Part shown: in pieces, positions 1 through 64,000 of the stretch | Layout of the letters: each line of letters begins with the position of its first letter | Numbering within the stretch: position 1 is the stretch's first letter | Source: Thermomicrobiales bacterium | GTDB lineage: Bacteria; Chloroflexota; Chloroflexia; Thermomicrobiales; CFX8 | Reading direction: 5' to 3' | Assembly: GCA_037045155.1 (NCBI GenBank) | Contig: JBAOIG010000003.1 | Location: forward strand, 5,818-69,817 | DNA length: 64,000 bases | Position numbers and translations under genes: made by a program | Notes under the pieces: model-generated | What the model saw: the letters and a program-made list of their open reading frames with translations, nothing else | Database searches by the model: none | What the model was told of the DNA's origin: nothing

Positions 1-628
1 CAACGTGGCGAGCACCGGCGCGAGCCGCCCGCCGCGAGGCCACGAAGACGAGGGAGGGGCCGAGGGGCGGAAGAAAGTCACGACCCCAGCATATAGCCGA
101 GCTGTCGCGCCGCGCCACCCGCGCCGCGCGATGCCATCGGTCCGCGTCGAGGCCCACTCGGGCCCTCGGGCCCGACGACTGAAAACGGCTTCAGAACAGT
201 GAATTGAGGAGGTCTGGGTTGGCCTTCAGCGTTTGGCGACCACGTCGTCGCGCCGCGCCGATTCTCCTTCCCCCAGCGAAGGGACGTCGCGCGATTGCCT
301 AACTTTCGGTGGGCGCAGTTCGAGGGACGCGGTGCGGCCGCGCTACTTCGCGGGCAGCGGCGTAGCCCGGCGGCGGCCACTCAGCGGTGTCCAGTCGATC
401 TGTGTTCCAGCGTGCCTCGCCGAGCAGGCGGTCTTCGACGAGTTGCCCGCCGTTGAAGATCGACGGGCTCCAACCCGCGAAGGCCCGATCCCAACGCACG
501 CTCCAGAGGATCGACGAACTCCAAGCGAAGGCCCTCCCCCGACGACTACGTTGAGAGAAGCGATTGCCGCTTCCTATTTGCACCTACCGCGGGTGCGGTC
601 TTCCATCTTGCAGTTGCCCGACTGGCAC

Positions 629-1478
629 TCAGAACCCTTGGAGCACATTCGGCCGCGCTCCAGGCCCTTGGGCTTCGAGCCGCCGGACGTTGGCGACGAA
701 CTCGCGTCGCTCGAGCTGCTCGATGACGAACTGGTTCGGGGGGGTGGCCATTCGGCAGACGCCCCCTTCCAAGCACACGTCGAACTTGCCGGGGCACTTT
801 CGCTTCGCGCTGCAAGTCCGACACACGCCGCCGCTGCACAGGCCCGAGCCGCACTCCCAGGGTTCTTTGCACGATGCACCCGCGGCGAGCGAGTGGTAGG
901 TCGCCGTTCCCCGCAGCACCCCTTCGTAGCAGCCGGGCACGGAGTAGACCATCTGCGGCGAGATGTGGAGCGTGAGCTCGCCGGCTTCGAACTTCGCGTT
1001 CCGCCGCATGTGAGTCCTCGTGCTCCTCGCCGGGCCTCTTCGCGTCGGCGCCGGTGAACAGGCACGTGAGGCGTTTGACCGATACGGCGGCCGGCTGCGG
1101 GGCGTTCGTCCTCGAGGCCGGCTTGGTCGGCGCGCTGCCCTTCTCGGTGCGGACCTCGGGGCCAGCGCACGCGGTCGCCGCGGCCGCGAGGGCCTCGCCG
1201 CACGCCGTCGTAGTGAAGTTCCACCGCCCGTTCGCGGCCTTCCACGCGGCATCATCGTAGTGTTCAAAGTCGGTGACGAGCTTGAAATCGTCGCCGCACT
1301 TTTCCTTGGTTCTCGCCAAGCTCGCACGCAGCGTCTTGTCGAACTCATCCCGCGCAGCCGATTGCTCAGCGGTGAGCGACGCCTGACTGTGCGAGGGCGT
1401 CGCGCAAAGCACGAGTCCTCCGAGGCACGCAGCTGCGAGCACCGTCCGACGCACCACCGAACCCCTGCGATCTGCCAT
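629..1478 (-). pseudogene. secreted Cys-rich hypothetical protein read in two frames (signal-peptide part from 1478, Cys-rich part 1009 to 629)
   Basis: ATG at 1478 gives MADRRGSVVRRTVLAAACLGGLVLCATPSHS, a signal peptide. That frame then decays into Arg-rich nonsense with no stop until 546. The adjacent frame from ATG 1009 (GAGGA 6 nt upstream) gives a plausible Cys-rich tail (CKEPWECGSGLCSGGVCRTCSAKRKCPGKFDVCLEGGVC) ending at 629. This is either one frameshifted gene or two genes. Confidence 0.35.
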
Positions 1479-1735
1479 GGTCACTTGCCCTCCGGGACCC
1501 CGCTCGACTCGACTGACTTTGGACGGGCCGCCATCCGCGCGATTCAAGCCGGTGAATTCCGAGACCCGCACCCGTTTGCGCAAGCGAGGCGGCCCCCCCT
1601 CGAACGAACGAGCAGGAGACGAGACTATCGTCGAGTGAGAGCGGGCGCGCGCCCAATGACCTGGCGGAGCGAGCACGGGCCCGTTTCGACCCGAGGCGAT
1701 TACAGGACCACTTTGCGCACCTCGTCCGTGACTGG

Positions 1736-2347
1736 TCACAGGCCAGGGCGCGAAGCGTCACGGTCACCCGTCCGGTCCCCGCCGAAGAGCGTTCGCTCGT
1801 AGACGCCATTGGGACCGATGACCCCCAGCGCGAGAGCTCCGACGACGCCGTCGCGCTCCACGGTGTCCTGGGGGAGCGTCAACGTCTCGGGGCCACGAAG
1901 GCCTTCCCAGATGGCGAGCGTGACGTGCGGCATGAAGCGCTCGCCGTTGCCTGTCGTCACCGTCACACCGCGCACAAAGGGGAGCGACAGGGCTCGCTCT
2001 TCCGCCTCGCGAAGGGCCTTGGTGCACGGCACGATGAGATACGCCATCGTGGCGGGCGGTGCGCCGTCGGGCGCGTTGTCAGGGGCGTTGTAGGGTCGGT
2101 CGTAGCGAAGAAACGCCAGCGCGCGGAACGACATGAGCATCGCCTTCGGGAGCGACGCAACGGCTTCGCGCCAGAGTGCTTCTGCCGCGCCGGCGCCGTT
2201 CGTCTCGACATGCAGCAACGTCACGTGCGGGACGCGGCCGTCGCCGAGCACGACGCGCGCCTTTTGGCCGCGCGCGAGCGACTCGGAGAGCGCGACGCAG
2301 CGCGCCATCGACTCAGGGTCGGGCAAGTAAACGAGGCCGAGTCGCAT
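1736..2347 (-). CDS. 2H phosphoesterase superfamily protein (LigT / cyclic phosphodiesterase-like)
   Basis: Intact 203-aa ORF with two H-x-T-x motifs (PHVTLLH and PHVTLAI) at the spacing typical of the 2H fold. Confidence 0.55.
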   Translation of the reverse strand: MRLGLVYLPDPESMARCVALSESLARGQKARVVLGDGRVPHVTLLHVETNGAGAAEALWREAVASLPKAMLMSFRALAFLRYDRPYNAPDNAPDGAPPATMAYLIVPCTKALREAEERALSLPFVRGVTVTTGNGERFMPHVTLAIWEGLRGPETLTLPQDTVERDGVVGALALGVIGPNGVYERTLFGGDRTGDRDASRPGL

Positions 2348-2387
2348 TGTGGCTCAGTCTAGCCGCGAGCGCGGCGCAGTCTCCGCC

Positions 2388-3428
2388 CTACGGACACACC
2401 GCCGGCTCCGGCGCCGCCACGAGCGAGTCCAAGTCGGCCGCCGTGGTGGCCGCGTCGAAGCCAAACGACCCAATGAGGCTCGTGCCGGCGTCGAACTCGA
2501 GCCGCATGAGGGTCTTGTCGGTGCCGTTGATGGCGAAGATCGTGTCGAGCGTGCTCTCGACGCCGATGCGCGTGATGCGCGGCGTCGTCGTGATGGCGAG
2601 CGTCGCCGCGGCGTCCGCGAGGTTCATCGTGTAGATGGCGCTGCTGCCGGTCGTGGGCGTCGTTTGCATCACGTCCATCATGTAGAGCGTGCCGCCGCGG
2701 AAGGAGCAGCTGTCGCCGTCGTCTTGCAACGTCTGGTGCGAGCCGAGACGCGACGCGGCGCTGGCATCGAAGTCGACCTTCACCAAGCTGCCGGTGACGG
2801 TGGTGGCGCTGTCGACCCAGTCGCCTGACGCGTAGAACTCCCCGGTGATGGGGTTTGCCGCGAAACACTCCATGCGCTTCAGGAGGCCCGCGTCTCCGCC
2901 GCCGGTGGGCGCTTTCGTCACGCGCGGACCGACGGTGATGGCGCCGGTGCAGCAATCCACCGTCGCGAGCTTGGGCGCCGTGAGCGCTTCGACGACGGCG
3001 AAGAGACCTCCGCGGACGGGGTTCCACGCGAGGCGAACGTCGGTGTGTCCCGTCGCGCCGACGAGCGTGAGCGCTGCCGTCGACGGGTTCACGCGATAGA
3101 GGCTTCCCTGAAAGTGCGCGTAGAGCGTCGGCGCCGTCGCGGCGTCCGACGCATCGGACGCGTCAGCGGCGCCCGCATCGTTGGTGGCGTCGCCCGCCGC
3201 GTCGAGCGTGTTGGCGTCAGCGCCGCTGTCTGCGCTCGCTGCGTCGGGAGGCCCGCCGCTATCGGCGACGGCCGTGTCGGGCGCACCGGCCTCGGCTGTC
3301 GGCTGGTTCAGATCCAAGCTCGCATCGAGTGAGCCACCCGTCGAAGGGGAGGGGTCGTCATCGCCGCAGGCGCTGTAGGCAAGAGCCGAGCTGGCAAAGA
3401 CGAGGGCGAGCGGGAGGGCGCGATTCAT
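2388..3428 (-). CDS. lipoprotein, unknown function
   Basis: ATG at 3428 gives MNRALPLALVFASSALAYSACGDD (signal peptide plus lipobox Cys). A D/A/S-rich linker follows, then a globular region. The ORF is intact. Confidence 0.6.
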   Translation of the reverse strand: MNRALPLALVFASSALAYSACGDDDPSPSTGGSLDASLDLNQPTAEAGAPDTAVADSGGPPDAASADSGADANTLDAAGDATNDAGAADASDASDAATAPTLYAHFQGSLYRVNPSTAALTLVGATGHTDVRLAWNPVRGGLFAVVEALTAPKLATVDCCTGAITVGPRVTKAPTGGGDAGLLKRMECFAANPITGEFYASGDWVDSATTVTGSLVKVDFDASAASRLGSHQTLQDDGDSCSFRGGTLYMMDVMQTTPTTGSSAIYTMNLADAAATLAITTTPRITRIGVESTLDTIFAINGTDKTLMRLEFDAGTSLIGSFGFDAATTAADLDSLVAAPEPAVCP

Positions 3429-3635
3429 GGCCTTCGTGTAGCGCACTTTGCGCCGCGAATGCACCTCGCGACGACGGGTTTTTCGCACGCCGGCGGGGGG
3501 AGTCACCGCCCTCCGGCGCTCCTGTGGTCACGAGCCCTTCGCCTCGATAACATGGCTCGTCGTGCCCAAACTCCGCCCGCGCGCCCACCTCTTCCTGCCG
3601 CCGGTCTCCGTGGGCCGCGTTTTGGGCAGGTCGCG

Positions 3636-5236
3636 ATGAGCGCCCCCGTGCGTGAGGGCGAGGTCCTCGCCGGCAAGTACCGCGTCGAGCGCGTGCTCGG
3701 CGCGGGCGGCATGGGCGTCGTCGTCGCGGCGACCCACCTCGCAGCTCGACCAGCGCGTCGCGCTCAAGTTCCTGCTCGCCGAGGCGCTGGCAGAACGCCG
3801 GAGACGCGTCGAGCGCTTCCTGCGCGAGGCGCGCGCCGCCGCGCAGCATCAAGAGCGAGCACGTCGCGCGCGTCCTCGACGTCGGCGACGCTCGACGACG
3901 GGCGCGCCGTACATGGTGATGGAGTACCTCGAGGGCGCACGACCTCGCGGACGTCGCTCGAGCGCGCGCGGCGCGCTGCCCGTCGAGCGACGCCGTCGAC
4001 TACGTGCTGCAGGCGCTGCGAGGCGCGTCGCCGAGGCGCACGCGCGCGGGCATCGTGCACCGCGATCTCAAGCCGGCGAACCTCTTCCTCGCGCGCCGCG
4101 CCGACGGCGCGCCGCTGCGTCAAGGTGCTCGACTTCGGCATCTCGAAGATCGCTCGGCCAGCGTCGAGCCGAGCGCCGACTCACGCAGACGACGCTCGAT
4201 CGCTCGGCTCGCCGCACTACATGTCGCCCGAGCAGATGCGCTCGCTCGCAGGACGTCGACGCGCGCACCGACATCTGGGCGCTCGGGACGATCCTCTACG
4301 AGCTCCTCACGGCGCGCCGTCGCCTTCCCCGCGCGACTCGATGCCGCGAGATCGTGCCGCGCCATCCTCCACGATCCGATCCCGAGCCGCTACGGCATGG
4401 CCGCGCCGCGATGTGCCCGAGGCCCTCGAGCGCGCGGTGCACCCAGGCGCCTCGAGAAGGACACCGAAGGACGCGCTTCGCCAATCCGTCGCGCGAGCTC
4501 GCGCACGCGCTCGCCCCGTTCGTCGCCCGACGCCGAGGGGCACGCCTCTGCCGACTCGGTCGCGCGCCTCTCCGGCACCGCCGCTCACGCGGCCACCTTT
4601 CGTCCGCCCGCCAGCAGCGCCGATGGGATGGAGAGCGCCGCGTGTCGGTGCGGCGACGCTGCTCTCTTCGTCAGAGGCTTCCTCAGAGGCTTCGTCCGCG
4701 CCTTCGTCGGGGCCTTACTCGTCGCCGTCGTCGACGGAGCCGTCGGCGGAGGCTCGCGCCGGGCGCCGGCAAGGCGACGGCATGGTCCGCTGGCCACGCG
4801 TACGGGCCCGAAGACGGCGGTGGCCCAGTCGATGGACGCGCGCGCCGAGCGCCCGTCGTCGCATCGGCGCCGCGCTCTCGGGCCGTTGATCGCCGTCCTC
4901 GGGGTCCTCGGCGGCGGCGCCCTCGCGTTCACGCTCGCGCGGAGCACGCCGCCCACGACGGCGGGCGCGCCGGTTTCCCGGCGGAGAACGGGCCGGCGTC
5001 GGCTTCGCCGGAGGCCCCGGTGCCGTCCCCGTCCTTGCCGCACCACCCGCGTCGGCGTCGGCGTCCGTCGTGACGACCCCTTCGCCGAGCGCCGCCGTCG
5101 CGCTTTCTTCTGCGTCGCCGTCGCCCTCTTCGTCTACGCCGGCCCCCGTGCGCGTCGGCACCGCGGCACCGCCTGCACGAACAGAAACGCGAACGGAACC
5201 CAAGAAGCCGCCGGCACCACCGGCTGCCTCGAGTGA
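3636..5236 (+). pseudogene. Ser/Thr protein kinase (Hanks type), heavily frameshifted
   Basis: Kinase motifs appear in the correct order but are scattered over all three forward frames: [91 protein letters not shown]-like segment ([18 protein letters not shown]) lies downstream. Confidence 0.7.
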
Positions 5237-5265
5237 CAAAGGTCGCCTCTTTATGGAGCTGGAAA

Positions 5266-6353
5266 ATGAGCACGCGCATCGGGTCTTCGCGTTTCGTCAC
5301 CGCCGCGCCGCGCGGGTGCTTGGTCGTTGCCCTCGCCGCGGCCACACTTCTCGGCGCAGCGCCCTCTGAGGCGCAACGTCGACGTCGCCCTCGGCCCGTC
5401 GCACCGACCGCACCCGTGCCCGTCGTCGCTCCGGTCGCGCCAGTGGCGCCCCAGCGGCCGAGCCTTGGCCGAATCCCTCAGCGGCGATGCGCGCGCCGAC
5501 TACGACTCGGGGCGCGAGCTGTTCCGCGACGGCGATTTCGCCCGGTGCCCTCGTGAAGTTCGAGAGCGCGCACAAGAAGTCCGCCGACGCGCGCCTCCTC
5601 TGGAACATGGCTGCTTGTGAGAAGAACCTGCGCCACTACGCCAAGGTGCTCGAGCTCGTGCGCCGGTACCTCGCCGAGGGCGGCGACAAGCTCGACGACA
5701 AGGATCGCGCGGAGGCCACCGACCTCCTTCGCACCGTCGAGCCGCTCACCACCAAGCTTCGCGTCAACGTCAACGTGCCCGGGGCCGAGGTCGCCATTGA
5801 CGACGTCGTCGTCGGCACCGTCGCCCATGACTCGACGGAGCCCGTGATCGTCGACATCGGCATGCGTCGCGTGCGCGTTCGCAAAGACGACCACAAGGAG
5901 TTCACGACGCAGATGCCCGTGGGCGGGAGCGCGGAGGTCGCCCTCGTCGCCTCGCTCGTGCCGATCGTGCACGAAGGAAAGTTGTCGGTCACGGCCAAGG
6001 ACGGGCAATCGATCTACGTCGACGGAAAACTCGTCGGCACGGGCCGCTGGGACGGCGTCGTCAAGAGCGGCGGTCACCAGATTCGCGTCATCGCTCCGGG
6101 CATGAGGCCGTTTCAGTCAGGAGAAATCGTGGTGCAAGACGAGCAGGCCCGGACCGTTCCGGTGACCCTCGAGAAGGAGCCGGAAGCGCCCTCGAAGGTT
6201 CCCGCCTGGGTTTGGATCGGCGGCGGCGTGCTCCTCGCGGCCGGTGCCACCGTGGGCGCCGTCGTCATCTTTCGCCCCGAGGATCGCACCGAGCCGGCTC
6301 CCGTCGGAAACCTCGCGCCGGGCAACGTGCAGGCGTCGGTTCGCTTCCGCTAG
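5266..6353 (+). pseudogene. PEGA-domain secreted/membrane protein, two frame switches near the 5' end
   Basis: ATG 5266 (GGAG upstream) gives the signal peptide MSTRIGSSRFVTAAPRGCLVVALAAATLLGAAPSEAQ. The reading continues in a second frame (LAESLSGDARADYDSGRELFRDGDFA) and then in the 5487..6353 frame, which has TPR-like and PEGA-like segments and a C-terminal TM helix (WVWIGGGVLLAAGATVGAVVIF). Confidence 0.55.
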
Positions 6354-6381
6354 GCCGGCGTCAAGCCGACCGACGGGCCCG

Positions 6382-7004
6382 TCAGCTCGAGCTCGCGAGC
6401 CGCGGTCGGAGAATCTCGCGGAGGTAGCTCGCCGACGACGGCGCGTGGCACGACGCGCATGCGCCGTCGAAGCCGACGTCGTCGCAGCTCCGGCAGACCG
6501 TGAGCGCCTCGTAGGGCGTGGCGTCGACGAGGTAGTCGACGAGGAAGAGCGAAAGGACGCGCGCGGCGAGGCGCATCTTGGGCTGATCGACGGGCAGCCA
6601 CACGAGCTCCCCGGCATGACGCGCTGGCTCGAGATGACCGTCGCGCATGGCGAGCGTCACTGCGTTCCATTCGCCCTCCGAGAGCTCAACCAACGCGTCG
6701 ACGACGACGCGCCGGGTCGACGCGAGGAGCTCGGCGATGGAGCGCTCGCTCATGGGCGCGGCCTCGTGGCGTGATTCGCTCGCGCCGTCGTCCGCCGCCT
6801 CGGCTTCGGCGCTGACGTTCGCAAGGGCGCGATACGGACCGCATAGCCACTCCGCCAAGTCGCGCTCCAGCCGTCGCGGGCCCCGTCGAGGAACGCAAGC
6901 CCCGTCTCGCGACAGGCCTCGGCAAACGTCGAGGGGGTTTCTTCCGCGCGGTCCAACGGCTCCACCTCGATGGATTCTGCAAAGTTGGTGCTCACGCCTG
7001 CGGG
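6382..7004 (-). pseudogene. hypothetical protein with one frame switch near 6860
   Basis: Protein-like sequence runs from the 6750..7139 frame (STNFAESIEVEPLDRAEETPSTFAEACRETGLAFLDGARDGW) into the 6382..6858 frame (AEWLCGPYRALANV...MSERSIAELLASTRRVVVDALVELSEGEW). The GTG start at 7004 is a guess. Confidence 0.3.
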
Positions 7005-7341
7005 CGTCGTTTGGAACGGCCCGGGACGCCCTCGGTGTCCATTTCCGCTCAGGGTGCCGCTCTCGAGGCTCTCGTCGGCGACCGATGGACCCGCGGAGAT
7101 CCGCCGGGCCGTTGCGCGAAAATTACACTCGCTGGGCACCGTCGACAGGTGCCACGTCGGGATCCGTCGGGCCGACTTTTCTGTCAGACCCTTTCGCGGT
7201 CTGAGAGCCCTCAGCGGTGAGAGGCCCTTCAGAAGGTTCCGACGGCGGCGGCGCCGGCGCCCATCGGAACGAACGCGATCGACGGAACGTTCGCTTGCCG
7301 AGCCGGCCTGTTCTTGGGTGTCGCGCTCGCCGGGCCGACGC

Positions 7342-8169
7342 TCACGGTGCGCGGCGGCAGCCAGAGGCGACGAGCAAGGCGCCGAAGGTCTGCATGGCGC
7401 CGCTCGTGATGAGCGCGCCGCGCGTGGCCGTCTCTTCGATGCACGGATCGACAGGAATCAACTCGGAGCCGGGCGGCGGGGTGCAGTTGGGGCGCTTCGC
7501 AAAAGCCATGAACGGCCCCGCGACGGGGATCAGAAGCTCGCGATCGGCGCTGCGCTTGGAGGCGGCGCCGAAATACGCCGTCGGCGCGTAGGCCAGGAGC
7601 AAGACCGTCGCGCCGCCGATGAGGAGGCCCGTGGGCCTCGACACCTCCGAAGCGGCGACGCCGTCGGCGGAAGGGCGCGTCCTTACCGGCTCGATGTCCT
7701 GCCGTGGCGCGCTCTCGACCTCGATGCGATCGTGCGACAGGAGCTCGAGGGTGGCGTCGGGCCCCGTCGTCACGCCGCGCACCGAATCGCCGGAGCGCGA
7801 CATCGCCGCCGTGCCGGGTCGAAAGACGACGCGCCTGCCGTCGGTGTGCCGCACGGCGATGACTTGGCCCGCCGCGTCTTGTTCGATCACGGCGCCGAAC
7901 TCGACGGGCTCGCTCGCGACGAGGGTGATCTCGCCGCGATCAACCCGCGCGCCCTCCGGCAGGGGGATTCGCTTGGTCGAGCGAATGATCGCGAGCGGCC
8001 GAAGCGCGTCGCGGCGGGCCTCGGCCGGCGACACCGTGTGCGTCGCGACCACTTGGCCGCCACAAGCGGGGAGGCCGCCCATCGTCGCCACCAAGAGCGC
8101 CGTGCCAAGAAGACGCCCGACGCCGTGCCCACGAGGAGATGCACCACGGAACCACGGAAGGCACTCCAT
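7342..8169 (-). CDS. lipoprotein, unknown function
   Basis: Intact 275-aa ORF. The N-terminus GRLLGTALLVATMGGLPACGG has a lipobox. The exact start is uncertain. Confidence 0.5.
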   Translation of the reverse strand: MECLPWFRGASPRGHGVGRLLGTALLVATMGGLPACGGQVVATHTVSPAEARRDALRPLAIIRSTKRIPLPEGARVDRGEITLVASEPVEFGAVIEQDAAGQVIAVRHTDGRRVVFRPGTAAMSRSGDSVRGVTTGPDATLELLSHDRIEVESAPRQDIEPVRTRPSADGVAASEVSRPTGLLIGGATVLLLAYAPTAYFGAASKRSADRELLIPVAGPFMAFAKRPNCTPPPGSELIPVDPCIEETATRGALITSGAMQTFGALLVASGCRRAP

Positions 8170-8322
8170 ACCCTTGCGAACGGCCGCATGCGCGAGCCCT
8201 TAAAGGGCTCGGCCATCTTCAGCGTTGTTGTCAGCGCCGAGCCGCCCTCGGCTACGCTCGTGCGTCCCGGTGCGCGCCGATTTCGAGAGCGCGCCGGCGC
8301 CCACAACCGGGCCAGAGGTCTC

Positions 8323-9797
8323 ATGCGTCACGTCACGGTCTTGCTCTCGGCGGTCTTCGGCCTCGTGACCACCGTGGCGGCTTGCGGCTCCGAGTCGGCG
8401 GCGACCTTCGGCTCTGCTCGAGGCCGAATCATCGGTGGGCAGCTCGACGCGACGCACCTGGCGGTCGTCGCTGTGATGCTCGACGCTGGCGTCTGCACCG
8501 GCACCATCGTTCGCACCGACCCGGTCACCGGCGTCGGGTGGGTGCTGACGGCCGCCCACTGCGTCGACGGAAAGAAGGCCGCGTACGTACGCATGGTGGA
8601 CGACTACACCCTGGGCCAGAACGAGCCCCAGCCGTACCTGCGCGCGACGGACTTTGTCGTCTCGGAGACCGTGAGGCACCCCGGTTACGTCGCCCTCACG
8701 GGCACGACGCCGCCGCAGAATGACTTCGCCGTTTTGCGCATCCTCGGCGTCGACGCCTCGACGCCGGTGATTCCGATCTTGCCCGCGAACTTGGACGATC
8801 TGGCGATCGGCAAGTCCGTCGTCGAGGTTGGGTACGGCAAGATCAGCGGCGTCGTCGACGCTGGCGACAACTCCAAGCGCCGGAGCGTCACCACGACGCG
8901 TCACCAAGGTGTCGGCGACGGAGCTCGAAACCAGCTACGCCATCGGCAGCACGTGCCAGGGCGACAGCGGCGGCCCGTCGCTCTACGTCTCCGGCGGCAA
9001 GGAGTACGTCGCCGGCGTCACGTCGTATTCGGACTCGGAGTGCAAGGTGTACGCGGTCGCGGAGCGCGTGTCGTCGGCGCTCGCGTGGATCGACGGCGAG
9101 GTGAACAAGGCGCCGGCGCTGAGCGGCTGCAATCTGGTGCCGCGAGGTCTCCACGGTCGGCTCGCACGCGTGTCACGCGGCCTACGAGCGCTGCAACAGC
9201 GACGCCGCATGCGCCGCGCTCCGCGACTGTCGTAGCCACGTGCAGCACGCGGCGGCCTGCTTCGCGACGTGTGAGTCGCGAGCACCCGCTCGCCGTCGGG
9301 GCCGCTCCTCGCGTGGGCCAACTGCGCGTGCCTCGGCGAGTGCAAGAGCAAGTGCGGCAGCGTGTCGGCGTGCGGCAATGTCCCCAAGTGCAGCGTCGAC
9401 GTCGGTGTCACCGCGTGCGGCAAGTGCCAGGAGGCGAGCTGCTGCAGCGAGGTGACGACGGCGGCGCACGAGCCCGTGGGCAACCGGTGCCTCGCCACCA
9501 AGGGGACGTTCGCCGGGTGCGCGTCCAACGCGGCCTACAAGGCGGTGGAGGCGTGTCGCGCCTCGAGGTGCGCCGCCGACTGCGGCCTCGCGCCGCCGTC
9601 GCCGTCCGCGCCTCCGCTCGCCGAGGCGCCACCGGCAGGCGACGCGGGCTCGGCGCCTCCCGCGCCCGCGGCGGCACCGCCGGCCGAGGACTCAGGCTGC
9701 GCGGTCGTCGGGAGGGTCGTCCTCCGCCCCGACGTCGTCGGCCTCGTGGGTGGCCATGGCGCTCCTCGCGTGGGCGCGGCGCCGCCGCGTCCCCTGA
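8323..9797 (+). pseudogene. trypsin-like S1 serine protease with Cys-rich C-terminal region and MYXO-CTERM tail, frameshifted
   Basis: ATG 8323 gives the lipoprotein signal MRHVTVLLSAVFGLVTTVAACGS, then IIGG...LTAAHC (catalytic His). A second frame holds GDSGGP (catalytic Ser). Further frames hold Cys-rich segments (CHAAYERCNSDAACAALRDC; CGKCQEASCCSEV). The last frame reads GCAVVGGSSSAPTSSASWVAMALLAWARRRRVP then stop (9795-9797), which is the MYXO-CTERM pattern. Confidence 0.6.
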
Positions 9798-9841
9798 GCG
9801 AAGCCGTGTGCTGACCCGCCGCGCCGCGCTATCATCCAGCG

Positions 9842-11230
9842 ATGCGCCGCACTTCCTTTCTCGGTCTCAGCGTCCATGGTCGTCGCCGTCGGCACTTACG
9901 CCGCGTGCGTCGACGACGATCCGTCCAACCCGGGTTTCCAATTCGACGGCGGCGGTCTCGACGCCGCTTCGCCTGACGGCACGACGCCGGAGACCGGCGT
10001 GCCGCCCGTCGGCATCGACGCCGGTGGCGCCGCCGACGCGGGCCCCGCCCCCGTGACCGTGCTGCTGACGCGAGCCGGTGCGCCCGCGAGCGGCGTGACG
10101 GTGGTCTTCCACGACGCGAGCGGCGCCGTGCATCGATACACGCACCACCGACGCCAGCGGCCAAGCCGCGATGGTCGTGCCCGCCGGCTCGCAAGTCACC
10201 GCGGTCTTCGGCACGGTCACCAACCCGGAGCTCGTCACCATCGCTGGCGTCGAGCCAGGCGACGTGCTCCGCGCCGCTGAGCCGCTCGCGGCGGCCCAGC
10301 CGCCATTCCCCTCGATTGACATCGAATCGGCACCGGCGTCGCCGCCCGCGGGGACCGCCTATTACCTGGCGCGCGTGGGCTCCTGCTCGAACAGCGTCAA
10401 CGTCGTCGACGGCGGGCAGGCCGGCCCCATCAACGTGACCCTCGATCCTGGTTGCACGAACGGGTCCACCGTGTCGGTGGTCGTGGAGGCGAAGAGCGCC
10501 GGCTCCGCGACGCTGGGCTTCGCCTCGCTGGCGAGCGCGTCAATCGCCGACGCCGGTGTCGTGACGCCGATGCCCGTCGACGTTGGTGGCACGTGGGCCG
10601 ACGCCGGAGCGCAGGCGCTGCAAGTCGTAGGCGCCGATCCAATCGCCTCCGGCAATGCGGTCTACTCCGAGATCATGAACAGCGGAGCCATCTCTTCGTT
10701 CACGAACGTCGTCGGCAACGCAGACGGCGGGCCGCTGCAGCTCTCCTTCGAGGTGCATCCAGGCGTCGCGGCGAACGGTCAATATGAAGTTAATTATCGG
10801 GAGGACCTCTCAAGCGGCGTCGCCTTTCGCGCCATCGCCGGGCGCAGCGCCAGCGGGGAAATCCGAGCATCGACGTCGCGCAGATGATGCCGGCGCTAAC
10901 GGCGGCGGACGTCGACGCCGGTGTCCCGGCTCGTCCCGCCGTCACTTGGGCTTCGGCACCACCGTCACCGCCGACGGCCTCTTCGTCCGCGTGCGCTGGT
11001 GGGAGTCGCCGACCGACGGCGGAGCGTACGTCTCGGGGCGCTGGACCATGGTCGTCCCCCCGCAGACCCAGGTAATCCAAGCCCCGCAATTGCCCGCCGC
11101 GCTGGCCGCCTACGCGCCGAGCGCCACATCGTCCGTTTACCAGACGCCGACGCTCGTGTTCGTCGACTCGAGCCTCTTGCCCGGCTACCGCGAGCTCCGG
11201 CAGGTCTCTGCCTCCGTCGGGCCGTCGCAA
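9842..11230 (+). pseudogene. lipoprotein, unknown function, at least 4 frame switches
   Basis: MRRTSFLGLS then VVAVGTYAACVDDD (lipobox) in the next frame. Protein-like segments continue through the 9876, 10171, 10884 and 10784 frames. There is no stop before the FkbH-like gene. Confidence 0.35.
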
Positions 11231-11233
11231 AAC

Positions 11234-12357
11234 ATGTACGAGGATCGACCGGGCGGTGGCCTCGTCCGCCTGATCGCAGTCGATTGCGACAACACACTCT
11301 GGGGTGGGGTTGTTGGCGAGGTCGGGCTGGGACGGAATCGAGCTCGGCGAGGATGGCCCCGGGCGCGCCTACCAGCTCTTCCAGCAGCAGCTGAAGCGGC
11401 TCAAGGAGCGGGGCATCCTGCTTGCGGTGGTCAGCCGCAACGAGGAGGCGGATGTCCTGGAGGTGTTCGAGCGCCACCCCGGCATGGTGCTCCGGCCGGC
11501 CGACATCGCGACCTGGAGCGTCAACTGGCGCCACAAGTCGGAGAACCTGCGCTCGCTCGCCGAGGAGATGAACCTGGGGCTGGACAGCTTTGTGTTTCTG
11601 GACGATGACCCGGCGGTGCCGGGCGGAAGTGGCAGCGCGCGCGCCGGAGGTCCACGTCGTCCCCTTGCCGAGCCGCGCGACGGGATACGCCGAGGCGCTC
11701 GCGCGGCTCTGGCTATTCGATGGCGCCCAGGCGACGGATGTGGACGCGGCGCGGACGCAAATGATGCAGGAGGAAGGACGACGCAAGCGCGAATCGACGG
11801 CAGCCGCCAGCATCGACGAGTTCCTCGCCGGGCTGGACCTGCGGGTCGAGATGCGACCGCCGGAGGACACTGAGTGGGCGCGTGTCGCTCAACTCACCCA
11901 GCGCACCAATCAGTTCAACCTGTCGTTGAAGCGTCGCACCGTCGAGGAAGTCCGGGCATTGGCCGGCGAGGAGGCGGTTCTTGTCTTGAAGGCGGCCGAC
12001 CGGTTCGGAGATTACGGCCTCGTCGGGGTGGTATTCGTCCGGCCGCCGGACGCGGCCCGCTCGGCCGAAATTGACACGCTGCTGATGAGCTGTCGGGCAC
12101 TCGGCCGGGGCGTCGAGGATGCGTTCCTCGCCGGCATGGCGGCGCTAGCCGCCGGCCAGGGAGCAACAACCCTGGTCGCGCCATACGTCGAAGGAAAGCG
12201 CAACGCGATGGTGCTGGACTACCTGCGACGCAGTGGATTCACCGAGCAGGGCTCCGGAGCATGGACGCTCTCGATCGTCGATCCGCCCTCACTGCCGGCC
12301 CACGTCCAGTTCGATAGCCCCTTGCTCGTCACGACCGGCGCTCCCGGGGGCAACTGA
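11234..12357 (+). pseudogene. FkbH-like HAD-IIIC family protein, two net +1 frame switches
   Basis: MYEDRPGGGLVRLIAVDCDNTLWGG (HAD motif I) is followed by WDGIELGEDGPGRAYQLFQQQLKRLKERGILLAVVSRNEE...FVFLDDDPAV in the next frame, with an extra base at 11327. RAEVAARAPEVHVVPLP...TNQFNL...MSCRALGRGVE follows in the third frame, with an extra base at 11619. The gene ends at the stop at 12355-12357. Confidence 0.6.
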
Positions 12358-12370
12358 AAGGATCGTCTTG

Positions 12371-13339
12371 ATGGAGACAGTGTCTTGCCTGCTCTGCGGA
12401 TACCCAGGGAGCACGGTGCGCGTGACTGGGTGGGATCGTATGTGCAATGTGCCGGGGGTGTACACGCTGGTCGAATGCGACCGATGCGGCTTCCTCTACC
12501 TGTCGCCGCGCCCCGATGCGGAGGAGATCAAGCGTCACTATCCGGAGGAGTACCCGTTCTACGCATCGTTCTTCGACCAATCCTCCTACATCAAGTCGAT
12601 CGGTGTCTATGAGCTGACCAAGCGCGCCCAGCAGGTGCTCGACGCGGTGAGTGGCGGGCATGACGTGCTCGATATCGGCTGTGCCGTCGGCGACTTCCTG
12701 TCGATGATGAGCTCGAAGGGCTGGAATGTGCGTGGGGTAGAACCCGACCCTGGCGCGGCTGCCTATGCCCGCAAGCGACACGGGATCGACGTGTTCAACG
12801 GCTATCTCGAAGAGGCTTCATTCGAACCCGAGTCATTCGACGCCGTGACAATGTGGGAGGTTCTTGAGCATACTCCCCAGCCCCTCGATACGCTGCGGCG
12901 CGCCTTCGATCTGCTCCGGCCCGGCGGCGCGATTGTCATGTCGGTGCCAAACCGGGACTCGCTCGAATCAAAGGTGTTTGGGACATACTGGATTGGCAAT
13001 GACTTCCCACGCCATTTCTCCGTGTTTTCGCCGAAGCACATGCGTGTGGCGCTGAGCTCGGCTGGATTCGTCGAGCCGCGAATCATCAGCCAGCGTGGCC
13101 GTCTGGGGGCGATGCATAACGAGATCGCCTGCGGGCTTGGCAGCATCGACCTCTGGCTACACGCTGGAGACCGCGATCGCGGCGCAAGGCGCATCGCAGA
13201 TCGCGTCCTGTTGCCGATTGTCACGAAGCCTGTGGGTGTCGTCCCCATCTTCATTGCGTCGTTGCCGATGTCGGTTGCGATCCGGAAGCTGAACCTCGGG
13301 TCGCAGATGATCGCCGTTGCCCACAAGCCAGCCGCCTGA
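12371..13339 (+). CDS. class I SAM-dependent methyltransferase with N-terminal Cys4 motif
   Basis: ATG 12371 with AAAGGA upstream. CLLCG...CDRCG zinc-ribbon-like N-terminus. The VLDIGCAVGDF motif (SAM binding) and the downstream PGGAIVMSVPN are typical of Methyltransf_11/23 proteins. Confidence 0.7.
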   Translation: METVSCLLCGYPGSTVRVTGWDRMCNVPGVYTLVECDRCGFLYLSPRPDAEEIKRHYPEEYPFYASFFDQSSYIKSIGVYELTKRAQQVLDAVSGGHDVLDIGCAVGDFLSMMSSKGWNVRGVEPDPGAAAYARKRHGIDVFNGYLEEASFEPESFDAVTMWEVLEHTPQPLDTLRRAFDLLRPGGAIVMSVPNRDSLESKVFGTYWIGNDFPRHFSVFSPKHMRVALSSAGFVEPRIISQRGRLGAMHNEIACGLGSIDLWLHAGDRDRGARRIADRVLLPIVTKPVGVVPIFIASLPMSVAIRKLNLGSQMIAVAHKPAA

Positions 13340-13395
13340 TCTGCCTGGCCCGCGTACACTTCGCTGAATCCGCTTGGCGGAGAGAGGGGTAGCGT

Positions 13396-14205
13396 GTGGC
13401 GCTTCGGATCGCGATCGACAACAGGCTGGAGACTGCCCGGCTGACCTATCCGTTCGAGGCGGGTTGGGTCGAGCAAGGAGGAGTTTCCCTTGTCGAGGGC
13501 CTGACCTCGACCCGGGCGGCCGACGTGGATATCGCCCTGCTCGACAGCGTTTCGGCGCTCTCGATGCTGGCGAATTTCGCCGTCCTGTCCGATCTGGCGC
13601 TTGTCACCCGGCGGGCGACGATGCTGACACTGGCAACCCATACGCGGCCGGACGATGTCGATGATGTCGCGGTGTCGCTCGCAGGGGTCTCGCCGGCCGG
13701 ACGCGCGGTGGCGCTAGCGACACTGCAGCCATTCTATGGCATCCGCGCGAGAGAATGGTCGGAGGAGACGTTCCCCGTTGACACGGAACACGCCGTCGTC
13801 AGCGAGGGGCCGGCCGCCCTGATCCTGGCCGGGGATGAGGAGACCCACCAGGAAGACCTCGGGCGAGCCTGGTATCTGCTCACCGACACGCCATTCGTCA
13901 GCCACATCTGCGTCGTCCGTCGAGGACTACTCTCTCGAGACCCGGTAGCTGTAGCCGAGGCGGCCGGGTATCTGGTCGCCTCGCTCGAAGCGGGAAACGA
14001 GCGTGGGCGCGAGTTGCGGCGCGATATGGCGAAGCGATACGACATCGATCGCGACCTGCTGGTCGAAGTGATGGCCGACCAGGAGTGGGAGTTGACGGCG
14101 GAAGGAGTCTCTGGCCTCGCTCTGCTGGCTCGCCGCTCCGGCCTCACCAGCGGCCCGGCGCTGGAGCGCGCGGTTGTGCGGGTCAGGACGAGCAAGGCAG
14201 GCTAG
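13396..14205 (+). CDS. MqnA/MqnD/periplasmic-binding-fold family protein (menaquinone-futalosine type), tentative
   Basis: GTG start, 269 aa. By recall it resembles the MqnA family (DLGRAWYLLTDTPFVSHICVVRRG compared with the conserved W..TGLPFVFAVW block). No search was run. Confidence 0.4.
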   Translation: MALRIAIDNRLETARLTYPFEAGWVEQGGVSLVEGLTSTRAADVDIALLDSVSALSMLANFAVLSDLALVTRRATMLTLATHTRPDDVDDVAVSLAGVSPAGRAVALATLQPFYGIRAREWSEETFPVDTEHAVVSEGPAALILAGDEETHQEDLGRAWYLLTDTPFVSHICVVRRGLLSRDPVAVAEAAGYLVASLEAGNERGRELRRDMAKRYDIDRDLLVEVMADQEWELTAEGVSGLALLARRSGLTSGPALERAVVRVRTSKAG

Positions 14206-14318
14206 CGCGGCGATCGGCCGGCCGGTCGCCGGGACTGACAACGCGACGTAACCTTATGGGTGAGATTTGGCGACTCGACGGTGAGTCGCCGCGCGGCGTG
14301 AAAGGAACGGCGGCCAGG

Positions 14319-15875
14319 ATGTCACTTCGAGCAGCATTTCAGAACGAACCGTATACCGATTTCGCGGTCGAGGAGAATCGCGCGGCAATGCGTGCCGCGC
14401 TCGACGAAGTCGGCGCCCAGCTCGGCCAGCGCTACCCGCTGATCATCGGTGGCGAACGGCGTGAGACGGGTGAGTGGATCACCTCGACCAACCCGGGCAA
14501 TCCGTCGCAGGTGGTTGGCGAGGTCGCCAGAGGGCGAGCCAGCGACGTCGAGGACGCGATCGTGGCGGCCGAGAAGGCGTTCAAGAGCTGGAAGCGGATG
14601 AGCGCCACTGGTCGGGCCAGCACGCTGTTCAAGATGGCCGGCATCCTCCGTCGGCGTCGGCTCGAGCTGGCCGCCTGGATGGTCTTCGAGCTGGACAAGC
14701 CGTGGGATGAGGCCGAGGGTGAGATCGCCGAAGCGATCGACTTCCTGGAATGGTATGGCCGCAAGGCGTTCGAGCTGGGTCAGCCGGTGCCGCTTGCCCA
14801 TCTGGCAAACGAAGCGACCCAGATGATCTATGTCCCGCTCGGCATCGGAGTGGTCATCCCCCCCTGGAATTTCCCCTGCGCGATCCTGACCGGGATGACG
14901 ATGGCCCCCATCGCGGCCGGCAATGTCGTGATCCTCAAGCCGGCCAGCAACACCCCGGTCATCGGCTACAAGATGGTCGAGATCATGGAGGAGGCTGGCG
15001 TCCCGGCCGGAGTAATCAACTTTCTGCCCGGCAGCGGTAGCGAGATCGGCGACGCGCTGGTCGAGCATCCGAAGACGCGGTTCGTTGCCTTCACCGGCTC
15101 GAAGGACGTTGGTGTGCGGATCTACGAGCGGGCGGCGAAGCTCCAGCCGGGCCAGCGCTGGCTTAAGCGGGTGACAGCCGAGATGGGCGGCAAGGACGCG
15201 ATCATCGTCAACAACGACGCGGACCTCGATGCGGCGGCCGAGGGAATCGTCACCTCGGCGTTCGGCTTCAGCGGCCAGAAGTGCTCGGCCTGCTCGCGGG
15301 CGATCATTCACCAGGATGTCTACGATTCGCTGGTGGACAAGGTCGTCAAGCGCGCCGAGGCGGCGGTTTCTGTCGGCCCTGGTGTCGATGGCGAGGCGTC
15401 GATGGGCGCTGTCGTCGACAAGAAGCAGTACGATCAGATCCTGAAGTACATCGAGATCGGCAAGGGCGAGAGCCGGCTGGTCCTCGGCGGCGAGCCGGCG
15501 GCAGAAGAGGGCTACTACGTTGAGCCGACGATCTTCGCCGACGTCCCGCGAGATGCCCGAATCGCCTGCGAGGAGATCTTCGGCCCGGTGCTCGCGCTGG
15601 TGAAGGCGCGGGATTTCGATGACGCGCTGGACATTGCCAACGACTCCGAATACGGCTTGACCGGCTCGGTCTACGCCCGCGATCGGGCCGTGCTGGAGAA
15701 GGCGCGCGAGGAGTTCGAGGTCGGCAACCTGTATCTGAACCGCAAGTCCACCGGGGCAATGATGGGGGTTCACCCGTTCGGCGGGATGAAGCTGAGCGGG
15801 ACGAACACGAAGGGCGGCAGCCCGGACTATCTGCTGGCCTTCGTCGAGGCCAAGTCGGTCGGCGAGCTGCTGTAG
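14319..15875 (+). CDS. pruA: 1-pyrroline-5-carboxylate dehydrogenase
   Basis: [15 protein letters not shown]... aligns by eye along its whole length with Thermus-type P5CDH, including the ALDH motifs EMGGKDA and the [10 protein letters not shown] catalytic Cys. AAAGGAA RBS lies before ATG 14319. Confidence 0.85.
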
Positions 15876-15904
15876 GAGCGCGGCTGGGCAGGGGCGACCC
15901 GCTT

Positions 15905-16228
15905 GCCTGTCATCCTTCACTCCGTTCAGGATGACAGAGAAATGGGAAGCTGCCGGCCTGCCATATTCACTGCGGTCGCCTACTCAGTGCAGCGACTAGC
16001 ATGATGCGTCCTGTATTGTGGTGCGACAGCCACCACCGCTCGTTGTCATTCCGAGCCGCAGCGAGGAATCTCCCCTGGCTGGATACAGTCGAACGCAGGG
16101 AGATCCTTCGGCTGCGCGGGCGCCATCGCCCAGGGGGCACCCGCGCAGAGGATGACAAAGGACAGGGAGGCTATCGACGTGACAGTTCATACTGGTTGAT
16201 GCACTCAGGATGACGAAGGAACGAGTCG
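15905..16228. repeat. two copies of a ~200-bp hairpin (MITE-like) repeat family
   Basis: Shares long near-identical stretches with 23.0-24.3 kb, for example GTGCGACAGCCACCACCGCTCGTTGTCATTCCGAGCCGCAGCGAGGAATCTCC ... GGAGATCCTTCGGCTGCGCGGGCGCC ... AGGATGACA. The arms GTCAT.C.GAGCC.CAGCGA.G.ATC and GATCCTTCGGCTGCG...AGGATGAC are inverted complements. Confidence 0.8.
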
Positions 16229-16294
16229 CCTGTCGCTTGAACGGATCGTCCAGCCTGCTTCCGAGGTGGGCCGAATTGGAAGGAAGGACCCGCC

Positions 16295-17272
16295 GTGGCG
16301 TCTGCAACCGTATCGGCTAGCCAGTCCCTGCCGGCCAGGCTGTCGGCGATGGTCAACCCGGTTTTCCGCAAGGGCATCCTGCTGGCGACGCACAACCGTC
16401 TCGTCGCCAAGGTTGTCCGACGCTATGGAATGCGGCTCGGCGGCAACCGTTTTGTGGCTGGTGAGGATCTCGACCAGGCTGTGCCGGTGCTCCGGCGGCT
16501 CAACGAGCAGGGCCTGCTGACCAACACAACGCTGCTCGGCGAGGCAGTGCGCGACGAGCGCGCCGTCGCGGCCGTCGTCGGTGAATATGTCCGGCTGCTC
16601 GACCGAATCCAGGCCGAGGGGTTGAAGACCAACATTGCGCTCAAGCTGACCCACCTGGGGCTGGATCTCGGCGAAGATGTCGCCTATGCCAACGTCGAGC
16701 GACTGGTTGCGCACGCTGCAACGGTCGGCAACTTCATCCGGATCGACATGGAGGAGTCGGCGCGTGTCGACCCGACGCTGCGGATCTACCGCCGGCTGCG
16801 CGCGGCCGGCCACGACAATGTCGGCGCCGTCCTCCAGTCGGCCTTGCTGAGGACTCCGGCGGACCTCGAATCGCTGCTGGCGCTCAAGCCTAACCTCCGG
16901 CTGGTGAAGGGCGCCTATCTCGAATCGCCAGCGATCGCGCACCAGAAGAAGACAGACGTCGATGCCGCCTACGTGCGACTTGCCGAGCGGATGCTGCTCG
17001 AAAATAGCTTCACCGCGATCGCGACGCACGACGAGAAGATCATCGACTACATGATCAGCTTCGCCGCGCAGCATGGGCTGACCAGCGATAGCTTCGAGAT
17101 TCAGATGCTCTATGGAATCCGGAGCCAGTATCAGCTCGATCTGGTTCGGCGCGGATTCCGCGTTCTGGTTGCCAGCCCCTACGGCGCAGAGTGGTATTTC
17201 TACCTGATGCGTCGGTTGGCTGAACGGCCGGCCAACGTCATGTTCCTCCTGCGCGGGATCGCCCGGCGCTAG
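16295..17272 (+). CDS. proline dehydrogenase (monofunctional PRODH)
   Basis: Collinear by eye with Thermus PRODH: LKLTHLGLDL, IRIDMEES, NLRLVKGAY, ATHD, and the C-terminal YLMRRLAERPAN. The start is either GTG 16295 or ATG 16349. Confidence 0.85.
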   Translation: MASATVSASQSLPARLSAMVNPVFRKGILLATHNRLVAKVVRRYGMRLGGNRFVAGEDLDQAVPVLRRLNEQGLLTNTTLLGEAVRDERAVAAVVGEYVRLLDRIQAEGLKTNIALKLTHLGLDLGEDVAYANVERLVAHAATVGNFIRIDMEESARVDPTLRIYRRLRAAGHDNVGAVLQSALLRTPADLESLLALKPNLRLVKGAYLESPAIAHQKKTDVDAAYVRLAERMLLENSFTAIATHDEKIIDYMISFAAQHGLTSDSFEIQMLYGIRSQYQLDLVRRGFRVLVASPYGAEWYFYLMRRLAERPANVMFLLRGIARR

Positions 17273-17349
17273 GCGCGAAGACGCTTGCCAACCGGGTTCC
17301 ACCGCCGATAATGCCAACCGAGGGTATGGCGTGAGCGAAGGGATTCCCA

Positions 17350-18981
17350 GTGGCGACAAGCTATGACGTGCTGATTCGTGGCGGCAAGGTGATCGATGGG
17401 ACCGGCAACCCGTGGTTCTACGGAGATGTGGCGCTTGCTGGCGATCGTGTCGCCGCAGTGGCGCCGCGCGGACGGATCGACCCGGCTAACGCGCGCGAGG
17501 TCGTTGATGCCGCCGGCCACGTCGTCAGCCCCGGCTTCATCGACATCCAGTCGCACTCAATCCTGCCGCTCTTCGCCGAGGGTCGATCGCTGTCGAAAAT
17601 CACCCAGGGGGTGACGACCGAGATCATGGGCGAAGGGTGGACTCCCTCCCCTTTCGGCGGACGTATCACCAGCCCGCTCGGCTCATCGATCGTTTCGGCC
17701 GACGCTACCGATGAGTGGGAGTCCCGCGCGCGTGGCTGGACGCGATTTCGCGCCTGGCTGGAGGCGATCGAGCAGCGTGGCGCGTCGGTCAACATCGGCT
17801 CGTTCGTCGGCGGCGCGACGGTGCGCGAATACGCCATGGGCTGGGACATGCGCGAGGCGACGACCGACGAGCTGGCGACGATGAAGCGTGTCATGGACGA
17901 GTGCATGCGCGAAGGGGCATTCGGCGTCGCGGCGGCGCTGATCTACCCTCCCGGCTCCTACGCAACTACCGATGAATTGGTTGAGGTCTGCAAGGTCATT
18001 GCGAGCCACGGCGGGGTCTACATCAGCCACATCCGCTCGGAGGCCGATCTCCTGCTGGAGGGAATGGCCGAAGCGATCGAGATTGGCCGGCGTTCCGGCG
18101 TCGCGGTCGAGGTCTATCACCTCAAGGCGTCGGGCAAGCAGAGCTGGCAGTTGATGCCGCGCGCGATGGAGATGATCGACGAGGCGCGTGCCGCCGGGAT
18201 CGACATCACCTCCGACATGTACCCCTATGTCGCCAGCGGAACGGGACTCACGACCCTGGTCCCGAACTGGGCATCCGAGGGGGGCAAGCTCTATGAGAAT
18301 CTCGCCGACGACCGCGTCTGGGCGGTGATGCGCGCCGAGATGATCGACCCGCCGCTCGAAGCGCCATCGATGTCACGCGCGCAGAATCTCGAAGGGGTGA
18401 TGCCGGTCGGGTTCGTCCGCAGTGAGAACCGGCACTATATCGGCAAGCGTCTGCCGGAGATCGCTGCCGAACGCGGCGAGGAGTGGCCTGACACTGTCCG
18501 GGCCATGCTTCTCTCCGAGCATCAGCGTATCTCGACGATCTTCTTCATGATGAGCGAGGAAAACGTCCGTCGCCAGCTGACGCAGCCGTGGATCAAGATC
18601 AGCACCGACGCGGGCGGCCTCGACCCTGTGGGCCAGACAAACCCGACTCACCCGCGCGCATACGGGACATACCCCCGCGTCCTCGGCCACTACGTCCGCG
18701 ACGAAGGCATCCTGCCGCTGGAGGACGCCATACGTAAGATGACCTCGTCCGTTGCCGATCGGCTGAGCCTGCGCGATCGCGGAATGCTTCGCGAGGGGAT
18801 GCTGGCCGACATCATCGTCTTCGACCCGGAGACGGTGCGCGATAACGCGACGTTCACCGACCCCCACCGGCTCTCGACCGGTATCCGTGATGTCTGGGTC
18901 AACGGCGGGCGTGTGCTGCGCGAAGGCCTGCACACCGGCGCGATGCCCGGCCGGATCGTCGACGGGCCTGGCCGACGCTAA
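17350..18981 (+). CDS. N-acyl-D-amino-acid deacylase (D-aminoacylase) family amidohydrolase
   Basis: YDVLIRGGKVIDGTGNPWFYGDVALAGDRVAAV...PGFIDIQSHS N-terminus and a 543-aa length are typical of this family. Confidence 0.75.
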   Translation: MATSYDVLIRGGKVIDGTGNPWFYGDVALAGDRVAAVAPRGRIDPANAREVVDAAGHVVSPGFIDIQSHSILPLFAEGRSLSKITQGVTTEIMGEGWTPSPFGGRITSPLGSSIVSADATDEWESRARGWTRFRAWLEAIEQRGASVNIGSFVGGATVREYAMGWDMREATTDELATMKRVMDECMREGAFGVAAALIYPPGSYATTDELVEVCKVIASHGGVYISHIRSEADLLLEGMAEAIEIGRRSGVAVEVYHLKASGKQSWQLMPRAMEMIDEARAAGIDITSDMYPYVASGTGLTTLVPNWASEGGKLYENLADDRVWAVMRAEMIDPPLEAPSMSRAQNLEGVMPVGFVRSENRHYIGKRLPEIAAERGEEWPDTVRAMLLSEHQRISTIFFMMSEENVRRQLTQPWIKISTDAGGLDPVGQTNPTHPRAYGTYPRVLGHYVRDEGILPLEDAIRKMTSSVADRLSLRDRGMLREGMLADIIVFDPETVRDNATFTDPHRLSTGIRDVWVNGGRVLREGLHTGAMPGRIVDGPGRR

Positions 18982-19208
18982 CCGACAGACGGGCGCTGGG
19001 AGCGACATTGTCGCTCCCAATGCCCGGCCCCAGCGCAATATCCTGTGCAAATCTTCATAGTCTCGTCGTTACTATGTTGACGGATCGAAAGGCTGCGTCT
19101 AGCATCGGTGTAATCCGCTGTTCCGTGATCCGCCCGCAGACCGTGTTGTTGCTCGTGAGGTGAGTGACTTGCAGGTCTGTTGTGCGTAACCTTTGGGGAG
19201 GTAGCGAC

Positions 19209-20972
19209 GTGAGCCAACGTGATACCCAGGACCTCAATGACAAGATCTACGCGAACTGGCAGCGATTCTATCGAGAAGGCCGTATCAATCGTCGGACGCT
19301 GATGCAGGCGATGATGGTCTGGGCCGGCGCGGCGAGTGTCGGCGGACTGTTGGCCGCTTGTGGCGGCAGCGCCGAGAACACGCCCAGCGGCGGTGGAGCG
19401 GCGACTGCTCCGTCGGGCGGCGCAACGGCGCCAGCAGGCGGCGCGACTGCTCCGACGGGTGGGGCCACCGCGCCGGCAGGCGGCGCGACCGCTCCGACAG
19501 GTGGGGCGGCGACCGAGGGCGGGATGCTGAGAGTCATCCTCGACCAGAACGACTTGCCGACGATGGACCCACACATGCACAACCTGCGCACAGGCATTAT
19601 CTTCTTCTACCATACCCACGATAATCTCGGCGTCCGCAACCGCGAGACGAACCAGATCGAGCCCTGGCTGGCGGAGAGCTGGGAGAACATCGAGCCGACC
19701 GTCTGGGAGATGAAGCTGCGGTCGGACGTCAAGTTCCACAACGGTGATCCGTTCACCGCCGCGACCGTCAAGTGGAACTGGGATCGCGTCACCAACCCGG
19801 ACCAGAAGAGCCAGCAGATGGGTAACCACTCCCAGATCGCCGGAGTCGACATCGTCGACGACTACACAGTCCATGTGAAGACGAAAGCCCCATACCCGAT
19901 CTTCACCGAGCGGCTGCAGAACTTCCAGATGATCCCCGAGAAGCTGGCTCAGGAGAAGGGTGATGCGTGGCTGGCCGAGAACCCCGTTGGCTCGGGGCCA
20001 TACAAGTTCGTCGAGTGGAAGCATGGACAATCGATCACACTCACCCGAAACGATGATTACTGGAACAAGGACGTCAGAGCGCCATACAAGGACCTGACTA
20101 TCCGCTTCGTCCCGGGCGTCCCGACCCAGCTAGCTGAGCTCCTGGCCGGCAACGTCGATATCATTCGCGTTGTTCCCTACGACCAGATGAAGGCAGTCGA
20201 GGATTCCGGAGTGGCGATGCCGATCACCCAGGCGATCCTGCGCGTCGGCTACACCCGGCTGGACGCGATGGGCCGTTCTGGCCCGAATCCGTTCCAGGAT
20301 GTGAAGGTGCGCCACGCCGCCAATCACGCCTGCGATATTCAGGGGTATATCGATACCCTCCAGCCGGGCGGTGACCGAACGCCGGCCATGCTCAACCCGA
20401 AGCACTTCGGCTTCGACCCGTCGATCGAGCCACACGACTATAACCCCGACAAGGCCAAGCAACTGTTGACCGAGGCCGGCCATCCGGACGGCATCGATGT
20501 CAAATGGGTTCGTGGCCCATCCTCAATGCCAAACCAGGATCAGGTCGACCAGGCAATGCAGCGAGATCTGGCGGCCGTCGGCATCCGGTGCGAATTCGAG
20601 ACGCTGAGTGACGGTAACGTCTTCACCACTCGGCACAACGAGGGCAAGGCGGGGCCGATGCACTCGTACAACTGGGGCTCGTATTCCGTCTTCGACGCGG
20701 ATGGCATCTACTGGGACCAGTTGCACACCGGCTCGATTTTCACCTACTACAGCAACCCCGAGCTTGACGCGCTCCTCGACGAAGGCCGCAGCTCGCTCGA
20801 TCAGGATCACCGCAAGGAGGTCTACTCGAAGGCGCAGCGGATCGTCCGTGACGAAGCGCCGGTGATCTTCATGTGGGGATTCCATTCCGTCTGGGGTGTC
20901 AGCAACAAGATCGACTGGAAGCCACGTCCAGACGAAATCGACATGTACTTCACCGCCAAGCCGAAGGCGTAA
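19209..20972 (+). CDS. ABC transporter substrate-binding lipoprotein, family 5 (peptide/nickel type)
   Basis: GTG 19209 with GGGGAGG upstream. Twin-arginine-like NRRTLMQAMMVWAGAASVGGLLAACGG signal with lipobox, then a GGATAP-type linker, then the SBP_bac_5 body. Confidence 0.85.
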   Translation: MSQRDTQDLNDKIYANWQRFYREGRINRRTLMQAMMVWAGAASVGGLLAACGGSAENTPSGGGAATAPSGGATAPAGGATAPTGGATAPAGGATAPTGGAATEGGMLRVILDQNDLPTMDPHMHNLRTGIIFFYHTHDNLGVRNRETNQIEPWLAESWENIEPTVWEMKLRSDVKFHNGDPFTAATVKWNWDRVTNPDQKSQQMGNHSQIAGVDIVDDYTVHVKTKAPYPIFTERLQNFQMIPEKLAQEKGDAWLAENPVGSGPYKFVEWKHGQSITLTRNDDYWNKDVRAPYKDLTIRFVPGVPTQLAELLAGNVDIIRVVPYDQMKAVEDSGVAMPITQAILRVGYTRLDAMGRSGPNPFQDVKVRHAANHACDIQGYIDTLQPGGDRTPAMLNPKHFGFDPSIEPHDYNPDKAKQLLTEAGHPDGIDVKWVRGPSSMPNQDQVDQAMQRDLAAVGIRCEFETLSDGNVFTTRHNEGKAGPMHSYNWGSYSVFDADGIYWDQLHTGSIFTYYSNPELDALLDEGRSSLDQDHRKEVYSKAQRIVRDEAPVIFMWGFHSVWGVSNKIDWKPRPDEIDMYFTAKPKA

Positions 20973-20990
20973 CCCGTCAGCAGCGGTAGT

Positions 20991-21020
20991 GACCGGCGCC
21001 TGATCGACGTATCAGGCGTC
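20991..21020 (+). other. intercistronic stem-loop between binding-protein and permease genes
   Basis: CCGGCGCCTGAT-CGACGT-ATCAGGCGTCGG forms a ~12-bp stem with no U-tract. This is typical of mRNA-stabilising hairpins after SBP genes. Confidence 0.35.
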
Positions 21021-21046
21021 GGCCATCACCCGAGAGGCCATCACTC

Positions 21047-21979
21047 ATGGGCTCGTACGTCATGCACCGCGTGCTGCAGATGCTCATTGCAGTCTTCGGC
21101 ATTTCGGTGATCGTGTTCATCATCACCAACATGATCGGCGACCCGGTCAACGTCCTGCTCCCGCCGGAAACTCCCTACGAGCAGCGCGAGATCTATCGCG
21201 AGCAGATGGGGTTCAACCGGCCGTTGATCGTTCAGTATGCGGACTTCTTCTCAAGCGCTGTTCGCGGCGACTTCGGCAAGTCATTCCGCGCCGAGCGGCC
21301 GGCCCTGTCGATCGTCATGGAGCGGATGCCGGCTACGTTGCTGCTGACCGTCTCGGGGACGATCGTAGCGACGATCATTGCCATCCCGATGGGTATCCTC
21401 TCCGCGTACAAGCGGCATACGATCTGGGACAACATCTCGACACTCTTCGTCGTCGCCGGCCAGGCGATGCCGATCTTCTGGCTGGGCCTGATGCTGATCA
21501 TCATCTTCGGGGTCAACCTGAAGTGGTTGCCTCCCTCCGGGTATGGGGAGATGGGGATAGACCGGCTCAAGCACCTGATTCTGCCGACGATCGTGCTCGG
21601 CGTTTTTCTGGCGCCGGTTACCGAGCGGCTGGTGCGATCTGGCATGCTCGACGCTCTCACGCAGGATTACGTCCGCACGGCGCGGGCGAAGGGCCTGAAT
21701 GAGCGGGTCGTTCTCAGCCGCCACGCCTTCCGCAACACGATGATCCCGGTTATCACCGTCCTGGGGTTGCAGTTCGGGCAGCTCCTCGGCGGCGCAGTCA
21801 TCACCGAGACAGTCTTCGCCTGGCCGGGAGTCGGCCTGCTCGCGATCGATTCAATCCGCAACGCGGACTTTCCGGTGACCCAGGCGGCAGTCGTGACACT
21901 GGCGGTGATCATCAGCCTGGTCAACCTGCTGGTTGACCTTGTTGTCGGCATGATCGACCCGCGTATCCGTCCGTCATAG
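21047..21979 (+). CDS. ABC transporter permease (DppB/OppB-like)
   Basis: 310-aa polytopic membrane protein with the BPD_transp_1 EAA-type loop (YVRTARAKGLNERVVLSRHAFRN). Confidence 0.85.
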   Translation: MGSYVMHRVLQMLIAVFGISVIVFIITNMIGDPVNVLLPPETPYEQREIYREQMGFNRPLIVQYADFFSSAVRGDFGKSFRAERPALSIVMERMPATLLLTVSGTIVATIIAIPMGILSAYKRHTIWDNISTLFVVAGQAMPIFWLGLMLIIIFGVNLKWLPPSGYGEMGIDRLKHLILPTIVLGVFLAPVTERLVRSGMLDALTQDYVRTARAKGLNERVVLSRHAFRNTMIPVITVLGLQFGQLLGGAVITETVFAWPGVGLLAIDSIRNADFPVTQAAVVTLAVIISLVNLLVDLVVGMIDPRIRPS

Positions 21980-22043
21980 CCGCGAGCATCATCGCGGGCT
22001 CCGGCTGCCGGGCATGCCCGATCGGCGACCGCAGGGAGGATTC

Positions 22044-22976
22044 ATGGCATCTGTTGGTTCCACGACGCCGGAGATGGTCGAGTCCGCATTCTCACCGCAG
22101 CGGACCCGACGCCGGACGTTGCGCTCCGTCCTGAAGGCCGCCTGGAAGCTGCGCATGTCGGTCGCTGGGGGACTTGTCCTGTTGATCCTGATCGCCATCG
22201 CCATTGCGGCGCCGATTCTGACTCCGTACAGCCCGGAGGAGGGGCGCATCGCTAACCGGCTCCAGCCGCCGGTCTGGCAGGGTGGCTCATGGTCGCACCC
22301 GCTTGGGACCGATGGCATCGGCCGCGACTACGCTACCCGGCTGGCGTATGGGGCACGCGTTGCGCTGACGGTCGGGCTGCTTGCGACGCTGCTTTCTGGC
22401 GCGATCGGAATTGCGCTCGGTGTGCTGGCCGGCTTCTTCGGCGGCCGGATCGACGCTGTCATCTCGACGCTGGTGAATATCATGATGACGTTTCCGTTCA
22501 TCCTGCTGGCGTTAGCGGTGATCTCCGTCCTCGGAGCGAGCTTCCTGAATGTCGTGATTGTGCTGGGGGTCGGAGCCTGGCCGATCTATACCCGCGTGGT
22601 GAAGTTCGAGGTCGAGCGGATCAAGTCGCTGGACTATATCCAGGCCGGCCACGTGCTCGGAGCGAGCAACCTGCGGCTGATGACCCGCCACATCCTGCCG
22701 AACCTGGTCAACGCGATCATCGTCATCGGCACCGTCCAGGTCGCCCGGCTGATCATCTCCGAAGCGTTCCTCAGCTTCCTGGGTCTCGGCATTCAGCCGC
22801 CGACGCCGAGCTGGGGCTATATGCTCCAGGAATCGCAGGCATTCATGTTCTCCTGGAGCGACCTCTGGCTGCCGACCCTGCCGGGGCTGGCAATCTTCAT
22901 CACCGCGCTGTCGATCAACTTCGTCGGCGACGGACTGCGCGACGTGATGGATCCCCACCAGCGCGCCGCGCTGTAA
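22044..22976 (+). CDS. ABC transporter permease (DppC/OppC-like)
   Basis: ATG 22044 preceded by AGGGAGGA. Membrane protein with the conserved loop DYIQAGHVLGASNLRLMTRHILPN. Confidence 0.85.
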   Translation: MASVGSTTPEMVESAFSPQRTRRRTLRSVLKAAWKLRMSVAGGLVLLILIAIAIAAPILTPYSPEEGRIANRLQPPVWQGGSWSHPLGTDGIGRDYATRLAYGARVALTVGLLATLLSGAIGIALGVLAGFFGGRIDAVISTLVNIMMTFPFILLALAVISVLGASFLNVVIVLGVGAWPIYTRVVKFEVERIKSLDYIQAGHVLGASNLRLMTRHILPNLVNAIIVIGTVQVARLIISEAFLSFLGLGIQPPTPSWGYMLQESQAFMFSWSDLWLPTLPGLAIFITALSINFVGDGLRDVMDPHQRAAL

Positions 22977-23029
22977 TCTGTCGTGACGCCGCGGGAGTCC
23001 GACAGGGTACACGCGCGTTGGTCGCGCCC

Positions 23030-24310
23030 GACGAATGACGCTGATCACCGTACTGAGTACATCGACTAGCATGAAGTGTCCTGTACTGTGGTGCGACAGC
23101 CACCCCGGCCGTTTGTCATGCTGAGCCTCAGCGAAGCATCTCCTCATGCTGGATGCATTCAGACGCAGGAGAGATCCTTCGGCTGCGGCCTCAGGATGAC
23201 AAGGTGCGGGGAGGCTGCCAACCTGACACATCATGCTAGTCACTGTACTGAGTGGCCCGACCAGCGTGACGTGTCGGATTGTTGGTTGCGGCCGCCACCC
23301 CTCCCTCTGTCATCCGACGCCTAGAGGGCACCCGGCAGTGAAGGATCCGGTTCCCTGCGTTCGGTCGCAGCTGGCGGGGAGGAACGGATTCTTCGCTGCG
23401 GCTCAGAATGACAGGAGGCGGGGAACCGTCCAGAATGACAGGATCACTGCGGTCGACGACTCAGTGCACCGACTAGCGTGATGTGTCCTGTACTGTGGTG
23501 CGACAGCCACCCCGGCCGTTTGTCATGCTGAGCCTCAGCGAAGCATCTCCTCATGCTGGATGCATTCAGACGCAGGAGAGATCCTTCGGCTGCGGCCTCA
23601 GGATGACAAGGTGCGGGGAGGCTGCCAACCTGACACATCATGCTAGTCACTGTACTGAGTGGCCCGACCAGCGTGAAATGTCGGATTGTTGGTTGCGGCC
23701 GCCACCCCATCTCTCTGTCATCTTCTGCCCAGAGGGCGCCCGCGCAGCCGAAGGATCCGTTTCCCTGCGTCGTTCGCTGCCGCCGAGGAGGGACGGATGT
23801 TTCGCTCCGGGCGCCCTCTGGACGATACATGACAAGACACGGGACTGGCTGCCGACCTGACACATCACGCTGGTCGGAGCACTGAGTAGTCGACCAGCGT
23901 GATGCGTCCTGTACTGTGGTGCGACAGCCACCACCGCTCGTTGTCATTCCGAGCCGCAGCGAGGAATCTCCCCTGGCTGGATGCATTCAGACGCAGGAGA
24001 GATCCTTCGGCTGCGCGGGCGCCCTCTGGGCAGAGGATGACAAGGTGCGGGTAGGCTGCCAACCTGACACTTTATCCTAGTCGGAACACAGAGTCGTCGA
24101 CAGCAGTGATTCTGTCATTCTGAGCCGCAGCGAAGAATCCGTTCCTCCCCGTCGGCTGCGACCGAACGCAGGGGGCCGGATCCTTCACTCCGTTCAGGAT
24201 GACAGAGAAATGGGAGGCTGCCGGCCTGACATATTCACTGCGGTCGACTACTGAGAATGACGGGGGATGGCGCAGACTGCTGACTCCACATGTCATGCGG
24301 GCTCAGACAT
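23030..24310. repeat. cluster of at least 6 MITE-like hairpin repeat units, including a 407-bp tandem duplication
   Basis: ORFs at 23076 and 23483 share an identical 64-aa N-terminus, so the same DNA recurs at a 407-bp period. A third related copy lies at ~23880-24070, with inverted copies between and after. Each ~200-bp unit carries the GTCAT.C.GAGCC.CAGCGA.G.ATC / GATCCTTCGGCTGCG..AGGATGAC inverted arms. Confidence 0.85.
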
Positions 24311-24420
24311 TCGATATGTTGACACACAGGGGGTGTCGCTAACGCACACTTGATATACGTCACTATGGTCGTGACGAGCTGGAGTTGGGAGCATGGCCTG
24401 ATACGCCGGTGAATTGCCGG

Positions 24421-24714
24421 CTACCGCAATTTGTTGAAGAGTTGCTCGGCCTCGGTCTCGGTGAACGCGCGGTATGACTCGGTCCGGATATTCCCCGTGC
24501 CGGCGAGCTGCAGAAGTGACACCGATAGCGTTTCCTCATCCGGCGCTTCGACCACGGCCATCAGATCGTACGGGCCGGTCGTCCACCAGATCCCCTTGAA
24601 TATCGCCCCTGCTGGCTCGAACATTGCCTTTGCCTGCCGATATCGGGTGACGCTATCGGCAGCTGCCCTGACCCCCTGATCTGTCCAGTGCATGAGTATG
24701 ACGTAGGTAGGCAT
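24421..24714 (-). CDS. GYD domain protein
   Basis: ATG 24714 gives MPTYVILMHWTDQG...GPYDLMAVVEAPDEETL..., 97 aa, the typical GYD family pattern. Confidence 0.65.
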   Translation of the reverse strand: MPTYVILMHWTDQGVRAAADSVTRYRQAKAMFEPAGAIFKGIWWTTGPYDLMAVVEAPDEETLSVSLLQLAGTGNIRTESYRAFTETEAEQLFNKLR

Positions 24715-24878
24715 GCTGGCTCCCTTGTGCAAGCGGCCATGCTCCCGGGAACACACCCACTCTACACCCGCCGCTGGGCCTGTCAACGCCATATCATCTG
24801 ACATCGTTGTCAGCAGCGGAGAGCGTCCCGTATCCTGTCGCCCCAGGCCTATTGCATGAACAGAGATGGCAGCCAGCG

Positions 24879-26804
24879 ATGCAACCAGCCCCGCGCGCCG
24901 ACGATGAGTCGGTTGAGATCGAGAGCGTACTGCCCGAAGACGATCGCCTCCAGCCGCCGGCACATACACGCGCGCACGCGAACCTGCCTGACCCCGAGGC
25001 CGAGTTCGCCCGCGCCGCGGCAGACCCGCAAGGCTTCTGGGCGGAGGTCGCCCAGGATTTCGACTGGTTCCGGCCATGGGACACGGTCCTGACTGGTGAT
25101 TATCCCCACCACCGCTGGTTCGATGGCGCGCAGGTAAACATCACCGTCAACGCGCTCGATCGCCACGCGACGGGGCCACGAGCGAACAAGGTCGCCTACA
25201 TCGCGCTCGGCGAAGATGGCAGCGAGCGGGTCGTCACTTACCGCCAACTGCTGCGGCTGGTCAACCGATTTGCGAACGTCTTGCGCTCGCGCGGCGTCTC
25301 GACCGGCGATCGGGTCGTCATCTACATGCCGTTGTCGCTGGAGGGCATTGTCGCGATGCTTGCCTGCGCGCGGATCGGCGCGATCCACAGCGTCGTCTAC
25401 GCCGGCCTCGGCGTTGGGGCGCTGCGCGATCGGATCGTAGACGCCGAGGCGCGCGTCATCGTCACGGCCGATGTCGGCTACCGGCGCGGCGCACCGACGC
25501 CACTCAAGCCGATGGTGGACGACGCCATCGCCGGGCTGGACCAGGTCCGCCACATCATCGTCTGGCGGCGTGAATCTCCACGTTGTGAGCTGACCGACGA
25601 GCGCGAACACGATTTCTACGAGCTGCTGAACAACGCCAGCCCGGATTGCCGCGCCGAGCCACTCGATGCCGAGCATCCGCTCTACGTGCTCTACACCTCG
25701 GGGACGACCGGCCGGCCGAAGGGTGTCGTCCACGTCCACGGCGGCTATATGGTCGGGACCACCTACCACCTGCGGACGTTCTGGGATATCAAGGAGGACG
25801 ACGTCTTCTGGTGCATGTCCGACATCGGTTGGGTCGTCGGTCACTCGTACATCGTCTATGCGCCGCTGGTGCTTGGCGCGACAACGGTCTTCCGCGAGGG
25901 ATCCCCCGATTTCCCACACCCGGCCATTGCCTACGAAGTAATCGAGAAATACGGCGTTTCGGTGCTGTTTACTGCGCCAACCGCGATCCGGATGCTGATG
26001 AAGTTCGGCAGCGACGCCCCAGCCCGCTACGATCTGCGCTCGCTGCGGTTGGTGACCTGCGCTGGTGAGCCGCTGAATCCCGAAGCCTGGCGCTGGGCCT
26101 ATCGCGAGCTGTGCGGCTACGGCGAGCACGCCTGGCTGATCGACAACTGGTGGCAAACTGAGCTTGGCGGGCCGACGATCGCGACCTTGCCGGCGATGGC
26201 GGCCAAGCCGGGCGCGGCTGGCAAGCCACTGGCCGGCGTTGTCGCCGATATCGTGGATCGGGCGGGAAACCCGGTTGCCGATGGCGTCGGCGGGCTGCTC
26301 GTGCTGCGCCAGCCGTTCCCGCACATGTATCGAGCCGTTTATAACGACCCCGAACGCTACGCGCGTGACTGGTCGGTCGTGCCGGGCGTCTACACCAGCG
26401 GTGACGTCGCGTTGCGTGATGCCGACGGCTACATCACGGTCCTCGGTCGGGCCGACGACGTGATCAACGTGGCAGGGCACCGGATCGGGACGGCCGAGGT
26501 CGAGAGCGCGCTGGTCAGTCACCCTCAGGTGGCCGAGGCGGCCGTGATCGGCAAGCCGGACGAGGTCAAAGGGCAGGCGGTCAAGGCGTTCGTCACGCTA
26601 CGGGCTGGGAACACACCGTCGGACGAGGTGCGCGCCGCGCTGGTCGAGCACGTCCGCCACATCTGCGGCCCGATCGCCACGCCCGCCGAGATCGAGTTCC
26701 GTGAGCGTCTGCCCAAGACTCGCTCGGGCAAGATCATGCGTCGCCTGCTCAAGGCCGAGGAGCTGGGCGTCGACCCCGGCGACCTGACGACGTTGGAGGA
26801 GTAG
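24879..26804 (+). CDS. acs: acetyl-CoA synthetase (AMP-forming acetate-CoA ligase)
   Basis: Collinear with E. coli Acs by eye: YTSGTTGRPKGV, WWQTELGG, SGDVALRDADGYITVLGRADDVINVAGHRIGTAEVESAL, LPKTRSGKIMRR. The start is either ATG 24879 or TTG 24807. Confidence 0.85.
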   Translation: MQPAPRADDESVEIESVLPEDDRLQPPAHTRAHANLPDPEAEFARAAADPQGFWAEVAQDFDWFRPWDTVLTGDYPHHRWFDGAQVNITVNALDRHATGPRANKVAYIALGEDGSERVVTYRQLLRLVNRFANVLRSRGVSTGDRVVIYMPLSLEGIVAMLACARIGAIHSVVYAGLGVGALRDRIVDAEARVIVTADVGYRRGAPTPLKPMVDDAIAGLDQVRHIIVWRRESPRCELTDEREHDFYELLNNASPDCRAEPLDAEHPLYVLYTSGTTGRPKGVVHVHGGYMVGTTYHLRTFWDIKEDDVFWCMSDIGWVVGHSYIVYAPLVLGATTVFREGSPDFPHPAIAYEVIEKYGVSVLFTAPTAIRMLMKFGSDAPARYDLRSLRLVTCAGEPLNPEAWRWAYRELCGYGEHAWLIDNWWQTELGGPTIATLPAMAAKPGAAGKPLAGVVADIVDRAGNPVADGVGGLLVLRQPFPHMYRAVYNDPERYARDWSVVPGVYTSGDVALRDADGYITVLGRADDVINVAGHRIGTAEVESALVSHPQVAEAAVIGKPDEVKGQAVKAFVTLRAGNTPSDEVRAALVEHVRHICGPIATPAEIEFRERLPKTRSGKIMRRLLKAEELGVDPGDLTTLEE

Positions 26805-26811
26805 AGAGGCT

Positions 26812-26972
26812 GGCCCTCATCGCTGCCCAGAGGGCTCCCGCCCCCTCTCCCAATGCTGGGAGAGGGGGTGTTGCGTGGCTTACGTGCTGGTTACCAGTAG
26901 CGATCTCGACAACCCAATCGAGACAAGACCCCCTCTCCCAAAGTTGGGAGAGGGGGCAGGGGGGTGAGGGCC
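26812..26972. repeat. palindromic intergenic element with two CCCCCTCTCCCA-N4-TGGGAGAGGGGG hairpins
   Basis: Hairpins at 26841-26868 and 26929-26956 are nested between the inverted termini GGCCCTCAT (26812) and GGTGAGGGCC (26963-26972). The element lies between the convergent acs and leuS genes. Confidence 0.8.
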
Positions 26973-26981
26973 TCCCCCTCC

Positions 26982-29783
26982 CTACCTGACCACGAAGTTG
27001 ATCAGGCGGCGAGGGACGTAGACTTCCTTGACGACTGTCTTGCCATCCAGATGCTCCGCCACACGTTCGATGCCACGGGCAGCTGCCAGCGCGGTGGGCT
27101 CATCGGCGGCTGGAGAGAGGCTGACGTGGCCGCGGACCTTGCCATTGACCTGGACGACGATCTCGATCGTGTCCTCGGCGGCCAGCTCCTCGCTCCACAC
27201 CGGCCAGGCTTGGGTATGCACCGAGAACGGCTTACCCAGCTTCTCCCACAGCTCTTCGGAGATATACGGCGCGCCGGGCGCCAGCAGCAGTGCCAGCGTC
27301 TCGATCGCCTCGCGCCATGCGGCAGTTGACGCAACGGCGGTGTCCTTCTGGCGCATCAGCTCGTTCACGAACTCCATCAGATGGGCGACCATCGTGTTGA
27401 ACGAGAACGACTCAATATCGCGGGTGACGACGCGGATCGTCTGGTGGGTGACTCGGCGCAGTTGGCGGGTAGCGCCGTCCTCGCGCGCCTCGGCCGGGTT
27501 TGCCATCGTCTCGTTCGCGACCGTCCAGACGCGGTCCAGGAACCGCTGCGGGCCGGCAATGCCACGCGAGTTCCACGGGCCACCGAGATTCCATGGCCCC
27601 AGGAACATCAGGAACAGCCGGACCGTATCAGCGCCCAGCTCGCTGACCAGCTCATCGGGATCGACGACGTTGCCGCGGCTCTTGGACATCTTCTCGGTGT
27701 CTTCGCCCAGGATGATGCCCTGATTGAACAATCGCAGGAACGGCTCGTCGTGATCGACCAGCCCCATGTCGCGAAGAGCCTTGGTGAAGAAGCGCGCGTA
27801 GAGCAGGTGCATCGTCATGTGCTCGACACCGCCGGTGTACTGATCCAGCGGCGTCCACTGGGCAACCCGCGCAGGGTCGATCGGCCCGTCTTCCTTGTGC
27901 GGTGTCAGGTAGCGATACCAGTACCACGACGAGTCCATGAAGGTGTCCATCGTGTCGGTCTCGCGCCGGCCCGGCCCGCCGCACGACGGACAGTTGACAT
28001 TCACGAATCGGTCGTCCGACTTCAGCGGCGATTCGCCCGTCGGGCTGAACTTTGAATCCTCCGGCAGGACGACCGGAAGATCCTCTTCCGGCACTGGCAC
28101 GACACCGCACCGGTCGCAGTAGATAATCGGGAACGGTGTGCCCCAGTAGCGCTGGCGCGAGATCAGCCAGTCGCGCAGTCTGTAGATCACTTCGCCTGCG
28201 CCGGCGTTGTGCTCCTCGAGCCAGTCGATCGTCGTTGCGATTGCAGCGCCACCAGGCGTGGTGCTCAGCGGGCCAGAGTTGATCATCTCGCCATGATCGC
28301 TGTGAAAGGTGATATCGGGTTCGGCGGTAAAGAACGGGATGTTGCGAAGGATCTCCATCGCCGTCCGGCCGGCGCCGGTGCGCTCGACGATCGCACGGTC
28401 CGAGTCGACACTCTCCAGCTCGATGGTCTTGTCCTCGAAGACGACGCCGGTGCGCGCGCCAGCGTAGGGAACCCACTGGCCGGTCTTCAGCTCAGCACGG
28501 ACCATCGATGTGAACTCCGTCATCTGGCGGCCGCTCAACGAAACATGAAATTCACCGCCGGCCTCGGTCGCGGTGACCTTCAGCGTTCCCAGCGCGTGCT
28601 GGAAGCTGGCGCGGTCGCCAACGGCTGCGAACGGCACAACCACGCGCACTTCGCCATCGAGCCGGCGGATGACCGGGATGATCGGCAGGCCGAACTTCAG
28701 CGCGAAGTCGAAGTCGCGTTCGTCGTGAGCCGGGACGGCCATGATCGCGCCGGTGCCGTAGGTGATCAAGACATAGTCGGCGATCCAGACAGGCACGCGC
28801 TCGTTGTTCACCGGGTTGATCGCGTAGCCGCCAGTGAAGACGCCGGTCTTCTCCTTCTCGGTGGACTGCCGGGCGATCTCTGATTCGCGAGCCGTCTGCG
28901 CCTGGTAGTCGGCTACGGCCCCACGCTGCTCATCGGTGGTCAGCTTCTCGACCAGTGGGTGTTCGGGGGCGAGCACCATGAACGTTGCGCCCCAGAGCGT
29001 GTCGGGCCGGGTGGTGAAGACCTCGATCGGATCGCCGTACTCGGTCGTGAAGGTCACCCGCGCGCCTTCGGATCGACCGATCCAGTTGCGCTGCATGATC
29101 TTGCCGCTCTCGGGCCAGACGACGCCGGGGTACTCCAGTAGCTCGTCGGCATACTTGGTGATCCGGAAGAACCACTGCTCCATCTGGCGCTGGTAGACCT
29201 CGGCGCCGCACCGCTCGCAACAACCGTCGACGACCTGCTCGTTGGCCAGCACGGTCTGATCGTTCGGGCACCACCAGACGTTCTGCTTCTTGCGGTAGGC
29301 CAGCCCGTTCTCCAGGAACTTCAGGAAGAACCACTGGTTCCACTTGTAGTACTCGGGCAGACAGGTGACGACTTCAGCGTCCCAGTCGAACATCGTGCCC
29401 ATGCTGCGCATCTGAGCGCGCATGTTCTCGATGTTGGAAAGGGTCCACTTGGTCGGGTGGATGTTGCGCTTGATCGCCGCGTTTTCGGCTGGCAGACCGA
29501 ACGCATCGAACCCCATTGGGAAGAAGACGTTGTAGCCCTGCATCCGCCGATAGCGCGCGGCAGTATCGGACGGCGTCATCGCGTACCAGTGGCCGATGTG
29601 CAGATCGCCGCTGGGGTAGGGGTACATCGTGACCGCGTACCATTTCGGCCGGGAGTCATCCTCCAGATCGGTGCGGTAGAGGCCGGTCTTCTCCCAGATA
29701 TCGCGCCATTTCGCTTCGACTGAGACCGGATCGAAACGTCCGGGCCGGGTCGCGCGGCCGGCCGCGCCATGTGTCGTGCTCAT
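26982..29783 (-). CDS. leuS: leucyl-tRNA synthetase
   Basis: 933 aa with the HIGH motif (YPYPSGDLHIGHWY), the KMSKS motif (EKMSKSRGNVV) and a CP1 editing domain. AGGAAGGTGA RBS lies before ATG 29783. Confidence 0.95.
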   Translation of the reverse strand: MSTTHGAAGRATRPGRFDPVSVEAKWRDIWEKTGLYRTDLEDDSRPKWYAVTMYPYPSGDLHIGHWYAMTPSDTAARYRRMQGYNVFFPMGFDAFGLPAENAAIKRNIHPTKWTLSNIENMRAQMRSMGTMFDWDAEVVTCLPEYYKWNQWFFLKFLENGLAYRKKQNVWWCPNDQTVLANEQVVDGCCERCGAEVYQRQMEQWFFRITKYADELLEYPGVVWPESGKIMQRNWIGRSEGARVTFTTEYGDPIEVFTTRPDTLWGATFMVLAPEHPLVEKLTTDEQRGAVADYQAQTARESEIARQSTEKEKTGVFTGGYAINPVNNERVPVWIADYVLITYGTGAIMAVPAHDERDFDFALKFGLPIIPVIRRLDGEVRVVVPFAAVGDRASFQHALGTLKVTATEAGGEFHVSLSGRQMTEFTSMVRAELKTGQWVPYAGARTGVVFEDKTIELESVDSDRAIVERTGAGRTAMEILRNIPFFTAEPDITFHSDHGEMINSGPLSTTPGGAAIATTIDWLEEHNAGAGEVIYRLRDWLISRQRYWGTPFPIIYCDRCGVVPVPEEDLPVVLPEDSKFSPTGESPLKSDDRFVNVNCPSCGGPGRRETDTMDTFMDSSWYWYRYLTPHKEDGPIDPARVAQWTPLDQYTGGVEHMTMHLLYARFFTKALRDMGLVDHDEPFLRLFNQGIILGEDTEKMSKSRGNVVDPDELVSELGADTVRLFLMFLGPWNLGGPWNSRGIAGPQRFLDRVWTVANETMANPAEAREDGATRQLRRVTHQTIRVVTRDIESFSFNTMVAHLMEFVNELMRQKDTAVASTAAWREAIETLALLLAPGAPYISEELWEKLGKPFSVHTQAWPVWSEELAAEDTIEIVVQVNGKVRGHVSLSPAADEPTALAAARGIERVAEHLDGKTVVKEVYVPRRLINFVVR

Positions 29784-30003
29784 TTCGGGTCACCTTCCTG
29801 GTCAGCCGATCGCTTCAACAGACCATGCTCGCCGTCGAACGGCCGATCCGTTCCGACGGCTCGGCAAGGAACCCGGCACGCCGGATGCCACGCGCAGACT
29901 CACCGGAGCCAGCCATCGGCTGCCTCGTCGGTCGTCTCACGCAGGTGAATCCGGACATCTCGTCGCCCCGCCTTCCAGAACCACGTCGTCCTGCCGTGAG
30001 CGA

Positions 30004-30046
30004 GAAAAAGCAACGAGCCTTCCGCCCGGTCAGGGACGAAAGGCTC
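30004..30046 (-). terminator. T-box attenuator (intrinsic terminator)
   Basis: GAGCCUUUCGUCCC-UGACC-GGGCGGAAGGCUC (30046-30015) is followed by GUUGCUUUUUC. The 5' arm overlaps the antiterminator 3' strand. Confidence 0.75.
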
Positions 30047-30096
30047 GGCTTCCGCGGTACCACCCTGCTTGGCCGGTCCCGCGTCATCCATGTGGG

Positions 30097-30169
30097 TGGA
30101 GCTGCGGGGACTCGAACCCCGTACCTCAACACTGCCAGTGTTGCGCTCTCCCGGATGAGCTACAGCCCC
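30097..30169 (-). tRNA. tRNA-Ala (anticodon GGC)
   Basis: Hand-folded cloverleaf: acceptor GGGGCUG/CAGCUCC with G3:U70; D arm GCUC-AUCCGGGA-GAGC; anticodon arm CAACA-CUGGCAG-UGUUG; variable AGGUA; T arm CGGGG-UUCGAGU-CCCCG; discriminator A73. CCA is not encoded (the genomic sequence reads CCC). Confidence 0.9.
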
Positions 30170-30344
30170 ATGACGATACGTGAGGCCGGCCCGCTTGGAG
30201 GCCTGATAACGGAGGCTACCCGGCGATGGCTCCTGGACGAGTTCGACCGCTCTGCCGCCTCACACCAACCGGCGGCTCGCTGTGTCCGGTCTACTGCTCC
30301 CGATCGACGCTACGCTCGTGCCACGGTCTCCCGTGAACCCGCTA

Positions 30345-30373
30345 ATAATACCGAGCGGCCGACAACCCGTCAA
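30345..30373 (-). promoter_or_regulatory. sigma70-type promoter of the T-box/tRNA-Ala/leuS transcript
   Basis: Minus strand TTGACG (30373-30368), 17-nt spacer, TATTAT (30350-30345). This lies ~30 nt upstream of the Stem I base. Confidence 0.55.
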
Positions 30374-30427
30374 ACTTCGTCGTCGTTGCGTGGATGATAG
30401 AGTGCGCAGGCACGAAAGGACGAGGAC

Positions 30428-31078
30428 ATGGCCGAGGCATCCGCGACGACTGACCAGATCCAGACGATCGGCGAGCGAGTCCTCGCCCGGCTGGATAGCA
30501 CCAACATCGCTCGTGAACGGGCGCTGGCCGAAACGCGCCAGATCGTGCGGATGAGCGCCAATGCGATCCGCGCCGTACATCGCAACGACTTCGCCGAGGC
30601 GCGCGATCTGCTGGCGAAAGCGCGCGCGATGCAGGACGCGCTGGCCGCCGACCTGCGCGACACGCCGAACATCTACTGGTCGGGCTACGTCCAGGACGCG
30701 CAGAAGGAGCTGGCCGAGGCGAACATCGTCCACGGCATCATCTCCGGCAGCGGCGTGCCGGGGCCGGAAGACCTCAACGTCGAAGACGCTGTCTATCTCA
30801 ACGGTCTGGCCGAAGCCGCCAGCGAGCTGCGCCGCTACATCCTCGACGCCCTCCGCCGCGACCAGCCGGAACGCACCGAGGCGCTGCTGCAGACGATGGA
30901 CGACGTCTACGGCCTGCTGGTCAGTGTCGATTACCCGGACGCTGTCACCGGCGGACTGCGGCGCACGACGGACATGCTGCGCGGCGTGCTGGAGCGCACC
31001 CGCGGCGACCTGACCATCTCGATGCAGCAACGCAGCCTGCTCGCGGCGCTGGACCGGGCGGCCAGCACGCCGACGTAG
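30428..31078 (+). CDS. translin family protein
   Basis: 216 aa, all-helical. The YLNGLAEAASELRRYILDAL block matches the conserved YL.GL.D..GEL.R of translin/TRAX by recall. The gene is divergent from the T-box promoter. Confidence 0.55.
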   Translation: MAEASATTDQIQTIGERVLARLDSTNIARERALAETRQIVRMSANAIRAVHRNDFAEARDLLAKARAMQDALAADLRDTPNIYWSGYVQDAQKELAEANIVHGIISGSGVPGPEDLNVEDAVYLNGLAEAASELRRYILDALRRDQPERTEALLQTMDDVYGLLVSVDYPDAVTGGLRRTTDMLRGVLERTRGDLTISMQQRSLLAALDRAASTPT

Positions 31079-31277
31079 GGTGGATTCGACACCCCCTCAA
31101 CGGATGCGCCGCTCGGTGACGCATGCTCTGATACCACGGCTCGCGCGATGCGGGTATCCTTGCCGAGCGCGACGCGGTCCGATCCTGCTGACGACGATAC
31201 CTGCACCGCCAACGAGCCGAGCGCCGGCGCCATCAGCCCTGCGACCCGCTGGCCGGCCCAACCCGTGGAGAAGTGCC

Positions 31278-32792
31278 ATGATGCGGCGAGGATCCCGGTT
31301 GCTGGCGCTGGTCGCCAGCGTGCTGTTTCTGATTGCTTCGGCAAGCCTGCCGGGGAAAGCGAGGGCAGACGATGTCTATGTCGTCTACTTTCCCTGGGTC
31401 TCGAACAACGAGACGATCGGTGGGCAAGGGCCGTGGTCGTCGACGCTTGCGATCCACAATCTGAGCAACAATCCCTGCCCCATGTCGGTCTACGTCGTCC
31501 AAACCAGCGGCTGGAATAAGACGGCGCAACTCTCGCTCAATGCGGCGTCGACGCGTTCGATCGCAGCATTGTCGCTCGGTGTGCCGAAGCCTGGTTCGCC
31601 CGTTCGTCTCGAAGCAACCTGTCCGATTGCCGCGAGCGTCAAGGCATTCGCGCCGGCCACTGCCGCAGCCCCATGGTCGGACGGCGCCGGCATTATCACC
31701 GGCTACACCGGGTTGAGCGAGTTCGACATCGCCGCGTCACGCAACGGGCCAGACGCTGGCTGGGTCCTGCCGCTCGTCCAGACCAACACCGGCTGGAACA
31801 CGCTCGTCACCATCGCGAACCTTGGCACGACGCGGGCTGACGTCACGCTGAATCTCTATGCGACGGGCAACGAGGACGGCGCGGACGGCGCGACACTCTC
31901 GCTCCAGCAGGAGATTGCGGCCGGCGGCGTCTGGACGATCGACGCGCAATCCGCGCTCGGCCAGACGGGCTGGGTCGGCTTTGCCCGTATCACAGCAAGT
32001 GGGAACATCGGGGTCATCGCCCGGCGGGTCAAGCCATCGGCGCAGATGGCGATGATCAACGTCGGAGTCGCGACGAGCAGCTTCGCGTCCGGGGCCTATC
32101 GATCGGCCGCGCCATTGCTGTTCAACAACTACAACGGGTGGAATACCGGTATCACGTTGGCCAATCCGTCCGCGATTCCCGCGACGGTGACTGTCGAGTA
32201 CCACGAGGCAGGAGGCACACACGTGTCGAATACCGAGGTCGTTGTTCCCCCCTTCTCGATGCAGTACATCTATACACCAGGCTCGGTTGCGCAAGACGGC
32301 TTTGTTGGCGGCGCGAATATCCTCAGCAACGTCCCGATCATCTCCTCTATCGACGAGGTGAAGTACGAGACGATCGAGGGGCTGTCCTACATGGCGAACG
32401 CCGGTGGACAGAGCGAGGTAACCATCCCGATTGTGTTCCGTGAGAATCCGAAGTACTTGCAACACGACAACTCCGGCATCGCCATCGCGAATCTCGACCC
32501 GGCCGCCAGCGTGACGGTTGCCATTGGCTTCCTGTCGCTCTATGGAGCGGATCTGCTGCCGACGCCGATACAGCTGACGATCCCGGCTGGCGGTGTTGGA
32601 ACGATCTACTTGCCGTTTGTCGACGGACTGCCGGCCGGCACCGTCGCAACCGCGCGGCTGACGACCGCTAGCCCGGCTGGCATCGTCGCAGTCTCGAACG
32701 ACGTCAATTACACGGTTGCGGGTGACGGCTCGGTCGTCTTCAACGCATGGGGCGCGACAGGGTCGTATATCGCCGGAGGGGCGGGGCAGTGA
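31278..32792 (+). CDS. secreted protein built from four copies of an unassigned beta-rich module (paralog of the 43923..47036 N-terminal half)
   Basis: ATG 31278 (GGAGAAG upstream) with signal peptide MMRRGSRLLALVASVLFLIASASLPGKARA. Recurring module starts: YFPWVSNNE..., LPLVQTNTGWNTLVTIANLG, APLLFNNYNGWNTGITLANP, IPIVFRENP...GIAIANLD. The C-terminal VSNDVNYTVAGDGSVVFNAWG matches VSANVDYQVQGDGSVIWNGYN in the paralog. Confidence 0.7.
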   Translation: MMRRGSRLLALVASVLFLIASASLPGKARADDVYVVYFPWVSNNETIGGQGPWSSTLAIHNLSNNPCPMSVYVVQTSGWNKTAQLSLNAASTRSIAALSLGVPKPGSPVRLEATCPIAASVKAFAPATAAAPWSDGAGIITGYTGLSEFDIAASRNGPDAGWVLPLVQTNTGWNTLVTIANLGTTRADVTLNLYATGNEDGADGATLSLQQEIAAGGVWTIDAQSALGQTGWVGFARITASGNIGVIARRVKPSAQMAMINVGVATSSFASGAYRSAAPLLFNNYNGWNTGITLANPSAIPATVTVEYHEAGGTHVSNTEVVVPPFSMQYIYTPGSVAQDGFVGGANILSNVPIISSIDEVKYETIEGLSYMANAGGQSEVTIPIVFRENPKYLQHDNSGIAIANLDPAASVTVAIGFLSLYGADLLPTPIQLTIPAGGVGTIYLPFVDGLPAGTVATARLTTASPAGIVAVSNDVNYTVAGDGSVVFNAWGATGSYIAGGAGQ

Positions 32793-34885
32793 CAGCAGGC
32801 AGGACGGACGAGTTCTCTGAGATCGTCGCCGCGTTGAACGCTGGCGATCTGCCAGAGGTATTCGCGTTGATCGAGCGCGAGCTGGCGGGAGACGCCGGCC
32901 AGGAACGCCGATACGCGCTTCTGTTGATGCGGGCCAGGCTACGGATGGTCTCCGACGATCCGGGACTGGCGTTCCCCGACCTCGACGATGCGCTGACGCT
33001 CGCCGGTTCGACGGGAGGGCAGGCCGCAGTTCTCCAGGCGCGCGCCGAGGCCGCCGAGGCAGTTGGCGAGCTGGATATGGCTCGCGCAGATCTCGAACGC
33101 CTGATCGCGACGGTGACCGATCCGACTGACCTGGCGGCAGCCGAGCAGGTGCTCGGCCGGGTCGAGCGCGACGGTGGCGACATCGCCCGCGCAGTCGCGT
33201 TGCTGGAGAACGCCCGCCGGCGCTTGATCGTGGCTGGCGCTGACGACGATCGTGTTGCGGAGGTGGCGCTCGATCTCGCTATGGCGTTACGACTGGCCGG
33301 CCGGGCGGAAGAGTCGATCGCGCTCTTGCGGGAGGTCGCCGCGTCGGCTGGGCCGGAGTTCGCTGCCCGTCTGCTCGTTCAGATCGGCACGAGCTGCGCG
33401 TTCATTGGCGACTATGACGCCGCGCTCGAGGCGTGGGCCGAGGCGCTGCCGATGCTGGCGGACGGTGATGATCGCGCGGTCGTGCGCTACAACCGGGCCG
33501 TGGCGTTTCGCGATATGAGCAGGCTTGACGAAGCGCGCGACGACCTGCAACGCGGACTGGTGGATAACGCCGGGCTGAACCCGCACACCGAGTTCGACCT
33601 GCTCCTGCTGCTCGGCATCGTCGAGCGGGAGCGCGACGACAGCCAGCGCTCGCTCAACGCACTCGGCCAGGCGGCCGCGTTGATGCCCGACGGCGACCCG
33701 CATGGGCGCGCCCGGCTGGAGATCGGGACGACGCTGGCGGTTGCCGGGCTCGTCGGGCTGGCCGTCGAGGAGCTTGGAGCGGCCGCCCAACTCTGCGCGA
33801 ACCCTGACGATCGCGCCCGGGCGTTTCGTTCGCGTGGCGCGGCGCGGCAGGAGCTGGGCCTGGTTGACCTGGCGCTCGATGATTACAGCAGGGCCATCGA
33901 ACAGACAACCGACACTGACGAGCGAGCTCGTGGGCAGATCACCCGCGCAACCATCCTTGGGGCGCTCGATCGGCGGCGCGAGGCGCTGATAGCGCTGGGG
34001 GATGCCGCGCTGGCCGCTCGCGACCCGGAGGTGGCTCGTCAGGTGATCGTCCAGCGCGGGGCGCTACGCTCGGCCACCGGCGACCTCGATGGCGCGATCG
34101 CTGACCTGGAGCTCGGTCGCGACTTGGCATATCGGGCGGGCGATGACGATCTGGCCGCGCGAGTTTCGGTAGATCTCGGGGCGATTTTCGTTGCGGTCGG
34201 TCGTGAGGCTGACGCGATCGGGTTGTTCGACCATGCGCTGGCAACGGCGGCCGGCGGGGATGTCGCGTTCACCGCACTGATGCATCTCGGCAGCGTCCAC
34301 GTCGCGCGCCGCGAGCCGCTGGCGGCGCTTGGCGCGTTCGAGCGCGCCGCCGGCGCTGCTCACGACGACCGGGAGGGTCGGGCACGCGCCTTCCTGGCAC
34401 GCGCCGGCGCAGCCCAACGCTTCCAGCGCTTTGGCGAGGCCGCTGCGGACTACGCGCGGGTCCTCACCCTCCAGCCGGGGCCGCAGGCATTCGACCAGGC
34501 GTCGATCGGGCGGGACGTCATCGCGAACCAGATCGGCAGCCTCGAACGCGCGCGGGCGGAGCTGACCATCCTTATGCGAGCGCCCGAGGAGCCCAGCTTC
34601 CGGGCCGGCCCGACGCTTCAACGTGGCCTGATCGCGCTGCAGTTGGGCGATATCGCCGCGGCCGAGATCGATCTCCACCGCGCGTCCCGAATGTACCGAC
34701 TCCTCCCCGATCGCGCCCTCGCCGAGGCGTGCCTGGCGCTCCTCTCCGCCCATCTCGGCCGTTGCGAGGATGCACGCCAACACCTTATTGTCGCGGCCGA
34801 TCTCGACCCGGCCGGCGCCTGGAAGGCGCAACTGGCCGACGAAGCGGACTGGAACAACTGTCCGGGCGTGACAGATGAGGGCTGA
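32789..34885 (+). CDS. TPR-like repeat protein, cytoplasmic
   Basis: GTG 32789 overlaps the upstream stop (GTGA). ~700 aa of Ala/Leu/Asp/Arg-rich helical repeats with TPR-like periodicity and no signal peptide. Confidence 0.6.
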   Translation: MTAGRTDEFSEIVAALNAGDLPEVFALIERELAGDAGQERRYALLLMRARLRMVSDDPGLAFPDLDDALTLAGSTGGQAAVLQARAEAAEAVGELDMARADLERLIATVTDPTDLAAAEQVLGRVERDGGDIARAVALLENARRRLIVAGADDDRVAEVALDLAMALRLAGRAEESIALLREVAASAGPEFAARLLVQIGTSCAFIGDYDAALEAWAEALPMLADGDDRAVVRYNRAVAFRDMSRLDEARDDLQRGLVDNAGLNPHTEFDLLLLLGIVERERDDSQRSLNALGQAAALMPDGDPHGRARLEIGTTLAVAGLVGLAVEELGAAAQLCANPDDRARAFRSRGAARQELGLVDLALDDYSRAIEQTTDTDERARGQITRATILGALDRRREALIALGDAALAARDPEVARQVIVQRGALRSATGDLDGAIADLELGRDLAYRAGDDDLAARVSVDLGAIFVAVGREADAIGLFDHALATAAGGDVAFTALMHLGSVHVARREPLAALGAFERAAGAAHDDREGRARAFLARAGAAQRFQRFGEAAADYARVLTLQPGPQAFDQASIGRDVIANQIGSLERARAELTILMRAPEEPSFRAGPTLQRGLIALQLGDIAAAEIDLHRASRMYRLLPDRALAEACLALLSAHLGRCEDARQHLIVAADLDPAGAWKAQLADEADWNNCPGVTDEG

Positions 34886-35028
34886 GGCAATGGGGATGAC
34901 AAAGCCGCAGGGACAGCGTGCCTCAAGAGGCTCGTGACGTGAATCACGAAACCGGTTACCCTTTCGGGCATCGGGCTGAGAACAATCGGCGGATGACGTA
35001 ACCGACCCTGACGAATGTGAGGAAATGA

Positions 35029-36720
35029 ATGGCTGCACGGAAAGAGGAGCGCCAGATCGACGTCTCGCGCTTCCATACGTTCGACGAGATGACGGGGCTG
35101 CTCAAGGGGCTGGTAGAAACCTACCCGACGCTGGCCACGATCGAGTCGATCGGCCAGTCCCACGAGGGACGCGACATCTGGCTGCTGACGATCACGAATC
35201 AGCAGACCGGCGCGGCGGGTGACAAGCCTGCCATGTACATCGACGCCAACATCCACGCCGGCGAGGTCACCGGCTGTAATGTCGCCCTCTATACCATCGA
35301 GATGCTGCTCGCTGGCTACGGGAATGACGCCGATATCACCGAGCTCCTCGACACAAGAACGTTCTATATCGCCCCGCGCGTCCAGCCAGACGGCGCCGAG
35401 CTCTATCTGACGACGCCGTACACCCTTCGCTCCTCCGTCCGCGAGTGGCCAGGCGGCGACCCGGACGATGGCCTGACGGCGGAGGACATCGACGGCAACG
35501 GGCTGATTCTCCAGATGCGGGTGAGAGACCCGAAGGGCGAGTGGCGCGTCTCCGATCATGACGCGCGTCTGATGGTCAAGCGCCGGCCCGACGAGCTGAC
35601 TGGCGAGTTCTACCGCCTCTATACCGAGGGCGTTCTGAATAACCACGTCCGCGGGCCAGTGACGCTGGCGCGTCCGAAATGGGGGCTGGATCAGAACCGC
35701 AACTGGCCGGCAAACTGGTCGCCGGTGCAGCGCGGTGGCGGGCCACACCCGCTGTCCGAGCCGGAGACGCGGGCTGTCGCAACGTTCGTCGAGTCGCATC
35801 GCAACATCGTCATGATCCAGAACTACCACACGACTGGCGGGGTGATCCTGCGCGCGCCGTGCGCGGTCGATGACAAGACGCTCCCGCCGCGCGACGTGGA
35901 CACCTACAAGAAGATCGGCGACATCGGTGAGGGGATCACCGGGTATCCCTGCGCGTCCGTCTTCGACGCCTTCCAGGAGGTAGATGACAGCGGCCGGCGG
36001 AGCCAGTCGGGCGGGTTCATCGAGTGGACCTACTACCACCTCGGCGTCTTCTCCTTCGCGACCGAGTTGTGGGATCTGCAATCCCGAGCCGGCATCGAGC
36101 GGCCGGCCAACGATGCGATGCGCAGCATGCGTGAGCAGACCGAGGACGATGGCCTGAAGCTGCTGCGCTTCAATGACGAGCATCTCGGTGGACGCTGCTT
36201 CGTGCCCTGGAAAGCGCACGAGCACCCGCAACTCGGCGCGATCGAGATCGGCGGCTGGAAGACGAAGGAGATTCGCCAGAACGCGCCGGCCGAGTTCCTG
36301 CCGGACGAATGCGAGCGCAATGCCGCCTTCACTGTCCGCCAGGCGGCGATGACGCCGATCATCGCGATCGGCGACGTTGCGGTCGAGAAGATCGCCGACG
36401 ATGCCTTCGTGGTTCGGGCGATGGTGGCGAATGAGGGCTACCTGCCGACCTACGGCGCTGAGATGGCGCGGCGGATCGAGGCGGCCAAGCCGGTCGAGGT
36501 CGCGATCTCGGGGGCCGAGCCGATCATCGGCAAGGCGAAGCAGTCGATCGGCCATCTGCAGGGCCGAAGCGCGGCACGCGGGATGATGTTCTCCTTCGGC
36601 GGCGCAAAGGTGGATAACGAGCGCTTGCTGGAGTGGCTCGTCCGCGGCAACGGCGAGGTCACAATCACCGCGACATCCGAAAAGGGCGGCGTCGCGCGCA
36701 AGACGGTGGCGCTGGCGTAG
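35029..36720 (+). CDS. M14 family metallocarboxypeptidase
   Basis: SHEGRDIWLLTITN, YIDANIHAGEVTG (HxxE zinc ligands), NRNWP, and HPLSEPETRAV...YHTTGGVILR are typical M14 blocks. No signal peptide. Confidence 0.8.
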   Translation: MAARKEERQIDVSRFHTFDEMTGLLKGLVETYPTLATIESIGQSHEGRDIWLLTITNQQTGAAGDKPAMYIDANIHAGEVTGCNVALYTIEMLLAGYGNDADITELLDTRTFYIAPRVQPDGAELYLTTPYTLRSSVREWPGGDPDDGLTAEDIDGNGLILQMRVRDPKGEWRVSDHDARLMVKRRPDELTGEFYRLYTEGVLNNHVRGPVTLARPKWGLDQNRNWPANWSPVQRGGGPHPLSEPETRAVATFVESHRNIVMIQNYHTTGGVILRAPCAVDDKTLPPRDVDTYKKIGDIGEGITGYPCASVFDAFQEVDDSGRRSQSGGFIEWTYYHLGVFSFATELWDLQSRAGIERPANDAMRSMREQTEDDGLKLLRFNDEHLGGRCFVPWKAHEHPQLGAIEIGGWKTKEIRQNAPAEFLPDECERNAAFTVRQAAMTPIIAIGDVAVEKIADDAFVVRAMVANEGYLPTYGAEMARRIEAAKPVEVAISGAEPIIGKAKQSIGHLQGRSAARGMMFSFGGAKVDNERLLEWLVRGNGEVTITATSEKGGVARKTVALA

Positions 36721-36728
36721 GAACGGAC

Positions 36729-36937
36729 GGCCCTCACCCCCTGCCCCCTCTCCCAACTCTGGGAGAGGGGGTGGCTTATATTGCGGGGCAGAGAGTGAGA
36801 CCGTCGAATACAGGACACCCCCTCTCCCAGCATTGGGAGAGGGGGTGGCTTATATTGCGGGGCAGAGAGTGAGATCGTCGAATACAGGACACCCCCTCTC
36901 CCAGCATTGGGAGAGGGGGCCGGGGGGGATGAGGGCC
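36729..36937. repeat. palindromic intergenic element with three CCCCCTCTCCCA-N4-TGGGAGAGGGGG hairpins at a 74-bp period
   Basis: Hairpins at 36744-36771, 36818-36845 and 36892-36919, with near-identical 46-bp spacers. The element is bounded by the inverted termini GGCCCTCACCCCC and GGGGGGATGAGGGCC, and lies between the convergent M14 and gcvPB genes. Confidence 0.85.
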
Positions 36938-36941
36938 GTCG

Positions 36942-38417
36942 CTAGTCCGCGGCGTCCCGGTGGATCGCCGGTGCGTTCTCGGGGGTCCAGCGCAGATTGA
37001 CGTTGCGGTTGGCGCTGACTTCGTCGAGGCGCTTGTACTCGGTCGTGTGCGGAGCGTTGCGGACGAACTCCGGGTCGCTCTTGACCTCGTCGTCGATCTG
37101 ACGCATCACGGCAATGAAGTTGTCCAGCGTCTCGATGCTTTCCGTCTCGGTCGGCTCGATCATCATCGCTTCCTCGACGATCAGCGGGAAGTAGGTCGTC
37201 GGCGGGTGAATGCCGAAGTCGAGCAGCCGCTTGGCGATGTCGAGCGTGCGGACACCGTACTCCGCCTTCTGCCGGCGGGAGGTGGCGACGAACTCATGCA
37301 TGCAGGGCCGGTCGTAGGCGATCTCGTAGCGATCCTTCAGGTTGGCCATCAAGTAGTTCGCGGCCAGGACCGCGTCCTCACTGATACGGCGCAGCCCCTC
37401 GGCGCCGTGCATCCGGATATAGGTGTACGCGCGGACGTGCATGCCGAAGTTGCCGTAGAAGCCATGGACCTTCCCGACGGAATGCTCGGGCGACTCGAAG
37501 CCGTAGGAGCCGTCGTCGTGCTTGACGATCACTGGCTCGGGCAGGAACTGTGCCAGGTCGGCACGGACGCCGACTGGTCCGGATCCAGGGCCGCCGCCGC
37601 CGTGCGGGGTCGAGAATGTCTTGTGCAGATTGAAGTGCATGATGTCCATGCCGAGGTCGCCCGGCCGGACCATGCCGAGGATGGCGTTGAAGTTCGCGCC
37701 GTCGTTGTAGACAAGCCCGCCGGCCGCATGGACGACATTGATGGCCTCCTGGACGTTCTCGTCCCAGAGGCCGAGGGTGTTCGGGTTCGTGATCATCATC
37801 AGCGCAACATGTGGACCGACGAGCTCACGCAGCTTGTCGATGTCGCAGTTGCCGCGATCGTCCGACGGCACAGTAACGACCTTGAAGCCGGCCATCGCCG
37901 CCGTCGCCGGGTTGGTGCCGTGGGCGGAGTCGGGCACTAGCACGGTGTCGCGGGCATGATCTCCGCGCGCCTCGTGGTAGGCGCGAGCGATCAGAACACC
38001 AGTCAGCTCGCCATGGGCGCCAGCCGCTGGCTGGAGCGTGACCGTCGCGAATCCCGAGATCTCGGCCAGATAGCCACGCAGCTCATACATCAGCTCGAGC
38101 GCGCCCTGGACCGTCTTGGGGTCCTGGAGCGGGTGGATCGCAGAGAAGCCGGGCATCCGCGCGACGATCTCGTTGATCTTGGGGTTGTATTTCATCGTGC
38201 AGGAGCCGAGCGGATAGAAGCCGATGTCGATCGCGTGGTTCTTCTGCGACATCCGCGTGAAGTGGCGGATGACGTCGATCTCGCTCACCTCCGGCAGGGA
38301 GAGCTCGTCGCGGCAGAGCGCGGCGGGAATCTCCGTCTCGGGGACGTCGACGGCAGGAACAGTCGTGCCACGACGCCCGGGCTTGCTCAGCTCAAAGATC
38401 AGCGGCTCTACCGCCAT
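36942..38417 (-). CDS. gcvPB: glycine dehydrogenase (decarboxylating) subunit 2
   Basis: [17 protein letters not shown]... with [23 protein letters not shown] and [17 protein letters not shown] (PLP lysine region). GGTGGGGGGA RBS lies before ATG 38417. Confidence 0.9.
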
Positions 38418-38629
38418 AGTTCCCCCCACCTGACCTTTCGCCGCATGCTATTGCGGAAAACCAACGATCGACCCGTCATGTCGCTGGCAGGATAACACCA
38501 GTCGCCGAGGGGCCACAACCGCGCCGCCAGCGTCGACGCCACTGATAGAATCGGACGGGCTGTTAGTCTCTCGCGGTATGCCGGCCAACCGTGCGCACCG
38601 CGTATCGACGTTTTCAGGGAGTCTCACCG

Positions 38630-39637
38630 ATGGCGAAGGCGTTCTACTACGGCGGTCAGGCAGTCATGGAAGGCGTCATGATGCGCGGCCGCTCTTCGAT
38701 GGCGGTCGGGGTTCGCTCCCCGGACGGCAAGATCGTCGTCTGGGAGGAAACGATCACCCCCGGGCCGGTTGTCCGCTCGGTGCGCAACGTCCCGCTCGTC
38801 CGCGGCGCGGTCGTGTTGTGGGACACGATGGTGCTGGGTATGCGGGCGCTGATCTTCTCCGCCAATGTCGGGCTCACCGAGGAGGGCGAAGATGGCGAGG
38901 CCGAGGAGCCGGGTTCGCTCAGCGGACCATTCCTGTGGCTGACAGTGGCGCTCTCGTTGGTGTTTTCGATCGGGCTGTTCTTTGTCGTTCCGCTGGTGAC
39001 GGTCGATCTGCTGAGCCGCTGGATCGAGTCGCACGCGATGATCAATATCATCGAGGGTGTCATCCGGCTCGCGCTGCTGATTGGCTACATGTTCGCGATC
39101 TCTCTGACGAGCGATATCCGCCGGGTGTTTGGCTACCATGGCGCCGAGCATATGACGATCAATGCCTGGGAGCGTGGGGCGCCGGTGGATGTCGAGCACG
39201 TCCGCGGCCAGAGCCTGCGTCATGTGCGCTGCGGCACCGGGTTCTTGCTGATTGTTGTTGTCATCTCGATCCTGTTCTTTCTGACACTGGGCCGGCCGGT
39301 GTGGTACCTGCTCTACGGCTCGCGAATCGTGCTCGTGCCGGTGATTGCCGGGGTGGCCTACGAGGTAATTCGGGCCGGCGCCGCGCACTCAAGAAACCCG
39401 ATCATGCGAGTCGTCCTCGCGCCGGGACTCTGGCTACAGGGCATCACGACTCGACAGCCGGATGATTCGATGATCGAGGTCGCGATCGCCGCATTCAAGC
39501 GGGTTCAGGCGACCGATGGTGTCATCGCCATCACCGACCTGGACCCTGCCGTCGTTGAGGTCGGCGCCGATGGCCAGCCGTTGAGCGGGGCGCCGAGCAT
39601 TCTCCCGGAGCCTGTTCCGGCCATGGTTGAGGTCTAG
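38630..39637 (+). CDS. DUF1385 (YqhQ-like) membrane protein
   Basis: MAKAFYYGGQAVMEGVMMRG ... FGYHGAEHMTINAWE are characteristic DUF1385 blocks. Several TM segments are present. Confidence 0.7.
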   Translation: MAKAFYYGGQAVMEGVMMRGRSSMAVGVRSPDGKIVVWEETITPGPVVRSVRNVPLVRGAVVLWDTMVLGMRALIFSANVGLTEEGEDGEAEEPGSLSGPFLWLTVALSLVFSIGLFFVVPLVTVDLLSRWIESHAMINIIEGVIRLALLIGYMFAISLTSDIRRVFGYHGAEHMTINAWERGAPVDVEHVRGQSLRHVRCGTGFLLIVVVISILFFLTLGRPVWYLLYGSRIVLVPVIAGVAYEVIRAGAAHSRNPIMRVVLAPGLWLQGITTRQPDDSMIEVAIAAFKRVQATDGVIAITDLDPAVVEVGADGQPLSGAPSILPEPVPAMVEV

Positions 39638-39640
39638 TTG

Positions 39641-40138
39641 ATGCACTCCAGAGAGATGGATTTCCAACCGTCAACCGATTCGTCGGCGCTCGATCGAGCT
39701 GCGGGGGATGTCGTCCGCGAGGTCGAAAGCCTCGCCGAGATGGAGGAGGTCTTCCGCATTCGGGACGAGGTGTTCGTCCACGAGCAGCGGCTGACCCGCG
39801 ACGCCCGGCACGATCCCGACGACCGCACGAGCATCCACTATCTCGCCTGGCGCGATGGCCGGCCGCTTGGCACCGGCAGGCTGACCCTGCACGGCCGCGA
39901 GGCACAGGTCGCCTGGGTGGCGGTGCGTCCGGAGGCGCGTGGCTCCGGCCTCGGCAACGCGGTGATGGAGGCGATCATCGATCGGGCCGATCTTGAGCGG
40001 GCGGCCTATATCGTCCTCAACGCGCAGGACCATGCCATTACATTCTACGAACGGCTCGGTTTCGAGATCGTCGGCCCCGAGTTCACGATGGGTGGCATCG
40101 GCCATCGCGTGATGATCCGCCGCGGCGCTCCGAGGTAA
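39641..40138 (+). CDS. GNAT family N-acetyltransferase
   Basis: Acetyl-CoA binding pattern VAVRPEARGSGLGNAVMEAI and ...AITFYERLGFEIVG. Confidence 0.75.
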   Translation: MHSREMDFQPSTDSSALDRAAGDVVREVESLAEMEEVFRIRDEVFVHEQRLTRDARHDPDDRTSIHYLAWRDGRPLGTGRLTLHGREAQVAWVAVRPEARGSGLGNAVMEAIIDRADLERAAYIVLNAQDHAITFYERLGFEIVGPEFTMGGIGHRVMIRRGAPR

Positions 40139-40168
40139 AGCGACAAGCGTAACCGGAGACGGGAGACC

Positions 40169-40195
40169 GGGGTCGGGCCAGACACGCCCGACCCC
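40169..40195. terminator. GC-rich hairpin between convergent genes (possible bidirectional terminator)
   Basis: GGGGTCGGGC-CAGACAC-GCCCGACCCC forms a 10-bp stem. There is no U-tract on either side. Confidence 0.35.
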
Positions 40196-40228
40196 CTCGA
40201 TGCCCGCCCCCGTCCCCCGTCCCCGCCG

Positions 40229-41668
40229 TCAGACTGCCGAGACTGCCTCGCCGACGTGCTCGTCCGGGAGGTCAGCGAGGGCGGCAAGCGGGATCGGCCT
40301 CAACGGCGGTCGGGCGGTGATCAGTCCGACATCGGTGGGCGTTGCGCCGGCCTTCCGCGCGACATAGGCGCGAACGATCGGCGAGCAGATGCGACCCTGG
40401 CACAATCCCATCCCGCAGCGGGTGCGGCGCTTGATGTCGTTGATCGACAGCGCGCCCTCGGCAATTGCCGTGTCGATTGCCGACGCCTGAATCTCTTCGC
40501 AGCGGCAGATGATCGTCTCCGGGGTGACGACGTCGGGCAACGCTGCGCCAGGCACGTAGATCGTGTTCAGCACTCTGGCTATATCGCGGCGCTGGGCGAT
40601 ATCCTGGCGCAGCGAGGCGGCCTGGGCGGTATAGGAACGCTCGCTCAGCAGGCCGAGGTCGTGGGCGGCGCTCAGGCCGGCCAGCGCCCCGGTCGATTCG
40701 GCCAGGTCGGCCCCGCCGATCCCGGCCAGCTGCCCGGCAACGTAGATGCCTGGCTGGCTGGCGCGCATGCCGTCATCGTGGACGACGTGCCATCCTCCAC
40801 GATCTTCCTCCCATGCCGTCTCGCATTCGGCCATCCTGGCGATCTCTGTGAGGGCCTCGAAGCCGAAATGGATGCAGAGGGTATCGACGGCAACAGTGCG
40901 CTGCGTGTCCGGCAGCACCTGCCAGTCGGCATCAGCCCTGGCGAAGGTAACCTCTTCGACCTGGCCATCGCCGCGGGCAGCGGTGACGACGTGGCCGGAA
41001 TAGATCGGGATGTCGTGCTGGGCGAGGACGCGGCGATAGTCCCACGCTTCCTTGACGCGACGCATCTGGCCCCAGAAATGGTGGAGGTGGCGCAGTGGCG
41101 CGGTCGCCTGGCTGCCTTCGACGACGCCAACAACCTGACCGCCGGCCTCGGCAATCTCTCCCGCAACGGCGAGCAGCAATGGCCCTGTGCCAGCGACGAG
41201 GAAGCGTCGGCCCGGCAGGACACCGTCCTTGCTCAGCAGTGACTGGACTCCGCCGGCCATGATGACGCCGGGAAGCGTCCAGCCGGGGAAGGCCGCTGCG
41301 CGTTCCATCGCGCCGCCGGCGAGGACGACGGCGTCTGGCGAGAGAATGTCAGCGGTGTCGCCGCGTAGCGTCGCCACCTGGCTGGGCTGGAACAGCCCCC
41401 AGGCAAGCGTGTCGGTCTGCAACGTGAAGCGGTCGCCATGCAGTGCGGCGAGACGATCCTGGCCCTTCTCGACGCGCTCGTCGAGATCGCGTCCGCGCGA
41501 GATGTTGCGCGCCGCCGACCGCTGCTTGTAGTACTGGCCGCCGACGGCCGGCATCTCATCGATCAGCGTTACTCGCGCACCCTGTTCGAGAAGCATCGTT
41601 GCGGCGGCGATCCCGGCCGGGCCGGCGCCGACGACGACAATCGCGGGGGTGCTGGCTCCGTCGCTCAT
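40229..41668 (-). CDS. FAD/NAD(P)-dependent oxidoreductase with BFD-like [2Fe-2S] domain (HcnB / opine-oxidase subunit A-like)
   Basis: ATG 41668 (AAGGAGAG upstream). IVVVGAGPAGIAAA dinucleotide fold and the C-terminal CRCEEI...RCGMGLCQGRIC motif. Confidence 0.7.
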   Translation of the reverse strand: MSDGASTPAIVVVGAGPAGIAAATMLLEQGARVTLIDEMPAVGGQYYKQRSAARNISRGRDLDERVEKGQDRLAALHGDRFTLQTDTLAWGLFQPSQVATLRGDTADILSPDAVVLAGGAMERAAAFPGWTLPGVIMAGGVQSLLSKDGVLPGRRFLVAGTGPLLLAVAGEIAEAGGQVVGVVEGSQATAPLRHLHHFWGQMRRVKEAWDYRRVLAQHDIPIYSGHVVTAARGDGQVEEVTFARADADWQVLPDTQRTVAVDTLCIHFGFEALTEIARMAECETAWEEDRGGWHVVHDDGMRASQPGIYVAGQLAGIGGADLAESTGALAGLSAAHDLGLLSERSYTAQAASLRQDIAQRRDIARVLNTIYVPGAALPDVVTPETIICRCEEIQASAIDTAIAEGALSINDIKRRTRCGMGLCQGRICSPIVRAYVARKAGATPTDVGLITARPPLRPIPLAALADLPDEHVGEAVSAV

Positions 41669-41982
41669 GCGATCTCTCCTTCGGGGCCCCAGGCATACGG
41701 CCGGTTGGGCTCGACCACGAGCCCCGCAGATGCCGGAGTGACACAGGCGCGGCAGCTCGGTGTGCCATTCACCGTCACCAGACAGTCGAAGCACATCCCG
41801 ATTCCACAGAGCATCCCGCGCGGCTGACCGCCGGAGGTCTCGCGCAGCGTCCGAACGCCGCGCGCGAGCAACGCGCCAAGGATCGTCTCGCCCGGATAGG
41901 CGGTGACGTCTTCGCCCTCCCACTTGAACGTGAACGCTTCGCCACGGGCGACTCGTTGCCCGCGCAACTCCTCGATTCGCAT
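41665..41982 (-). CDS. (2Fe-2S)-binding protein (HcnA / sarcosine-oxidase alpha N-terminal-like)
   Basis: 105 aa with GMLCGIGMCFDCLVTVNGTPSCRACV. It overlaps the downstream gene by 4 nt. Confidence 0.65.
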   Translation of the reverse strand: MRIEELRGQRVARGEAFTFKWEGEDVTAYPGETILGALLARGVRTLRETSGGQPRGMLCGIGMCFDCLVTVNGTPSCRACVTPASAGLVVEPNRPYAWGPEGEIA

Positions 41983-42100
41983 CGGCCGTCCCTTTCACAT
42001 CAGTGCCTGATGCATTATCCGGCATCCTGGCTGGGCACGCTACGCCATGTCGCATACTATCGTCTCTCAGCAATCCGTGGATGATGAAGGAGGGTGCTGG

Positions 42101-42520
42101 ATGGCAACGCTGCGATACGTCGAGGAGGATGACGCCGACGAGCGCGTGAGCGCCGCCTATGACGACATCAAGGCCGGCTTCGGCAACGGACAGGTGCCAA
42201 ACGTCTATAAGGTCCTGGGCAACAACGCGACCATCCTCGAGGCTGCGGTCGAGCATCGCCATCGAGTGATGGAAGAAGGCACACTCGACTCGACGGCGAA
42301 AGAGCTCCTCGCCTGGGCCACAGTGACGCTACTGAACAATCGCTTCGGCATCCAGATCCACACCGCCCGCCTGAAGCGGCTCGGCTTCAGCGACGCCGAG
42401 GTGCTGGAGGCGCTGGGCGTGCTCCAGTACTTCGCTGGCATCTCAGTCGTCATCAACGGCCTCGACATGGGCGACGACGTGAACGAGGACATCAAGCGAT
42501 TTCTCAAGAACGAAGAATGA
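42101..42520 (+). CDS. carboxymuconolactone decarboxylase (AhpD-like) family protein
   Basis: ATG 42101 after GAAGGAGGG. 139-aa helical protein with the CMD-like pattern (KELLAWATVTLLNNRFGIQIHTARLKRLGFSDAEVLEAL). Confidence 0.55.
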   Translation: MATLRYVEEDDADERVSAAYDDIKAGFGNGQVPNVYKVLGNNATILEAAVEHRHRVMEEGTLDSTAKELLAWATVTLLNNRFGIQIHTARLKRLGFSDAEVLEALGVLQYFAGISVVINGLDMGDDVNEDIKRFLKNEE

Positions 42521-42611
42521 GGGACGGGGCACGGGGCACGGGGCACGGGGGTGGCGCGTGCGAGTTTCATCCCCCATCCCTCATCCCTGACGTCGTTCGA
42601 AAGGCGAGGAT

Positions 42612-43643
42612 ATGACGACGAAAACGCCGCCGATCGAGCCACTGGCCCTCGATGGAGACCGGATTACGATCATCGACCAGACGCTGCTGCCCGGGGAGGA
42701 GCGGCGGGTGACGGTCGGCACAATCGAGGAGATGCACGAGTCGATTCGTAGCTTGCGGGTGCGCGGCGCGCCGGCCATCGGCATCGCGGCAGCGTTCGGG
42801 CTGGATATCGCGGCGCGGGCGTCGCTGGCGACCGAGCGCGCTGCGTTCCTCGCCGATCTCGATGCGGCGCGGGTCTACCTCGCGTCCTCCCGGCCGACGG
42901 CGGTGAATCTGTTCTGGGCGCTCGACCGGGTCTGGGCGCGGGTGTCGAACGAGCAGGGGGATGTGACCACGCTGCGGGCGGCAGTGCGCGCGGAGGCGCT
43001 CGCGATCCTGGAGGATGACCGCGCGGCCGGCCGGGCAATCGGCGAATACGGCGCGGCACTATTGACCGACGGCGCAGTGCTGACACATTGCAACGCCGGC
43101 GGGCTGGCGACTTCAGGCTACGGCACGGCGCTCGCGCCGATCTATCTCGCTCACGAGCAGGGAAAGGCGATCGCAGTCTTTGCCGACGAGACGCGGCCAC
43201 TGCTGCAGGGAGCGCGGCTGACTGCATGGGAGATGGCGCGGGCGGGCGTGCCGGTGACAGTGATCGGCGACGGGATGGCGGCGACCGTCCTGGCGCGTGG
43301 CGATGCGCAGGCGGTAATCGTCGGGGCGGACCGGGTGGCGGCGAATGGGGACTTTGCCAACAAGATCGGGACGCTCGGTCTGGCAATCATTGCCCACGAG
43401 CTGAGCGTTCCGTTCTACGTCGCGATGCCACTCTCGACGGTCGACCCCACGATCGCCAGTGGCGCTGAGATCCCGATCGAGGTGCGCGGGGAGGACGAGC
43501 TGCGCGTCTTCAATGGCCGCGCGATCGTCCCTGCCGCAGCTGGAGTCTATAACCCTGCCTTCGATATTACCCCCCACCGCTATGTCACTGCCTTCATCAC
43601 CGAGCGGGGCGTTGTCTCCCCGCCGTATTTGTTCGGGATCTGA
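42612..43643 (+). CDS. mtnA: S-methyl-5-thioribose-1-phosphate isomerase
   Basis: LRVRGAPAIGIAAAFG, HCNAGGLATSGYGTALAPI, VGADRVAANGDFANKIGT and NPAFDITP are classic MtnA / eIF-2B-related blocks. Confidence 0.85.
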   Translation: MTTKTPPIEPLALDGDRITIIDQTLLPGEERRVTVGTIEEMHESIRSLRVRGAPAIGIAAAFGLDIAARASLATERAAFLADLDAARVYLASSRPTAVNLFWALDRVWARVSNEQGDVTTLRAAVRAEALAILEDDRAAGRAIGEYGAALLTDGAVLTHCNAGGLATSGYGTALAPIYLAHEQGKAIAVFADETRPLLQGARLTAWEMARAGVPVTVIGDGMAATVLARGDAQAVIVGADRVAANGDFANKIGTLGLAIIAHELSVPFYVAMPLSTVDPTIASGAEIPIEVRGEDELRVFNGRAIVPAAAGVYNPAFDITPHRYVTAFITERGVVSPPYLFGI

Positions 43644-43670
43644 CAGCCGCAGATAGTGCGTGTACTCGGC

Positions 43671-43703
43671 CCACACGAGGAGTCGCGAGCGGTGGGGTTT
43701 TTG
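43671..43703 (+). terminator. intrinsic terminator after mtnA
   Basis: CCCACACGAGGAGTCGCGAGCGGTGGGG is an imperfect hairpin, followed by TTTTT. Confidence 0.5.
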
Positions 43704-43738
43704 CAACCAAGCATCATTGCTGTGACATGCTGAAATTC

Positions 43739-43768
43739 TTGACTCGTTCTGGGCCGGCGGGCTATACT
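43739..43768 (+). promoter_or_regulatory. sigma70-type promoter for the large secreted protein gene
   Basis: TTGACT (43739-43744), 18-nt spacer, TATACT (43763-43768). AT-rich CTGAAATTC lies just upstream. The predicted leader is ~150 nt to ATG 43923. Confidence 0.5.
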
Positions 43769-43922
43769 ACGAACAGACAACACACAGGATACCCAGGGCT
43801 GATTGACGGGAGGGATACCAGCAATCAGAAATGGCCGTCGCGCCATCGATTGTGCGCGGGGATGCGGTGGCCAGGGGGATCAGAGCGCGCAAGCTTGTGA
43901 CAACTGATTAGGGGTGGATGTG

Positions 43923-46900
43923 ATGAGGAAGCCCTCGCGGTTTCTTCGTATTCTTGCCACGCTGGGCATGCTGGCGGGGTTGTTGGCCGTCCTGGGGGGG
44001 ACGCCAGCCGCCGCGGCCGCTCCGAGTCCTGGTTGGGACCCGGGCGTCGCGCCAGGCAACCTGTTCTTTTCCATTGGTGGGGCTCAGGAGGTCTATTTCC
44101 CGTGGGTCTACAACAACGACAGCTTCGGCCTGGGTGAGGCGAACGGATCGGTCACGGTCCAGAACCTGACGCATGTCGATGGCTATGTCTTCTTCTACGT
44201 CGGTGATGGCGACGGCTGGACATACACCTCGTATGCCAACCTGGCCGGCGGCGCGTCGAAGACCTTCTCGGCCGCCTCCATCGGAGTCCCGGCCCCGGGC
44301 GCTCCGGTCATGGCAGCCATCTATGAGGAGAAGATCTCGTACGACGGCACGAAGTACGTTTGCGAAGGCGACTATGGCCACGACATCAATGGAGACGGCG
44401 ACTTCAACGACTGCGACTACATCGCGGTGCGGAAGAACGTGCTCGTCCCGCTGTGGGCTGCTGGCCTGGTCAAGTCGGCGGTGGCCGGCGCGGGCCTTCC
44501 ATACACCACATCGGCGGACAGCTCGGTCTCGGGGTACAACGGCCTGAGCGGCGCAGAGGTCGAGCTCGACCGCAACGATGATCTGGCCGACGGTGTTTAC
44601 ATTCCGATCGTCCAGACTAACGACGGTCCGGGCGGCGCGTGGGACACCCGGGTGACCGTCGCCAACCTCGGTGACAATGCCAACGCAGGGGTGACGCTGC
44701 GCTTCTTCCCGAACAACGGGGATGGCTCTGGCTCGCTGCAGACCGGTTGGCAGGAGAACGTGCTGATCAGTGTCGGCGCGGTCTACCAGCTCACCCTGTC
44801 TGACCTCGTCCCAACGGGTTGGACCGGCTCTGTCCACATCTATTCGGATGACAGAATCGGGGCGATCGCCGATCGTTACAAGGTCGGCACCAACATGTGG
44901 CTGACCAATATCGGCAGCCAGGCCAGCTTCGAGGTCCAGCCAGGCGCATATTGTGGCGAGGGTGGCTGCGGCGTCGATATCAATGGCGGCCTGTGGTACC
45001 CGTTTGCCGGCCAGTACGTGCTGTTCGCGCCGCTGGTGTACATGGACTACAACGGCTGGAACACCGGCTTCTCGGTCGCGAACCTGGTTAGCGCCGATAA
45101 CAACATCAACATCCAGTACGTCCACAACGGCAATGCCATCCAGGTGCTGACGCAGCGGTTGTCGGCGCACGGGATGATCACGGCGTACCGGCCGAGCCAG
45201 CCGGACCAGGACCAGAACCAGCAGAACGTGATGTTCGACCAGGTTGCTGGGGCGCTGATCCTGTCGGACGCGCCAGTGGCGGTGGCGGTCGACGCCGTCA
45301 AGTACTTCGGGAACGACAACAACGTTGGCCAGGCGATGACGTACAACGCCACTGCTGCGCTGAGCACCGCCCAGGCGATGCCGCTGGTGCAGAAGGGCAA
45401 CCCGGCGACGGGCATGGGGGCGACCTCGGGCCTGGCGCTATTGAATCCGCTGCCGCTCCCGAACTCGATGGCGGTGACCTGGCTGAACCAGTCGGGGTAC
45501 AACGCGGCGAACTTCGGGACATCGACGATCATCGTGCCGGCGCAGTCGATCGGGATTGCGTACACGATGACGCAGCACAACCTGCCGAACGGGTACTACG
45601 GGTCGGCGGTGGTGCACGCGAACCTGCCGTTCACGATGGTCTCGGCGAACGTCGATTACCAGGTGCAGGGTGATGGCTCGGTGATCTGGAACGGGTACAA
45701 CCCGTGTGGATTGTTCCGGGCGTACCAGGAAGACTGTGTCTGGGGTTGGCCGGAACAGCCGGGCCTCGCGACACTGACCAAGATCGTCGTCGACAAGGAA
45801 GGCAATCCGATCGCGGGTGTCAAGGTCACCTTCGACGGCCAGGATGTCAACGGCGACCTCCAGAACGGCGAGGGCTACACCGATGCCGATGGCATCGTCA
45901 GCTGGAGTAGCCTGGTGGCCGGAACCTACAACATCAACGTCGTCGGCGCGCCGGCCGGCTACATGTTCGGCCCCGATTCGGACCTGAGTGACACGAAGAT
46001 CCTCCTGATCGAGGGCGCCAGTGTTACTAAGACCAACATCGTCACGCTGATCCGCCTCACTGCGACGATCACCAAGACCGTCGTCAGCCAGCCGGAGAAC
46101 GGCTACCCGATGGTCGGGATGACGGTCGCGGTCTACGCGGCAGCCAGCTGCCCGGCGCTCGGCTCTACCGTCGCTGACACCTCCGGCGCGTTGGCGTCCG
46201 GCACGACCGGCGATAACGGGCAGGTCGAGCTGACCTTCGACGTTTCCGTAGGCGGCACGGCGGTCTGCGTCGTCGTCATCAACGGGTCCGGCAAGGTCGT
46301 CTCGGTCGACAGTAGTCTGACCTATGGGCCGGCCGCGACCGACGAGATCACGAACGTCGTCGCGGCGACAGCGACGATCACGAAGACTGTTGTGCGCCCC
46401 GGCCCTGCGGATGGCGCGGATATCCCGATCGAGGGCGTGGCGGTCGCGTTGTACGGCGGCGGGTCGTGCCCGGCGGTGGGCGCGACGGCTGGCACGACGG
46501 GACGCCTGACCAGCGGGACGACTGATGCCAACGGCGAAGTCGCGCTGACGATCGACGTTGCGACGACGGGCGCGTCGGTGTGCCTGGTCGTGCTCGACGC
46601 GAACAACAAGGTTGTCGTCCTCGACTCCCCTATCGACATGCTCTATCCGGGCGACACGGTCGAGATCACCAATGAGATCGAGACAACGCTGGATATCTGG
46701 GTCACGGCCGGGTTTACGGTTTTGAATCAGGTTGCGATCTACGTGTTCACTGGCGCTTGCCCGGCAAGCCCGGGGACGACCGGAGCGTACTGGAGCCAGG
46801 CGCTCCAGACGACATATCTAACCATCCCCCTTCTCAGACCCGCGCAGTTCCACCTCTCGTTTCCTCCAGGCCCGTTCTGCGTAGCCGTTGACGCCTACTA

Positions 46901-47036
46901 CAACGGCAGCATCAACACCTGGAGTGGCGGCACGATCCTGCTTGGCGATCCGGAGGAAATCGGCCTCGCGGGCTCTGACGTGGTGGTCGCGCCTCGACTA
47001 TTCAGCCCGTACGCGGCGATCACGATCCAGCCATAA
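43923..47036 (+). CDS. large secreted protein: four-module unassigned N-terminal region (paralog of 31278..32792) plus a Cna-B/prealbumin-like domain plus tandem ~100-aa Cys-pair repeats
   Basis: Signal peptide MRKPSRFLRILATLGMLAGLLAVLGGTPAAAAA. Module starts: YFPWVYNND, IPIVQTNDGPGGAWDTRVTVANLG, APLVYMDYNGWNTGFSVANL, MPLVQKGNP...LALLNP. A DINGDGDFNDCDY Ca-binding-like insert is present. VKVTFDGQ...TDADGIVSWSSLVAGTYNINV is Cna-B-like. Two ATITKTVV...SCPA.G...GTT..NG.V.LT.DV...G...C.VV repeats follow. Confidence 0.75.
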   Translation: MRKPSRFLRILATLGMLAGLLAVLGGTPAAAAAPSPGWDPGVAPGNLFFSIGGAQEVYFPWVYNNDSFGLGEANGSVTVQNLTHVDGYVFFYVGDGDGWTYTSYANLAGGASKTFSAASIGVPAPGAPVMAAIYEEKISYDGTKYVCEGDYGHDINGDGDFNDCDYIAVRKNVLVPLWAAGLVKSAVAGAGLPYTTSADSSVSGYNGLSGAEVELDRNDDLADGVYIPIVQTNDGPGGAWDTRVTVANLGDNANAGVTLRFFPNNGDGSGSLQTGWQENVLISVGAVYQLTLSDLVPTGWTGSVHIYSDDRIGAIADRYKVGTNMWLTNIGSQASFEVQPGAYCGEGGCGVDINGGLWYPFAGQYVLFAPLVYMDYNGWNTGFSVANLVSADNNINIQYVHNGNAIQVLTQRLSAHGMITAYRPSQPDQDQNQQNVMFDQVAGALILSDAPVAVAVDAVKYFGNDNNVGQAMTYNATAALSTAQAMPLVQKGNPATGMGATSGLALLNPLPLPNSMAVTWLNQSGYNAANFGTSTIIVPAQSIGIAYTMTQHNLPNGYYGSAVVHANLPFTMVSANVDYQVQGDGSVIWNGYNPCGLFRAYQEDCVWGWPEQPGLATLTKIVVDKEGNPIAGVKVTFDGQDVNGDLQNGEGYTDADGIVSWSSLVAGTYNINVVGAPAGYMFGPDSDLSDTKILLIEGASVTKTNIVTLIRLTATITKTVVSQPENGYPMVGMTVAVYAAASCPALGSTVADTSGALASGTTGDNGQVELTFDVSVGGTAVCVVVINGSGKVVSVDSSLTYGPAATDEITNVVAATATITKTVVRPGPADGADIPIEGVAVALYGGGSCPAVGATAGTTGRLTSGTTDANGEVALTIDVATTGASVCLVVLDANNKVVVLDSPIDMLYPGDTVEITNEIETTLDIWVTAGFTVLNQVAIYVFTGACPASPGTTGAYWSQALQTTYLTIPLLRPAQFHLSFPPGPFCVAVDAYYNGSINTWSGGTILLGDPEEIGLAGSDVVVAPRLFSPYAAITIQP

Positions 47037-47074
47037 GCGCGAGCGCTGGTGCGACAGCCGGACGCTGAGGACGA

Positions 47075-47104
47075 CCCCCGGGAAACCGGGGGCCGCTTTC
47101 TTTT
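47075..47104 (+). terminator. intrinsic terminator
   Basis: CCCCCGG-GAAA-CCGGGGG is a 7-bp GC stem with a GAAA tetraloop, followed by CCGCTTTCTTTTGTG. Confidence 0.65.
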
Positions 47105-47163
47105 GTGCGCGCCGGACGGAGACATCCCGCCCCTTGGCGGTAGCCCGGGGGGCCGTGTGGCCA

Positions 47164-47556
47164 TCATTTCACGACGATCGTGGCCTCCCAGGTTTTCAGT
47201 GGGGCGACACCGGTCTCGAACGAGCGATGGTAGATCAGCCGCAACGTGGTTGTGCCGGCGCTGACGGCCTTGAAGGTGGCAGTGACTGACCCGCCGGAAC
47301 CAATCGCCGAGCTCTCTGGCGCGAATTTCCAGTCACCCTCTTGCTGGAGCACCCCGGTGTCGAGATTCTCCGGCTCCCAGGCGTAGCCGGTCGTCGGGTT
47401 GCCATCGAGCTTCACTGTGAATGCCTCGCCGGCCTTGAGCCGGATTGTCGTTCCGGCGTCACTCTCGGTCAGCGCCTTCGAGCCTCCGGCGCTGCCGCAC
47501 GCCAGAGCCAGGCCGGCAATGATGATCACCGACGCCAATAGCATCAACACTCGCAT
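47164..47556 (-). CDS. chagasin-family (I42) cysteine peptidase inhibitor lipoprotein
   Basis: ATG 47556 (GAGGAGGG upstream). MRVLMLLASVIIIAGLALACGS lipobox and the diagnostic NPTTGYAW motif. 130 aa. Confidence 0.7.
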   Translation of the reverse strand: MRVLMLLASVIIIAGLALACGSAGGSKALTESDAGTTIRLKAGEAFTVKLDGNPTTGYAWEPENLDTGVLQQEGDWKFAPESSAIGSGGSVTATFKAVSAGTTTLRLIYHRSFETGVAPLKTWEATIVVK

Positions 47557-47660
47557 CCTGACCCTCCTCACTGACGACTTCCGCTCATAATCATATGGCG
47601 GTATGCTGCCCCCCGCTGTAGATTGACAGCGAAGGCATGGCCAGATCATAGAGGAGGATT

Positions 47661-48821
47661 ATGCGCAGCTCTATTCTTGTGTTCATCGTGAGCCTCGGGC
47701 TGCTTGTCTCGGCCTGTGGCTCATCATCGGACAAGACGCCGACCGCGACGACCGCCGCAGCGACCAGCCCGACGGCCGCCGCGACCGCTGTTGAATCGAC
47801 CGCCACCAGCCCGCCTGCTGGTTCGCCCTCCACGACTGCGCCGTCTGCAACCAGCGTCGCCACGACGCCGGCGAGCACTGCAACCCCGGAGAGCGCGGCA
47901 GAGCCGACGAAGGTCACGCTGGCGCTCGGCTTCGTGGCGAACGTGCAGTTCGCGCCGTTCTATGTCGCGCTGGATCGGGGCTACTACGCCGACGCCGGGT
48001 TCGATGTGACGGTGCAGCAGGGACCGAACCCCGACCTGCTCGCCCAGCTCGGCGCTGGCAGCATCGACTTTGCGGTGACAAGTGGCGATTCGCTCGTCCC
48101 AGCGCGGGCAGCAGGTATCCCTGTTCGCTACGTGATGGCCCAATTCCAGAAGTACCCGGTCGGCGCGACGGCGATCGCTGGCAAGGGCGCGCCGTTGGTG
48201 AAGCCCGAGGATCTCAAGGGGCGTCGCGTCGGCGTCTCGCAGCTGAATGGCTCGACCTACTTCGGGTTGCTTGCGCTTCTGCAGGCCGGCGGCCTGACGC
48301 TGGACGACATCCAGCTGGTGACGATTGGCTTCGCCGAGCTCGAAGCGCTGACCCAGGACCGCATCGACGTCGCGATGACCTACCTCGTCAATGAGCCAGT
48401 CCAGGCCCGGGAGATGGGCTACACGATGGAGGAGCTGGCTGTCTCCGACTTCGTGAACATGGTCTCGACCGGGCTGGTGACGAGTGACGCGATGATCGAG
48501 CAACATCCGGATGTCGTCCAGCGCTTTGTCGAGGCAACGCTCAAGGGCCTGAAGGATTCGCTGGATAACCCCGACGCAGCGTTCGAGGCGTCGATGAAGC
48601 GGATGCCGGAAATCACCGGCGACACCGTGCGGATTCAACGAGCAGTGCTGGAGCAGGCCCAGAAGTGGCAGCAGCCTCCCGCCGGCCATCCTCTCGGATG
48701 GACAGATCCCGAGGCGTGGAAGAACACCCAGGATCTGCTCGTTTCGGTTGGCATCGTCAAGACTCCGGTCGATCTTGACTCTCTCTACACCAATGCCTTC
48801 GTCGAGCAGGCCGCGCGTTAG
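47661..48821 (+). CDS. ABC transporter substrate-binding lipoprotein (NitT/TauT, NMT1/THI5-like)
   Basis: MRSSILVFIVSLGLLVSACGS lipobox, a ~70-aa T/A/S/P linker, then ...LALGFVANVQFAPFYVALDRGYY... typical of the NMT1-like fold. Confidence 0.8.
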   Translation: MRSSILVFIVSLGLLVSACGSSSDKTPTATTAAATSPTAAATAVESTATSPPAGSPSTTAPSATSVATTPASTATPESAAEPTKVTLALGFVANVQFAPFYVALDRGYYADAGFDVTVQQGPNPDLLAQLGAGSIDFAVTSGDSLVPARAAGIPVRYVMAQFQKYPVGATAIAGKGAPLVKPEDLKGRRVGVSQLNGSTYFGLLALLQAGGLTLDDIQLVTIGFAELEALTQDRIDVAMTYLVNEPVQAREMGYTMEELAVSDFVNMVSTGLVTSDAMIEQHPDVVQRFVEATLKGLKDSLDNPDAAFEASMKRMPEITGDTVRIQRAVLEQAQKWQQPPAGHPLGWTDPEAWKNTQDLLVSVGIVKTPVDLDSLYTNAFVEQAAR

Positions 48822-49671
48822 CGGGCCGGCGGAGTCCGACAGTAGCGACAGCCGGAAAGCACCGGCTGTCGCGCTGCCACGGCCACGCCGCCGGCAGCGG
48901 GTTCTCGCCCGCAGATCCCCGAGGAGTAAGCGGCTGCTTCTCTGGTTGCCGGCGGTCGGGGTATTGCTGGCGCTTGGGATCTGGCAGGTGTTGTGGCTGC
49001 GACAGGTCTTTCCGAGCTACATGCTGCCCTCCCCCGCGTCGGTCGCCGACAAGTGGTGGCTCCTCTACCGCAACGGGACGCTCCTGCATCATGCCGGCGT
49101 CACGCTCAGGGAAGCGCTGCTCGGGTTCGCCGTCGCATTCGTTGTTGGCGTTGGCCTGGGCTATCCGCTGGCGCGATTCCATACGTTCGACGTGATCTTC
49201 GGGCCATACGTCGCTGTCTCCCAGGCGATGCCGGTGATCGCCTTCGCGCCGCTGCTGGTCGTCTGGTTCGGCCTCGGGCTGTTGCCGAAGGTCATCATCT
49301 GCGCCCTGATCGTCTTCTTTCCGATCCTCGTCAACACGGTCGTCGGCCTGCGATCGATCGACCCGTCGCTGATCGAGGCGTCCTGGAGCATGGGCGCGTC
49401 AGATTGGCAGACGTTGCGCTATGTCGAGGTTCCGCTGATGCTGCGACCGCTGCTGGGCGGGATCAAGATGGGGCTGACGCTGTCGATGACCGGGGCCGTC
49501 GTGGGCGAGTTCGTCTCATCGAGCGCCGGGCTGGGATATCTGATGATGCTCGGCCGCACTGCCTACGACATTCCGATGGTCTACGTTGCGGCGCTGACAA
49601 TGGCCACGATCGCCACCATTGGCTATGTCGTCATCAGCCTGCTGGAACGCCTCGTCGACGCGCTGGTCTAG
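48793..49671 (+). CDS. ABC transporter permease (NitT/TauT family)
   Basis: Polytopic protein with the BPD_transp_1 loop (EASWSMGASDWQTLRYVEVPLMLRP). The start is uncertain; ATG 48793 overlaps the SBP gene end. Confidence 0.75.
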   Translation: MPSSSRPRVSGPAESDSSDSRKAPAVALPRPRRRQRVLARRSPRSKRLLLWLPAVGVLLALGIWQVLWLRQVFPSYMLPSPASVADKWWLLYRNGTLLHHAGVTLREALLGFAVAFVVGVGLGYPLARFHTFDVIFGPYVAVSQAMPVIAFAPLLVVWFGLGLLPKVIICALIVFFPILVNTVVGLRSIDPSLIEASWSMGASDWQTLRYVEVPLMLRPLLGGIKMGLTLSMTGAVVGEFVSSSAGLGYLMMLGRTAYDIPMVYVAALTMATIATIGYVVISLLERLVDALV

Positions 49672-49678
49672 CCCCAGG

Positions 49679-51208
49679 CTAGGATTTGCGGCTGCGGCTA
49701 GCCTGGGCTATCGCGACGGCGAGCTCGTCGTCGGCATCGGCCAGCCACGCGCGGGCCAGACGCTCGGCGGTCTCCCGGTCGCCGATGGCCAGGTCGCCAT
49801 CGATCACCATCTCGCGGAGGCGTTCCTTGACATGCTTGATCCAGATGCCGGGCGGCAGGCCGAACAGCGCCATCAGCTCGTCGCCATCCAGCGGCGATTG
49901 TAGTGCGTCGAGGGCGGCCACGGCTTCGAGGCGCGCGACGTGCTCGCGCAGGCCGGCCACCCGGCGGGCTGCCGCGGCCTGCTTGTCGGCGCGCGCGCTG
50001 GTCACGTCGGCGGCCGCCAGATCGAGCAGGTCCTCAAACGCGTCGCCAGCCTCCAGCGCCAGCCGTCGAACAGCCGCGTCGGTCCAGCTGTCGTCATATC
50101 CTGCGCCACGCAGATGCATAGCCACCAGCAGCGTGACTCGCTGCTCGAGTGTCTTCTCCTGCTTCAGCCGCCGCATCGCCCGGCGCGCCAGGTCCGCCCC
50201 GGCGATCTCGTGGCCGAAGAAATGAACCTCGCCGGCTTGGTCGACCGAACGCGTGGCTGGCTTGGCCGCGTCGTGCAGTAGCGCCGCCCAGCGCACGGCC
50301 AGCCGAGCGGGCGTCTGGCCGACGACGCGGACGGTATGCTCCCAGATGTCCTTGTGTCGCGCGCCGACGGAATCCCGGTCGTCCTCCGCCATCGGCTGCG
50401 CCTCCGGCAGTACCCAGCGGATCAGATCGGCTTCGTGGAGCGCTCGTAGCCCGTCGGCCACGTGTGGGCCGACCAGGAGCCTGTTCAGCTCGGTGGCGAT
50501 GCGCTCACGGCTGATGCGCCGCAGCTCGGGACCGAGCGCCTGCATCGCGGCGAGCGTGGCGTCCTCGATCTCGAAGCCAAGCTGGGCGGCGAAGCGGGCG
50601 GCGCGGAGGATCCGGAGTGGATCCTCATTGAACCGCTCGACCGGGTCGCCGACGGCAATGATCTGCCGGCCGCCGAGATCGCCGATGCCGCCGAACGGGT
50701 CGATCAGTTCGCCATCGAGTGGGTCGAGCGCCAGCGCGTTGATCGTGAAGTCGCGCCGGGAGAGGTCGTCGCGGAGTGTCGCGTTGTGGGAGACCTCCGG
50801 CCGGCGGTCTGGCGTTGGGTAGGTCTCGCTGCGGTAGGTCGTGATCTCGACGACGATGTCTGGCTCGCCCGGCTGCTGGAAGACAAAGCCGATCGTGCCG
50901 AACTGCTCCCCGATAGCGAATGTCGCGTCCGGGCTGGCTGCGCCCCCTGCCAGCTTTGTCTGCTCGGGTGTGGCTGATGTGGTGAAGTCGAGGTCGCTCC
51001 GGCCGCGATCCAGCAGCAAATCCCGGACGATTCCGCCGACGAGGTAGAGCTCCTGTCCGGCCGCGTTGAACGCGTGCGCCAGGCGGCGGACGATATCCCG
51101 CTCCCTCCCCGGCATCCGTTCGACCAGCTCCGGCAATCGCACCCGCGTATCGCTCACTCGCGCCACACTCCTTACCCCGCCAAGTCTAGCGGACACGGGC
51201 GGTGGCAC
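49679..51208 (-). CDS. cca: CCA-adding enzyme / poly(A) polymerase family tRNA nucleotidyltransferase with HD domain
   Basis: Head domain LYLVGGIVRDLLLDRGRSDLDFTT and RRDFTINALA, plus the HD region LLHDAAKP. The start codon is uncertain. Confidence 0.7.
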   Translation of the reverse strand: MPPPVSARLGGVRSVARVSDTRVRLPELVERMPGRERDIVRRLAHAFNAAGQELYLVGGIVRDLLLDRGRSDLDFTTSATPEQTKLAGGAASPDATFAIGEQFGTIGFVFQQPGEPDIVVEITTYRSETYPTPDRRPEVSHNATLRDDLSRRDFTINALALDPLDGELIDPFGGIGDLGGRQIIAVGDPVERFNEDPLRILRAARFAAQLGFEIEDATLAAMQALGPELRRISRERIATELNRLLVGPHVADGLRALHEADLIRWVLPEAQPMAEDDRDSVGARHKDIWEHTVRVVGQTPARLAVRWAALLHDAAKPATRSVDQAGEVHFFGHEIAGADLARRAMRRLKQEKTLEQRVTLLVAMHLRGAGYDDSWTDAAVRRLALEAGDAFEDLLDLAAADVTSARADKQAAAARRVAGLREHVARLEAVAALDALQSPLDGDELMALFGLPPGIWIKHVKERLREMVIDGDLAIGDRETAERLARAWLADADDELAVAIAQASRSRKS

Positions 51209-51275
51209 GCGGGGACAACGGGCGCGAATCGCCGCACGTTGCTGCTGTCTTCAGATAGATGGTCATGGGAGAAGG

Positions 51276-52100
51276 TCAGGCCCGGATTCCGAACCTGCCC
51301 ATCGCGCGGTACTTGGCATAGCGAGCGTCGAGGAGCGCGGCCGGGCCGTCGGTTATGAGCGCGTCGAGTGCGGCCAGCTGGCGGTCGATAACGTCGCCGA
51401 CGGCCGCGATCATCGCGGCCGGCTCCTCGTGGGCCGGGATCGGCTCGGGGATGATCTCATCAATCAGGCCGAAGGCGCGTAGCTCTGGCGCGGTGACACC
51501 CATGGCGGCAGCCGCCTCCGGCGCGCGCGCGGCGTCTTTCCAGAGGATTGCGGCCGCGGCCTCGGGTGACGCGACTGAGTAGACGGAATTCTCCAGCATC
51601 ACCACCCGGTCGGCCACGCCGATCGCCAGCGCGCCGCCGCTGCCACCCTCGCCGATCACGATAGCAACGATCGGCGTGCCGAGCGTCGCCATTGCGTAGA
51701 TGTTGTCGGCAATCGCGAACGCCTGGCCACCCTCTTCGGAGGCAAGGCCCGGGTCTGCGCCAGGGGTGTCGATGAAGGCGATGACCGGGAAGCGGAACTT
51801 CTCGGCATGGCGCATCAGCCGGAGCGCTTTCCGGTAGCCGGTCGGTTTCGGCATGCCGAAGTTGCGGGCGATATTCTCCTTGGTGTTTTCGCCCTTCTGG
51901 TGACCGATCACCATCACGCTGCGCCCGCGGAACTGGGCCAACCCGCCGATCAGCGCCTGGTCGTCGCCAGCCAATCGGTCGCCGTGGAACTCGATGAACT
52001 CGTCACAGAGCTGATTGACATAGTGCATCGTGTGAGGCCGGCCCGCATGGCGCGCAAGCTGGACCCGATCCCAGGCGGTCATCGTCGTCAGCTCAGGCAT
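51276..52100 (-). CDS. accA: acetyl-CoA carboxylase carboxyltransferase subunit alpha
   Basis: Collinear with E. coli AccA from QLARH..RP onward: VMVIGHQKGENTKENIARNFGMPKPTGYRKALRLM, IDTPGADPG, VIGEGGSGGALA. Confidence 0.9.
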   Translation of the reverse strand: MPELTTMTAWDRVQLARHAGRPHTMHYVNQLCDEFIEFHGDRLAGDDQALIGGLAQFRGRSVMVIGHQKGENTKENIARNFGMPKPTGYRKALRLMRHAEKFRFPVIAFIDTPGADPGLASEEGGQAFAIADNIYAMATLGTPIVAIVIGEGGSGGALAIGVADRVVMLENSVYSVASPEAAAAILWKDAARAPEAAAAMGVTAPELRAFGLIDEIIPEPIPAHEEPAAMIAAVGDVIDRQLAALDALITDGPAALLDARYAKYRAMGRFGIRA

Positions 52101-53001
52101 CGGCCACCTCGCTGGCAAGGATCGCGGGCGGCACGAGGCAGCCGGCAGCCTGCTGGTAGATCCGCATCAGCGAGCCGATCATCGGCTTCAGCGCGGAACG
52201 CGGAACCACTCGGTCGATCAGGCCATGCTCCAGCAGGAACTCGGCAGTCTGGAACCCCTCCGGCAGCTTCTGACGGATTGTCTGCTCGATCACTCGTGGA
52301 CCTGCGAAGCCGATCAGCGCGCCAGGCTCGGCGACGATCATGTCGGCCACCGTCGCGTACGATGCCGTTACCCCGCCGTAGCACGGGTCGGTCAGCAGCG
52401 CGATGTGCGGCAATCGCTGTTCGGTCAGCCGCGTCAGCGCCGCTGTCGTCTTGGCCATCTGCATGAGCGAGAACAGCCCCTCCTGCATCCTCGCGCCGCC
52501 AGAGGCGGAGATCGTCAGCAGCGGGGTGCAGCCGGCGACCGCGCGTTCGGCCGCGCGCGCCAGCTTCTCGCCGTAGACCGCGCCCATGCTCGCTCCCATG
52601 AAGGAGAAGTCGGTGACGACGATCGCCAGTAGTTGGCCATCGACGGCAATCTCGCCAGAAATGACCGCCTCGGCCATCCCGGACTTCGCCGCCGTCTTGC
52701 GCGCCTTGTCAGCGTAGCTCTCGCCATCGACGCTGAACCCGAGTGGGTCGTCGGTTGTGAGATCCGTATCCCACTCGACGAAGCTGCCTTCATCGGCGAG
52801 CAGGTCAATCCGCTCGCGAGCGGCCAGCCGGAAGTGGTAACCGCAGCGCTGACAGACCCGGTGGGTCTGAAGGTGCTCCTTGGTGTAGGCCAGCTCGCCA
52901 CACTTCGGGCATTTGACCCACAGGTCTTCCGGCACCTTCGAGCGCGCGTCCTCGTCGTCGGACGTGGTAAATCTCGGTTGTCGTCGGAAGAGCTCTCTCA
53001 T
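52093..53001 (-). CDS. accD: acetyl-CoA carboxylase carboxyltransferase subunit beta
   Basis: ATG 53001. Zn-ribbon CPKCGELAYTKEHLQTHRVCQRCGYH, then FSFMGASMGAVYGEK and SASGGARMQEG. Confidence 0.9.
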   Translation of the reverse strand: MRELFRRQPRFTTSDDEDARSKVPEDLWVKCPKCGELAYTKEHLQTHRVCQRCGYHFRLAARERIDLLADEGSFVEWDTDLTTDDPLGFSVDGESYADKARKTAAKSGMAEAVISGEIAVDGQLLAIVVTDFSFMGASMGAVYGEKLARAAERAVAGCTPLLTISASGGARMQEGLFSLMQMAKTTAALTRLTEQRLPHIALLTDPCYGGVTASYATVADMIVAEPGALIGFAGPRVIEQTIRQKLPEGFQTAEFLLEHGLIDRVVPRSALKPMIGSLMRIYQQAAGCLVPPAILASEVADA

Positions 53002-53189
53002 CGTGGTCCTGGGATATCCTTGCCGGAACCTGAGACCAGCGAATGCTGCCCCCTGCCACCCCGCCTTCGGCGTGCGGCAGTATAGCACAGGAATTGCGAT
53101 GGGCCGTCACAGCGGTCGCGGTCCTGCTGACGATCGGCTATCCTCGGAGTGGGGCAACTCGATACACGAACGGTAATTGAGGAGTGAGC

Positions 53190-54482
53190 ATGGCGGCGAT
53201 CGAACGGGAGAAAACCGTGGCAATGATCCTCGCCGGCGGCCAGGGCGAGCGGCTGAGTGTCCTCTCGCGCCAGCGCGCCAAACCGGCGGTCATGTTCGCC
53301 GGCAAGTACCGGATCATCGACTTCGCCCTGTCCAACTGTGTCAATTCCGGCATCTACGATGTTGCTGTTCTGACTCAGTATCGCCCGCATTCGCTCAACG
53401 ACCACATCGGCCACGGCCGGCCCTGGGATCTCGACCGCGCGACCGGCGGGGTCCACGTCCTCCAGCCATATCTCGGTCGGGCCAGATCTGACTGGTACCG
53501 CGGCACCGCCGACGCGATCTACCACAACCTGTTCTACGTCCAGGAGGCCCGCGCGACCGATGTCCTCATTCTCTCCGGCGACCACGTCTATGCGATGGAC
53601 TACCGCCCGATGCTCGCGCGCCATCGTGAGCTCAAGGCGGACGTCACCGTCGCCGTTCAGCCGGTGCCGTGGGACGACGCGAATCGCTTCGGCGTAATGA
53701 CCACCGACGACGAGGACCGCGTTATCGACTTCGACGAGAAGCCAGCGCAGCCGCGCTCCAATCTCGCGTCGATGGGCGTCTACATCTTCCGCGCCGAAGT
53801 GCTGCTCGATGTCTTCCGCCGGCCAGAAAGCGATCGCTCGATGATCGACTTTGGCCACGAGGTCATCCCGTTTCTGATCAGCGACGGAAATGTCTTCGCC
53901 CACCGCTTCGGCGCATACTGGCGCGACGTTGGCACGCTCCAGTCCTACTGGGAGGCGAATATGGAGCAGCTCGCCGACGTGCCGGGCCTCAACCTGTACG
54001 ATCCCGACTGGCGCATCCACACCCGCAGCGAGGAACGCCCCCCGACCAAGATCATGGACGGCTCGCGAGTTTCTCGATCGCTGCTCTCCAACGGTTGCAT
54101 CATCATCCGTGGGTCCGTCGAGCATTCGGTGCTCTCGCCGGGTGTCGTTGTCCACGAAGGGGCTGTCGTGCGTGATTCGATCATCATGACCGACACCGTG
54201 ATCGGGCCCGGCGCTGTCATCGAGCGCTGCATCGTCGACAAGATCGCCCGGATCGGCGCGGGCGTGCGGTTGGGGGTCGGCGACGACTTTTCGCCGAACT
54301 GGCTGGAGCCGTCGCGGCTCAACACTGGCCTGACGCTTGTCGGCCGTGGCGCAAGCGTGCCGGCCAACGTCCGAGCCGGCCGCAACGTGCTCATCGCGCC
54401 AGACGTGCGCGAGACCGATTTCGAATCGCTGGAGATCATCAGTGGCGAGACGATCGATCCGAACGTGCCGGTCTGGTCCTGA
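53190..54482 (+). CDS. glgC: glucose-1-phosphate adenylyltransferase
   Basis: [61 protein letters not shown] and a left-handed beta-helix C-terminus. Confidence 0.88.
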
Positions 54483-54766
54483 GATCGCGTGCCAGGAAGT
54501 AGCCGCGAAACCATGCGCCGGCTTGCTCGTTCAGCAATCAGGGCTCGGGCCGGTATCGGTGTGACAGTAAGGCTCGGACGTGGCACAGTTGTCGTGGCGG
54601 GTTGGGGACCGCCGTCAACACGCGCCGCCCGACACGTAACATCATTTCGATTTAGACGGCTCGGCCCGGGCCGCGGCTATGCGTGGCTACTGCTCGGCAT
54701 GGCGTCTGCTTTGTGCGTTGCGCCTGCGGGGCCGCCGTGTTCTGGATCAGTCAAGAGGGGATCTGG

Positions 54767-55888
54767 TTGGTGATCGACTCCGTGCGTCTTTCCAGTGCTG
54801 AGCTCCGGCAACGGCAGATCGTCGACCTCGAGCATGTGCTCGCCGCGTTGTCCGAGGCAGACCGCGAACGATTCGCGCGCCTCTACGAGGTCAGCTCCGC
54901 GGTCGGCCGGCTCGTGCCGCCCGACCACATGCGCCGCTGGATCGTGAAGTATTTCGGCAGCGTCGAGGCTGTCAGCGAGCAGAAGGTCGTCCGCGTCACG
55001 AATCGCTGGACACTGGAGGGCTCGCTGTTCAACGAGCTTCGCGCCCGCCGCCCGCTCGAGGCGCGCATCCCGGCCGATCTGGCCAACGAGATCGCTCGCA
55101 CCGCGCCGGATCCGTTTTGCGAGCCGGAGCTGAACACGCCGGAGGATGTCTTCGGGCGCATCGAGGGCAAGCACGCGGTTACTGCGAGCAACATCGCCAA
55201 GTACGATGGCTATCACGGTGTCGTCATCTTCCGTGAGCATGATCCGCTGGCCTTCACCGAGGCGTCGGTCAAGGACGCGATCGATGTCGCAGTCCGCTGG
55301 CAGGCGAAAAGCAGCAGCCTGGATTCCGAGGCGATCTATCCGCTGATCATGTGGAATTGCCTCTGGAAGAGCGGGGCGTCGATCCCCCATGGCCACCTGC
55401 AGGTGAGCCTGACCAAGGGCATGCACTACGGCCATATCGAGAGCCAGCGCCGGGCCGGCGTCGCCTACACCGAGCGCACGGGCGGCAATTACTATGATGA
55501 CCTCTACCAGGCCCACGAGTCGCTTGGCCTTGGCCGTGTCTACAACGGTGTCCGCGTCATGGCGCACGTCACCCCGCTGAAGGAGAAGGAGTGCCTGATC
55601 GTCGGCTCGGCGCTTGACGAGGCGTTCACAGGGACCGTCTACTCCGTGCTCAACTGCCTGACCGATTACCTGAACGTCGTTTCGTTCAACCTGGTTATCT
55701 GGCGGCCACCACTGCGTGAGACTGGCGAGAATTGGGCCGATTTCCCGGTCATCGCCCGCATCGTCGATCGTGGCGACCCGCTCAACCGCACCTCCGATTT
55801 CGGCGCCATGGAGCTCTACGCTGCCAGCGTCGTCTCAAGCGATCCCTTCAAGGTCGCTGGCGCCCTCTGGGAGCGGCTCGGCGGCTGA
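54767..55888 (+). CDS. GalT / HIT-superfamily branch III nucleotidyltransferase-phosphorylase-like protein
   Basis: ~370 aa with the SIPHGHLQ (H-x-H-x-Q) active-site motif and a PFCEPE Cys region upstream, as in galactose-1-phosphate uridylyltransferase-type enzymes. The start is TTG 54767 or GTG 54770, after AAGAGGGGA. Confidence 0.5.
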   Translation: MVIDSVRLSSAELRQRQIVDLEHVLAALSEADRERFARLYEVSSAVGRLVPPDHMRRWIVKYFGSVEAVSEQKVVRVTNRWTLEGSLFNELRARRPLEARIPADLANEIARTAPDPFCEPELNTPEDVFGRIEGKHAVTASNIAKYDGYHGVVIFREHDPLAFTEASVKDAIDVAVRWQAKSSSLDSEAIYPLIMWNCLWKSGASIPHGHLQVSLTKGMHYGHIESQRRAGVAYTERTGGNYYDDLYQAHESLGLGRVYNGVRVMAHVTPLKEKECLIVGSALDEAFTGTVYSVLNCLTDYLNVVSFNLVIWRPPLRETGENWADFPVIARIVDRGDPLNRTSDFGAMELYAASVVSSDPFKVAGALWERLGG

Positions 55889-55963
55889 CCTGTCCGCCGA
55901 CAACTCTGGGCGAGCCTCGTATCATGGGGGCTGGCGTGTGGGGATGGCGGCGAGGAGGCGGGT

Positions 55964-58072
55964 ATGAACGTGTCGACGGGTGGCCTGCGGGTCGGGATCG
56001 ACATCGGCGGGACGTTCACCGATCTGTTGGTCTTCGACGCAGATGCCGGCCGCTTCCATATCGGCAAGATCCTGACGACGCCAGATGAGCCGAGCCGCGC
56101 GGTGATCGATGGCCTTGTCGCCACACTCTCCGCGGCCGGCCTCAGCTCCACCGCAGTCCGCGGCATCGTCCACGGCACAACACTGGTGACCAATGCCATC
56201 ATCGAGCGCAAGGGCGCGAAGACCGCGCTCCTGACGACCCGCGGCTTCCGCGACGCCGTTCAGATCGGTCGGGAGCACCGCTACGATCTCTACGACCTGT
56301 TCCTGGAGATGCCGAAGCCCCTCGTGCCGCGTGACCTGCGGCTGGAGCTGGACGAGCGCGTGCTGGCCGACGGCGCCGAGCTCGTCGCAGTCTCGCCCGG
56401 ACAGGTCCGTGAGCTAGCCGATCAGCTCGTCGCCGCAGGGGTCGAGGCGGTTGGCATCGCTCTGATCCATGCCTGGCGTGACCCGGCTCACGAGCGGCAG
56501 GTTGAGGCGCTCCTGGCCGAGTACGCTCCCGATCTGGTCGTCTCAACCTCGTCCAGCGTTGTCCCTGAGATCCGCGAATACGAGCGCGCATCGACGACGA
56601 TCGCAAATGTCTACGTCCGCCCGGTCGTCTCGCGCTATCTCCACCGCCTTGAGGAGTCGCTCGCGGCGCTTGGCGTGCGCGGCAGCCTGTTGATCATGCT
56701 CTCCTCTGGCGGAACATGCACCGTCGAGACGGCGCGAACCTTCCCGATCCGTCTGATCGAGTCCGGCCCGGCTGCCGGCGCGTTGGCGGCCGCCGAATAT
56801 GGGCGGCTTTCGGGCATGTCGGATGTGCTCTCGTTTGACATGGGCGGCACAACCGCCAAGGCCTGCCTGATCGATGCTGGCCGGCCGTTGACCACGTCCG
56901 ATTTCGAGGTCAGCCGTGTCTACCGGTTCAAGAAGGGCTCGGGCCTGCCGATCAAGGTTCCAGTCATCGAGATGATCGAGATCGGCGCAGGAGGCGGGTC
57001 GATCGCGCGAATCGACGCGCTTGGCCTGCTCAAGGTTGGGCCAGACTCGGCCGGTTCCGATCCCGGGCCGGCCTGCTATGGACGCGGCGGAACCGCGCCG
57101 ACCGTCACCGATGCCGACCTCGTGCTCGGCTATCTCGACCCCGCGTTCTTCCTCGGCGGGCGGATGACGCTCGACGTGAACGAAGCAAGCGCCGCGATCG
57201 AGCGTGACATCGCAGATCCCCTGGGGATCGACGTCCTGCAGGCCGCCTGGGGTATCCACCAGGTTGTCAACGAGAACATGGCCAACGCCGCCCGTATCCA
57301 CGCCATCGAGCGTGGGAAAGATCCGCGCGCCTATCCCATCTTCGCCTTTGGAGGCGCCGGACCAGTCCATGCCTGGCGCGTCAGTCGCATCCTCCAGTCA
57401 CCACGCCTGATCGTGCCGCTTGGCGCCGGGGTTACCTCAACCGTTGGCTTTCTCGTCGCGCCCCTGGCGTTCGACTTCGTTCGCTCCTGGTATGGCCGGC
57501 TCGATGCGCTCGACTGGCCGCGCGTCAATGATCTGCTGGCGGAGATGGAAGAGGAGGGGCGGCGCATTCTTGGCGAGGCCGATGTCGCTGCCGCTGACAT
57601 CACCGTCACGCGCGTCGCTGACCTGCGCTACGCCGGCCAGGGCCACGAGATCTCCGTGCCGCTGCCGCCGGGCACGTTGACCAACGAGTCAGTCGCCGGT
57701 CTACAGGACGGATTCGAGGCTGTGTACCGCTCGCTCTTCGAGCGTATCGCTCCCGGCAACCCGGTCGAAGCGCTCTCCTGGCGGGTCTCGGTTGCCGGCC
57801 CTCGCCCGGATCTTCCGCTGGATCGACTTGCCGGCTCGGTCGACTCTACGTCCGACCCCACCGTTGCGATCAAGGGCGAGCGTCCGATCTATCTCCCTGA
57901 GCAGCAGTCGCTCGTCTCTGCCCCCGTCTACGACCGGTACAGGCTCGCCCCCGGCGCTGCCATCTCGGGGCCGGCCGTCGTCGAAGAACGCGAATCGACC
58001 CTCATCGTTGGCCCCCACGCGCGAGCGCGCGTGGACGCGCTATTGAGCCTCGTGGTGGAGGACGCCGAATGA
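55964..58072 (+). CDS. hyuA: hydantoinase/oxoprolinase family protein, A subunit
   Basis: RVGIDIGGTFTDLLVFD N-terminus (ASKHA fold), 702 aa, GAGGAGG RBS. Confidence 0.8.
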   Translation: MNVSTGGLRVGIDIGGTFTDLLVFDADAGRFHIGKILTTPDEPSRAVIDGLVATLSAAGLSSTAVRGIVHGTTLVTNAIIERKGAKTALLTTRGFRDAVQIGREHRYDLYDLFLEMPKPLVPRDLRLELDERVLADGAELVAVSPGQVRELADQLVAAGVEAVGIALIHAWRDPAHERQVEALLAEYAPDLVVSTSSSVVPEIREYERASTTIANVYVRPVVSRYLHRLEESLAALGVRGSLLIMLSSGGTCTVETARTFPIRLIESGPAAGALAAAEYGRLSGMSDVLSFDMGGTTAKACLIDAGRPLTTSDFEVSRVYRFKKGSGLPIKVPVIEMIEIGAGGGSIARIDALGLLKVGPDSAGSDPGPACYGRGGTAPTVTDADLVLGYLDPAFFLGGRMTLDVNEASAAIERDIADPLGIDVLQAAWGIHQVVNENMANAARIHAIERGKDPRAYPIFAFGGAGPVHAWRVSRILQSPRLIVPLGAGVTSTVGFLVAPLAFDFVRSWYGRLDALDWPRVNDLLAEMEEEGRRILGEADVAAADITVTRVADLRYAGQGHEISVPLPPGTLTNESVAGLQDGFEAVYRSLFERIAPGNPVEALSWRVSVAGPRPDLPLDRLAGSVDSTSDPTVAIKGERPIYLPEQQSLVSAPVYDRYRLAPGAAISGPAVVEERESTLIVGPHARARVDALLSLVVEDAE

Positions 58073-59730
58073 TCGACGCTATTACGCTCGAGGTCATGTG
58101 GAACCGGCTGATTGCCGTCGTCAACGAACAGGCAGCGGCGCTGATGCGGACATCGTTCACCACGATCGTTCGCGAATCGGGCGATCTGTCGGCCGGCGTC
58201 TTCGATACCCGAGGCAACATGATCGCGCAGGCCGTCACCGGCACACCCGGCCATATCAACGCGATGGCTACCTGCATCCATCACTTCCTGGCGGTGTACC
58301 CGGCCGATACCCTCCGGCCAGGTGATGTCCTGATTACCAACGATCCCCAGAAGACGTCGGGCCACCTCCACGACTTCACGGTGATCACGCCGGTGTTCAG
58401 TGCGCCTGACGTTGGGCGGGAGGCACGGCTGGTCGGATTCTTCGGAAACACCTGCCATGTGCTGGATATCGGCGGGCGCGGGCTGGGGACCGATGCACGC
58501 TCGGTTTACGAAGAGGGGCTGTTCGTCCCGATCACCAAGCTCTACGACGCCGGGGTCGAGAACCGGGAGTTGCTGAAGCTGCTGGCGGCGAATGTCCGCA
58601 CGCCCGAACCGGTGCTTGGCGACATCCACGCCCAGGTTGCCGGGAACGATGTCGGCGGCCGGCGATTGATCGAGTTCATGGATGAGTTTGCTCTTGAATC
58701 GCTTGAGCCGTTGGCTGACGCAATTATCGATCGGTCTGAACGAGCCATGCGCGCCGCCATCGCCGCGCTACCCGACGGCGAATGGCGCAACATTGTCTAC
58801 TCCGATGGCTACGAAGAGCCTGTCCGGCTGGAGGTGACGCTGACCAAGCTCGGCGACGAAATCTGGGTCGACTGGGCCGGCTCCAGCCCGGAGAGCACCC
58901 GTGGCATCAACGTCGTCCTCAATTACACCCACGCCTACACGACGTATGCCCTGAAGTGTGCGCTAGCGCCGGAGGTGCCGAACAACGAGGGGTCGTTCCG
59001 GCCAGTCCATGTCTCCGCCCCGCCAGGGTCGATCCTCAACGCCCAGCCCCCGGCCGCGGTTGGCGCGCGTCATATCATCGGCCACTTCCTGCCCGGCGCG
59101 ATCTTCGGCGCGCTGGCGCAGATCATCCCCGAGCGGGTGATGGCCGAGGGCGCGGCCAACATCTGGAACATCCAGCTCACTGGCAAGGATGACGACGGCC
59201 GACTCTGGACCTACGTCTGGTTCTCGACTGGCGGCACCGGCGCCCGGCCAACCAGCGATGGCATCAGCGCTGCCGCATTCCCCAGCGGCATCTCCGGCGT
59301 CCCGTCCGAGGTTATCGAAAGCCTTGCGCCGGTCATCATCCACCGTCGCGAGCTGCGCCAGGATTCCGGCGGTGCCGGAAAATATCGCGGCGGGCTCGGC
59401 CAGACGCTTGAGTTCTCGGTCCGGACCAGACACCCGTACACGTTTTCGCCCCTCTTCGACCGCGTCCATTTCGCTGCCCAGGGCGCCGATGGCGGGCATC
59501 CCGGTGCGCTGGCGAGGATCACGACCTCGTCTGGCGAGGAGCTGGACCGCAAGGGCGCTCGCGAGCTGCCGGCCGGCGCGCACGTCACGCTCGAACTCCC
59601 CGGCGGCGGCGGCTACGGGAACCCGCGCGACCGCGACCCGGCCGCCGTCCACGACGATATCCGTGAGGGACTTGTCTCGGCGAGCGAGGCCCGGTCGGCA
59701 TATGGCATCGATCCGGAACCCGGCGATTGA
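58069..59730 (+). CDS. hyuB: hydantoinase B/oxoprolinase family protein
   Basis: MIDAITLEVMWNRL...RESGDLSAGVFD...NDPQKTSGHLHD is typical of the HyuB family. ATGA overlap with hyuA. Confidence 0.8.
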   Translation: MIDAITLEVMWNRLIAVVNEQAAALMRTSFTTIVRESGDLSAGVFDTRGNMIAQAVTGTPGHINAMATCIHHFLAVYPADTLRPGDVLITNDPQKTSGHLHDFTVITPVFSAPDVGREARLVGFFGNTCHVLDIGGRGLGTDARSVYEEGLFVPITKLYDAGVENRELLKLLAANVRTPEPVLGDIHAQVAGNDVGGRRLIEFMDEFALESLEPLADAIIDRSERAMRAAIAALPDGEWRNIVYSDGYEEPVRLEVTLTKLGDEIWVDWAGSSPESTRGINVVLNYTHAYTTYALKCALAPEVPNNEGSFRPVHVSAPPGSILNAQPPAAVGARHIIGHFLPGAIFGALAQIIPERVMAEGAANIWNIQLTGKDDDGRLWTYVWFSTGGTGARPTSDGISAAAFPSGISGVPSEVIESLAPVIIHRRELRQDSGGAGKYRGGLGQTLEFSVRTRHPYTFSPLFDRVHFAAQGADGGHPGALARITTSSGEELDRKGARELPAGAHVTLELPGGGGYGNPRDRDPAAVHDDIREGLVSASEARSAYGIDPEPGD

Positions 59731-60054
59731 TTCCAGTATTGAATCCAGCCGCGCTTCAATGCATCCATTCTTTCATCACCCGACGTTAACTGGGTATGAG
59801 GGGAAGCGGGCATCTCGGAGTCGCTGACGCCAGAGTTGTCAGGTAGCAGCGACGCGGGCTGGAGGAGACGATCCCACGGTTCAGGAAACGGACGTTGGCG
59901 CGACGACTGCGGCTCTCGGGCAACCGGCGGCCCGGCTCGTCGTTGCGTGCGTGCTTCGCGGCCATCGATCGATCCGACCAGCCTTCCTCTCGAGACGACT
60001 CGGCGTCTGGCCAATGGTGGCCGGCGTGATGGTCCGGATGAAGGAGGAGACAGC

Positions 60055-61953
60055 GTGAGTCAACCCGAACACGGATTCGACGCGCTCCGCGAGGAGGTTC
60101 TCGCGGGTAAGTTGGATCGACGGCAGGTTCTCAAGCGTGGCGCGATGCTCGGCCTGAGCGCGCCGGTGATCGCCGGCTTGCTGGCCGCCTGCGGCGGCAG
60201 CGAGAAGGCGACATCAACTCCAGCAGCGGCGGCGACGACCGCGCCGGGCGGCGAGGCGACCAAGCCGGCCGAGAGCAGCCCAACGGCTGCCAGCGGCGCC
60301 ACTGAACCCGCAGGCGCCAGTCCGACGGCAGCCGAAGCCAAGCCGACCGAAGCGCCCGTCGGCGAGCGTGGTGGCGGCGGGAATCTGCGCCTCCTTTACT
60401 GGCAGGCGCCGGTCATCCTCAACGTCCACCTGGCGAATGGCACCAAGGACTACCACGCGTGCCGAGTCTGCATGGAGCCTCTGGCCGACTGGGATATCGA
60501 GGAGAAGCCGGTTCTCTTCCTGGCAGCCGAGTTCCCCTCGGTCGAAAACAAGACCCTCGCCCCTGACGGCACCTGGTGCATCTGGAAGCTCCGCGAGGGT
60601 GTCAAGTGGCACGATGGCGAAGACTTCGATGCCGACGACGTCGTCTTCACCTACGAGTACGTCACCAACACGGAAAACGCGACAACGACGATCGGCCGCT
60701 ATCAGACGATCAAGACCGTCGAGAAGGTCGACAACTACACGATCAAGGTGACGTTCAAGGAGCCAACACCGGCCTGGTATGACCCGTTCACGACAACTGA
60801 GGGCTGCATCCTGCCGGAGCATATCTTCAAGGACTACCAGGGCTCGGAATCACGCAACGCCCCGGCGAACCTGAAGATCACCGGCACCGGCCCATTCAAG
60901 GTGCGGGAGTTCCGACCTGGCGACGTCTGCCTCTACGATCTGTTCGAGGACTACTGGGACCCGGGCAAGCCACACCTCGACTCGGTCGAGATGAAGGGTG
61001 GCGGCGACTCGGCCGGCGCTGCGCGGGCGGTGCTGCAGACCGGCGAGGGCGACTGGGCCTGGAACATCCAGGTCGAGCCGTCGGTGCTCGCTCCGATGGA
61101 AAAAGCCGGGTTCGGCAAGCTCGACGCGCTGCCGGGTGGCGGCACCGAGCGGCTGATGATCAACTTCTCGGACCCGAACACCGAGGTCGATGGCCAGAAA
61201 TCGCACTTCGGCACGCCACACCCGATCTGGAGCGACGTGCGGGCGCGTCAGGCGCTCGCCTACCTCTGCGACCGAGGGACGATCGCCGAGCAGCTGTACG
61301 GCAAGGGCGGCGTGGCGGCGACGAACCAGTTCGACGTGCCGGCCAAGTTCACCAACAAGGAGCTGACGGCCGAGTTCAACATCGACAAGGCGAAGGCATT
61401 GCTCGATGAGATGGGCTTCAAGGGCGGCGACATCCTGTATCAAACGACGATCAACACGGTGCGTCAGAAGACACAGGAGATCATCAAGCAGGCGATGGAG
61501 TCGGTCGGGTTCAAGGTCCAGCTGAAGAGCATCGACTCGGCCGTCTACTTCTCGACGGATCAGGGCAGCCCGGACACGTCGGGCAAGTTCAACGCCGACC
61601 TTGAGATGCACACCAACGGCTCCGATCTCTATCCCGCAACCTGGTTCGAGCGTTATCGCACTGACCAGATCGCCCAGAAGGAGAACGGCTGGGCCGGATC
61701 CAACTACTTCCGCTACTCGAACCCCGAGTACGACAAGATGCACGACCAGTGCCGAGTCGAGATGGATCCGGACAAGCAGATCACGCTGTTCCAGGCCATG
61801 ATGAAGCTGGTCACCGAGACCGATGCCGTCGAGGTGCCGCTGGTCAACCGGACCGGCCTGTCGGCGATGAGCAACAAGATCGAGGGTCGCGTCGGCTCGC
61901 CATGGGCCGCAGACCCGCCGTGGGAGCTCAGAGACTGGACCCTCAAGGGCTAA
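60055..61953 (+). CDS. ABC transporter substrate-binding lipoprotein, family 5
   Basis: GTG 60055 after AAGGAGGAG. Twin-arginine signal LDRRQVLKRGAMLGLSAPVIAGLLAACGG, an A/T/P/S/E linker, then the SBP_bac_5 body. Confidence 0.85.
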   Translation: MSQPEHGFDALREEVLAGKLDRRQVLKRGAMLGLSAPVIAGLLAACGGSEKATSTPAAAATTAPGGEATKPAESSPTAASGATEPAGASPTAAEAKPTEAPVGERGGGGNLRLLYWQAPVILNVHLANGTKDYHACRVCMEPLADWDIEEKPVLFLAAEFPSVENKTLAPDGTWCIWKLREGVKWHDGEDFDADDVVFTYEYVTNTENATTTIGRYQTIKTVEKVDNYTIKVTFKEPTPAWYDPFTTTEGCILPEHIFKDYQGSESRNAPANLKITGTGPFKVREFRPGDVCLYDLFEDYWDPGKPHLDSVEMKGGGDSAGAARAVLQTGEGDWAWNIQVEPSVLAPMEKAGFGKLDALPGGGTERLMINFSDPNTEVDGQKSHFGTPHPIWSDVRARQALAYLCDRGTIAEQLYGKGGVAATNQFDVPAKFTNKELTAEFNIDKAKALLDEMGFKGGDILYQTTINTVRQKTQEIIKQAMESVGFKVQLKSIDSAVYFSTDQGSPDTSGKFNADLEMHTNGSDLYPATWFERYRTDQIAQKENGWAGSNYFRYSNPEYDKMHDQCRVEMDPDKQITLFQAMMKLVTETDAVEVPLVNRTGLSAMSNKIEGRVGSPWAADPPWELRDWTLKG

Positions 61954-61981
61954 GTCTCAGGGAAGACAATCAGTTCGGCAT

Positions 61982-62014
61982 AACGAGAGGCGGGCATTCT
62001 GCTCGCCTCTCGTT
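61982..62014 (+). terminator. stem-loop after the first binding-protein gene
   Basis: AACGAGAGGCG-GGCATTCTGCT-CGCCTCTCGTT forms an 11-bp stem. The U-tract is weak (GCGTCTCTC). Confidence 0.4.
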
Positions 62015-62090
62015 GCGTCTCTCGCTCGATGCATCCAGTCACTGCCGGCCGGCGTATACCACGTAACGGGCGCACGGCTTTGCGAGTATG

Positions 62091-62119
62091 TTGTCGCAAG
62101 GATCGTGACTCCGTACAAT
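62091..62119 (+). promoter_or_regulatory. candidate sigma70 promoter for the second binding-protein gene
   Basis: TTGTCG (62091-62096), 17-nt spacer, TACAAT (62114-62119). The -35 region overlaps the small inverted repeat TTGCGA-N8-TCGCAA (62080-62099). Confidence 0.4.
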
Positions 62120-62339
62120 TCCGCAACTCCCATATCCGGATAGCCCCGGCTCGGTCATTTCGTCGCTCTGCGATGCGAAGGATCAGCCGGCGCGAGGTGG
62201 CTCGTTGACCGTTTCGGCAGGCGTGGCGTGAACCTGTTCGCGGCGATCGGCAGTACCCGCATATCCGTATTGGGAGCTTCTGGGACCGGTGCGATGTGCG
62301 CCGGTTGTCTGGCCGGGTTTCGTGGAGGGCGACCGACTG

Positions 62340-64000
62340 ATGAGCGATTCATCGAATGGGTTCGATCGGCTAGAGGCCGACGTGCTGGCCGGCCGTCTGG
62401 ATCGGCGGCAGGTCCTCAAGCGTGGGGCGATGCTCGGCTTGAGCGCGCCGGTGATTGCGGGACTGCTGGCTGCCTGTGGAGGCAGCAGCGAGAAGGCGAC
62501 GTCGACGCCAGCGGCGGTGGCGACGAAGCCGGCCGGTGGTGAGGCGACGAAGCCGGCGGAAGCGACCAAGCCGGCCGCGAGCAGCCCGACGGCGGCCGCA
62601 GCCAGCCCGACGGTAGCCGAAGCCAAGCCGACCGAAGCGCCCGTCGGCGAGCGTGGTGGCGGCGGGAATCTGCGCCTCCTTTACTGGCAGGCGCCGGTCA
62701 TCCTCAACGTCCACCTGGCGAATGGCACCAAGGACTACCACGCCTGCCGCATCTGCATGGAGCCTCTGGCCGACTTCGATAGCGAGCTGGAGCCGGTTCT
62801 GTTTCTGGCGAGCGAATACCCCTCGGTTGCGAACAAGACGCTGGACCCGGATGGCAAGTGGTGCATCTGGAAGCTCCGCGAAGATGTCAAGTGGCACGAT
62901 GGCGAAGCTTTCGACGCCGATGACGTCGTCTTCACCTTCCAGTACATCACCAACGGGGAGAATGCCGCGACCACGATCGGCCGCTACAAGACAGTCGATA
63001 CTGTCGAAAAAGTCGACAACTACACGATCAAGGTGAACTTCAAGGAGTCAACGCCCGCGTGGTACGACCCGTTTACCACCACCGAGGGTTGTATCCTGCC
63101 GGAACATATCTACAAGGACTTCCAGGGCTCGGAATCGCGCAACGCCCCGGCGAACCTGAAGATCACCGGCACCGGCCCATTCAAGGTGCGGGAGTTCCGA
63201 CCCGGCGACGTCTGCCTCTACGATATCTTCGAAGACTATTGGGACCCGGGCAAGCCGCACCTTGACTCGGTCGAGATGAAGGGCGGCGGCGATTCAGTCG
63301 GCGCTGCGCGGGCTGTGCTCCAGTCGGGTGAGGCGGACTGGGCCTGGAACCTGCAGGTCGAGCCGTCCGTGCTCAACCCGATGGAGGCGGCCGGCATTGG
63401 CACGGTCTCAGCACTGCCGGGCGGCGGCACCGAGCGGTTGATGATGAACTTCTCCGATCCGCGTACCGAGGTCGATGGACAGTTCTCGCACTTCGGCACG
63501 CCGCACCCGGCCTGGAGTGACGTGCGGGCGCGTCAGGCGCTCGCCTATCTCTGCGATCGCGCGACGATCGCAGAGCAGCTCTATGGCAAAGGCGGCCTCG
63601 CCGCGACGAACCAGTACGACGAGCCGGCCAAGTTCACCAACAAGGAGCTGACGGCCGAGTTCAACATCGACAAGGCCAAAGCGCTCCTCGGTGAGATGGG
63701 CTTCACCGGCGCTGAGATCCTCTACCAGACATCGATCAACTCCGTACGCCAGAAGACACAGGAGATCATCAAGCAGGCGATGGAGTCGGTCGGATTCAAG
63801 GTCCAGCTGAAGAGCGTTGACGCGGCGGTCTATTTCTCGACCGATGCCGGAAACCCGGACACGGCCGGTAAGTTCTACGCCGACCTGGAGATGCACACCA
63901 ACGGGTCTGGAATCTACCCAGCCCAGTGGTTCGAGCGTTATCGCGGCGACCGGATCTCCCAGAAGGAAAATGGCTGGACGGGCAGCAATGCGTTCCGCTA
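62340..64000 (+). CDS. ABC transporter substrate-binding lipoprotein, family 5 (tandem paralog, 3' end outside window)
   Basis: ATG 62340 after GGAGGG. MSDSSNGFDRLEADVLAGRLDRRQVLKRGAMLGLSAPVIAGLLAACGG... continues open to the window end. Most positions are identical to 60055..61953. It is absent from the ORF track because no stop is reached. Confidence 0.85.
   Translation, partial: MSDSSNGFDRLEADVLAGRLDRRQVLKRGAMLGLSAPVIAGLLAACGGSSEKATSTPAAVATKPAGGEATKPAEATKPAASSPTAAAASPTVAEAKPTEAPVGERGGGGNLRLLYWQAPVILNVHLANGTKDYHACRICMEPLADFDSELEPVLFLASEYPSVANKTLDPDGKWCIWKLREDVKWHDGEAFDADDVVFTFQYITNGENAATTIGRYKTVDTVEKVDNYTIKVNFKESTPAWYDPFTTTEGCILPEHIYKDFQGSESRNAPANLKITGTGPFKVREFRPGDVCLYDIFEDYWDPGKPHLDSVEMKGGGDSVGAARAVLQSGEADWAWNLQVEPSVLNPMEAAGIGTVSALPGGGTERLMMNFSDPRTEVDGQFSHFGTPHPAWSDVRARQALAYLCDRATIAEQLYGKGGLAATNQYDEPAKFTNKELTAEFNIDKAKALLGEMGFTGAEILYQTSINSVRQKTQEIIKQAMESVGFKVQLKSVDAAVYFSTDAGNPDTAGKFYADLEMHTNGSGIYPAQWFERYRGDRISQKENGWTGSNAFR

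Follow-up and report, generated by a model that had tools for sequence, protein, structure and literature searches.

A 64-kb segment of a Thermomicrobiales contig that very probably opens with misjoined Myxococcales DNA

Introduction

Why should a contig assigned to the Thermomicrobiales open with some 11 kb of broken genes of Myxococcota type? The window, by which we mean the whole 64,000-nt stretch of DNA analysed here, comes from a public MAG named 'Thermomicrobiales bacterium' (locus tags V9F06_), in which it lies on a 1.43-Mb contig. A sequence-only reading of the window regarded its left part as foreign, and took it to be either an assembly or binning chimera or a recently acquired segment in decay. 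Comparison with related public genomes indicates that positions 1–11268 are very probably Myxococcales DNA misjoined to a Thermomicrobiales contig in a long-read metagenome assembly. A block wrongly stitched on in this way would be an artefact, and therefore not a case of gene transfer.

Composition and gene content of the left block

The drop in GC content that had been noticed by eye is real, the values falling from 0.70–0.73 over 1–11 kb to about 0.64–0.66 on the right, while the claim of an extreme third-position bias holds in direction only, GC3 being higher on the left by a modest margin (0.866 vs 0.826). Scored in 500-nt windows, the tetranucleotide signature is still left-like at start position 10751, and its log-likelihood ratio has reversed sign by 11001–11251. 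Between 12 and 64 kb, no other 2-kb window with a left-like tetranucleotide signature was found, and the k-mer profile disclosed no further foreign segment there. Reading frames were traced with a codon-usage Viterbi frame tracker and proteins were frame-repaired before the domain search; frame switches are confined to 1–12353, and the genes downstream are single frames. The left block and its genes are as follows.

1–11268, no strand: Myxococcales-derived block (probable), low-quality consensus, collinear with L011 and with the short-read contigs L095–L102
1739–2347, minus: LigT-like ORF of 203 aa, deposited as MEI2616642.1 / V9F06_03230 under '[Thermomicrobiales bacterium]'
2388–3506, minus: lipoprotein with a lipobox and a D/A/S-rich linker, 0 indels against L095
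3636–5269, plus: Hanks-type Ser/Thr kinase gene, shattered (Pfam Pkinase on the frame-repaired protein)
5266–6353, plus: gene for a PEGA-domain protein, 5 frameshifting indels lying near its 5′ part; a 266-aa fragment is MEI2616645.1
6382–8082, minus: a pair of hypothetical genes, homologous to L095 genes of 252 and 284 aa, with 3 and 1 frameshifting indels
8323–9797, plus: S1 protease of the Trypsin family; a Cys-rich region, a MYXO-CTERM-like tail and 10 frameshifting indels
9876–11268, plus: homologue of a Myxococcales 481-aa protein, 95% identical to P0001, 6 frameshifting indels

The gene content noted earlier is confirmed by the Pfam searches of the frame-repaired proteins (Pkinase, 2.5e-29; PEGA, 1.5e-10; Trypsin, 1.9e-21), and the lipobox and D/A/S-rich linker of the proposed lipoprotein are visible in its translation. 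The homologue of the LigT-like ORF is IPG50_35015 of a Myxococcales MAG. In an intact homologue, the protease ends in '...DSGCAVVGR...WVAMALLAWARRRRRVP', in which the succession of cysteine, hydrophobic helix and arginine cluster can be made out; the MYXO-CTERM model TIGR03901 gives the intact L011 protease 17.1 bits (E=0.005) with a cut-off of 20, and the window copy is frameshifted. The 481-aa homologue breaks off 57 nt short of its stop codon, losing its last 18 codons, and a fragment of it (10171–10887) has been deposited as MEI2616650.1 / V9F06_03270.

Two parental lineages

Both sides of the window can be traced to near-identical public assemblies, whose source names bear out the foreign, Myxococcota origin proposed for 1–11.27 kb as well as the Chloroflexota (Thermomicrobiales) origin proposed for the remainder. 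Nine independent Myxococcales assemblies are collinear with 1–11268; all the genes are intact there, and all the alignments end at 11268. The 3.34-Mb contig L011 (GCA_964269505.1) matches window positions 703–11268 at 93.2% identity, with 480 mismatches and 166 gap openings (blastn), and the contigs L095–L102 match the left block at 94.5–96.3%. The intact homologues carry the name 'Myxococcales bacterium' in their sources. Past the breakpoint, the Myxococcales parent continues the 481-aa gene to '...GGGLVPILPADGTLKLTAVTEPID*', followed by a 409-aa gene and cNMP/PRK genes; a 724-aa gene is part of this continuation. Among the homologues found for the Myxococcales genes expected beyond the joint, no member came from the V9F06_ MAG.

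To the right, 13 Thermomicrobiales assemblies match 11271–64000 at 98.8–99.7% identity, starting exactly at 11271. The joint and the features beyond it are listed below.

11268–11271: chimeric breakpoint (probable), with left-parent homology up to 11268 and right-parent homology from 11271 on
11271–12357, plus: FkbH (HAD-IIIC) C-terminal domain of a Thermomicrobiales 960-aa protein, from residue ~599
12371–13339, plus: class I SAM-dependent methyltransferase, with which the intact genes on the right begin, identical in sequence in at least 24 contigs
13396–64000, no strand: Thermomicrobiales genome proper, nearly every gene one uninterrupted frame

The FkbH stretch is recognized by TIGR01686 (1e-82, 278 bits, cut-off 146.65), and a 197-aa fragment of it is deposited as MEI2616652.1 / V9F06_03280. 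In the intact 960-aa protein, an acetyltransferase-like N-terminal region precedes the FkbH domain, which occupies residues ~598–925 in all the references. What lies upstream of the breakpoint in the Thermomicrobiales parent is the part of this ORF for the N-terminal 598 residues and, before it, genes for an epimerase, a luciferase-like protein, an MTase and PDT. This synteny around the 960-aa ORF is kept in another species (L015), and a scan of genome contigs with the 960-aa protein gave, among the matches listed, distant homologues and one related Thermomicrobiales species. Genes for a MqnA-like protein, P5C dehydrogenase, proline dehydrogenase, D-aminoacylase, an Opp transporter, LeuRS, MtnA and hydantoinases are among those of the segment 13396–64000. 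The native upstream flank of the Thermomicrobiales segment sits on a second contig of the same MAG: a different, 638-kb contig carries PDT (MEI2616619), an FkbH fragment (MEI2616624) and the identical methyltransferase (MEI2616625).

The joint at 11268–11271

Alignments reach 11268 from the left and 11271 from the right, and none goes further; with both parents in public data, the position of the breakpoint is known to within 3 nt. The joint had been put at ~11233; the alignments locate it 37 nt further to the right. The residues MYEDRPGGGLV, earlier read as the start of the FkbH-like protein, turn out to be part of the C-terminal region of the Myxococcales-type 481-aa protein, and the ATG at 11234, which had been supposed to give the FkbH gene a start codon and N-terminus of its own, belongs to that same protein. 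The observation that the switch occurs within one continuous open frame stands, since ORF 10784–11608 crosses the joint; the fused ORF exists because the two reading frames happen to be in phase. Both parental genes are interrupted mid-ORF.

Two nucleotides, 'cc', lie between the two homology ends and match neither parent, and no adaptor, repeat or spacer is present at 11268–11271. The earlier statement that the joint lacks a spacer, tRNA, integrase or meaningful repeat also holds on a wider search: the sole tRNA in the window is at 30.1 kb, no integrase domain was found in 1–12.4 kb, and the repeats around the joint are short chance ones. Restriction and ligation at GATC, a motif that both parents have at this place, was considered as a source of microhomology and set aside; it is not demonstrable because 2–3 extra bases separate the last Myxococcales-matching base from the GATC that they precede in the window. 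A boundary at ~12.35 kb, where the FkbH gene ends, was likewise rejected, as the alignments show the FkbH stretch to be Thermomicrobiales sequence with two local insertions. These are single-base insertions at 11329 and 11619, found in no reference, and by them the frame errors reach past the joint, up to 350 nt into the right block.

None of 22 related assemblies carries the chimeric junction. A pattern search for it in metagenome_contigs (241 million records) returned 0 matches, with the 11-nt left anchor matched exactly; the native junction gave 3 matches in the same search, only three, so that the negative result is weak taken alone.

Consensus error or gene decay

The many frame breaks of 1–11.3 kb, together with the GC and k-mer contrast to the rest of the window, might suggest an acquired foreign segment in which genuine mutations are pseudogenizing genes of no use to the host. 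The block shares with the pseudogene-rich regions of reductive evolution a high density of frame disruptions. Relaxed selection on lineage-specific substitutions is not seen: the substitutions private to the window in the left block comprise 49 synonymous and 17 nonsynonymous changes, with 51 of 66 at codon position 3, and those private to the intact strain L011 are 51 and 18, with 52 of 69 at that position. Purifying selection is thus undiminished, matching the intact strain, and dN/dS is normal.

The indels tell a different story from the substitutions. In 5.8 kb, 26 are private to the window (20 of them of 1 nt) vs 5 for L011, and three short-read references have 0 among themselves. The ratio of indels to substitutions, 26:80 in the window vs 5:74 in the natural sister lineage, is thereby ~5-fold higher. 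Across the left block, insertions outnumber deletions by 134 to 32, and all are of 6 nt or less, mostly of a single nucleotide; natural gene decay in bacteria is deletion-biased, and a deletion-biased spectrum with larger deletions is not what is found here. No large deletion occurs in the left block, in which gene order and content are fully preserved. Density is also patchy, jumping from 0 to ~4% between adjacent genes: the lipoprotein gene has no indel, and the neighbouring kinase gene, compared over 1.57 kb with the intact 521-aa gene of L095, has 62 (58 of them frameshifting) alongside 120 mismatches. A model of homopolymer errors alone was rejected, just 41 of the 122 single-base indels adjoining an identical base and 81 not. 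A classic homopolymer signature does not dominate, which counts somewhat against long-read error, and the spectrum does not point to one platform.

Taken together, the undiminished selection and the insertion-biased, patchy indels contradict the earlier suggestion of a decaying acquired segment, which we consider highly improbable. The left-block indels are best read, from these sequence comparisons, as low-coverage long-read consensus error and not as decay.

Misassembly or recent transfer

A real and very recent inter-phylum transfer would be compatible with such errors. A rare Thermomicrobiales strain would have taken up 11 kb or more of chromosomal DNA from a Myxococcales donor, illegitimate recombination having placed it within the 960-aa FkbH-fusion gene; the joint would then be real and the frameshifts would be low-coverage errors. 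Two observations favour this possibility. The organisms share a wastewater-type habitat, as the sample names indicate, and the low-quality sequence runs for ~350 nt into the Thermomicrobiales side (insertions 11329 and 11619), so that at least one physical or virtual molecule must have held both sequences. The carry-over is accounted for equally well by one chimeric read, and in long-read libraries chimeric single reads are, a priori, far commoner than a real joint between phyla. Against transfer, moreover, two ORFs are cut at arbitrary points with no integrase, tRNA, repeats or clear microhomology, neither the 13 conspecific assemblies nor the metagenome collection contains the junction, and the native, uninterrupted flank is present on another contig of the MAG. 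With a genomic island, the block has in common that it is a compositionally foreign set of genes, of another phylum's type, inside a host contig. Unlike an island, it comes without an integrase, a tRNA target, flanking repeats or mobility genes, is joined inside two ORFs, occurs in no conspecific genome, and contains genes under the ongoing purifying selection of the donor lineage. To the left, the block reaches the edge of the window. We hold transfer to be very unlikely, though less so than decay.

Binning error alone, with two correctly assembled contigs of different organisms placed in one bin, would explain why proteins of Myxococcales type appear in the deposited MAG under a Thermomicrobiales label, but this half of the earlier chimera proposal is refuted by the continuity of the window sequence and is not the issue here, because both parts are on one contig, in one continuous sequence with one ORF through the joint, and MEI2616642–2616685 all map to the same 1,426,631-bp contig.

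The other half of that proposal, an assembly chimera, is strongly supported. Both parents and the exact breakpoint are identified, the errors have been profiled, the junction was not met elsewhere, and the MAG contains the flank twice. The joint is without biological significance.

How the misjoin may have arisen

Under misassembly, DNA of a low-abundance Myxococcales organism from the same wastewater-type community would have been joined at 11268–11271 to a contig belonging to a Thermomicrobiales population that was abundant. The cause may have been a chimeric long read, in which two molecules were ligated or read as one, or a wrong path through the assembly graph. Very low coverage of the Myxococcales part, for which the step in consensus quality is an indirect proxy, would explain why its long-read indel errors were kept in the consensus, and the errors so kept would in turn give the genes their 'frameshifted, decaying' appearance. 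The deeply covered Thermomicrobiales part would have come out clean, bar two insertions that escaped correction within 350 nt of the joint, and its true upstream neighbour would have ended up on a separate contig of that MAG. The type of sequencing platform, like the low coverage and the choice between library and assembler as the origin of the chimera, is a matter that we infer.

The features of the joint resemble those of chimeric long reads, the ligation or in-silico chimeras of nanopore and PacBio libraries: the junction is clean and head-to-tail with 0–3 nt of filler, and error-rich sequence crosses it for a few hundred bases. The window joint differs in having no adaptor remnant. Nor does anything essential set the window apart from inter-genome chimeric metagenome contigs, which likewise show a compositional break exactly at the joint and a junction not reproduced in other assemblies; here both parents are public and the frames are in phase by chance. 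Such contigs, too, bring together unrelated genomes at an arbitrary point and swallow a low-coverage partner, a pattern that agrees with the account of activated-sludge metagenomes in PMC7881036, where low-coverage species are reported to be the most prone to chimeric contigs.

Consequences for public data

The case is one of data hygiene, in that a public MAG would hold at least 11 kb of Myxococcales DNA. At least four broken fragments have been deposited as Thermomicrobiales bacterium, namely MEI2616642.1, MEI2616645.1, MEI2616650.1 and the truncated FkbH MEI2616652.1. Entries of this kind can yield false calls of inter-phylum horizontal transfer, may lend false taxonomic ranges to families such as PEGA proteins, Hanks kinases and MYXO-CTERM proteases, and can also seed spurious 'pseudogene-rich' regions. 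The comparison used here offers a reusable test that needs no reads: where private dN/dS is normal and 1-nt, insertion-biased indels are in excess, consensus error is indicated and not decay.

The joint between two genomes

Very probably, the feature is an inter-genome assembly chimera, in which Myxococcales DNA of low coverage would have been misjoined onto a contig of Thermomicrobiales; indels left uncorrected from long reads would make the misjoined genes look like pseudogenes. Homology to the left-hand, Myxococcales parent extends up to 11268 and that to the right-hand, Thermomicrobiales parent begins at 11271, while the two bases in between ('cc') are unlike either; no adaptor, spacer or demonstrable microhomology is present at the joint. 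Both reading frames are in phase by chance, resulting in a fused ORF (10784-11608) that passes uninterrupted through the joint, as the sequence-only reading had described. It had also rightly reported the absence of a tRNA, integrase or inverted repeat there: neither a tRNA nor an integrase domain, nor any Rfam family or repeat of note, lies at the joint. The residues MYEDRPGGG, which it took for the start of FkbH, belong instead to the tail of the 481-aa Myxococcales protein cut by the joint, as comparison with the intact protein end reveals.

With 0-12 nt of slack allowed at the join, the chimeric junction pattern matched none of 241 million metagenome records; the native junction of Thermomicrobiales, sought with an identical right-hand anchor, was recovered from three contigs. 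A real horizontal gene transfer junction, carried by a very rare strain, is improbable.

GC content falls from 0.70-0.73 in windows over 1-11 kb to mostly 0.64-0.66 beyond. The tetranucleotide log-likelihood ratio (left versus right model) switches sign from the 500-nt window that starts at 10751 to the one at 11001, and by this measure none of the 2-kb windows from 12 to 64 kb is left-like. The contrast in GC3 noticed earlier is present, albeit smaller than implied (0.866 versus 0.826).

The Myxococcales parent

The frame-repaired protein at the joint is 95% identical to the 481-aa protein on L011, a 3.34-Mb NCBI contig, with remoter relatives in a Myxococcales bacterium and Labilithrix sp. 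The left block shares its gene order with L011, whose genes are all intact, and with L095-L102, eight contigs assembled from short reads of other samples; the alignments of all nine to the window stop at 11268, none continuing beyond. The intact 481-aa protein ends in '...SQNMYEDRPGGGLVPILPADGTLKLTAVTEPID', and the joint truncates its gene 57 nt short of the stop. In these Myxococcales genomes the gene is followed by a 409-aa gene and then a cNMP-binding/PRK gene, and for the Myxococcales genes expected beyond the joint there is no member from the MAG to which the window belongs. In a named Myxococcales MAG, the homologues carry consecutive accessions (MBK6697364 to MBK6697373).

Frame-repaired proteins bear out the Hanks kinase and PEGA content (Pkinase, 2.5e-29; PEGA, 1.5e-10), and one left-block protein carries a Trypsin domain (1.9e-21). 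The proposed D/A/S-linker lipoprotein is recognizable by its lipobox and D/A/S-rich linker. As for the protease tail assigned to MYXO-CTERM, a Cys, a hydrophobic helix and an Arg cluster end the intact homologue, with a sub-threshold MYXO-CTERM match.

The stretch 316-1776 of the left block contains a Cys-rich hypothetical gene, frameshifted in the window. L011 has it as a 294-aa gene, and L095, a short-read strain closer to the window, lacks it; the difference is natural variation in gene content among strains of the donor lineage.

The Thermomicrobiales parent

First intact gene of the right block
12371-13339, SAM-dependent methyltransferase

The identical methyltransferase protein occurs on at least 24 contigs from wastewater-type metagenomes and MAGs. 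An intact ORF of 960 aa (989 aa in one MAG) lies 14 bp upstream of it in all ten loci shown, as it does in another three Thermomicrobiales MAGs, and is preceded by epimerase, luciferase-like, methyltransferase, prephenate dehydratase, PPIase, LigT and RF-1 genes. The window aligns to these ten loci at 98.8-99.7% identity, and all ten blastn alignments begin at 11271. It enters the 960-aa protein at residue ~599 (reference '...RSRRRSPAKV/IAVDCDNTLW'), the FkbH domain spanning residues 598-925. Another Thermomicrobiales species (L015) keeps a full-length protein of this type (66% identity) and the gene order PDT, MTase, epimerase, 960-aa gene, MTase, MqnA.

In the conspecific locus L001, the intact fusion gene occupies 7105-9987, its last third being homologous to window 11271-12357. 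Its N-terminus is membrane/hexapeptide acetyltransferase-like, with weak WcaF/NeuD-type matches (residues ~143-254), followed by a faint acyl-carrier-like stretch (312-350). A fusion of this type also occurs in a Bryobacteraceae MAG (51% identity).

The deposited entries

Exact look-ups place the window on a 1,426,631-bp contig of a public MAG that is deposited as Thermomicrobiales bacterium, with locus tags V9F06_ and protein accessions MEI26166xx. Broken Myxococcales fragments stand under that name.

Deposited fragments
MEI2616642.1, window 1739-2347, Myxococcales fragment
MEI2616645.1, Myxococcales PEGA fragment
MEI2616650.1, window 10171-10887, Myxococcales fragment, exact match
MEI2616652.1, 197 aa, truncated FkbH stretch

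A second contig of this MAG (638,194 bp) encodes prephenate dehydratase MEI2616619.1, FkbH fragment MEI2616624.1 and the identical methyltransferase MEI2616625.1; at most 16 protein accessions separate MEI2616625 from MEI2616642. This contig holds the native upstream flank, stranded away from the window's contig, so that ~2 kb is duplicated within the MAG. MEI2616624.1 (P0118) is a 334-aa fragment of the native 960-aa gene with an out-of-frame start ('MAPGAPTS...') and differs from the window's FkbH copy at two residues, which implies that this contig end also has indel errors or represents a strain variant.

Frameshifts: error or decay

A six-frame codon-usage Viterbi path switches frame ~25-30 times within 1-12353, so the broken zone reaches past the originally placed joint into the FkbH-like stretch; from 12353 to 64000, nearly each gene forms one run. 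Against the references, the window has just two indels in the 960-aa gene, insertions of one base each at 11329 and 11619, which account for both FkbH frameshifts.

Differences in window 5425-11268 compared with L011 and three short-read references
Short-read references among themselves: 4-10 substitutions; 0 indel events
Private to L011 (natural variant): 74 substitutions (51 synonymous, 18 nonsynonymous; 52/69 at codon position 3); 5 indels, intergenic or 3 nt
Private to the window: 80 substitutions (49 synonymous, 17 nonsynonymous; 51/66 at codon position 3); 26 indels, 20 of them single-base

The window lineage is under the same purifying selection as the intact strain, which is incompatible with broken genes, and the indels are therefore consensus artefacts. 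Natural decay is deletion-biased, opposite to the excess of insertions over deletions in the whole left block (134:32). Contradicted by both selection and indel spectra, a decaying island is highly improbable; the continuity of the sequence excludes an error of binning alone. The indels are very patchily distributed (62, with 120 mismatches, over the 1.57 kb of the kinase gene; none in the adjoining 1.1-kb lipoprotein gene), a pattern that looks like near-raw long-read stretches alternating with partly polished ones.

Further into the right block, an OppC-like ABC permease gene (ORFs 22014-22976 and 22289-23038) has a single-base deletion at 22764 relative to L001; the ORF is 320 aa instead of 331 aa, its C-terminal part running on in another frame. 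The deletion may stem from one more error of the consensus or from one in L001 itself.

Intergenic repeats

The Thermomicrobiales part also contains an intergenic repeat family (15912-16099 and 22972-24430), comprising a 174-nt core present four times (63-77% identity), a 250-nt pair (97% identity, 407 nt apart) and 76-nt ends of 95% identity. The repeats, which have no match in Rfam, occupy a non-coding gap of 1.46 kb with a tetranucleotide signature like neither block (r = 0.53-0.70), and they are also present in L001.

Follow-up and report, generated by a model that had tools for sequence, protein, structure and literature searches.

Most class I T-boxes contain a Stem II, which is absent from those of the glyQS type, and T-boxes devoid of Stem II function. 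In a different setting, the Escherichia coli operon thrU-tyrU-glyT-thrT-tufB produces tRNAs and the mRNA of a translation factor from one promoter, the products being parted by RNase P and by 3' processing. The discriminator domain of the T-boxes is framed by a defined motif, 5'-RRRxG-Stem III-AA-3' (PMC7583486), and Stem III is known to be tolerant of variation and of insertions (PMC7583486; PMC7913692). Riboswitch leaders are also subject to cleavage: a cut upstream of the terminator alters the stability of the mRNA, as for the thrS mRNA of Bacillus subtilis, which is stabilised after leader cleavage, and the pbuE adenine riboswitch is cut by RNase P (PMC7913692; PMC3997798). The locus described below combines a T-box and a tRNA gene in another manner.

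The sequence originates from a Thermomicrobiales bacterium (assembly GCA_037045155.1, contig JBAOIG010000003.1, positions 5,818-69,817 of the forward strand). The whole stretch of 64,000 nt that was analysed is referred to as the window, and all coordinates are those of the window. On its minus strand are found successively a sigma-70-type promoter, the leader of a Leu (CUC) T-box containing a tRNA-Ala(GGC), a terminator and the gene leuS. The features of the locus are the following:

30345..30373, minus strand: sigma-70-type promoter, -35 box TTGACG (30373-30368), 17-nt spacer, -10 box TATTAT (30350-30345), 10 matches out of 12
30229..30310, minus strand: Stem I of the T-box, with AGUA, the AG bulge AGCGAG, the distal loop GGUUGGUGUGA and the specifier loop GAA-CUC-G (RF00230 alignment)
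30239..30241, minus strand: specifier codon CUC (Leu), followed by the purine G30238 (sequence and RF00230 alignment)
between 30226 and 30225, minus strand: point of the 27-nt Stem II deletion, just upstream of Stem IIA (alignment with the relative L072 and spacing statistics)
30207..30222, minus strand: Stem IIA hairpin CGG-GUAGCCU-CCG with the F-box CCGUUA (30212-30207; RF00230 alignment)
30192..30196, minus strand: purine string AAGCG (RRRxG motif), directly 5' of Stem III (motif from PMC7583486)
30185..30191, minus strand: 5' strand of Stem III, GGCCGGC, partner of 30077-30071 (covariation)
30170..30184, minus strand: 5' leader of the tRNA inside Stem III, CUCACGUAUCGUCAU (flank duplex energy)
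30097..30169, minus strand: tRNA-Ala(GGC), 73 nt, from G1 (30169) to A73 (30097), anticodon at 30136-30134 (ARAGORN, Rfam)
30078..30096, minus strand: 3' trailer of the tRNA inside Stem III, CCCACAUGGAUGACGCGGG (sequence, duplex energies)
30071..30077, minus strand: 3' strand of Stem III, ACCGGCC (covariation)
30069..30070, minus strand: conserved AA, directly 3' of Stem III (motif from PMC7583486)
30053..30066, minus strand: T-box sequence AGGGUGGUACCGCG with the UGGU bulge (RF00230 alignment)
30032..30066, minus strand: antiterminator, from the T-box sequence through its partner CGUCCCU (30038-30032; RF00230 alignment)
30004..30047, minus strand: intrinsic terminator, 14-bp stem (30047-30014) followed by the tract UUGCUUUUUC (hairpin and T tract search)
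29784..30003, minus strand: spacer of about 220 nt from the terminator to the start of leuS (conserved with L072)
26982..29783, minus strand: leuS, leucine--tRNA ligase, 933 aa (NCBIfam TIGR00396)

The product of leuS matches TIGR00396 with 980.9 bits, for a cutoff of 548. A protein-coding function of the leader was considered and rejected, the overlapping open reading frames on both strands being without a Pfam family match.

In a local search, the Rfam model RF00230 spans its positions 1 to 219 at 30029-30316 (59.7 bits, E-value 1.6e-12) and recovers Stem I and the antiterminator as parts of one T-box. The alignment displays a single insertion of 107 nt, versus 5 nt in the model, localized in the loop of Stem III. 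Because 59.7 bits is below the Rfam gathering score of 93, a default scan at gathering thresholds reports only the tRNA, and the T-box is seen only with permissive filters; the shortfall is due to the 107-nt insertion and to the deletion of Stem II. The specifier loop GAA-CUC-G agrees with the consensus GAA-NNN-R, in which the codon is followed by a purine, and the Leu codon corresponds to the regulated gene, leuS. The AG bulge AGCGAG and the distal loop GGUUGGUGUGA, which form the tRNA-elbow platform, fit the model consensus AGAGA and GgUUGGUGaaA with high posterior probability. The F-box hairpin CGG-GUAGCCU-CCG with CCGUUA is present, and the discriminator is framed as AAGCG-GGCCGGC...ACCGGCC-AA. 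The UGGU bulge in AGGGUGGUACCGCG is complementary to A73-CCA of tRNA-Leu. The antiterminator partner CGUCCCU lies within the 14-bp terminator stem, so that the two folds are mutually exclusive, and a T tract follows.

The inserted element was detected as a tRNA-Ala(GGC) by ARAGORN (30093-30170) and by the Rfam tRNA model RF00005 (30097-30169; 61.1 bits for a gathering score of 29, E-value 9e-11). It is the sole tRNA in the 64-kb window. It contains, in the Rfam alignment, the wobble pair G3:U70 and A73, which are identity elements of AlaRS. The CCA end is not encoded in the window, where CCC comes after A73, and this holds for 27 of the 113 orthologous copies among the matches listed, window included. 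Since CCA is often not encoded, a contact in cis between the ACCA of the embedded tRNA and the UGGU bulge was considered unlikely and was discarded. The initial annotation, made from the letters alone, had already read the promoter, the Stem I motifs with a CUC specifier matching leuS, the T-box sequence with its CGUCCCU partner and a complete tRNA-Ala(GGC) with G3:U70 and A73, and the searches agree with it on each of these points; the overlapping terminator and its T tract, described there with 13 bp, were found with 14 pairs at 30047-30004.

The sequences flanking the tRNA are complementary as initially described, CGUCAU (30175-30170) to AUGACG (30087-30082) and GGCCGG (30191-30186) to CCGGCC (30076-30071). 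The leader thus pairs in part with the trailer and prolongs Stem III to the acceptor stem, with a flank duplex energy of -23.3 kcal/mol in the window (z of -2.5 versus shuffled flanks); the register of this inner helix differs in L072. Stem III itself was examined by covariation on 40 to 109 related loci. With anchors placed by sequence alone, the pairs 1 to 5 are canonical in 85.6% of cases, versus 66.2% (maximum 70.5%) when the 3' strands are permuted among loci. In an alignment of 40 sequences, all seven pairs display changes on both sides, and the covariation score is 0.55, versus 0.156 in shuffles (none of 500 reaches 0.55) and at most 0.11 in slid registers. The related loci have RAGYG at the position of RRRxG and, among the matches listed, AA at 3-4 nt before GGGUGG in 109 of 112. 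The site of the Rfam insertion, the RRRxG-AA frame and the covariation all place the tRNA at the tip of a Stem III helix, as had been proposed. In the compact loci the pairing between leader and trailer reaches within 1 nt of the tRNA, which could hinder RNase P. In this GC-rich sequence, shuffled controls fold as well as the module and the entire leader do (z of -0.6 and -0.9), and thermodynamic folding was therefore not used as support. An approach with MAFFT and RNAalifold over the full flanks was abandoned, as it left the variable leader and trailer unaligned and recovered only the cloverleaf; it was replaced by sequence-anchored alignments and per-locus duplex energies. A gapless 5-bp helix test was also set aside, because it under-counts short or interrupted helices and its control is inflated by related species.

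Other loci of this type were detected with a pattern in which a T-box sequence is closely preceded by the T-arm of any tRNA, and which recovered at least 120 loci. Among the 120 matches listed, 112 carry a tRNA-Ala(GGC) and one a tRNA-Val, with no other tRNA, and leuS is downstream in 110; in the locus L110 a tRNA-Val is combined with thrS. The specifier loop GAA-CUC-R is found in 103 of 109 loci among the matches listed, and CUC occurs in a variant loop in three more. The carriers, more than 110 species from at least six phylum-level groups, belong to the Chloroflexota, Bacillota, Armatimonadota, Sysuimicrobiota, Coprothermobacterota and Caldisericota, and include the cultured Syntrophomonas wolfei, Desulfofundulus thermosubterraneus and Ktedonobacter racemifer. 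An ilvE-leuS unit is present in some relatives. The alignment to positions 1 to 219 of RF00230 runs through the tRNA not only in the window but also in three metagenome loci and in 17 of 18 related loci, and ten tRNA-bearing relatives exceed the gathering score despite the insert (94-122 bits). A terminator-like hairpin followed by a T tract was found in 97 of 113 related loci. The initial annotation implied a singular feature of one genome, which does not hold, and the comparison that it proposed with relatives shows that the insert recurs across several phyla. Judged by these comparisons, the nesting of the tRNA in the T-box is a conserved and widespread design. The tRNA-bearing loci are not monophyletic on a rough neighbour-joining tree of LeuS, and a single origin is therefore not claimed. 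No description of a tRNA nested in a T-box was found in the full-text literature searched, the two classic comparative surveys being outside its scope; this agrees with the earlier statement that none had been described.

From the sequence evidence, the predicted leuS promoter is the one that drives a Leu (CUC) transcriptional T-box in which a tRNA-Ala(GGC) gene replaces the apical loop of Stem III, and the locus is probably a single transcription unit with two products, tRNA-Ala(GGC) and the leuS mRNA. In such a unit, Stem I would capture tRNA-Leu(GAG), then the cloverleaf of tRNA-Ala would fold and bring together the two strands of Stem III, and the UGGU bulge would test the 3' end of the bound tRNA-Leu. 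Transcription would then either stop at the terminator or read through into leuS. The tRNA being contained in every initiated transcript, the output of tRNA-Ala(GGC) would follow the firing rate of the promoter, independently of leucine status, and the conditional terminator of the T-box would double as that of the tRNA gene. RNase P would cut at G1 and the trailer would be trimmed by a 3' endonuclease or by exonucleases; as CCA is not encoded in the window, RNase Z followed by CCA addition would be expected. These cuts would free the tRNA and part the Stem I sensor from the rest, so that the remaining read-through leuS mRNA would begin just before the antiterminator/terminator hairpin. The weakest step of the explanation concerns the partnership between Ala(GGC) and leuS, which seems to be old and inherited and not dictated by function. 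We advance only tentatively, and with more doubt than belief, that the nested tRNA is an ancient, integral module dating to an early Chloroflexota-Bacillota ancestor, whose maturation couples the decision of the riboswitch, the fate of the mRNA and the supply of tRNA. If true, terminated leaders would be recycled into an essential tRNA, read-through would give a leuS mRNA with a 5' hairpin cap, and the module would bear on the co-evolution of T-boxes and tRNA genes.

Among the other explanations, the tRNA could be an active part of the switch, either as a folding clamp or through an obligatory RNase P cut setting the stability or translation of the leuS mRNA or the release of tRNA-Leu. The same tRNA at the same position across phyla points in this direction, as do the tight spacing (medians of 6 nt from the 7-nt 5' strand of Stem III to G1 and of 9 nt from A73 to the 3' strand), the flank pairing that extends Stem III into the acceptor stem, and the precedents of thrS and of the Staphylococcus aureus met operon for a leader cleavage that sets mRNA stability. 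However, two close LeuS relatives (L138 and L151) have leuS T-boxes with an ordinary short hairpin in the same RRRxG/AA frame and no tRNA, which shows that a leuS T-box can do without the tRNA. Moreover, in the locus L122 the same tRNA sits upstream of Stem I, and the flank lengths vary widely, from 9 to 45 nt on the 5' side and from 8 to 36 nt on the 3' side. We consider an active role unlikely.

The decay of the T-box has also to be weighed. The T-box would then be a relic and the locus a tRNA-Ala gene endowed with a long leader and a terminator, without sensing of tRNA-Leu, leuS being expressed by constitutive leak-through or from another start. The initial annotation had reported a Stem II and an F-box; the F-box CCGUUA stands (30212-30207), whereas Stem II with its S-turn is missing, 3 nt being found for 27 in the RF00230 model. 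The alignment with L072, the nearest relative, displays a clean 27-nt deletion that takes out the Stem II hairpin, and the spacing across this region is 42 nt for a median of 63. This loss and the score below the gathering threshold may indicate that the switch of the window is weakened. Degenerate forms without Stem I exist: L115 and L119 contain a promoter, a tRNA-Ala(CGC), a tRNA-Ala(GGC), a T-box sequence with terminator, and leuS, and L094 is similar; the T-box can thus decay while the tRNA stays. Furthermore, other signals could lie in the 220-nt spacer that precedes leuS, a conserved stretch sharing about 80% identity with L072 and nearly invariant over roughly its first 85 nt. On the other hand, no promoter-like site was found in this spacer (29784-30003), and in the window the Stem I motifs, CUC, the F-box hairpin, RRRxG/AA, UGGU and the antiterminator/terminator are all intact. 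The leader is 81% identical to that of L072 outside the deletion, and the short spacing is shared by 11 of 106 loci that keep the rest of the T-box. Stem II is not universal in the family, as illustrated by the functional T-boxes of the glyQS class, and its absence leaves the membership intact. A relic is in our opinion a still less probable reading than an active role of the tRNA.

It is very improbable that the tRNA is transcribed independently from a promoter of its own within the leader and overlaps the T-box in a merely physical sense. Some AT-rich leaders of Syntrophomonas have a TATAAT at the F-box (CCGUUAUAAU) with a poor -35 box, and nothing specific favours this hypothesis otherwise. 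The only promoter-like site between 29700 and 30500 is TTGACG-17-TATTAT (0.1 expected in shuffles), the promoter already named at the outset, which is upstream of Stem I and is kept in L072 as TTGACT-17-TATGAT. Of 101 related loci, 77 have a sigma-70-like site ahead of Stem I and none has a promoter-like site within the 120 nt preceding the tRNA, in accordance with the earlier view that the tRNA has no separate promoter. In 100 of 101 loci the interval from the specifier to the tRNA is devoid of any site that satisfies the sigma-70 criteria, the exception being L119, which is without Stem I; the 35-50 nt before the tRNA are taken up by conserved elements of the T-box.

That the cloverleaf is a tRNA-like mimic or a pseudogene is barely conceivable, for although CCA is not encoded in the window and weak Rfam matches to tmRNA and mascRNA exist, the Rfam tRNA model scores 61 bits in the window and 53-70 in its relatives, the 113 orthologous copies among the matches listed all share the anticodon GGC, G3:U70 and A73, and the cloverleaf is 100% paired in 40 orthologues with compensatory changes in all four stems. 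In the acceptor stem, 14 variants occur among the 113 copies listed, every one compensated. The tmRNA and mascRNA matches were rejected as clan or similarity artefacts, those to tmRNA reflecting its tRNA-Ala-like domain. On comparative grounds, the tRNA gene is predicted to be functional, as indicated by its invariant identity elements and compensated stems.

T-boxes are textbook examples of RNAs that read tRNAs, and a tRNA gene within their aminoacylation-sensing domain would surprise specialists. This raises the questions of whether folding and sensing by the discriminator are possible when Stem III is capped by an element as large as a tRNA, whether the cleavage of a riboswitch by RNase P can be a normal step of its life cycle, whether the normally wasted product of attenuation is used as a tRNA precursor, and why Ala(GGC) is linked to leuS. 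In terms of annotation, about half of these leaders, including that of the window, fall below the Rfam T-box threshold because of the insert; standard pipelines miss or split them and annotate the tRNA as a free-standing gene.

The locus shares with the canonical transcriptional T-boxes of synthetase genes (RF00230; tyrS, leuS and glyQS of B. subtilis) the specifier and elbow platform of Stem I and the F-box hairpin, as well as the RRRxG-Stem III-AA frame, the UGGN bulge, the exclusive antiterminator and terminator, and a gene matching the specifier. Contrary to the canonical Stem III, which is a short variable hairpin, the loop is here composed of a 73-nt tRNA with its leader and trailer (107 nt), and, unlike in Stem II-bearing T-boxes, Stem II is absent. 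T-boxes with lineage-specific inserts tolerate large insertions by or in the discriminator or linker while keeping their function, and the insertion described here is comparable; however, those inserts consist of simple stem-loops without a gene product and are confined to a single genus, whereas a tRNA gene is found here inside Stem III and in several phyla. The leaders of thrS and thrZ of B. subtilis are cut upstream of the terminator hairpin, which parts the sensor from the mRNA as the predicted cut would do here, but there the enzyme is RNase J1 or RNase Y and the site is unstructured, whereas the ordinary maturation enzymes would act here on a true pre-tRNA. Similarly, RNase P acts in pbuE on a substrate unlike a tRNA, whereas its putative substrate in the leuS leader is a true pre-tRNA. 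Finally, in thrU-tyrU-glyT-thrT-tufB the tRNAs merely precede the mRNA, whereas the tRNA-Ala(GGC) is here nested in a regulatory fold, upstream of a conditional terminator.

On the minus strand of the window, a tRNA-Ala(GGC) gene lies within the T-box leader of leuS. The promoter is followed by the T-box leader, the terminator, a spacer of ~220 nt and leuS.

Elements of the leuS region of the window
30373-30345, minus strand: sigma-70-type promoter TTGACG-17-TATTAT (sequence motif)
30316-30029, minus strand: T-box leader (Rfam T-box model)
30169-30097, minus strand: tRNA-Ala(GGC) (ARAGORN and Rfam)
30047-30004, minus strand: intrinsic terminator, 14-bp hairpin with a T tract
29784-30003, minus strand: spacer of ~220 nt between the terminator and leuS
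29783-26982, minus strand: leuS (TIGR00396, 981 bits)

The promoter was recovered as the initial annotation had described it, and so was the terminator with its U-tract, the stem having 14 bp where 13 had been given; TTGACG-17-TATTAT is the sole promoter-like site within 29700-30500 (shuffled sequences give 0.1). The tRNA, announced as complete with G3:U70 and A73, is called with these features by both ARAGORN and Rfam (61.1 bits for a threshold of 29, E 9e-11) and is the single tRNA of the whole 64 kb. CCC follows A73, CCA not being encoded. A match of the tmRNA family RF00023 on the nested tRNA-Ala (37-45 bits) was rejected, since it reflects the tRNA-Ala-like domain of tmRNA; in the window (30097-30169) and at many other loci this match sometimes displaces the tRNA call within the Rfam clan, an annotation pitfall. 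Upstream of the leuS promoter, the divergent neighbours on the plus strand are a 216-aa ORF (30428-31078), which matched no Pfam family, and a 570-aa ORF (31080-32792), with just a sub-threshold DUF5719 match in Pfam and none in NCBIfam. The leuS spacer contains no promoter-like site. It is ~80% identical to that of L072, a Thermomicrobiales MAG that is the nearest relative of the window, and its first ~85 nt are nearly invariant. An ATG near 29958 opens an ORF of ~47 codons that is still open in L072 despite a 3-nt indel.

With the default Rfam scan, the T-box of the window remains below the gathering score. With permissive filters, positions 1-219 of the Rfam T-box model align end to end to 30316-30029 (59.7 bits, E 1.6e-12), so that the Stem I/specifier and antiterminator halves are recovered as one T-box. 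This alignment contains the previously described specifier loop GAA-CUC-G, AG bulge, distal loop and F-box hairpin, as well as the T-box sequence AGGGUGGUACCGCG with its partner CGUCCCU inside the terminator stem. It also bears out the position given for the tRNA, as its one 107-nt insertion falls exactly at the 5-nt Stem III loop of the model. Stem III is part of the discriminator domain that senses aminoacylation (structural work summarised in PMC7583486), and is held in the conserved frame 5'-RRRxG-Stem III-AA-3' whereas its own stem and loop are variable (PMC7583486). The window reads AAGCG-GGCCGGC-[15 nt]-tRNA-[19 nt]-ACCGGCC-AA-GCA-GGGUGG. Frame and Stem III base are both preserved, and the loop has been replaced by the tRNA together with its short leader and trailer. 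These two flanks form additional pairs with each other (-23.3 kcal/mol; z of -2.5 relative to shuffled flanks); the inner CGUCAU/AUGACG pairing proposed earlier exists in the window, but L072 does not keep its register.

A scan of 185,579 species, each represented by one genome, looked for tRNA T-arms of any kind with the T-box sequence 22-52 nt behind them, using the pattern GGTTCRANTCC-N(22-52)-GGGTGGNACCGCG; a tRNA at this distance can only lie inside the leader. The pattern has recovered at least 120 loci. In the 120 matches listed, tRNA-Ala(GGC) occupies that place in 112 and tRNA-Val(GAC) in one, and seven have no tRNA call. In four of these seven (L024, L029, L088 and L090) the tRNA is probably cut off, because leuS lies downstream and the match is at the locus edge; the remaining three are probably chance matches. 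As all eight T-arm variants permitted by the pattern are seen among the listed Ala tRNAs, the pattern did not select for Ala. Still among the matches listed, leuS is downstream on the same strand in 110 of 120 (in most exceptions the sequence ends first), GAA-CUC-R is found in 103 of the 109 leaders that extend far enough upstream (a further three have CUC within a variant loop), and a strong hairpin with a T tract follows the T-box sequence in 97/113. A full-length Rfam T-box spans the tRNA in 17 of the 18 loci tested, eight of them above the gathering score. The insert, whose conservation in related leuS leaders had been left to be checked, is consequently recurrent (at least 112 tRNA-Ala(GGC) loci) and not a one-off.

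Taxonomic labels of the 112 tRNA-Ala(GGC) loci among the matches listed
Chloroflexota, 43 loci: Thermomicrobiales, Chloroflexia, Anaerolineae, Ktedonobacter, Limnocylindria, Caldilineae
Bacillota, 46 loci: 27 Syntrophomonadaceae; Peptococcaceae, Desulfofundulus, Desulfitispora, Thermacetogeniaceae, others
Armatimonadota, 3 loci
Ca. Sysuimicrobiota, 3 loci
Coprothermobacterota, 2 loci
Caldisericota, 1 locus
Unclassified, 6 loci
Labels resembling mis-binned contigs, 8 loci

Cultured carriers include Syntrophomonas wolfei, S. palmitatica, Desulfofundulus thermosubterraneus, D. thermobenzoicus and Desulfitispora alkaliphila. Thermosyntropha lipolytica (L029) displays the pattern match and leuS downstream, its tRNA being cut off at the locus edge. 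The eight loci with unexpected labels (L005, L006, L017, L020, L046, L091, L094 and L102) are assigned to Acidiferrales, Proteobacteria, Methylocystaceae, Bacteroidales, Desulfarculaceae, Coriobacteriia or Bdellovibrionales. Six of them have a LeuS with 50-60% identity to that of the window, L091 and L102 having too little downstream sequence to see it; all eight are probably mis-binned MAG contigs and not true occurrences.

Minimum-free-energy folds of the GC-rich window sequence are no better than those of shuffles, and the case for the framing helix therefore rests on comparison. The register of Stem III was set solely by sequence anchors (the RAGYG motif, and AA 3-4 nt before GGGUGG). Among the matches listed, the five anchor-adjacent pairs are canonical in 85.6% of cases over 93 distinct flank combinations, against 66.2% (maximum 70.5%) when the 3' strands are permuted among loci and far less in slid registers, and 25 different 5-nt helices are found at the Stem III base. 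In an essentially gapless MAFFT alignment (A5) of 40 diverse sequences, each of the seven Stem III pairs shows changes in both partners, the share of paired cells is 96.8% (76.0% for shuffles), and the covariation score is 0.55 against 0.156 shuffled (0/500 reach it; slid partners at most 0.11); this subset was picked for helix diversity, the full-set value of 85.6% being less selected. The median energy of the flank-to-flank duplex is -8.9 kcal/mol (-4.5 with shuffled flanks), and z is below -2 in 61/109 loci among the matches listed. Where the locus is compact, no more than 1 nt separates the helix from G1, so that Stem III runs on into the acceptor stem. From these comparisons, the helix framing the nested tRNA is real.

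Stem II, which the initial annotation had claimed, is missing from the window (3 nt against 27 in the Rfam model). A clean 27-nt deletion at 30225-30226 (minus strand) relative to L072 takes out the Stem II hairpin of the latter, the leaders being otherwise 81% identical and the LeuS proteins 85%; this deletion and the 107-nt insertion together account for the low Rfam score. A spacing of at most 45 nt between specifier and Stem III also occurs in 11/106 related leaders among the matches listed, which suggests that Stem II was lost more than once. Given the loss of Stem II and the existence of forms that lack Stem I (L115, L119 and L094), the T-box of the window may be decaying; against this, every other T-box element of the window is intact, and functional T-boxes lacking Stem II are known. 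L115 (4400-4700) and L119 (3020-3300) consist of a promoter, tRNA-Ala(CGC), tRNA-Ala(GGC), a T-box sequence with terminator and leuS, and L094 resembles them with one tRNA; they look like T-boxes that have lost the sensor and kept tRNA and terminator.

Metagenome contigs were searched with a LeuS alignment, without any requirement on the leader. Among the 68 leuS loci whose upstream sequence was long enough, Rfam detects a Leu T-box in six and no T-box in the other 62. Three of these six carry tRNA-Ala(GGC) inside Stem III, in two (L138 and L151) the same frame encloses a short Stem III hairpin of the ordinary kind, and in L122 (Ga0114919_10021048, 1259-1703) tRNA-Ala(GGC) lies ~160 nt upstream of the T-box, not in Stem III. 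tRNA-Ala(GGC) adjoins leuS in 4/6 T-box loci versus 0/62 others (hypergeometric p ~2e-5). Outside Bacilli, the nested form is a common, though not obligatory, type of leuS T-box. An active part of the nested tRNA in the switch is possible, but it is not required, since leuS T-boxes without tRNA exist. In a rough neighbour-joining tree of LeuS, tRNA-bearing loci are interleaved with lineages without T-box; a single ancient origin with many losses is not distinguishable from transfer. Unrelated riboswitches occur nearby: in L154 (3351-3437), a c-di-GMP-I aptamer (84 bits) closely precedes the T-box and lies on the other strand, and L138 (6588-6737) has a Moco riboswitch (59 bits) near leuS.

Among the matches listed, a sigma-70-like promoter precedes Stem I in 77/101 loci, its -10 element clustering 150-210 nt before the tRNA, whereas the last 120 nt before the tRNA contain no promoter-like site in these 101 loci. 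The tRNA had been said to lack a separate promoter, and these counts agree. An internal promoter is unlikely, the lone internal site being that of L119, which has no Stem I. It is likewise unlikely that the tRNA is a non-functional mimic: G3:U70 and A73 are present in 113/113 nested copies among the matches listed, the 14 acceptor-stem variants are all fully compensated, and the four stems of the cloverleaf combine 100% pairing with many double changes. CCA is encoded in 86/113 copies. The nested tRNA is thus predicted to be a working gene without its own promoter.

Several arrangements vary around this core. In 16 of the matches listed (including L021, L040, L050, L057 and L107), and also in L134 and L146, a tRNA-Ala(CGC) gene immediately precedes Stem I, at a distance of 180-360 nt from the nested tRNA-Ala(GGC); the aptamer thereby resembles a spacer between two tRNA-Ala genes. 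Most of these genomes are of Anaerolineae type. A class IV aminotransferase gene (~310 aa, ilvE-like; PF01063 confirmed for L060) separates T-box and leuS in L013, L028, L048, L049, L054-L056, L059, L060, L065, L076, L089, L107 and L108, where the switch hence controls an ilvE-leuS operon. Its place is taken by an AMP-binding acyl-CoA ligase (PF00501) in L023 and by an ORF of similar size (~560 aa) in L061. The Chloroflexia MAG locus L110 (CAWJIC010000064, 5400-5700) is a second, different pairing of tRNA, T-box-like element and synthetase: a promoter, tRNA-Val(GAC), 37 nt, the T-box-like discriminator GGGUGGGACCGCG with partner and hairpin, and a threonyl-tRNA synthetase gene (PF00587, PF03129, PF07973); Stem I was not detected there by Rfam.

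The initial annotation knew of no T-box with a resident tRNA gene, and none was found in the full-text literature searched, among it a review of T-boxes, the paper on the TBDB database and one on lineage-specific insertions in T-boxes; an earlier mention in older comparative genomics is possible. Here, a genuine T-box and a genuine tRNA are combined in a conserved nested architecture that we did not find documented.

The analysis establishes the anatomy; it also shows that both functional RNAs are conserved, that the discriminator frame is intact and that there is one promoter, with a terminator directly behind the tRNA. The tRNA would be made from every initiated leader transcript, terminated or read through, and the T-box terminator would double as that of the tRNA gene. 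The cloverleaf would already be folded when synthesis of the 3' strand of Stem III begins and would bring both strands together, which would render the insertion topologically neutral, and the tRNA-Leu decision would be taken as in other T-boxes. Historical contingency in an old arrangement is the favoured explanation for Ala(GGC) as partner; the arrangement would be hard to undo if the nested gene is the sole gene for an essential tRNA. Once the tRNA-Leu decision is taken, RNase P, which cuts other riboswitches (PMC7913692, PMC3997798), and 3' processing would free tRNA-Ala; as the window encodes no CCA, its tRNA is expected to need RNase Z and CCA addition. The cleavages would sever Stem I from the expression platform and leave the read-through leuS mRNA with the antiterminator/terminator hairpin near its 5' end, an outcome similar to that in B. 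subtilis thrS, whose mRNA is stabilised when the leader is cut shortly before the terminator (PMC7913692, PMC3997798).

Follow-up and report, generated by a model that had tools for sequence, protein, structure and literature searches.

A Sec-exported tetrad of ASRAH (ASRT/TM1070-fold) modules in Thermomicrobiales, coupled to a TPR gene in one clade

We analysed a stretch of 64,000 nt from a Thermomicrobiales bacterium (CFX8; GCA_037045155.1, contig JBAOIG010000003.1, positions 5,818-69,817, forward strand), the whole of which is referred to here as the window. The features discussed below, in window coordinates, are:

30428..31078, + strand: translin/TRAX-like (C3PO-like) gene (AfTRAX 3ZC1, E 1e-21; NCBIfam PRK14562, 6e-82)
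31278..32792, + strand: secreted 504-aa protein with a signal peptide and four tandem ASRAH (ASRT-like/DUF5719) beta-sandwich modules (open reading frame, start, AF2 model)
31278..31367, + strand: Sec-type signal peptide, aa 1-30 (h-region; conserved among orthologues)
31380..31667, + strand: module 1, aa 35-130, the most divergent, with a near-invariant Cys67/Cys115 pair (independent HMM, i-E 5.5e-5)
31767..32072, + strand: module 2, aa 164-265, LPLVQTNTGWNTLVTIAN (independent HMM, i-E 2e-13)
32091..32414, + strand: module 3, aa 272-379, APLLFNNYNGWNTGITLAN (independent HMM, i-E 8e-24)
32406..32714, + strand: module 4, aa 377-479, IPIVFRENP...HDNSGIAIAN (independent HMM, i-E 6e-8)
32775..32792, + strand: coupling junction, GGAGG 32775-32779, a 9-nt spacer and GTG 32789-32791 overlapping TGA 32790-32792
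32789..34885, + strand: 698-aa TPR protein lacking a signal peptide or TM segment (Pfam TPR_12 3e-23, TPR_1 1e-15; KD19 maximum 1.56)
35029..36720, + strand: M14 carboxypeptidase, 563 aa, signal-less, HxxE...H...E catalytic set intact (Pfam Peptidase_M14, 9e-47)
43914..47036, + strand: 1040-aa paralog with a signal peptide, N-terminal tetrad, Big_1/SpaA-like domain and repeated C-terminal segments (BLASTP, HMM, Pfam)

The gene of the 504-aa protein starts with ATG at 31278, with GGAG 8-9 nt upstream, and closes with TGA at 32790-32792. The signal peptide (MMRRGSR-LLALVASVLFLIASA-SLPGKARA/DD; KD19 maximum 2.17 at aa 8-26) is predicted by the AXA rule to be cleaved after ARA, and no lipobox Cys occurs in or after it. 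The protein is acidic (pI 4.9, 50 kDa), rich in Ala, Gly, Val, Thr and Ser and nearly devoid of Cys and Met, its only two Cys (C67 and C115) both lying in module 1, and Pfam and NCBIfam profile scans of all 504 aa revealed no second domain type. It has 84 close homologues, every named one from Thermomicrobiales/Chloroflexota, and the genes around the tetrad are translin-like, TPR, M14, leuS and gcvP. A sequence-only reading of this DNA had described a secreted protein of four modules; open reading frame, Sec signal and module homology all check out, and every motif that it quoted is found in the protein.

The four modules (about 100 aa each) are homologous to one another. The independent HMM that delimits them was built on distantly related tetrads at the C-termini of other proteins and contained no sequence of the 504-aa protein or its orthologues, and hhalign comparisons between slices of the orthologue alignment paired modules 2 and 3 (prob 97.8, E 7e-13), 3 and 4 (prob 97.3, E 2e-11) and 2 and 4 (prob 94.7, E 6e-8), with module 1 joining module 3 at prob 58.5 (E 1e-4) and module 2 at E 2e-3. 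Module 3 comes closest to the module typical of the wider family, and the distant tetrads are all of the module 3 type. Across 34 orthologues, down to 34% identity, 48 columns are invariant, many of them polar (N/D/W/Y); N61, N181 and N296 are invariant in this set, as is N24 in an alignment of 23 modules. Strand 1 begins with an aromatic residue, W162 in module 2, Y274 in module 3 and a Tyr in the distant tetrads. Strand 2 is preceded by a strongly conserved Trp (W173/W288), which might correspond to the conserved Trp that follows a polar residue at the start of strand 1 in the superfamily described below.

Although the sequence-only reading could place this pattern in no domain family, the module is an ASRAH (ASRT/TM1070-fold; ASRT, Anabaena sensory rhodopsin transducer) beta-sandwich, catalogued as Pfam DUF5719. 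The AF2 model of the 504-aa protein is all-beta (pLDDT 88.7), and the best single-domain match in a Foldseek search of the PDB was TM1070 (1NC7; prob 1.00, TMt 0.69-0.73; rmsd 4.1 A over 120 columns for 1nc7_A, with chains B and D similar). This search of an AlphaFold model was a check that the same reading had proposed, and the TM1070 match, made by a single domain, goes part of the way towards overturning it. At the sequence level, ASRT (2II7) was the top PDB match of the module profile, at a borderline E of 0.02 over 72 of 112 profile positions, and hhalign against the ASRT family alignment A4 was likewise borderline (prob 46.6, E 2e-4, 76 columns); Pfam ASRT matched one of 23 modules (E 0.015, borderline) and DUF5719 matched ten. 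ASRT and TM1070 are themselves homologous by sequence (E 6e-8). As each sequence link to ASRT is borderline when taken singly, the ASRAH assignment rests on the structural match of a predicted model together with published transitive searches, whose first-pass E-values in 2009 were borderline too (PMC2739507). The full-length profile found no relative among PDB sequences, only CD2 at E ~1, and a word-indexed search with a single-module profile yielded only three matches.

The link to DUF5719 is made by sequence. The 504-aa protein scores 25.2 bits (E 1.1e-5), below the gathering threshold of 26.2 bits; 17 of the 34 orthologues match at E <= 0.01 (best 4.6e-12), one of them (P0078) carries the NCBI name "DUF5719 family protein", and related Chloroflexota tetrads reach 46.6 (P0216), 29.2 (P0206), 27.7 (P0187) and 27.5 bits (P0198). 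Judged by these scores, the protein is an outlying member of DUF5719's superfamily. Literature searches for DUF5719 or PF18986 found no paper, and a search for "ASRAH" found only the 2009 paper of de Souza, Iyer and Aravind, which described secreted ASRAH tetrads from Chloroflexi as well as actinobacterial dyads (PMC2739507). The fold of the ASRAH superfamily is an eight-stranded beta-sandwich. A near-absolutely conserved Asn ends strand 2 across this superfamily (PMC2739507), and this hallmark is present in the tetrad modules: the DSSP strands 174-181 and 288-296 of the AF2 model end on N181 and N296, and hhalign pairs N296 with the Asn of "...CILN" in ASRT. Counting back from this Asn, a register that sets the His/Cys-equivalent positions, the ligand-contacting His of TM1070 would correspond to N174, N289 and N398 of modules 2-4, each a (near-)invariant Asn, and by the same register polar Asn and Thr would fill the His/Cys-equivalent positions of the tetrad modules.

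Foldseek searches with the whole chain returned A2ML1, transglutaminase, pilins and binary-toxin pores (TMq <= 0.19), which we set aside as generic tandem sandwiches. The top matches among these, MG-domain arrays of A2ML1/alpha-2-macroglobulin at E 3e-8, could be taken to mean that the tetrad is a protease trap or inhibitor linked to the neighbouring peptidase. The TM-scores are, however, 0.16-0.18 with an rmsd of about 25 A, as generic tandem sandwiches would give. Members of the alpha-2-macroglobulin family have a CxEQ thioester, a bait region and about ten MG domains, whereas the 504-aa protein has four domains, two Cys, no CxEQ motif and no bait region, and the M14 peptidase is cytoplasmic and unlinked. 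Absence of the thioester motif effectively refutes such a role.

The stop codon of the secreted protein overlaps the GTG start of the signal-less TPR gene, as the sequence-only reading had proposed, and the overlap is conserved: the identical GTGA junction is found in the seven other TPR-bearing loci (L001, L004, L005, L006, L008, L010 and L013), making eight of eight. In all seven TPR-bearing loci examined for start codons, the GTG of this overlap is the sole one near the head of the TPR frame. An in-frame ATG at 32747 was rejected as the TPR start for want of a Shine-Dalgarno sequence. The overlap implies co-production of the tetrad and the TPR protein, whose single-sequence AF2 model is all-helical and of low confidence (pLDDT 59.9, pTM 0.39).

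The M14 gene begins 143 nt downstream of the TPR stop, its product's closest solved relatives being carboxypeptidases A2 and T, and its position, orientation and lack of a signal are as previously read. That the tetrad, TPR and M14 genes form a new kind of conserved system for envelope assembly or maturation would fit the strand shared by the three genes, the GTGA overlap between the first two, a gap before M14 free of terminator-like hairpins and the recurrence of the trio at two loci (L004 and L006). This arrangement does not hold up across genomes; a lack of conserved linkage was the second result that would have overturned the sequence-only reading, and it too is found in part. A TPR gene follows the tetrad orthologue at only 8 of 28 informative loci, which belong to lineages basal within a single clade, where the gene is inferred to have been lost once; a whole derived clade has an amidohydrolase there instead, and no Nitrolancea-like genome carries the TPR gene at this place. 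M14 lies within about 1 kb of the TPR stop at only three loci; elsewhere it is separated by two opposite-strand genes (L005), lies 3.6-6 kb from the tetrad gene beyond unrelated genes (L007 and L011) or is absent after the TPR gene (L001, L008 and L013). As the module moreover comes from a known family, we regard a new three-gene system as very unlikely: there is no conserved three-gene system, the TPR gene is a clade-specific partner of the tetrad gene, and M14 is a syntenic neighbour and apparently no part of the tetrad unit. On the other side, the translin-like gene adjoins the tetrad orthologue at every locus with a long enough flank, in either orientation, an adjacency that is probably ancestral synteny. 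We dropped a functional link between the two despite this universal adjacency, because the genes are convergent in the Nitrolancea-like group and hence not co-transcribed there.

Searching for the wider family gave 2153 profile hits (clusters at 50% identity, E <= 1e-3), of which the best 146 new representatives were scanned. Exactly four modules was the commonest count (95 of these 146), and 109 of them have signal peptides. In many secreted Chloroflexota enzymes that are unrelated to one another, the tetrad sits at the very C-terminus: such tetrads occur behind Peptidase_S8 (two proteins), thermolysin M4, Glyco_hydro_cc, GH39, BNR_4 and Invasin/Big_1/Golvesin_C, and one protein (P0208) has a sortase and fn3 ahead of seven modules (3 + 4). 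N-terminal tetrads precede Big_1/SpaA/SdrD_B stalk domains. The N-terminal part of the 1040-aa protein in the window had rightly been called a paralog of the secreted protein: BLASTP aligned all 504 aa with residues 3-603 of the 1040-aa protein (E 7e-36, 28% identity), the HMM places its tetrad at aa ~58-585 (nt 44085-45668), and Pfam places Big_1/SpaA at aa 613-695. No amidase fusion was recovered among the family proteins scanned, and tblastn against PLSDB plasmids gave no match. The stand-alone tetrad is a single-copy orthologue across Thermomicrobiales.

The glycoside hydrolase fusions (Glyco_hydro_cc, GH39 and BNR_4), together with the published likening of the ASRAH fold to CBM4 (PMC2739507), could indicate that the tetrad targets environmental polymers like a carbohydrate-binding module, its stand-alone form scavenging or sensing external glycans and not the cell's own wall. 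Fusion is, however, equally to proteases (S8 and M4), a sortase and adhesin-like stalks, which speaks for a general part in localisation; the fusions described in 2009 involve a peptidoglycan amidase (PMC2739507), and no transporter or sugar-catabolism genes adjoin the orthologue at the loci examined. We consider this explanation improbable.

On balance we think it probable that the 504-aa protein is a Sec-exported, non-catalytic ASRAH tetrad, likely a pseudo-tetramer, that binds a glycan of its own envelope and acts as a wall-associated tetravalent lectin or scaffold; the cell-envelope role suggested by the sequence-only reading would thus be right, and the signal peptide and conserved Cys pair fit an extracytoplasmic location. 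Both ASRT and TM1070 form homotetramers in which each ligand cleft is completed where subunits meet, and on this ground the four tandem modules probably fold as a single-chain pseudo-tetramer, with which the pTM of the tetrad model (0.87), fitting a fixed module arrangement, is consistent. We know of no experimentally established ligand for any ASRAH/DUF5719 domain. The cleft of the tetrameric TM1070 lies at a dimer interface, and sugar or peptidoglycan binding by ASRAH domains is a prediction made in 2009 (PMC2739507). Each module would carry a "sideways" sugar-binding cleft on strand 2, with peptidoglycan or a secondary polymer of the wall as its most likely ligand. Fused to enzymes, the tetrad would then tether hydrolases to the wall, and in the one clade the co-produced cytoplasmic TPR protein might act as a chaperone before export or as a regulator.

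A structural alternative would make the protein an S-layer protein, or a main structural component of the wall, forming a self-assembled lattice into which the tetrads of the enzymes dock. S-layers are known in Chloroflexota, Thermomicrobia reportedly have protein-rich walls, and the acidic composition poor in Cys and Met, the 50-kDa size, the Ig-like sandwiches and the conserved single-copy orthologue would all suit such a protein. Against this, the sequence is more strongly conserved than one would expect of an S-layer protein, the many polar residues among the invariant columns look more like ligand binding, the Pfam scan gave no S-layer family match (Slr4, E 0.5), and the S-layer literature searched names no Chloroflexota protein of the tetrad's family; a lattice is rather unlikely. 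Bolder, and in our estimation a long shot, is the proposal that the stand-alone tetrad is the main glycan-crosslinking or structural protein of the unusual, protein-rich wall of Thermomicrobia, with the coupled TPR protein as its dedicated pre-export chaperone or dosage partner. Were this so, the two genes would form a previously unrecognised envelope module and the tetrad would be a general surface-anchoring signal of Chloroflexota exoenzymes.

Returning to the wall-associated lectin or scaffold, what is already described is the fold, the secreted Chloroflexi tetrads and the predicted binding of cell-wall sugars; the stand-alone single-copy tetrad, the C-terminal tetrads on other enzymes and the GTGA coupling to a TPR gene are new. 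Overall the advance is modest: fold and predicted function were known before, and the architecture and context are new. The secreted tetrad is far more widespread, at 2153 clusters, than the 2009 picture of amidase fusions in a few phototrophic Chloroflexi, and it behaves as a portable four-module cassette carried by proteases, glycosidases, a sortase and adhesin-like stalks. Should it be the wall-anchoring module of Chloroflexota, it would fill a gap in what is understood of surface display in these monoderm bacteria. For ligand discovery the simplest protein would be the stand-alone orthologue of Thermomicrobiales, and the conserved stop/start coupling between an exported tetrad and a TPR protein of the cytoplasm poses a small but concrete puzzle.

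Among known systems, the nearest is ASRAH "family 2", the secreted Chloroflexi tetrads always fused to an N-acetylmuramoyl-L-alanine amidase (Biol Direct 4:25, PMC2739507), with which the 504-aa protein shares the phylum, the signal peptide, four ASRT-like modules, the strand-2-end Asn and the predicted wall-glycan binding. It differs in having no catalytic domain, in a strongly diverged module 1 with a conserved Cys pair, in the coupling of its gene to a TPR gene in one clade, and in coming from Thermomicrobiales, which are absent from the 2009 species list. With ASRT (Anabaena, 2II7) and TM1070 (Thermotoga maritima, 1NC7), grouped as PF07100/DUF1362, it shares the single-module fold and a stoichiometry of four, achieved there by a homotetramer and here in a single chain; those proteins are cytoplasmic single domains of ~125 aa with an SHEshChhN signature, whereas the tetrad modules are extracellular, covalently linked and marked by WN(T/S)GhxhxN. 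DUF5719 (PF18986) is related at the sequence level; its type members are apparently the ASRAH-dyad lipoprotein of the actinobacterial cell surface, encoded beside WhiB, a glycosyltransferase and an inactive zincin (presumably the 2009 "family 3"). In contrast to these, the 504-aa protein lacks a lipobox and has four modules where they have two, and none of the WhiB, glycosyltransferase and zincin genes adjoins its gene. Finally, by analogy and not by membership, as fold and sequence are unrelated, the tetrad would resemble the triple SLH, triple CWB2 and LysM repeats that anchor Gram-positive surface proteins to the wall, in being a cassette of fixed repeat number at one end of diverse secreted enzymes and of stand-alone surface proteins, provided that its proposed wall binding holds.

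The genes of the window between 30.4 and 36.8 kb are the following:

30428-31078, + strand: 216-aa translin/TRAX-like gene
31278-32792, + strand: 504-aa tetrad gene, named for its four tandem ASRT-like modules
ending at 34885, + strand: TPR gene
35029-36720, + strand: M14 gene

A Sec signal peptide of textbook type (MMRRGSR/LLALVASVLFLIASA/SLPGKARA-DD) opens the 504-aa product, which lacks a lipobox cysteine, a C-terminal anchor and any further hydrophobic segment. The sequence-only reading had described a secreted protein of four modules, and all four motifs that it quoted are present. When slices of a 34-orthologue alignment were compared pairwise with hhalign, modules 2, 3 and 4 proved mutually related (94.7-97.8% probability) and module 1 was tied more weakly to the others (E 1e-4 and 2e-3). 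An independent module HMM, built solely from distant tetrads of other proteins, placed the modules at aa 35-130 (i-E 5.5e-5), 164-265 (2e-13), 272-379 (8e-24) and 377-479 (6e-8). The internal repetition is statistically solid, and the four-module secreted architecture, backed by the hhalign slices, the independent HMM and the Sec signal, was a real and careful observation.

The module had been called unassignable, but it is a member of a superfamily published in 2009 and listed in Pfam as a DUF. [quoted passage not shown] The window protein scores 25.2 bits against Pfam DUF5719, below the 26.2 cut-off; DUF5719 matches occur in half of the orthologues (best E 4.6e-12), and one orthologue already carries the NCBI name 'DUF5719 family protein'. 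An AlphaFold2 model of the 504-aa protein, built on the orthologue alignment, is of high confidence (pLDDT 88.7, pTM 0.87) and all-beta, and the single clean single-domain match of Foldseek in the PDB was TM1070 (1NC7; prob 1.00, TMt 0.73). Long Ig-like chains (A2ML1, transglutaminase, pilins) also appeared in the Foldseek search with uninformative TM-scores (< 0.2); we regard an alpha-2-macroglobulin-like trap as scarcely credible. The module profile aligned with the ASRT family alignment at E 2e-4 (hhalign, probability 47%), and one module matched Pfam ASRT (E 0.015). Since ASRT and TM1070 are themselves homologous in sequence (E 6e-8), the predicted structure and the individually borderline profile matches point to one family, ASRT/TM1070.

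ASRAH domains are recognised by an almost invariant Asn with which strand 2 ends (PMC2739507). In the window protein, N61, N181 and N296 are invariant among the orthologues, and each ends strand 2 of its module. Counting back from this Asn, the position equivalent to the ligand-contacting His of TM1070 is Asn in modules 2-4 (N174 and N398 at least 90% conserved in the orthologue alignment, N289 invariant), a putative equivalence that follows from register, not superposition. With its signal peptide, four modules and strand-2 Asn, the window protein fits the 2009 description, which knew tetrads in Roseiflexus, Chloroflexus and Herpetosiphon and did not include Thermomicrobia among its listed species (PMC2739507).

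A 1040-aa protein (43914-47036, + strand) had been proposed as a paralog, and its N-terminal 600 aa bear this out (E 7e-36 against the 504-aa protein); the module HMM, run over the other genes of the window, found the module in none beyond these two. Behind the tetrad lies a Big_1/SpaA/CarboxypepD_reg-like domain (aa 613-695), and beyond aa 695 come repeated ~110-aa segments with '...TATITKTVV...' twice and conserved Cys pairs. Because an LPXTG motif, an SLH domain and a TM anchor are all absent from this protein, the N-terminal tetrad may be its sole means of attachment.

The tetrad and TPR genes were said to share a stop/start GTGA, and this holds at the window and beyond. The GTG at 32789 overlaps the tetrad TGA stop (32790-32792) and is preceded by GGAGG at 9-nt spacing; an in-frame upstream ATG at 32747 lacks a Shine-Dalgarno sequence and was rejected as the TPR start. 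The overlap is identical in 7/7 other loci with a TPR orthologue after the tetrad gene, and in each no start codon other than its GTG lies near the beginning of the TPR frame. Because of this recurrence, the coupling, as read from the genomes, is conserved rather than a chance property of the window sequence. The 698-aa TPR protein is all-helical, with neither signal peptide nor TM segment. The M14 protein also lacks a signal peptide; its sequence retains the HxxE...H...E catalytic set, and it most resembles carboxypeptidases A2 and T.

We assessed gene order in 63 loci, all of class Thermomicrobia, that a pattern scan across the GTDB species representatives had yielded, using tblastn of the window neighbours, an orthologue distance tree and direct inspection. 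In every Thermomicrobiales locus with a long enough flank on that side, a translin/TRAX-like gene adjoins the tetrad orthologue, upstream and co-directional in the window's clade and downstream and convergent in the Nitrolancea-like clade, an adjacency best read as retained synteny. Its product in the window is a bacterial C3PO-like homologue (Archaeoglobus AfTRAX 3ZC1, E 1e-21), for which the NCBIfam PRK14562 name 'haloacid dehalogenase superfamily protein' looks like a misnomer. The TPR gene follows the tetrad gene in 8/28 informative loci, all basal lineages of the window's clade, and was never found in Nitrolancea-like loci. Its confinement to basal lineages and replacement by an amidohydrolase in one derived sub-clade suggest a single loss. 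This Amidohydro_3-type protein (~540 aa; 3003-4631 in locus L007, 11558-13180 in L011, 13411-15030 in L002) starts 16-25 nt past the tetrad stop in the first two of these loci; in L002 the distance is about 1.9 kb. In the TPR-less clade an FmdA/AmdA-like gene lies directly upstream of M14.

Only in the window, L004 and L006 is M14 the next gene after TPR. In L005 the two are separated by two genes on the opposite strand, in L007 and L011 unrelated genes place M14 at 3.6-6 kb from the tetrad gene, and from L001, L008 and L013 M14 is absent. As the TPR gene is clade-restricted and M14 linkage rarely kept, tetrad and TPR form a clade-specific two-gene unit. Thus, of the conserved tetrad/TPR/M14 arrangement proposed earlier, the tetrad-TPR pair stands within one clade; M14 does not belong to it, and a three-gene system is highly improbable.

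Other features of the window were a REP-like perfect palindrome, CCCCCTCTCCCA-N4-TGGGAGAGGGGG, in five copies (0 expected by chance), and a tRNA gene:

26841-26868, 26929-26956: palindrome cluster just past the leuS 3' end
36744-36771, 36818-36845, 36892-36919: palindrome cluster in the convergent M14-gcvP gap
30093-30170, - strand: tRNA-Ala(GGC), in the 640-nt gap from leuS to the translin-like gene
30047-30014, - strand: terminator-like hairpin after this tRNA, in the same gap

Both clusters are located at the 3' ends of genes, and within the M14-gcvP gap two out of three copies score as terminator-like hairpins; the palindrome is probably a dispersed intergenic repeat doubling as a bidirectional terminator. 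G+C is ~0.70 in 1-12000 versus ~0.64 in 12001-64000.

Searched with the family profile, 1.84 billion cluster representatives yielded 2153 proteins at E <= 1e-3 (168 at E <= 1e-30). Among the best 146 new proteins of these 2153, 95 have exactly four modules and 109 an N-terminal hydrophobic, signal-like region. Tetrads stand alone, at the N-terminus or at the extreme C-terminus. N-terminal tetrads precede Big_1, SpaA, SdrD_B, CarboxypepD_reg or DUF4815 domains, as in the 1040-aa paralog; C-terminal ones sit on secreted catalytic or propeller domains (two S8 subtilases, an M4 thermolysin, Glyco_hydro_cc, GH39-like, BNR_4, Invasin/Big_1/Golvesin_C). The modules of P0084, a Vgb-lyase-like propeller, are likewise C-terminal, and P0208, a sortase-fn3 protein, has seven (3 + 4). 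Several of the tetrads score above the DUF5719 cut-off, the highest at 46.6 bits, and those in named organisms are from Chloroflexota. Distant paralogs often form tandem pairs within 1-3 kb (L039, L040, L044, L049; Sphaerobacter, Thermomicrobiaceae and other Chloroflexota MAGs), and several genomes, e.g. Thermomicrobiaceae MAG CSSed162cmB_603, hold many copies, which together indicate lineage-specific expansion. The stand-alone architecture in a new order and a much wider fusion repertoire are new.

Sugar binding was predicted for the ASRAH domain: the expected ligands were peptidoglycan elements in the case of amidase fusions and, for an actinobacterial lipoprotein whose gene neighbours are WhiB, a glycosyltransferase and an inactive zincin, the product of a glycosyltransferase (PMC2739507). 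Mainly on the basis of these amidase fusions and of the exoenzyme cassette pattern, we favour the view that the tetrad binds the cell's own wall. It is established that the protein bears an export signal, that its four homologous sandwiches resemble TM1070 and are predicted with confidence to keep a fixed arrangement, that strand 2 is polar and conserved, that the cassette recurs on exoenzymes and that the stop/start overlap with the TPR gene is conserved. TM1070 is tetrameric, its strand-2 cleft being completed at a dimer interface (PMC2739507); the tetrad could imitate the ASRT/TM1070 homotetramer within one chain, as a pseudo-tetramer with up to four glycan-binding clefts for a wall polymer. 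The stand-alone protein would then be a tetravalent wall lectin or scaffold, co-produced with the cytoplasmic TPR protein, a conserved coupling that remains of interest. That such a secreted array of sandwiches is instead an S-layer protein seems unlikely. Sugar binding might also be directed at external polymers, as by a CBM, a reading of low probability because the hosts are too varied for a substrate-specific module. The tetrad behaves as localisation or anchoring domains such as SLH and CWB2 do, being a cassette of constant module number attached to one end of varied, unrelated exoenzymes.
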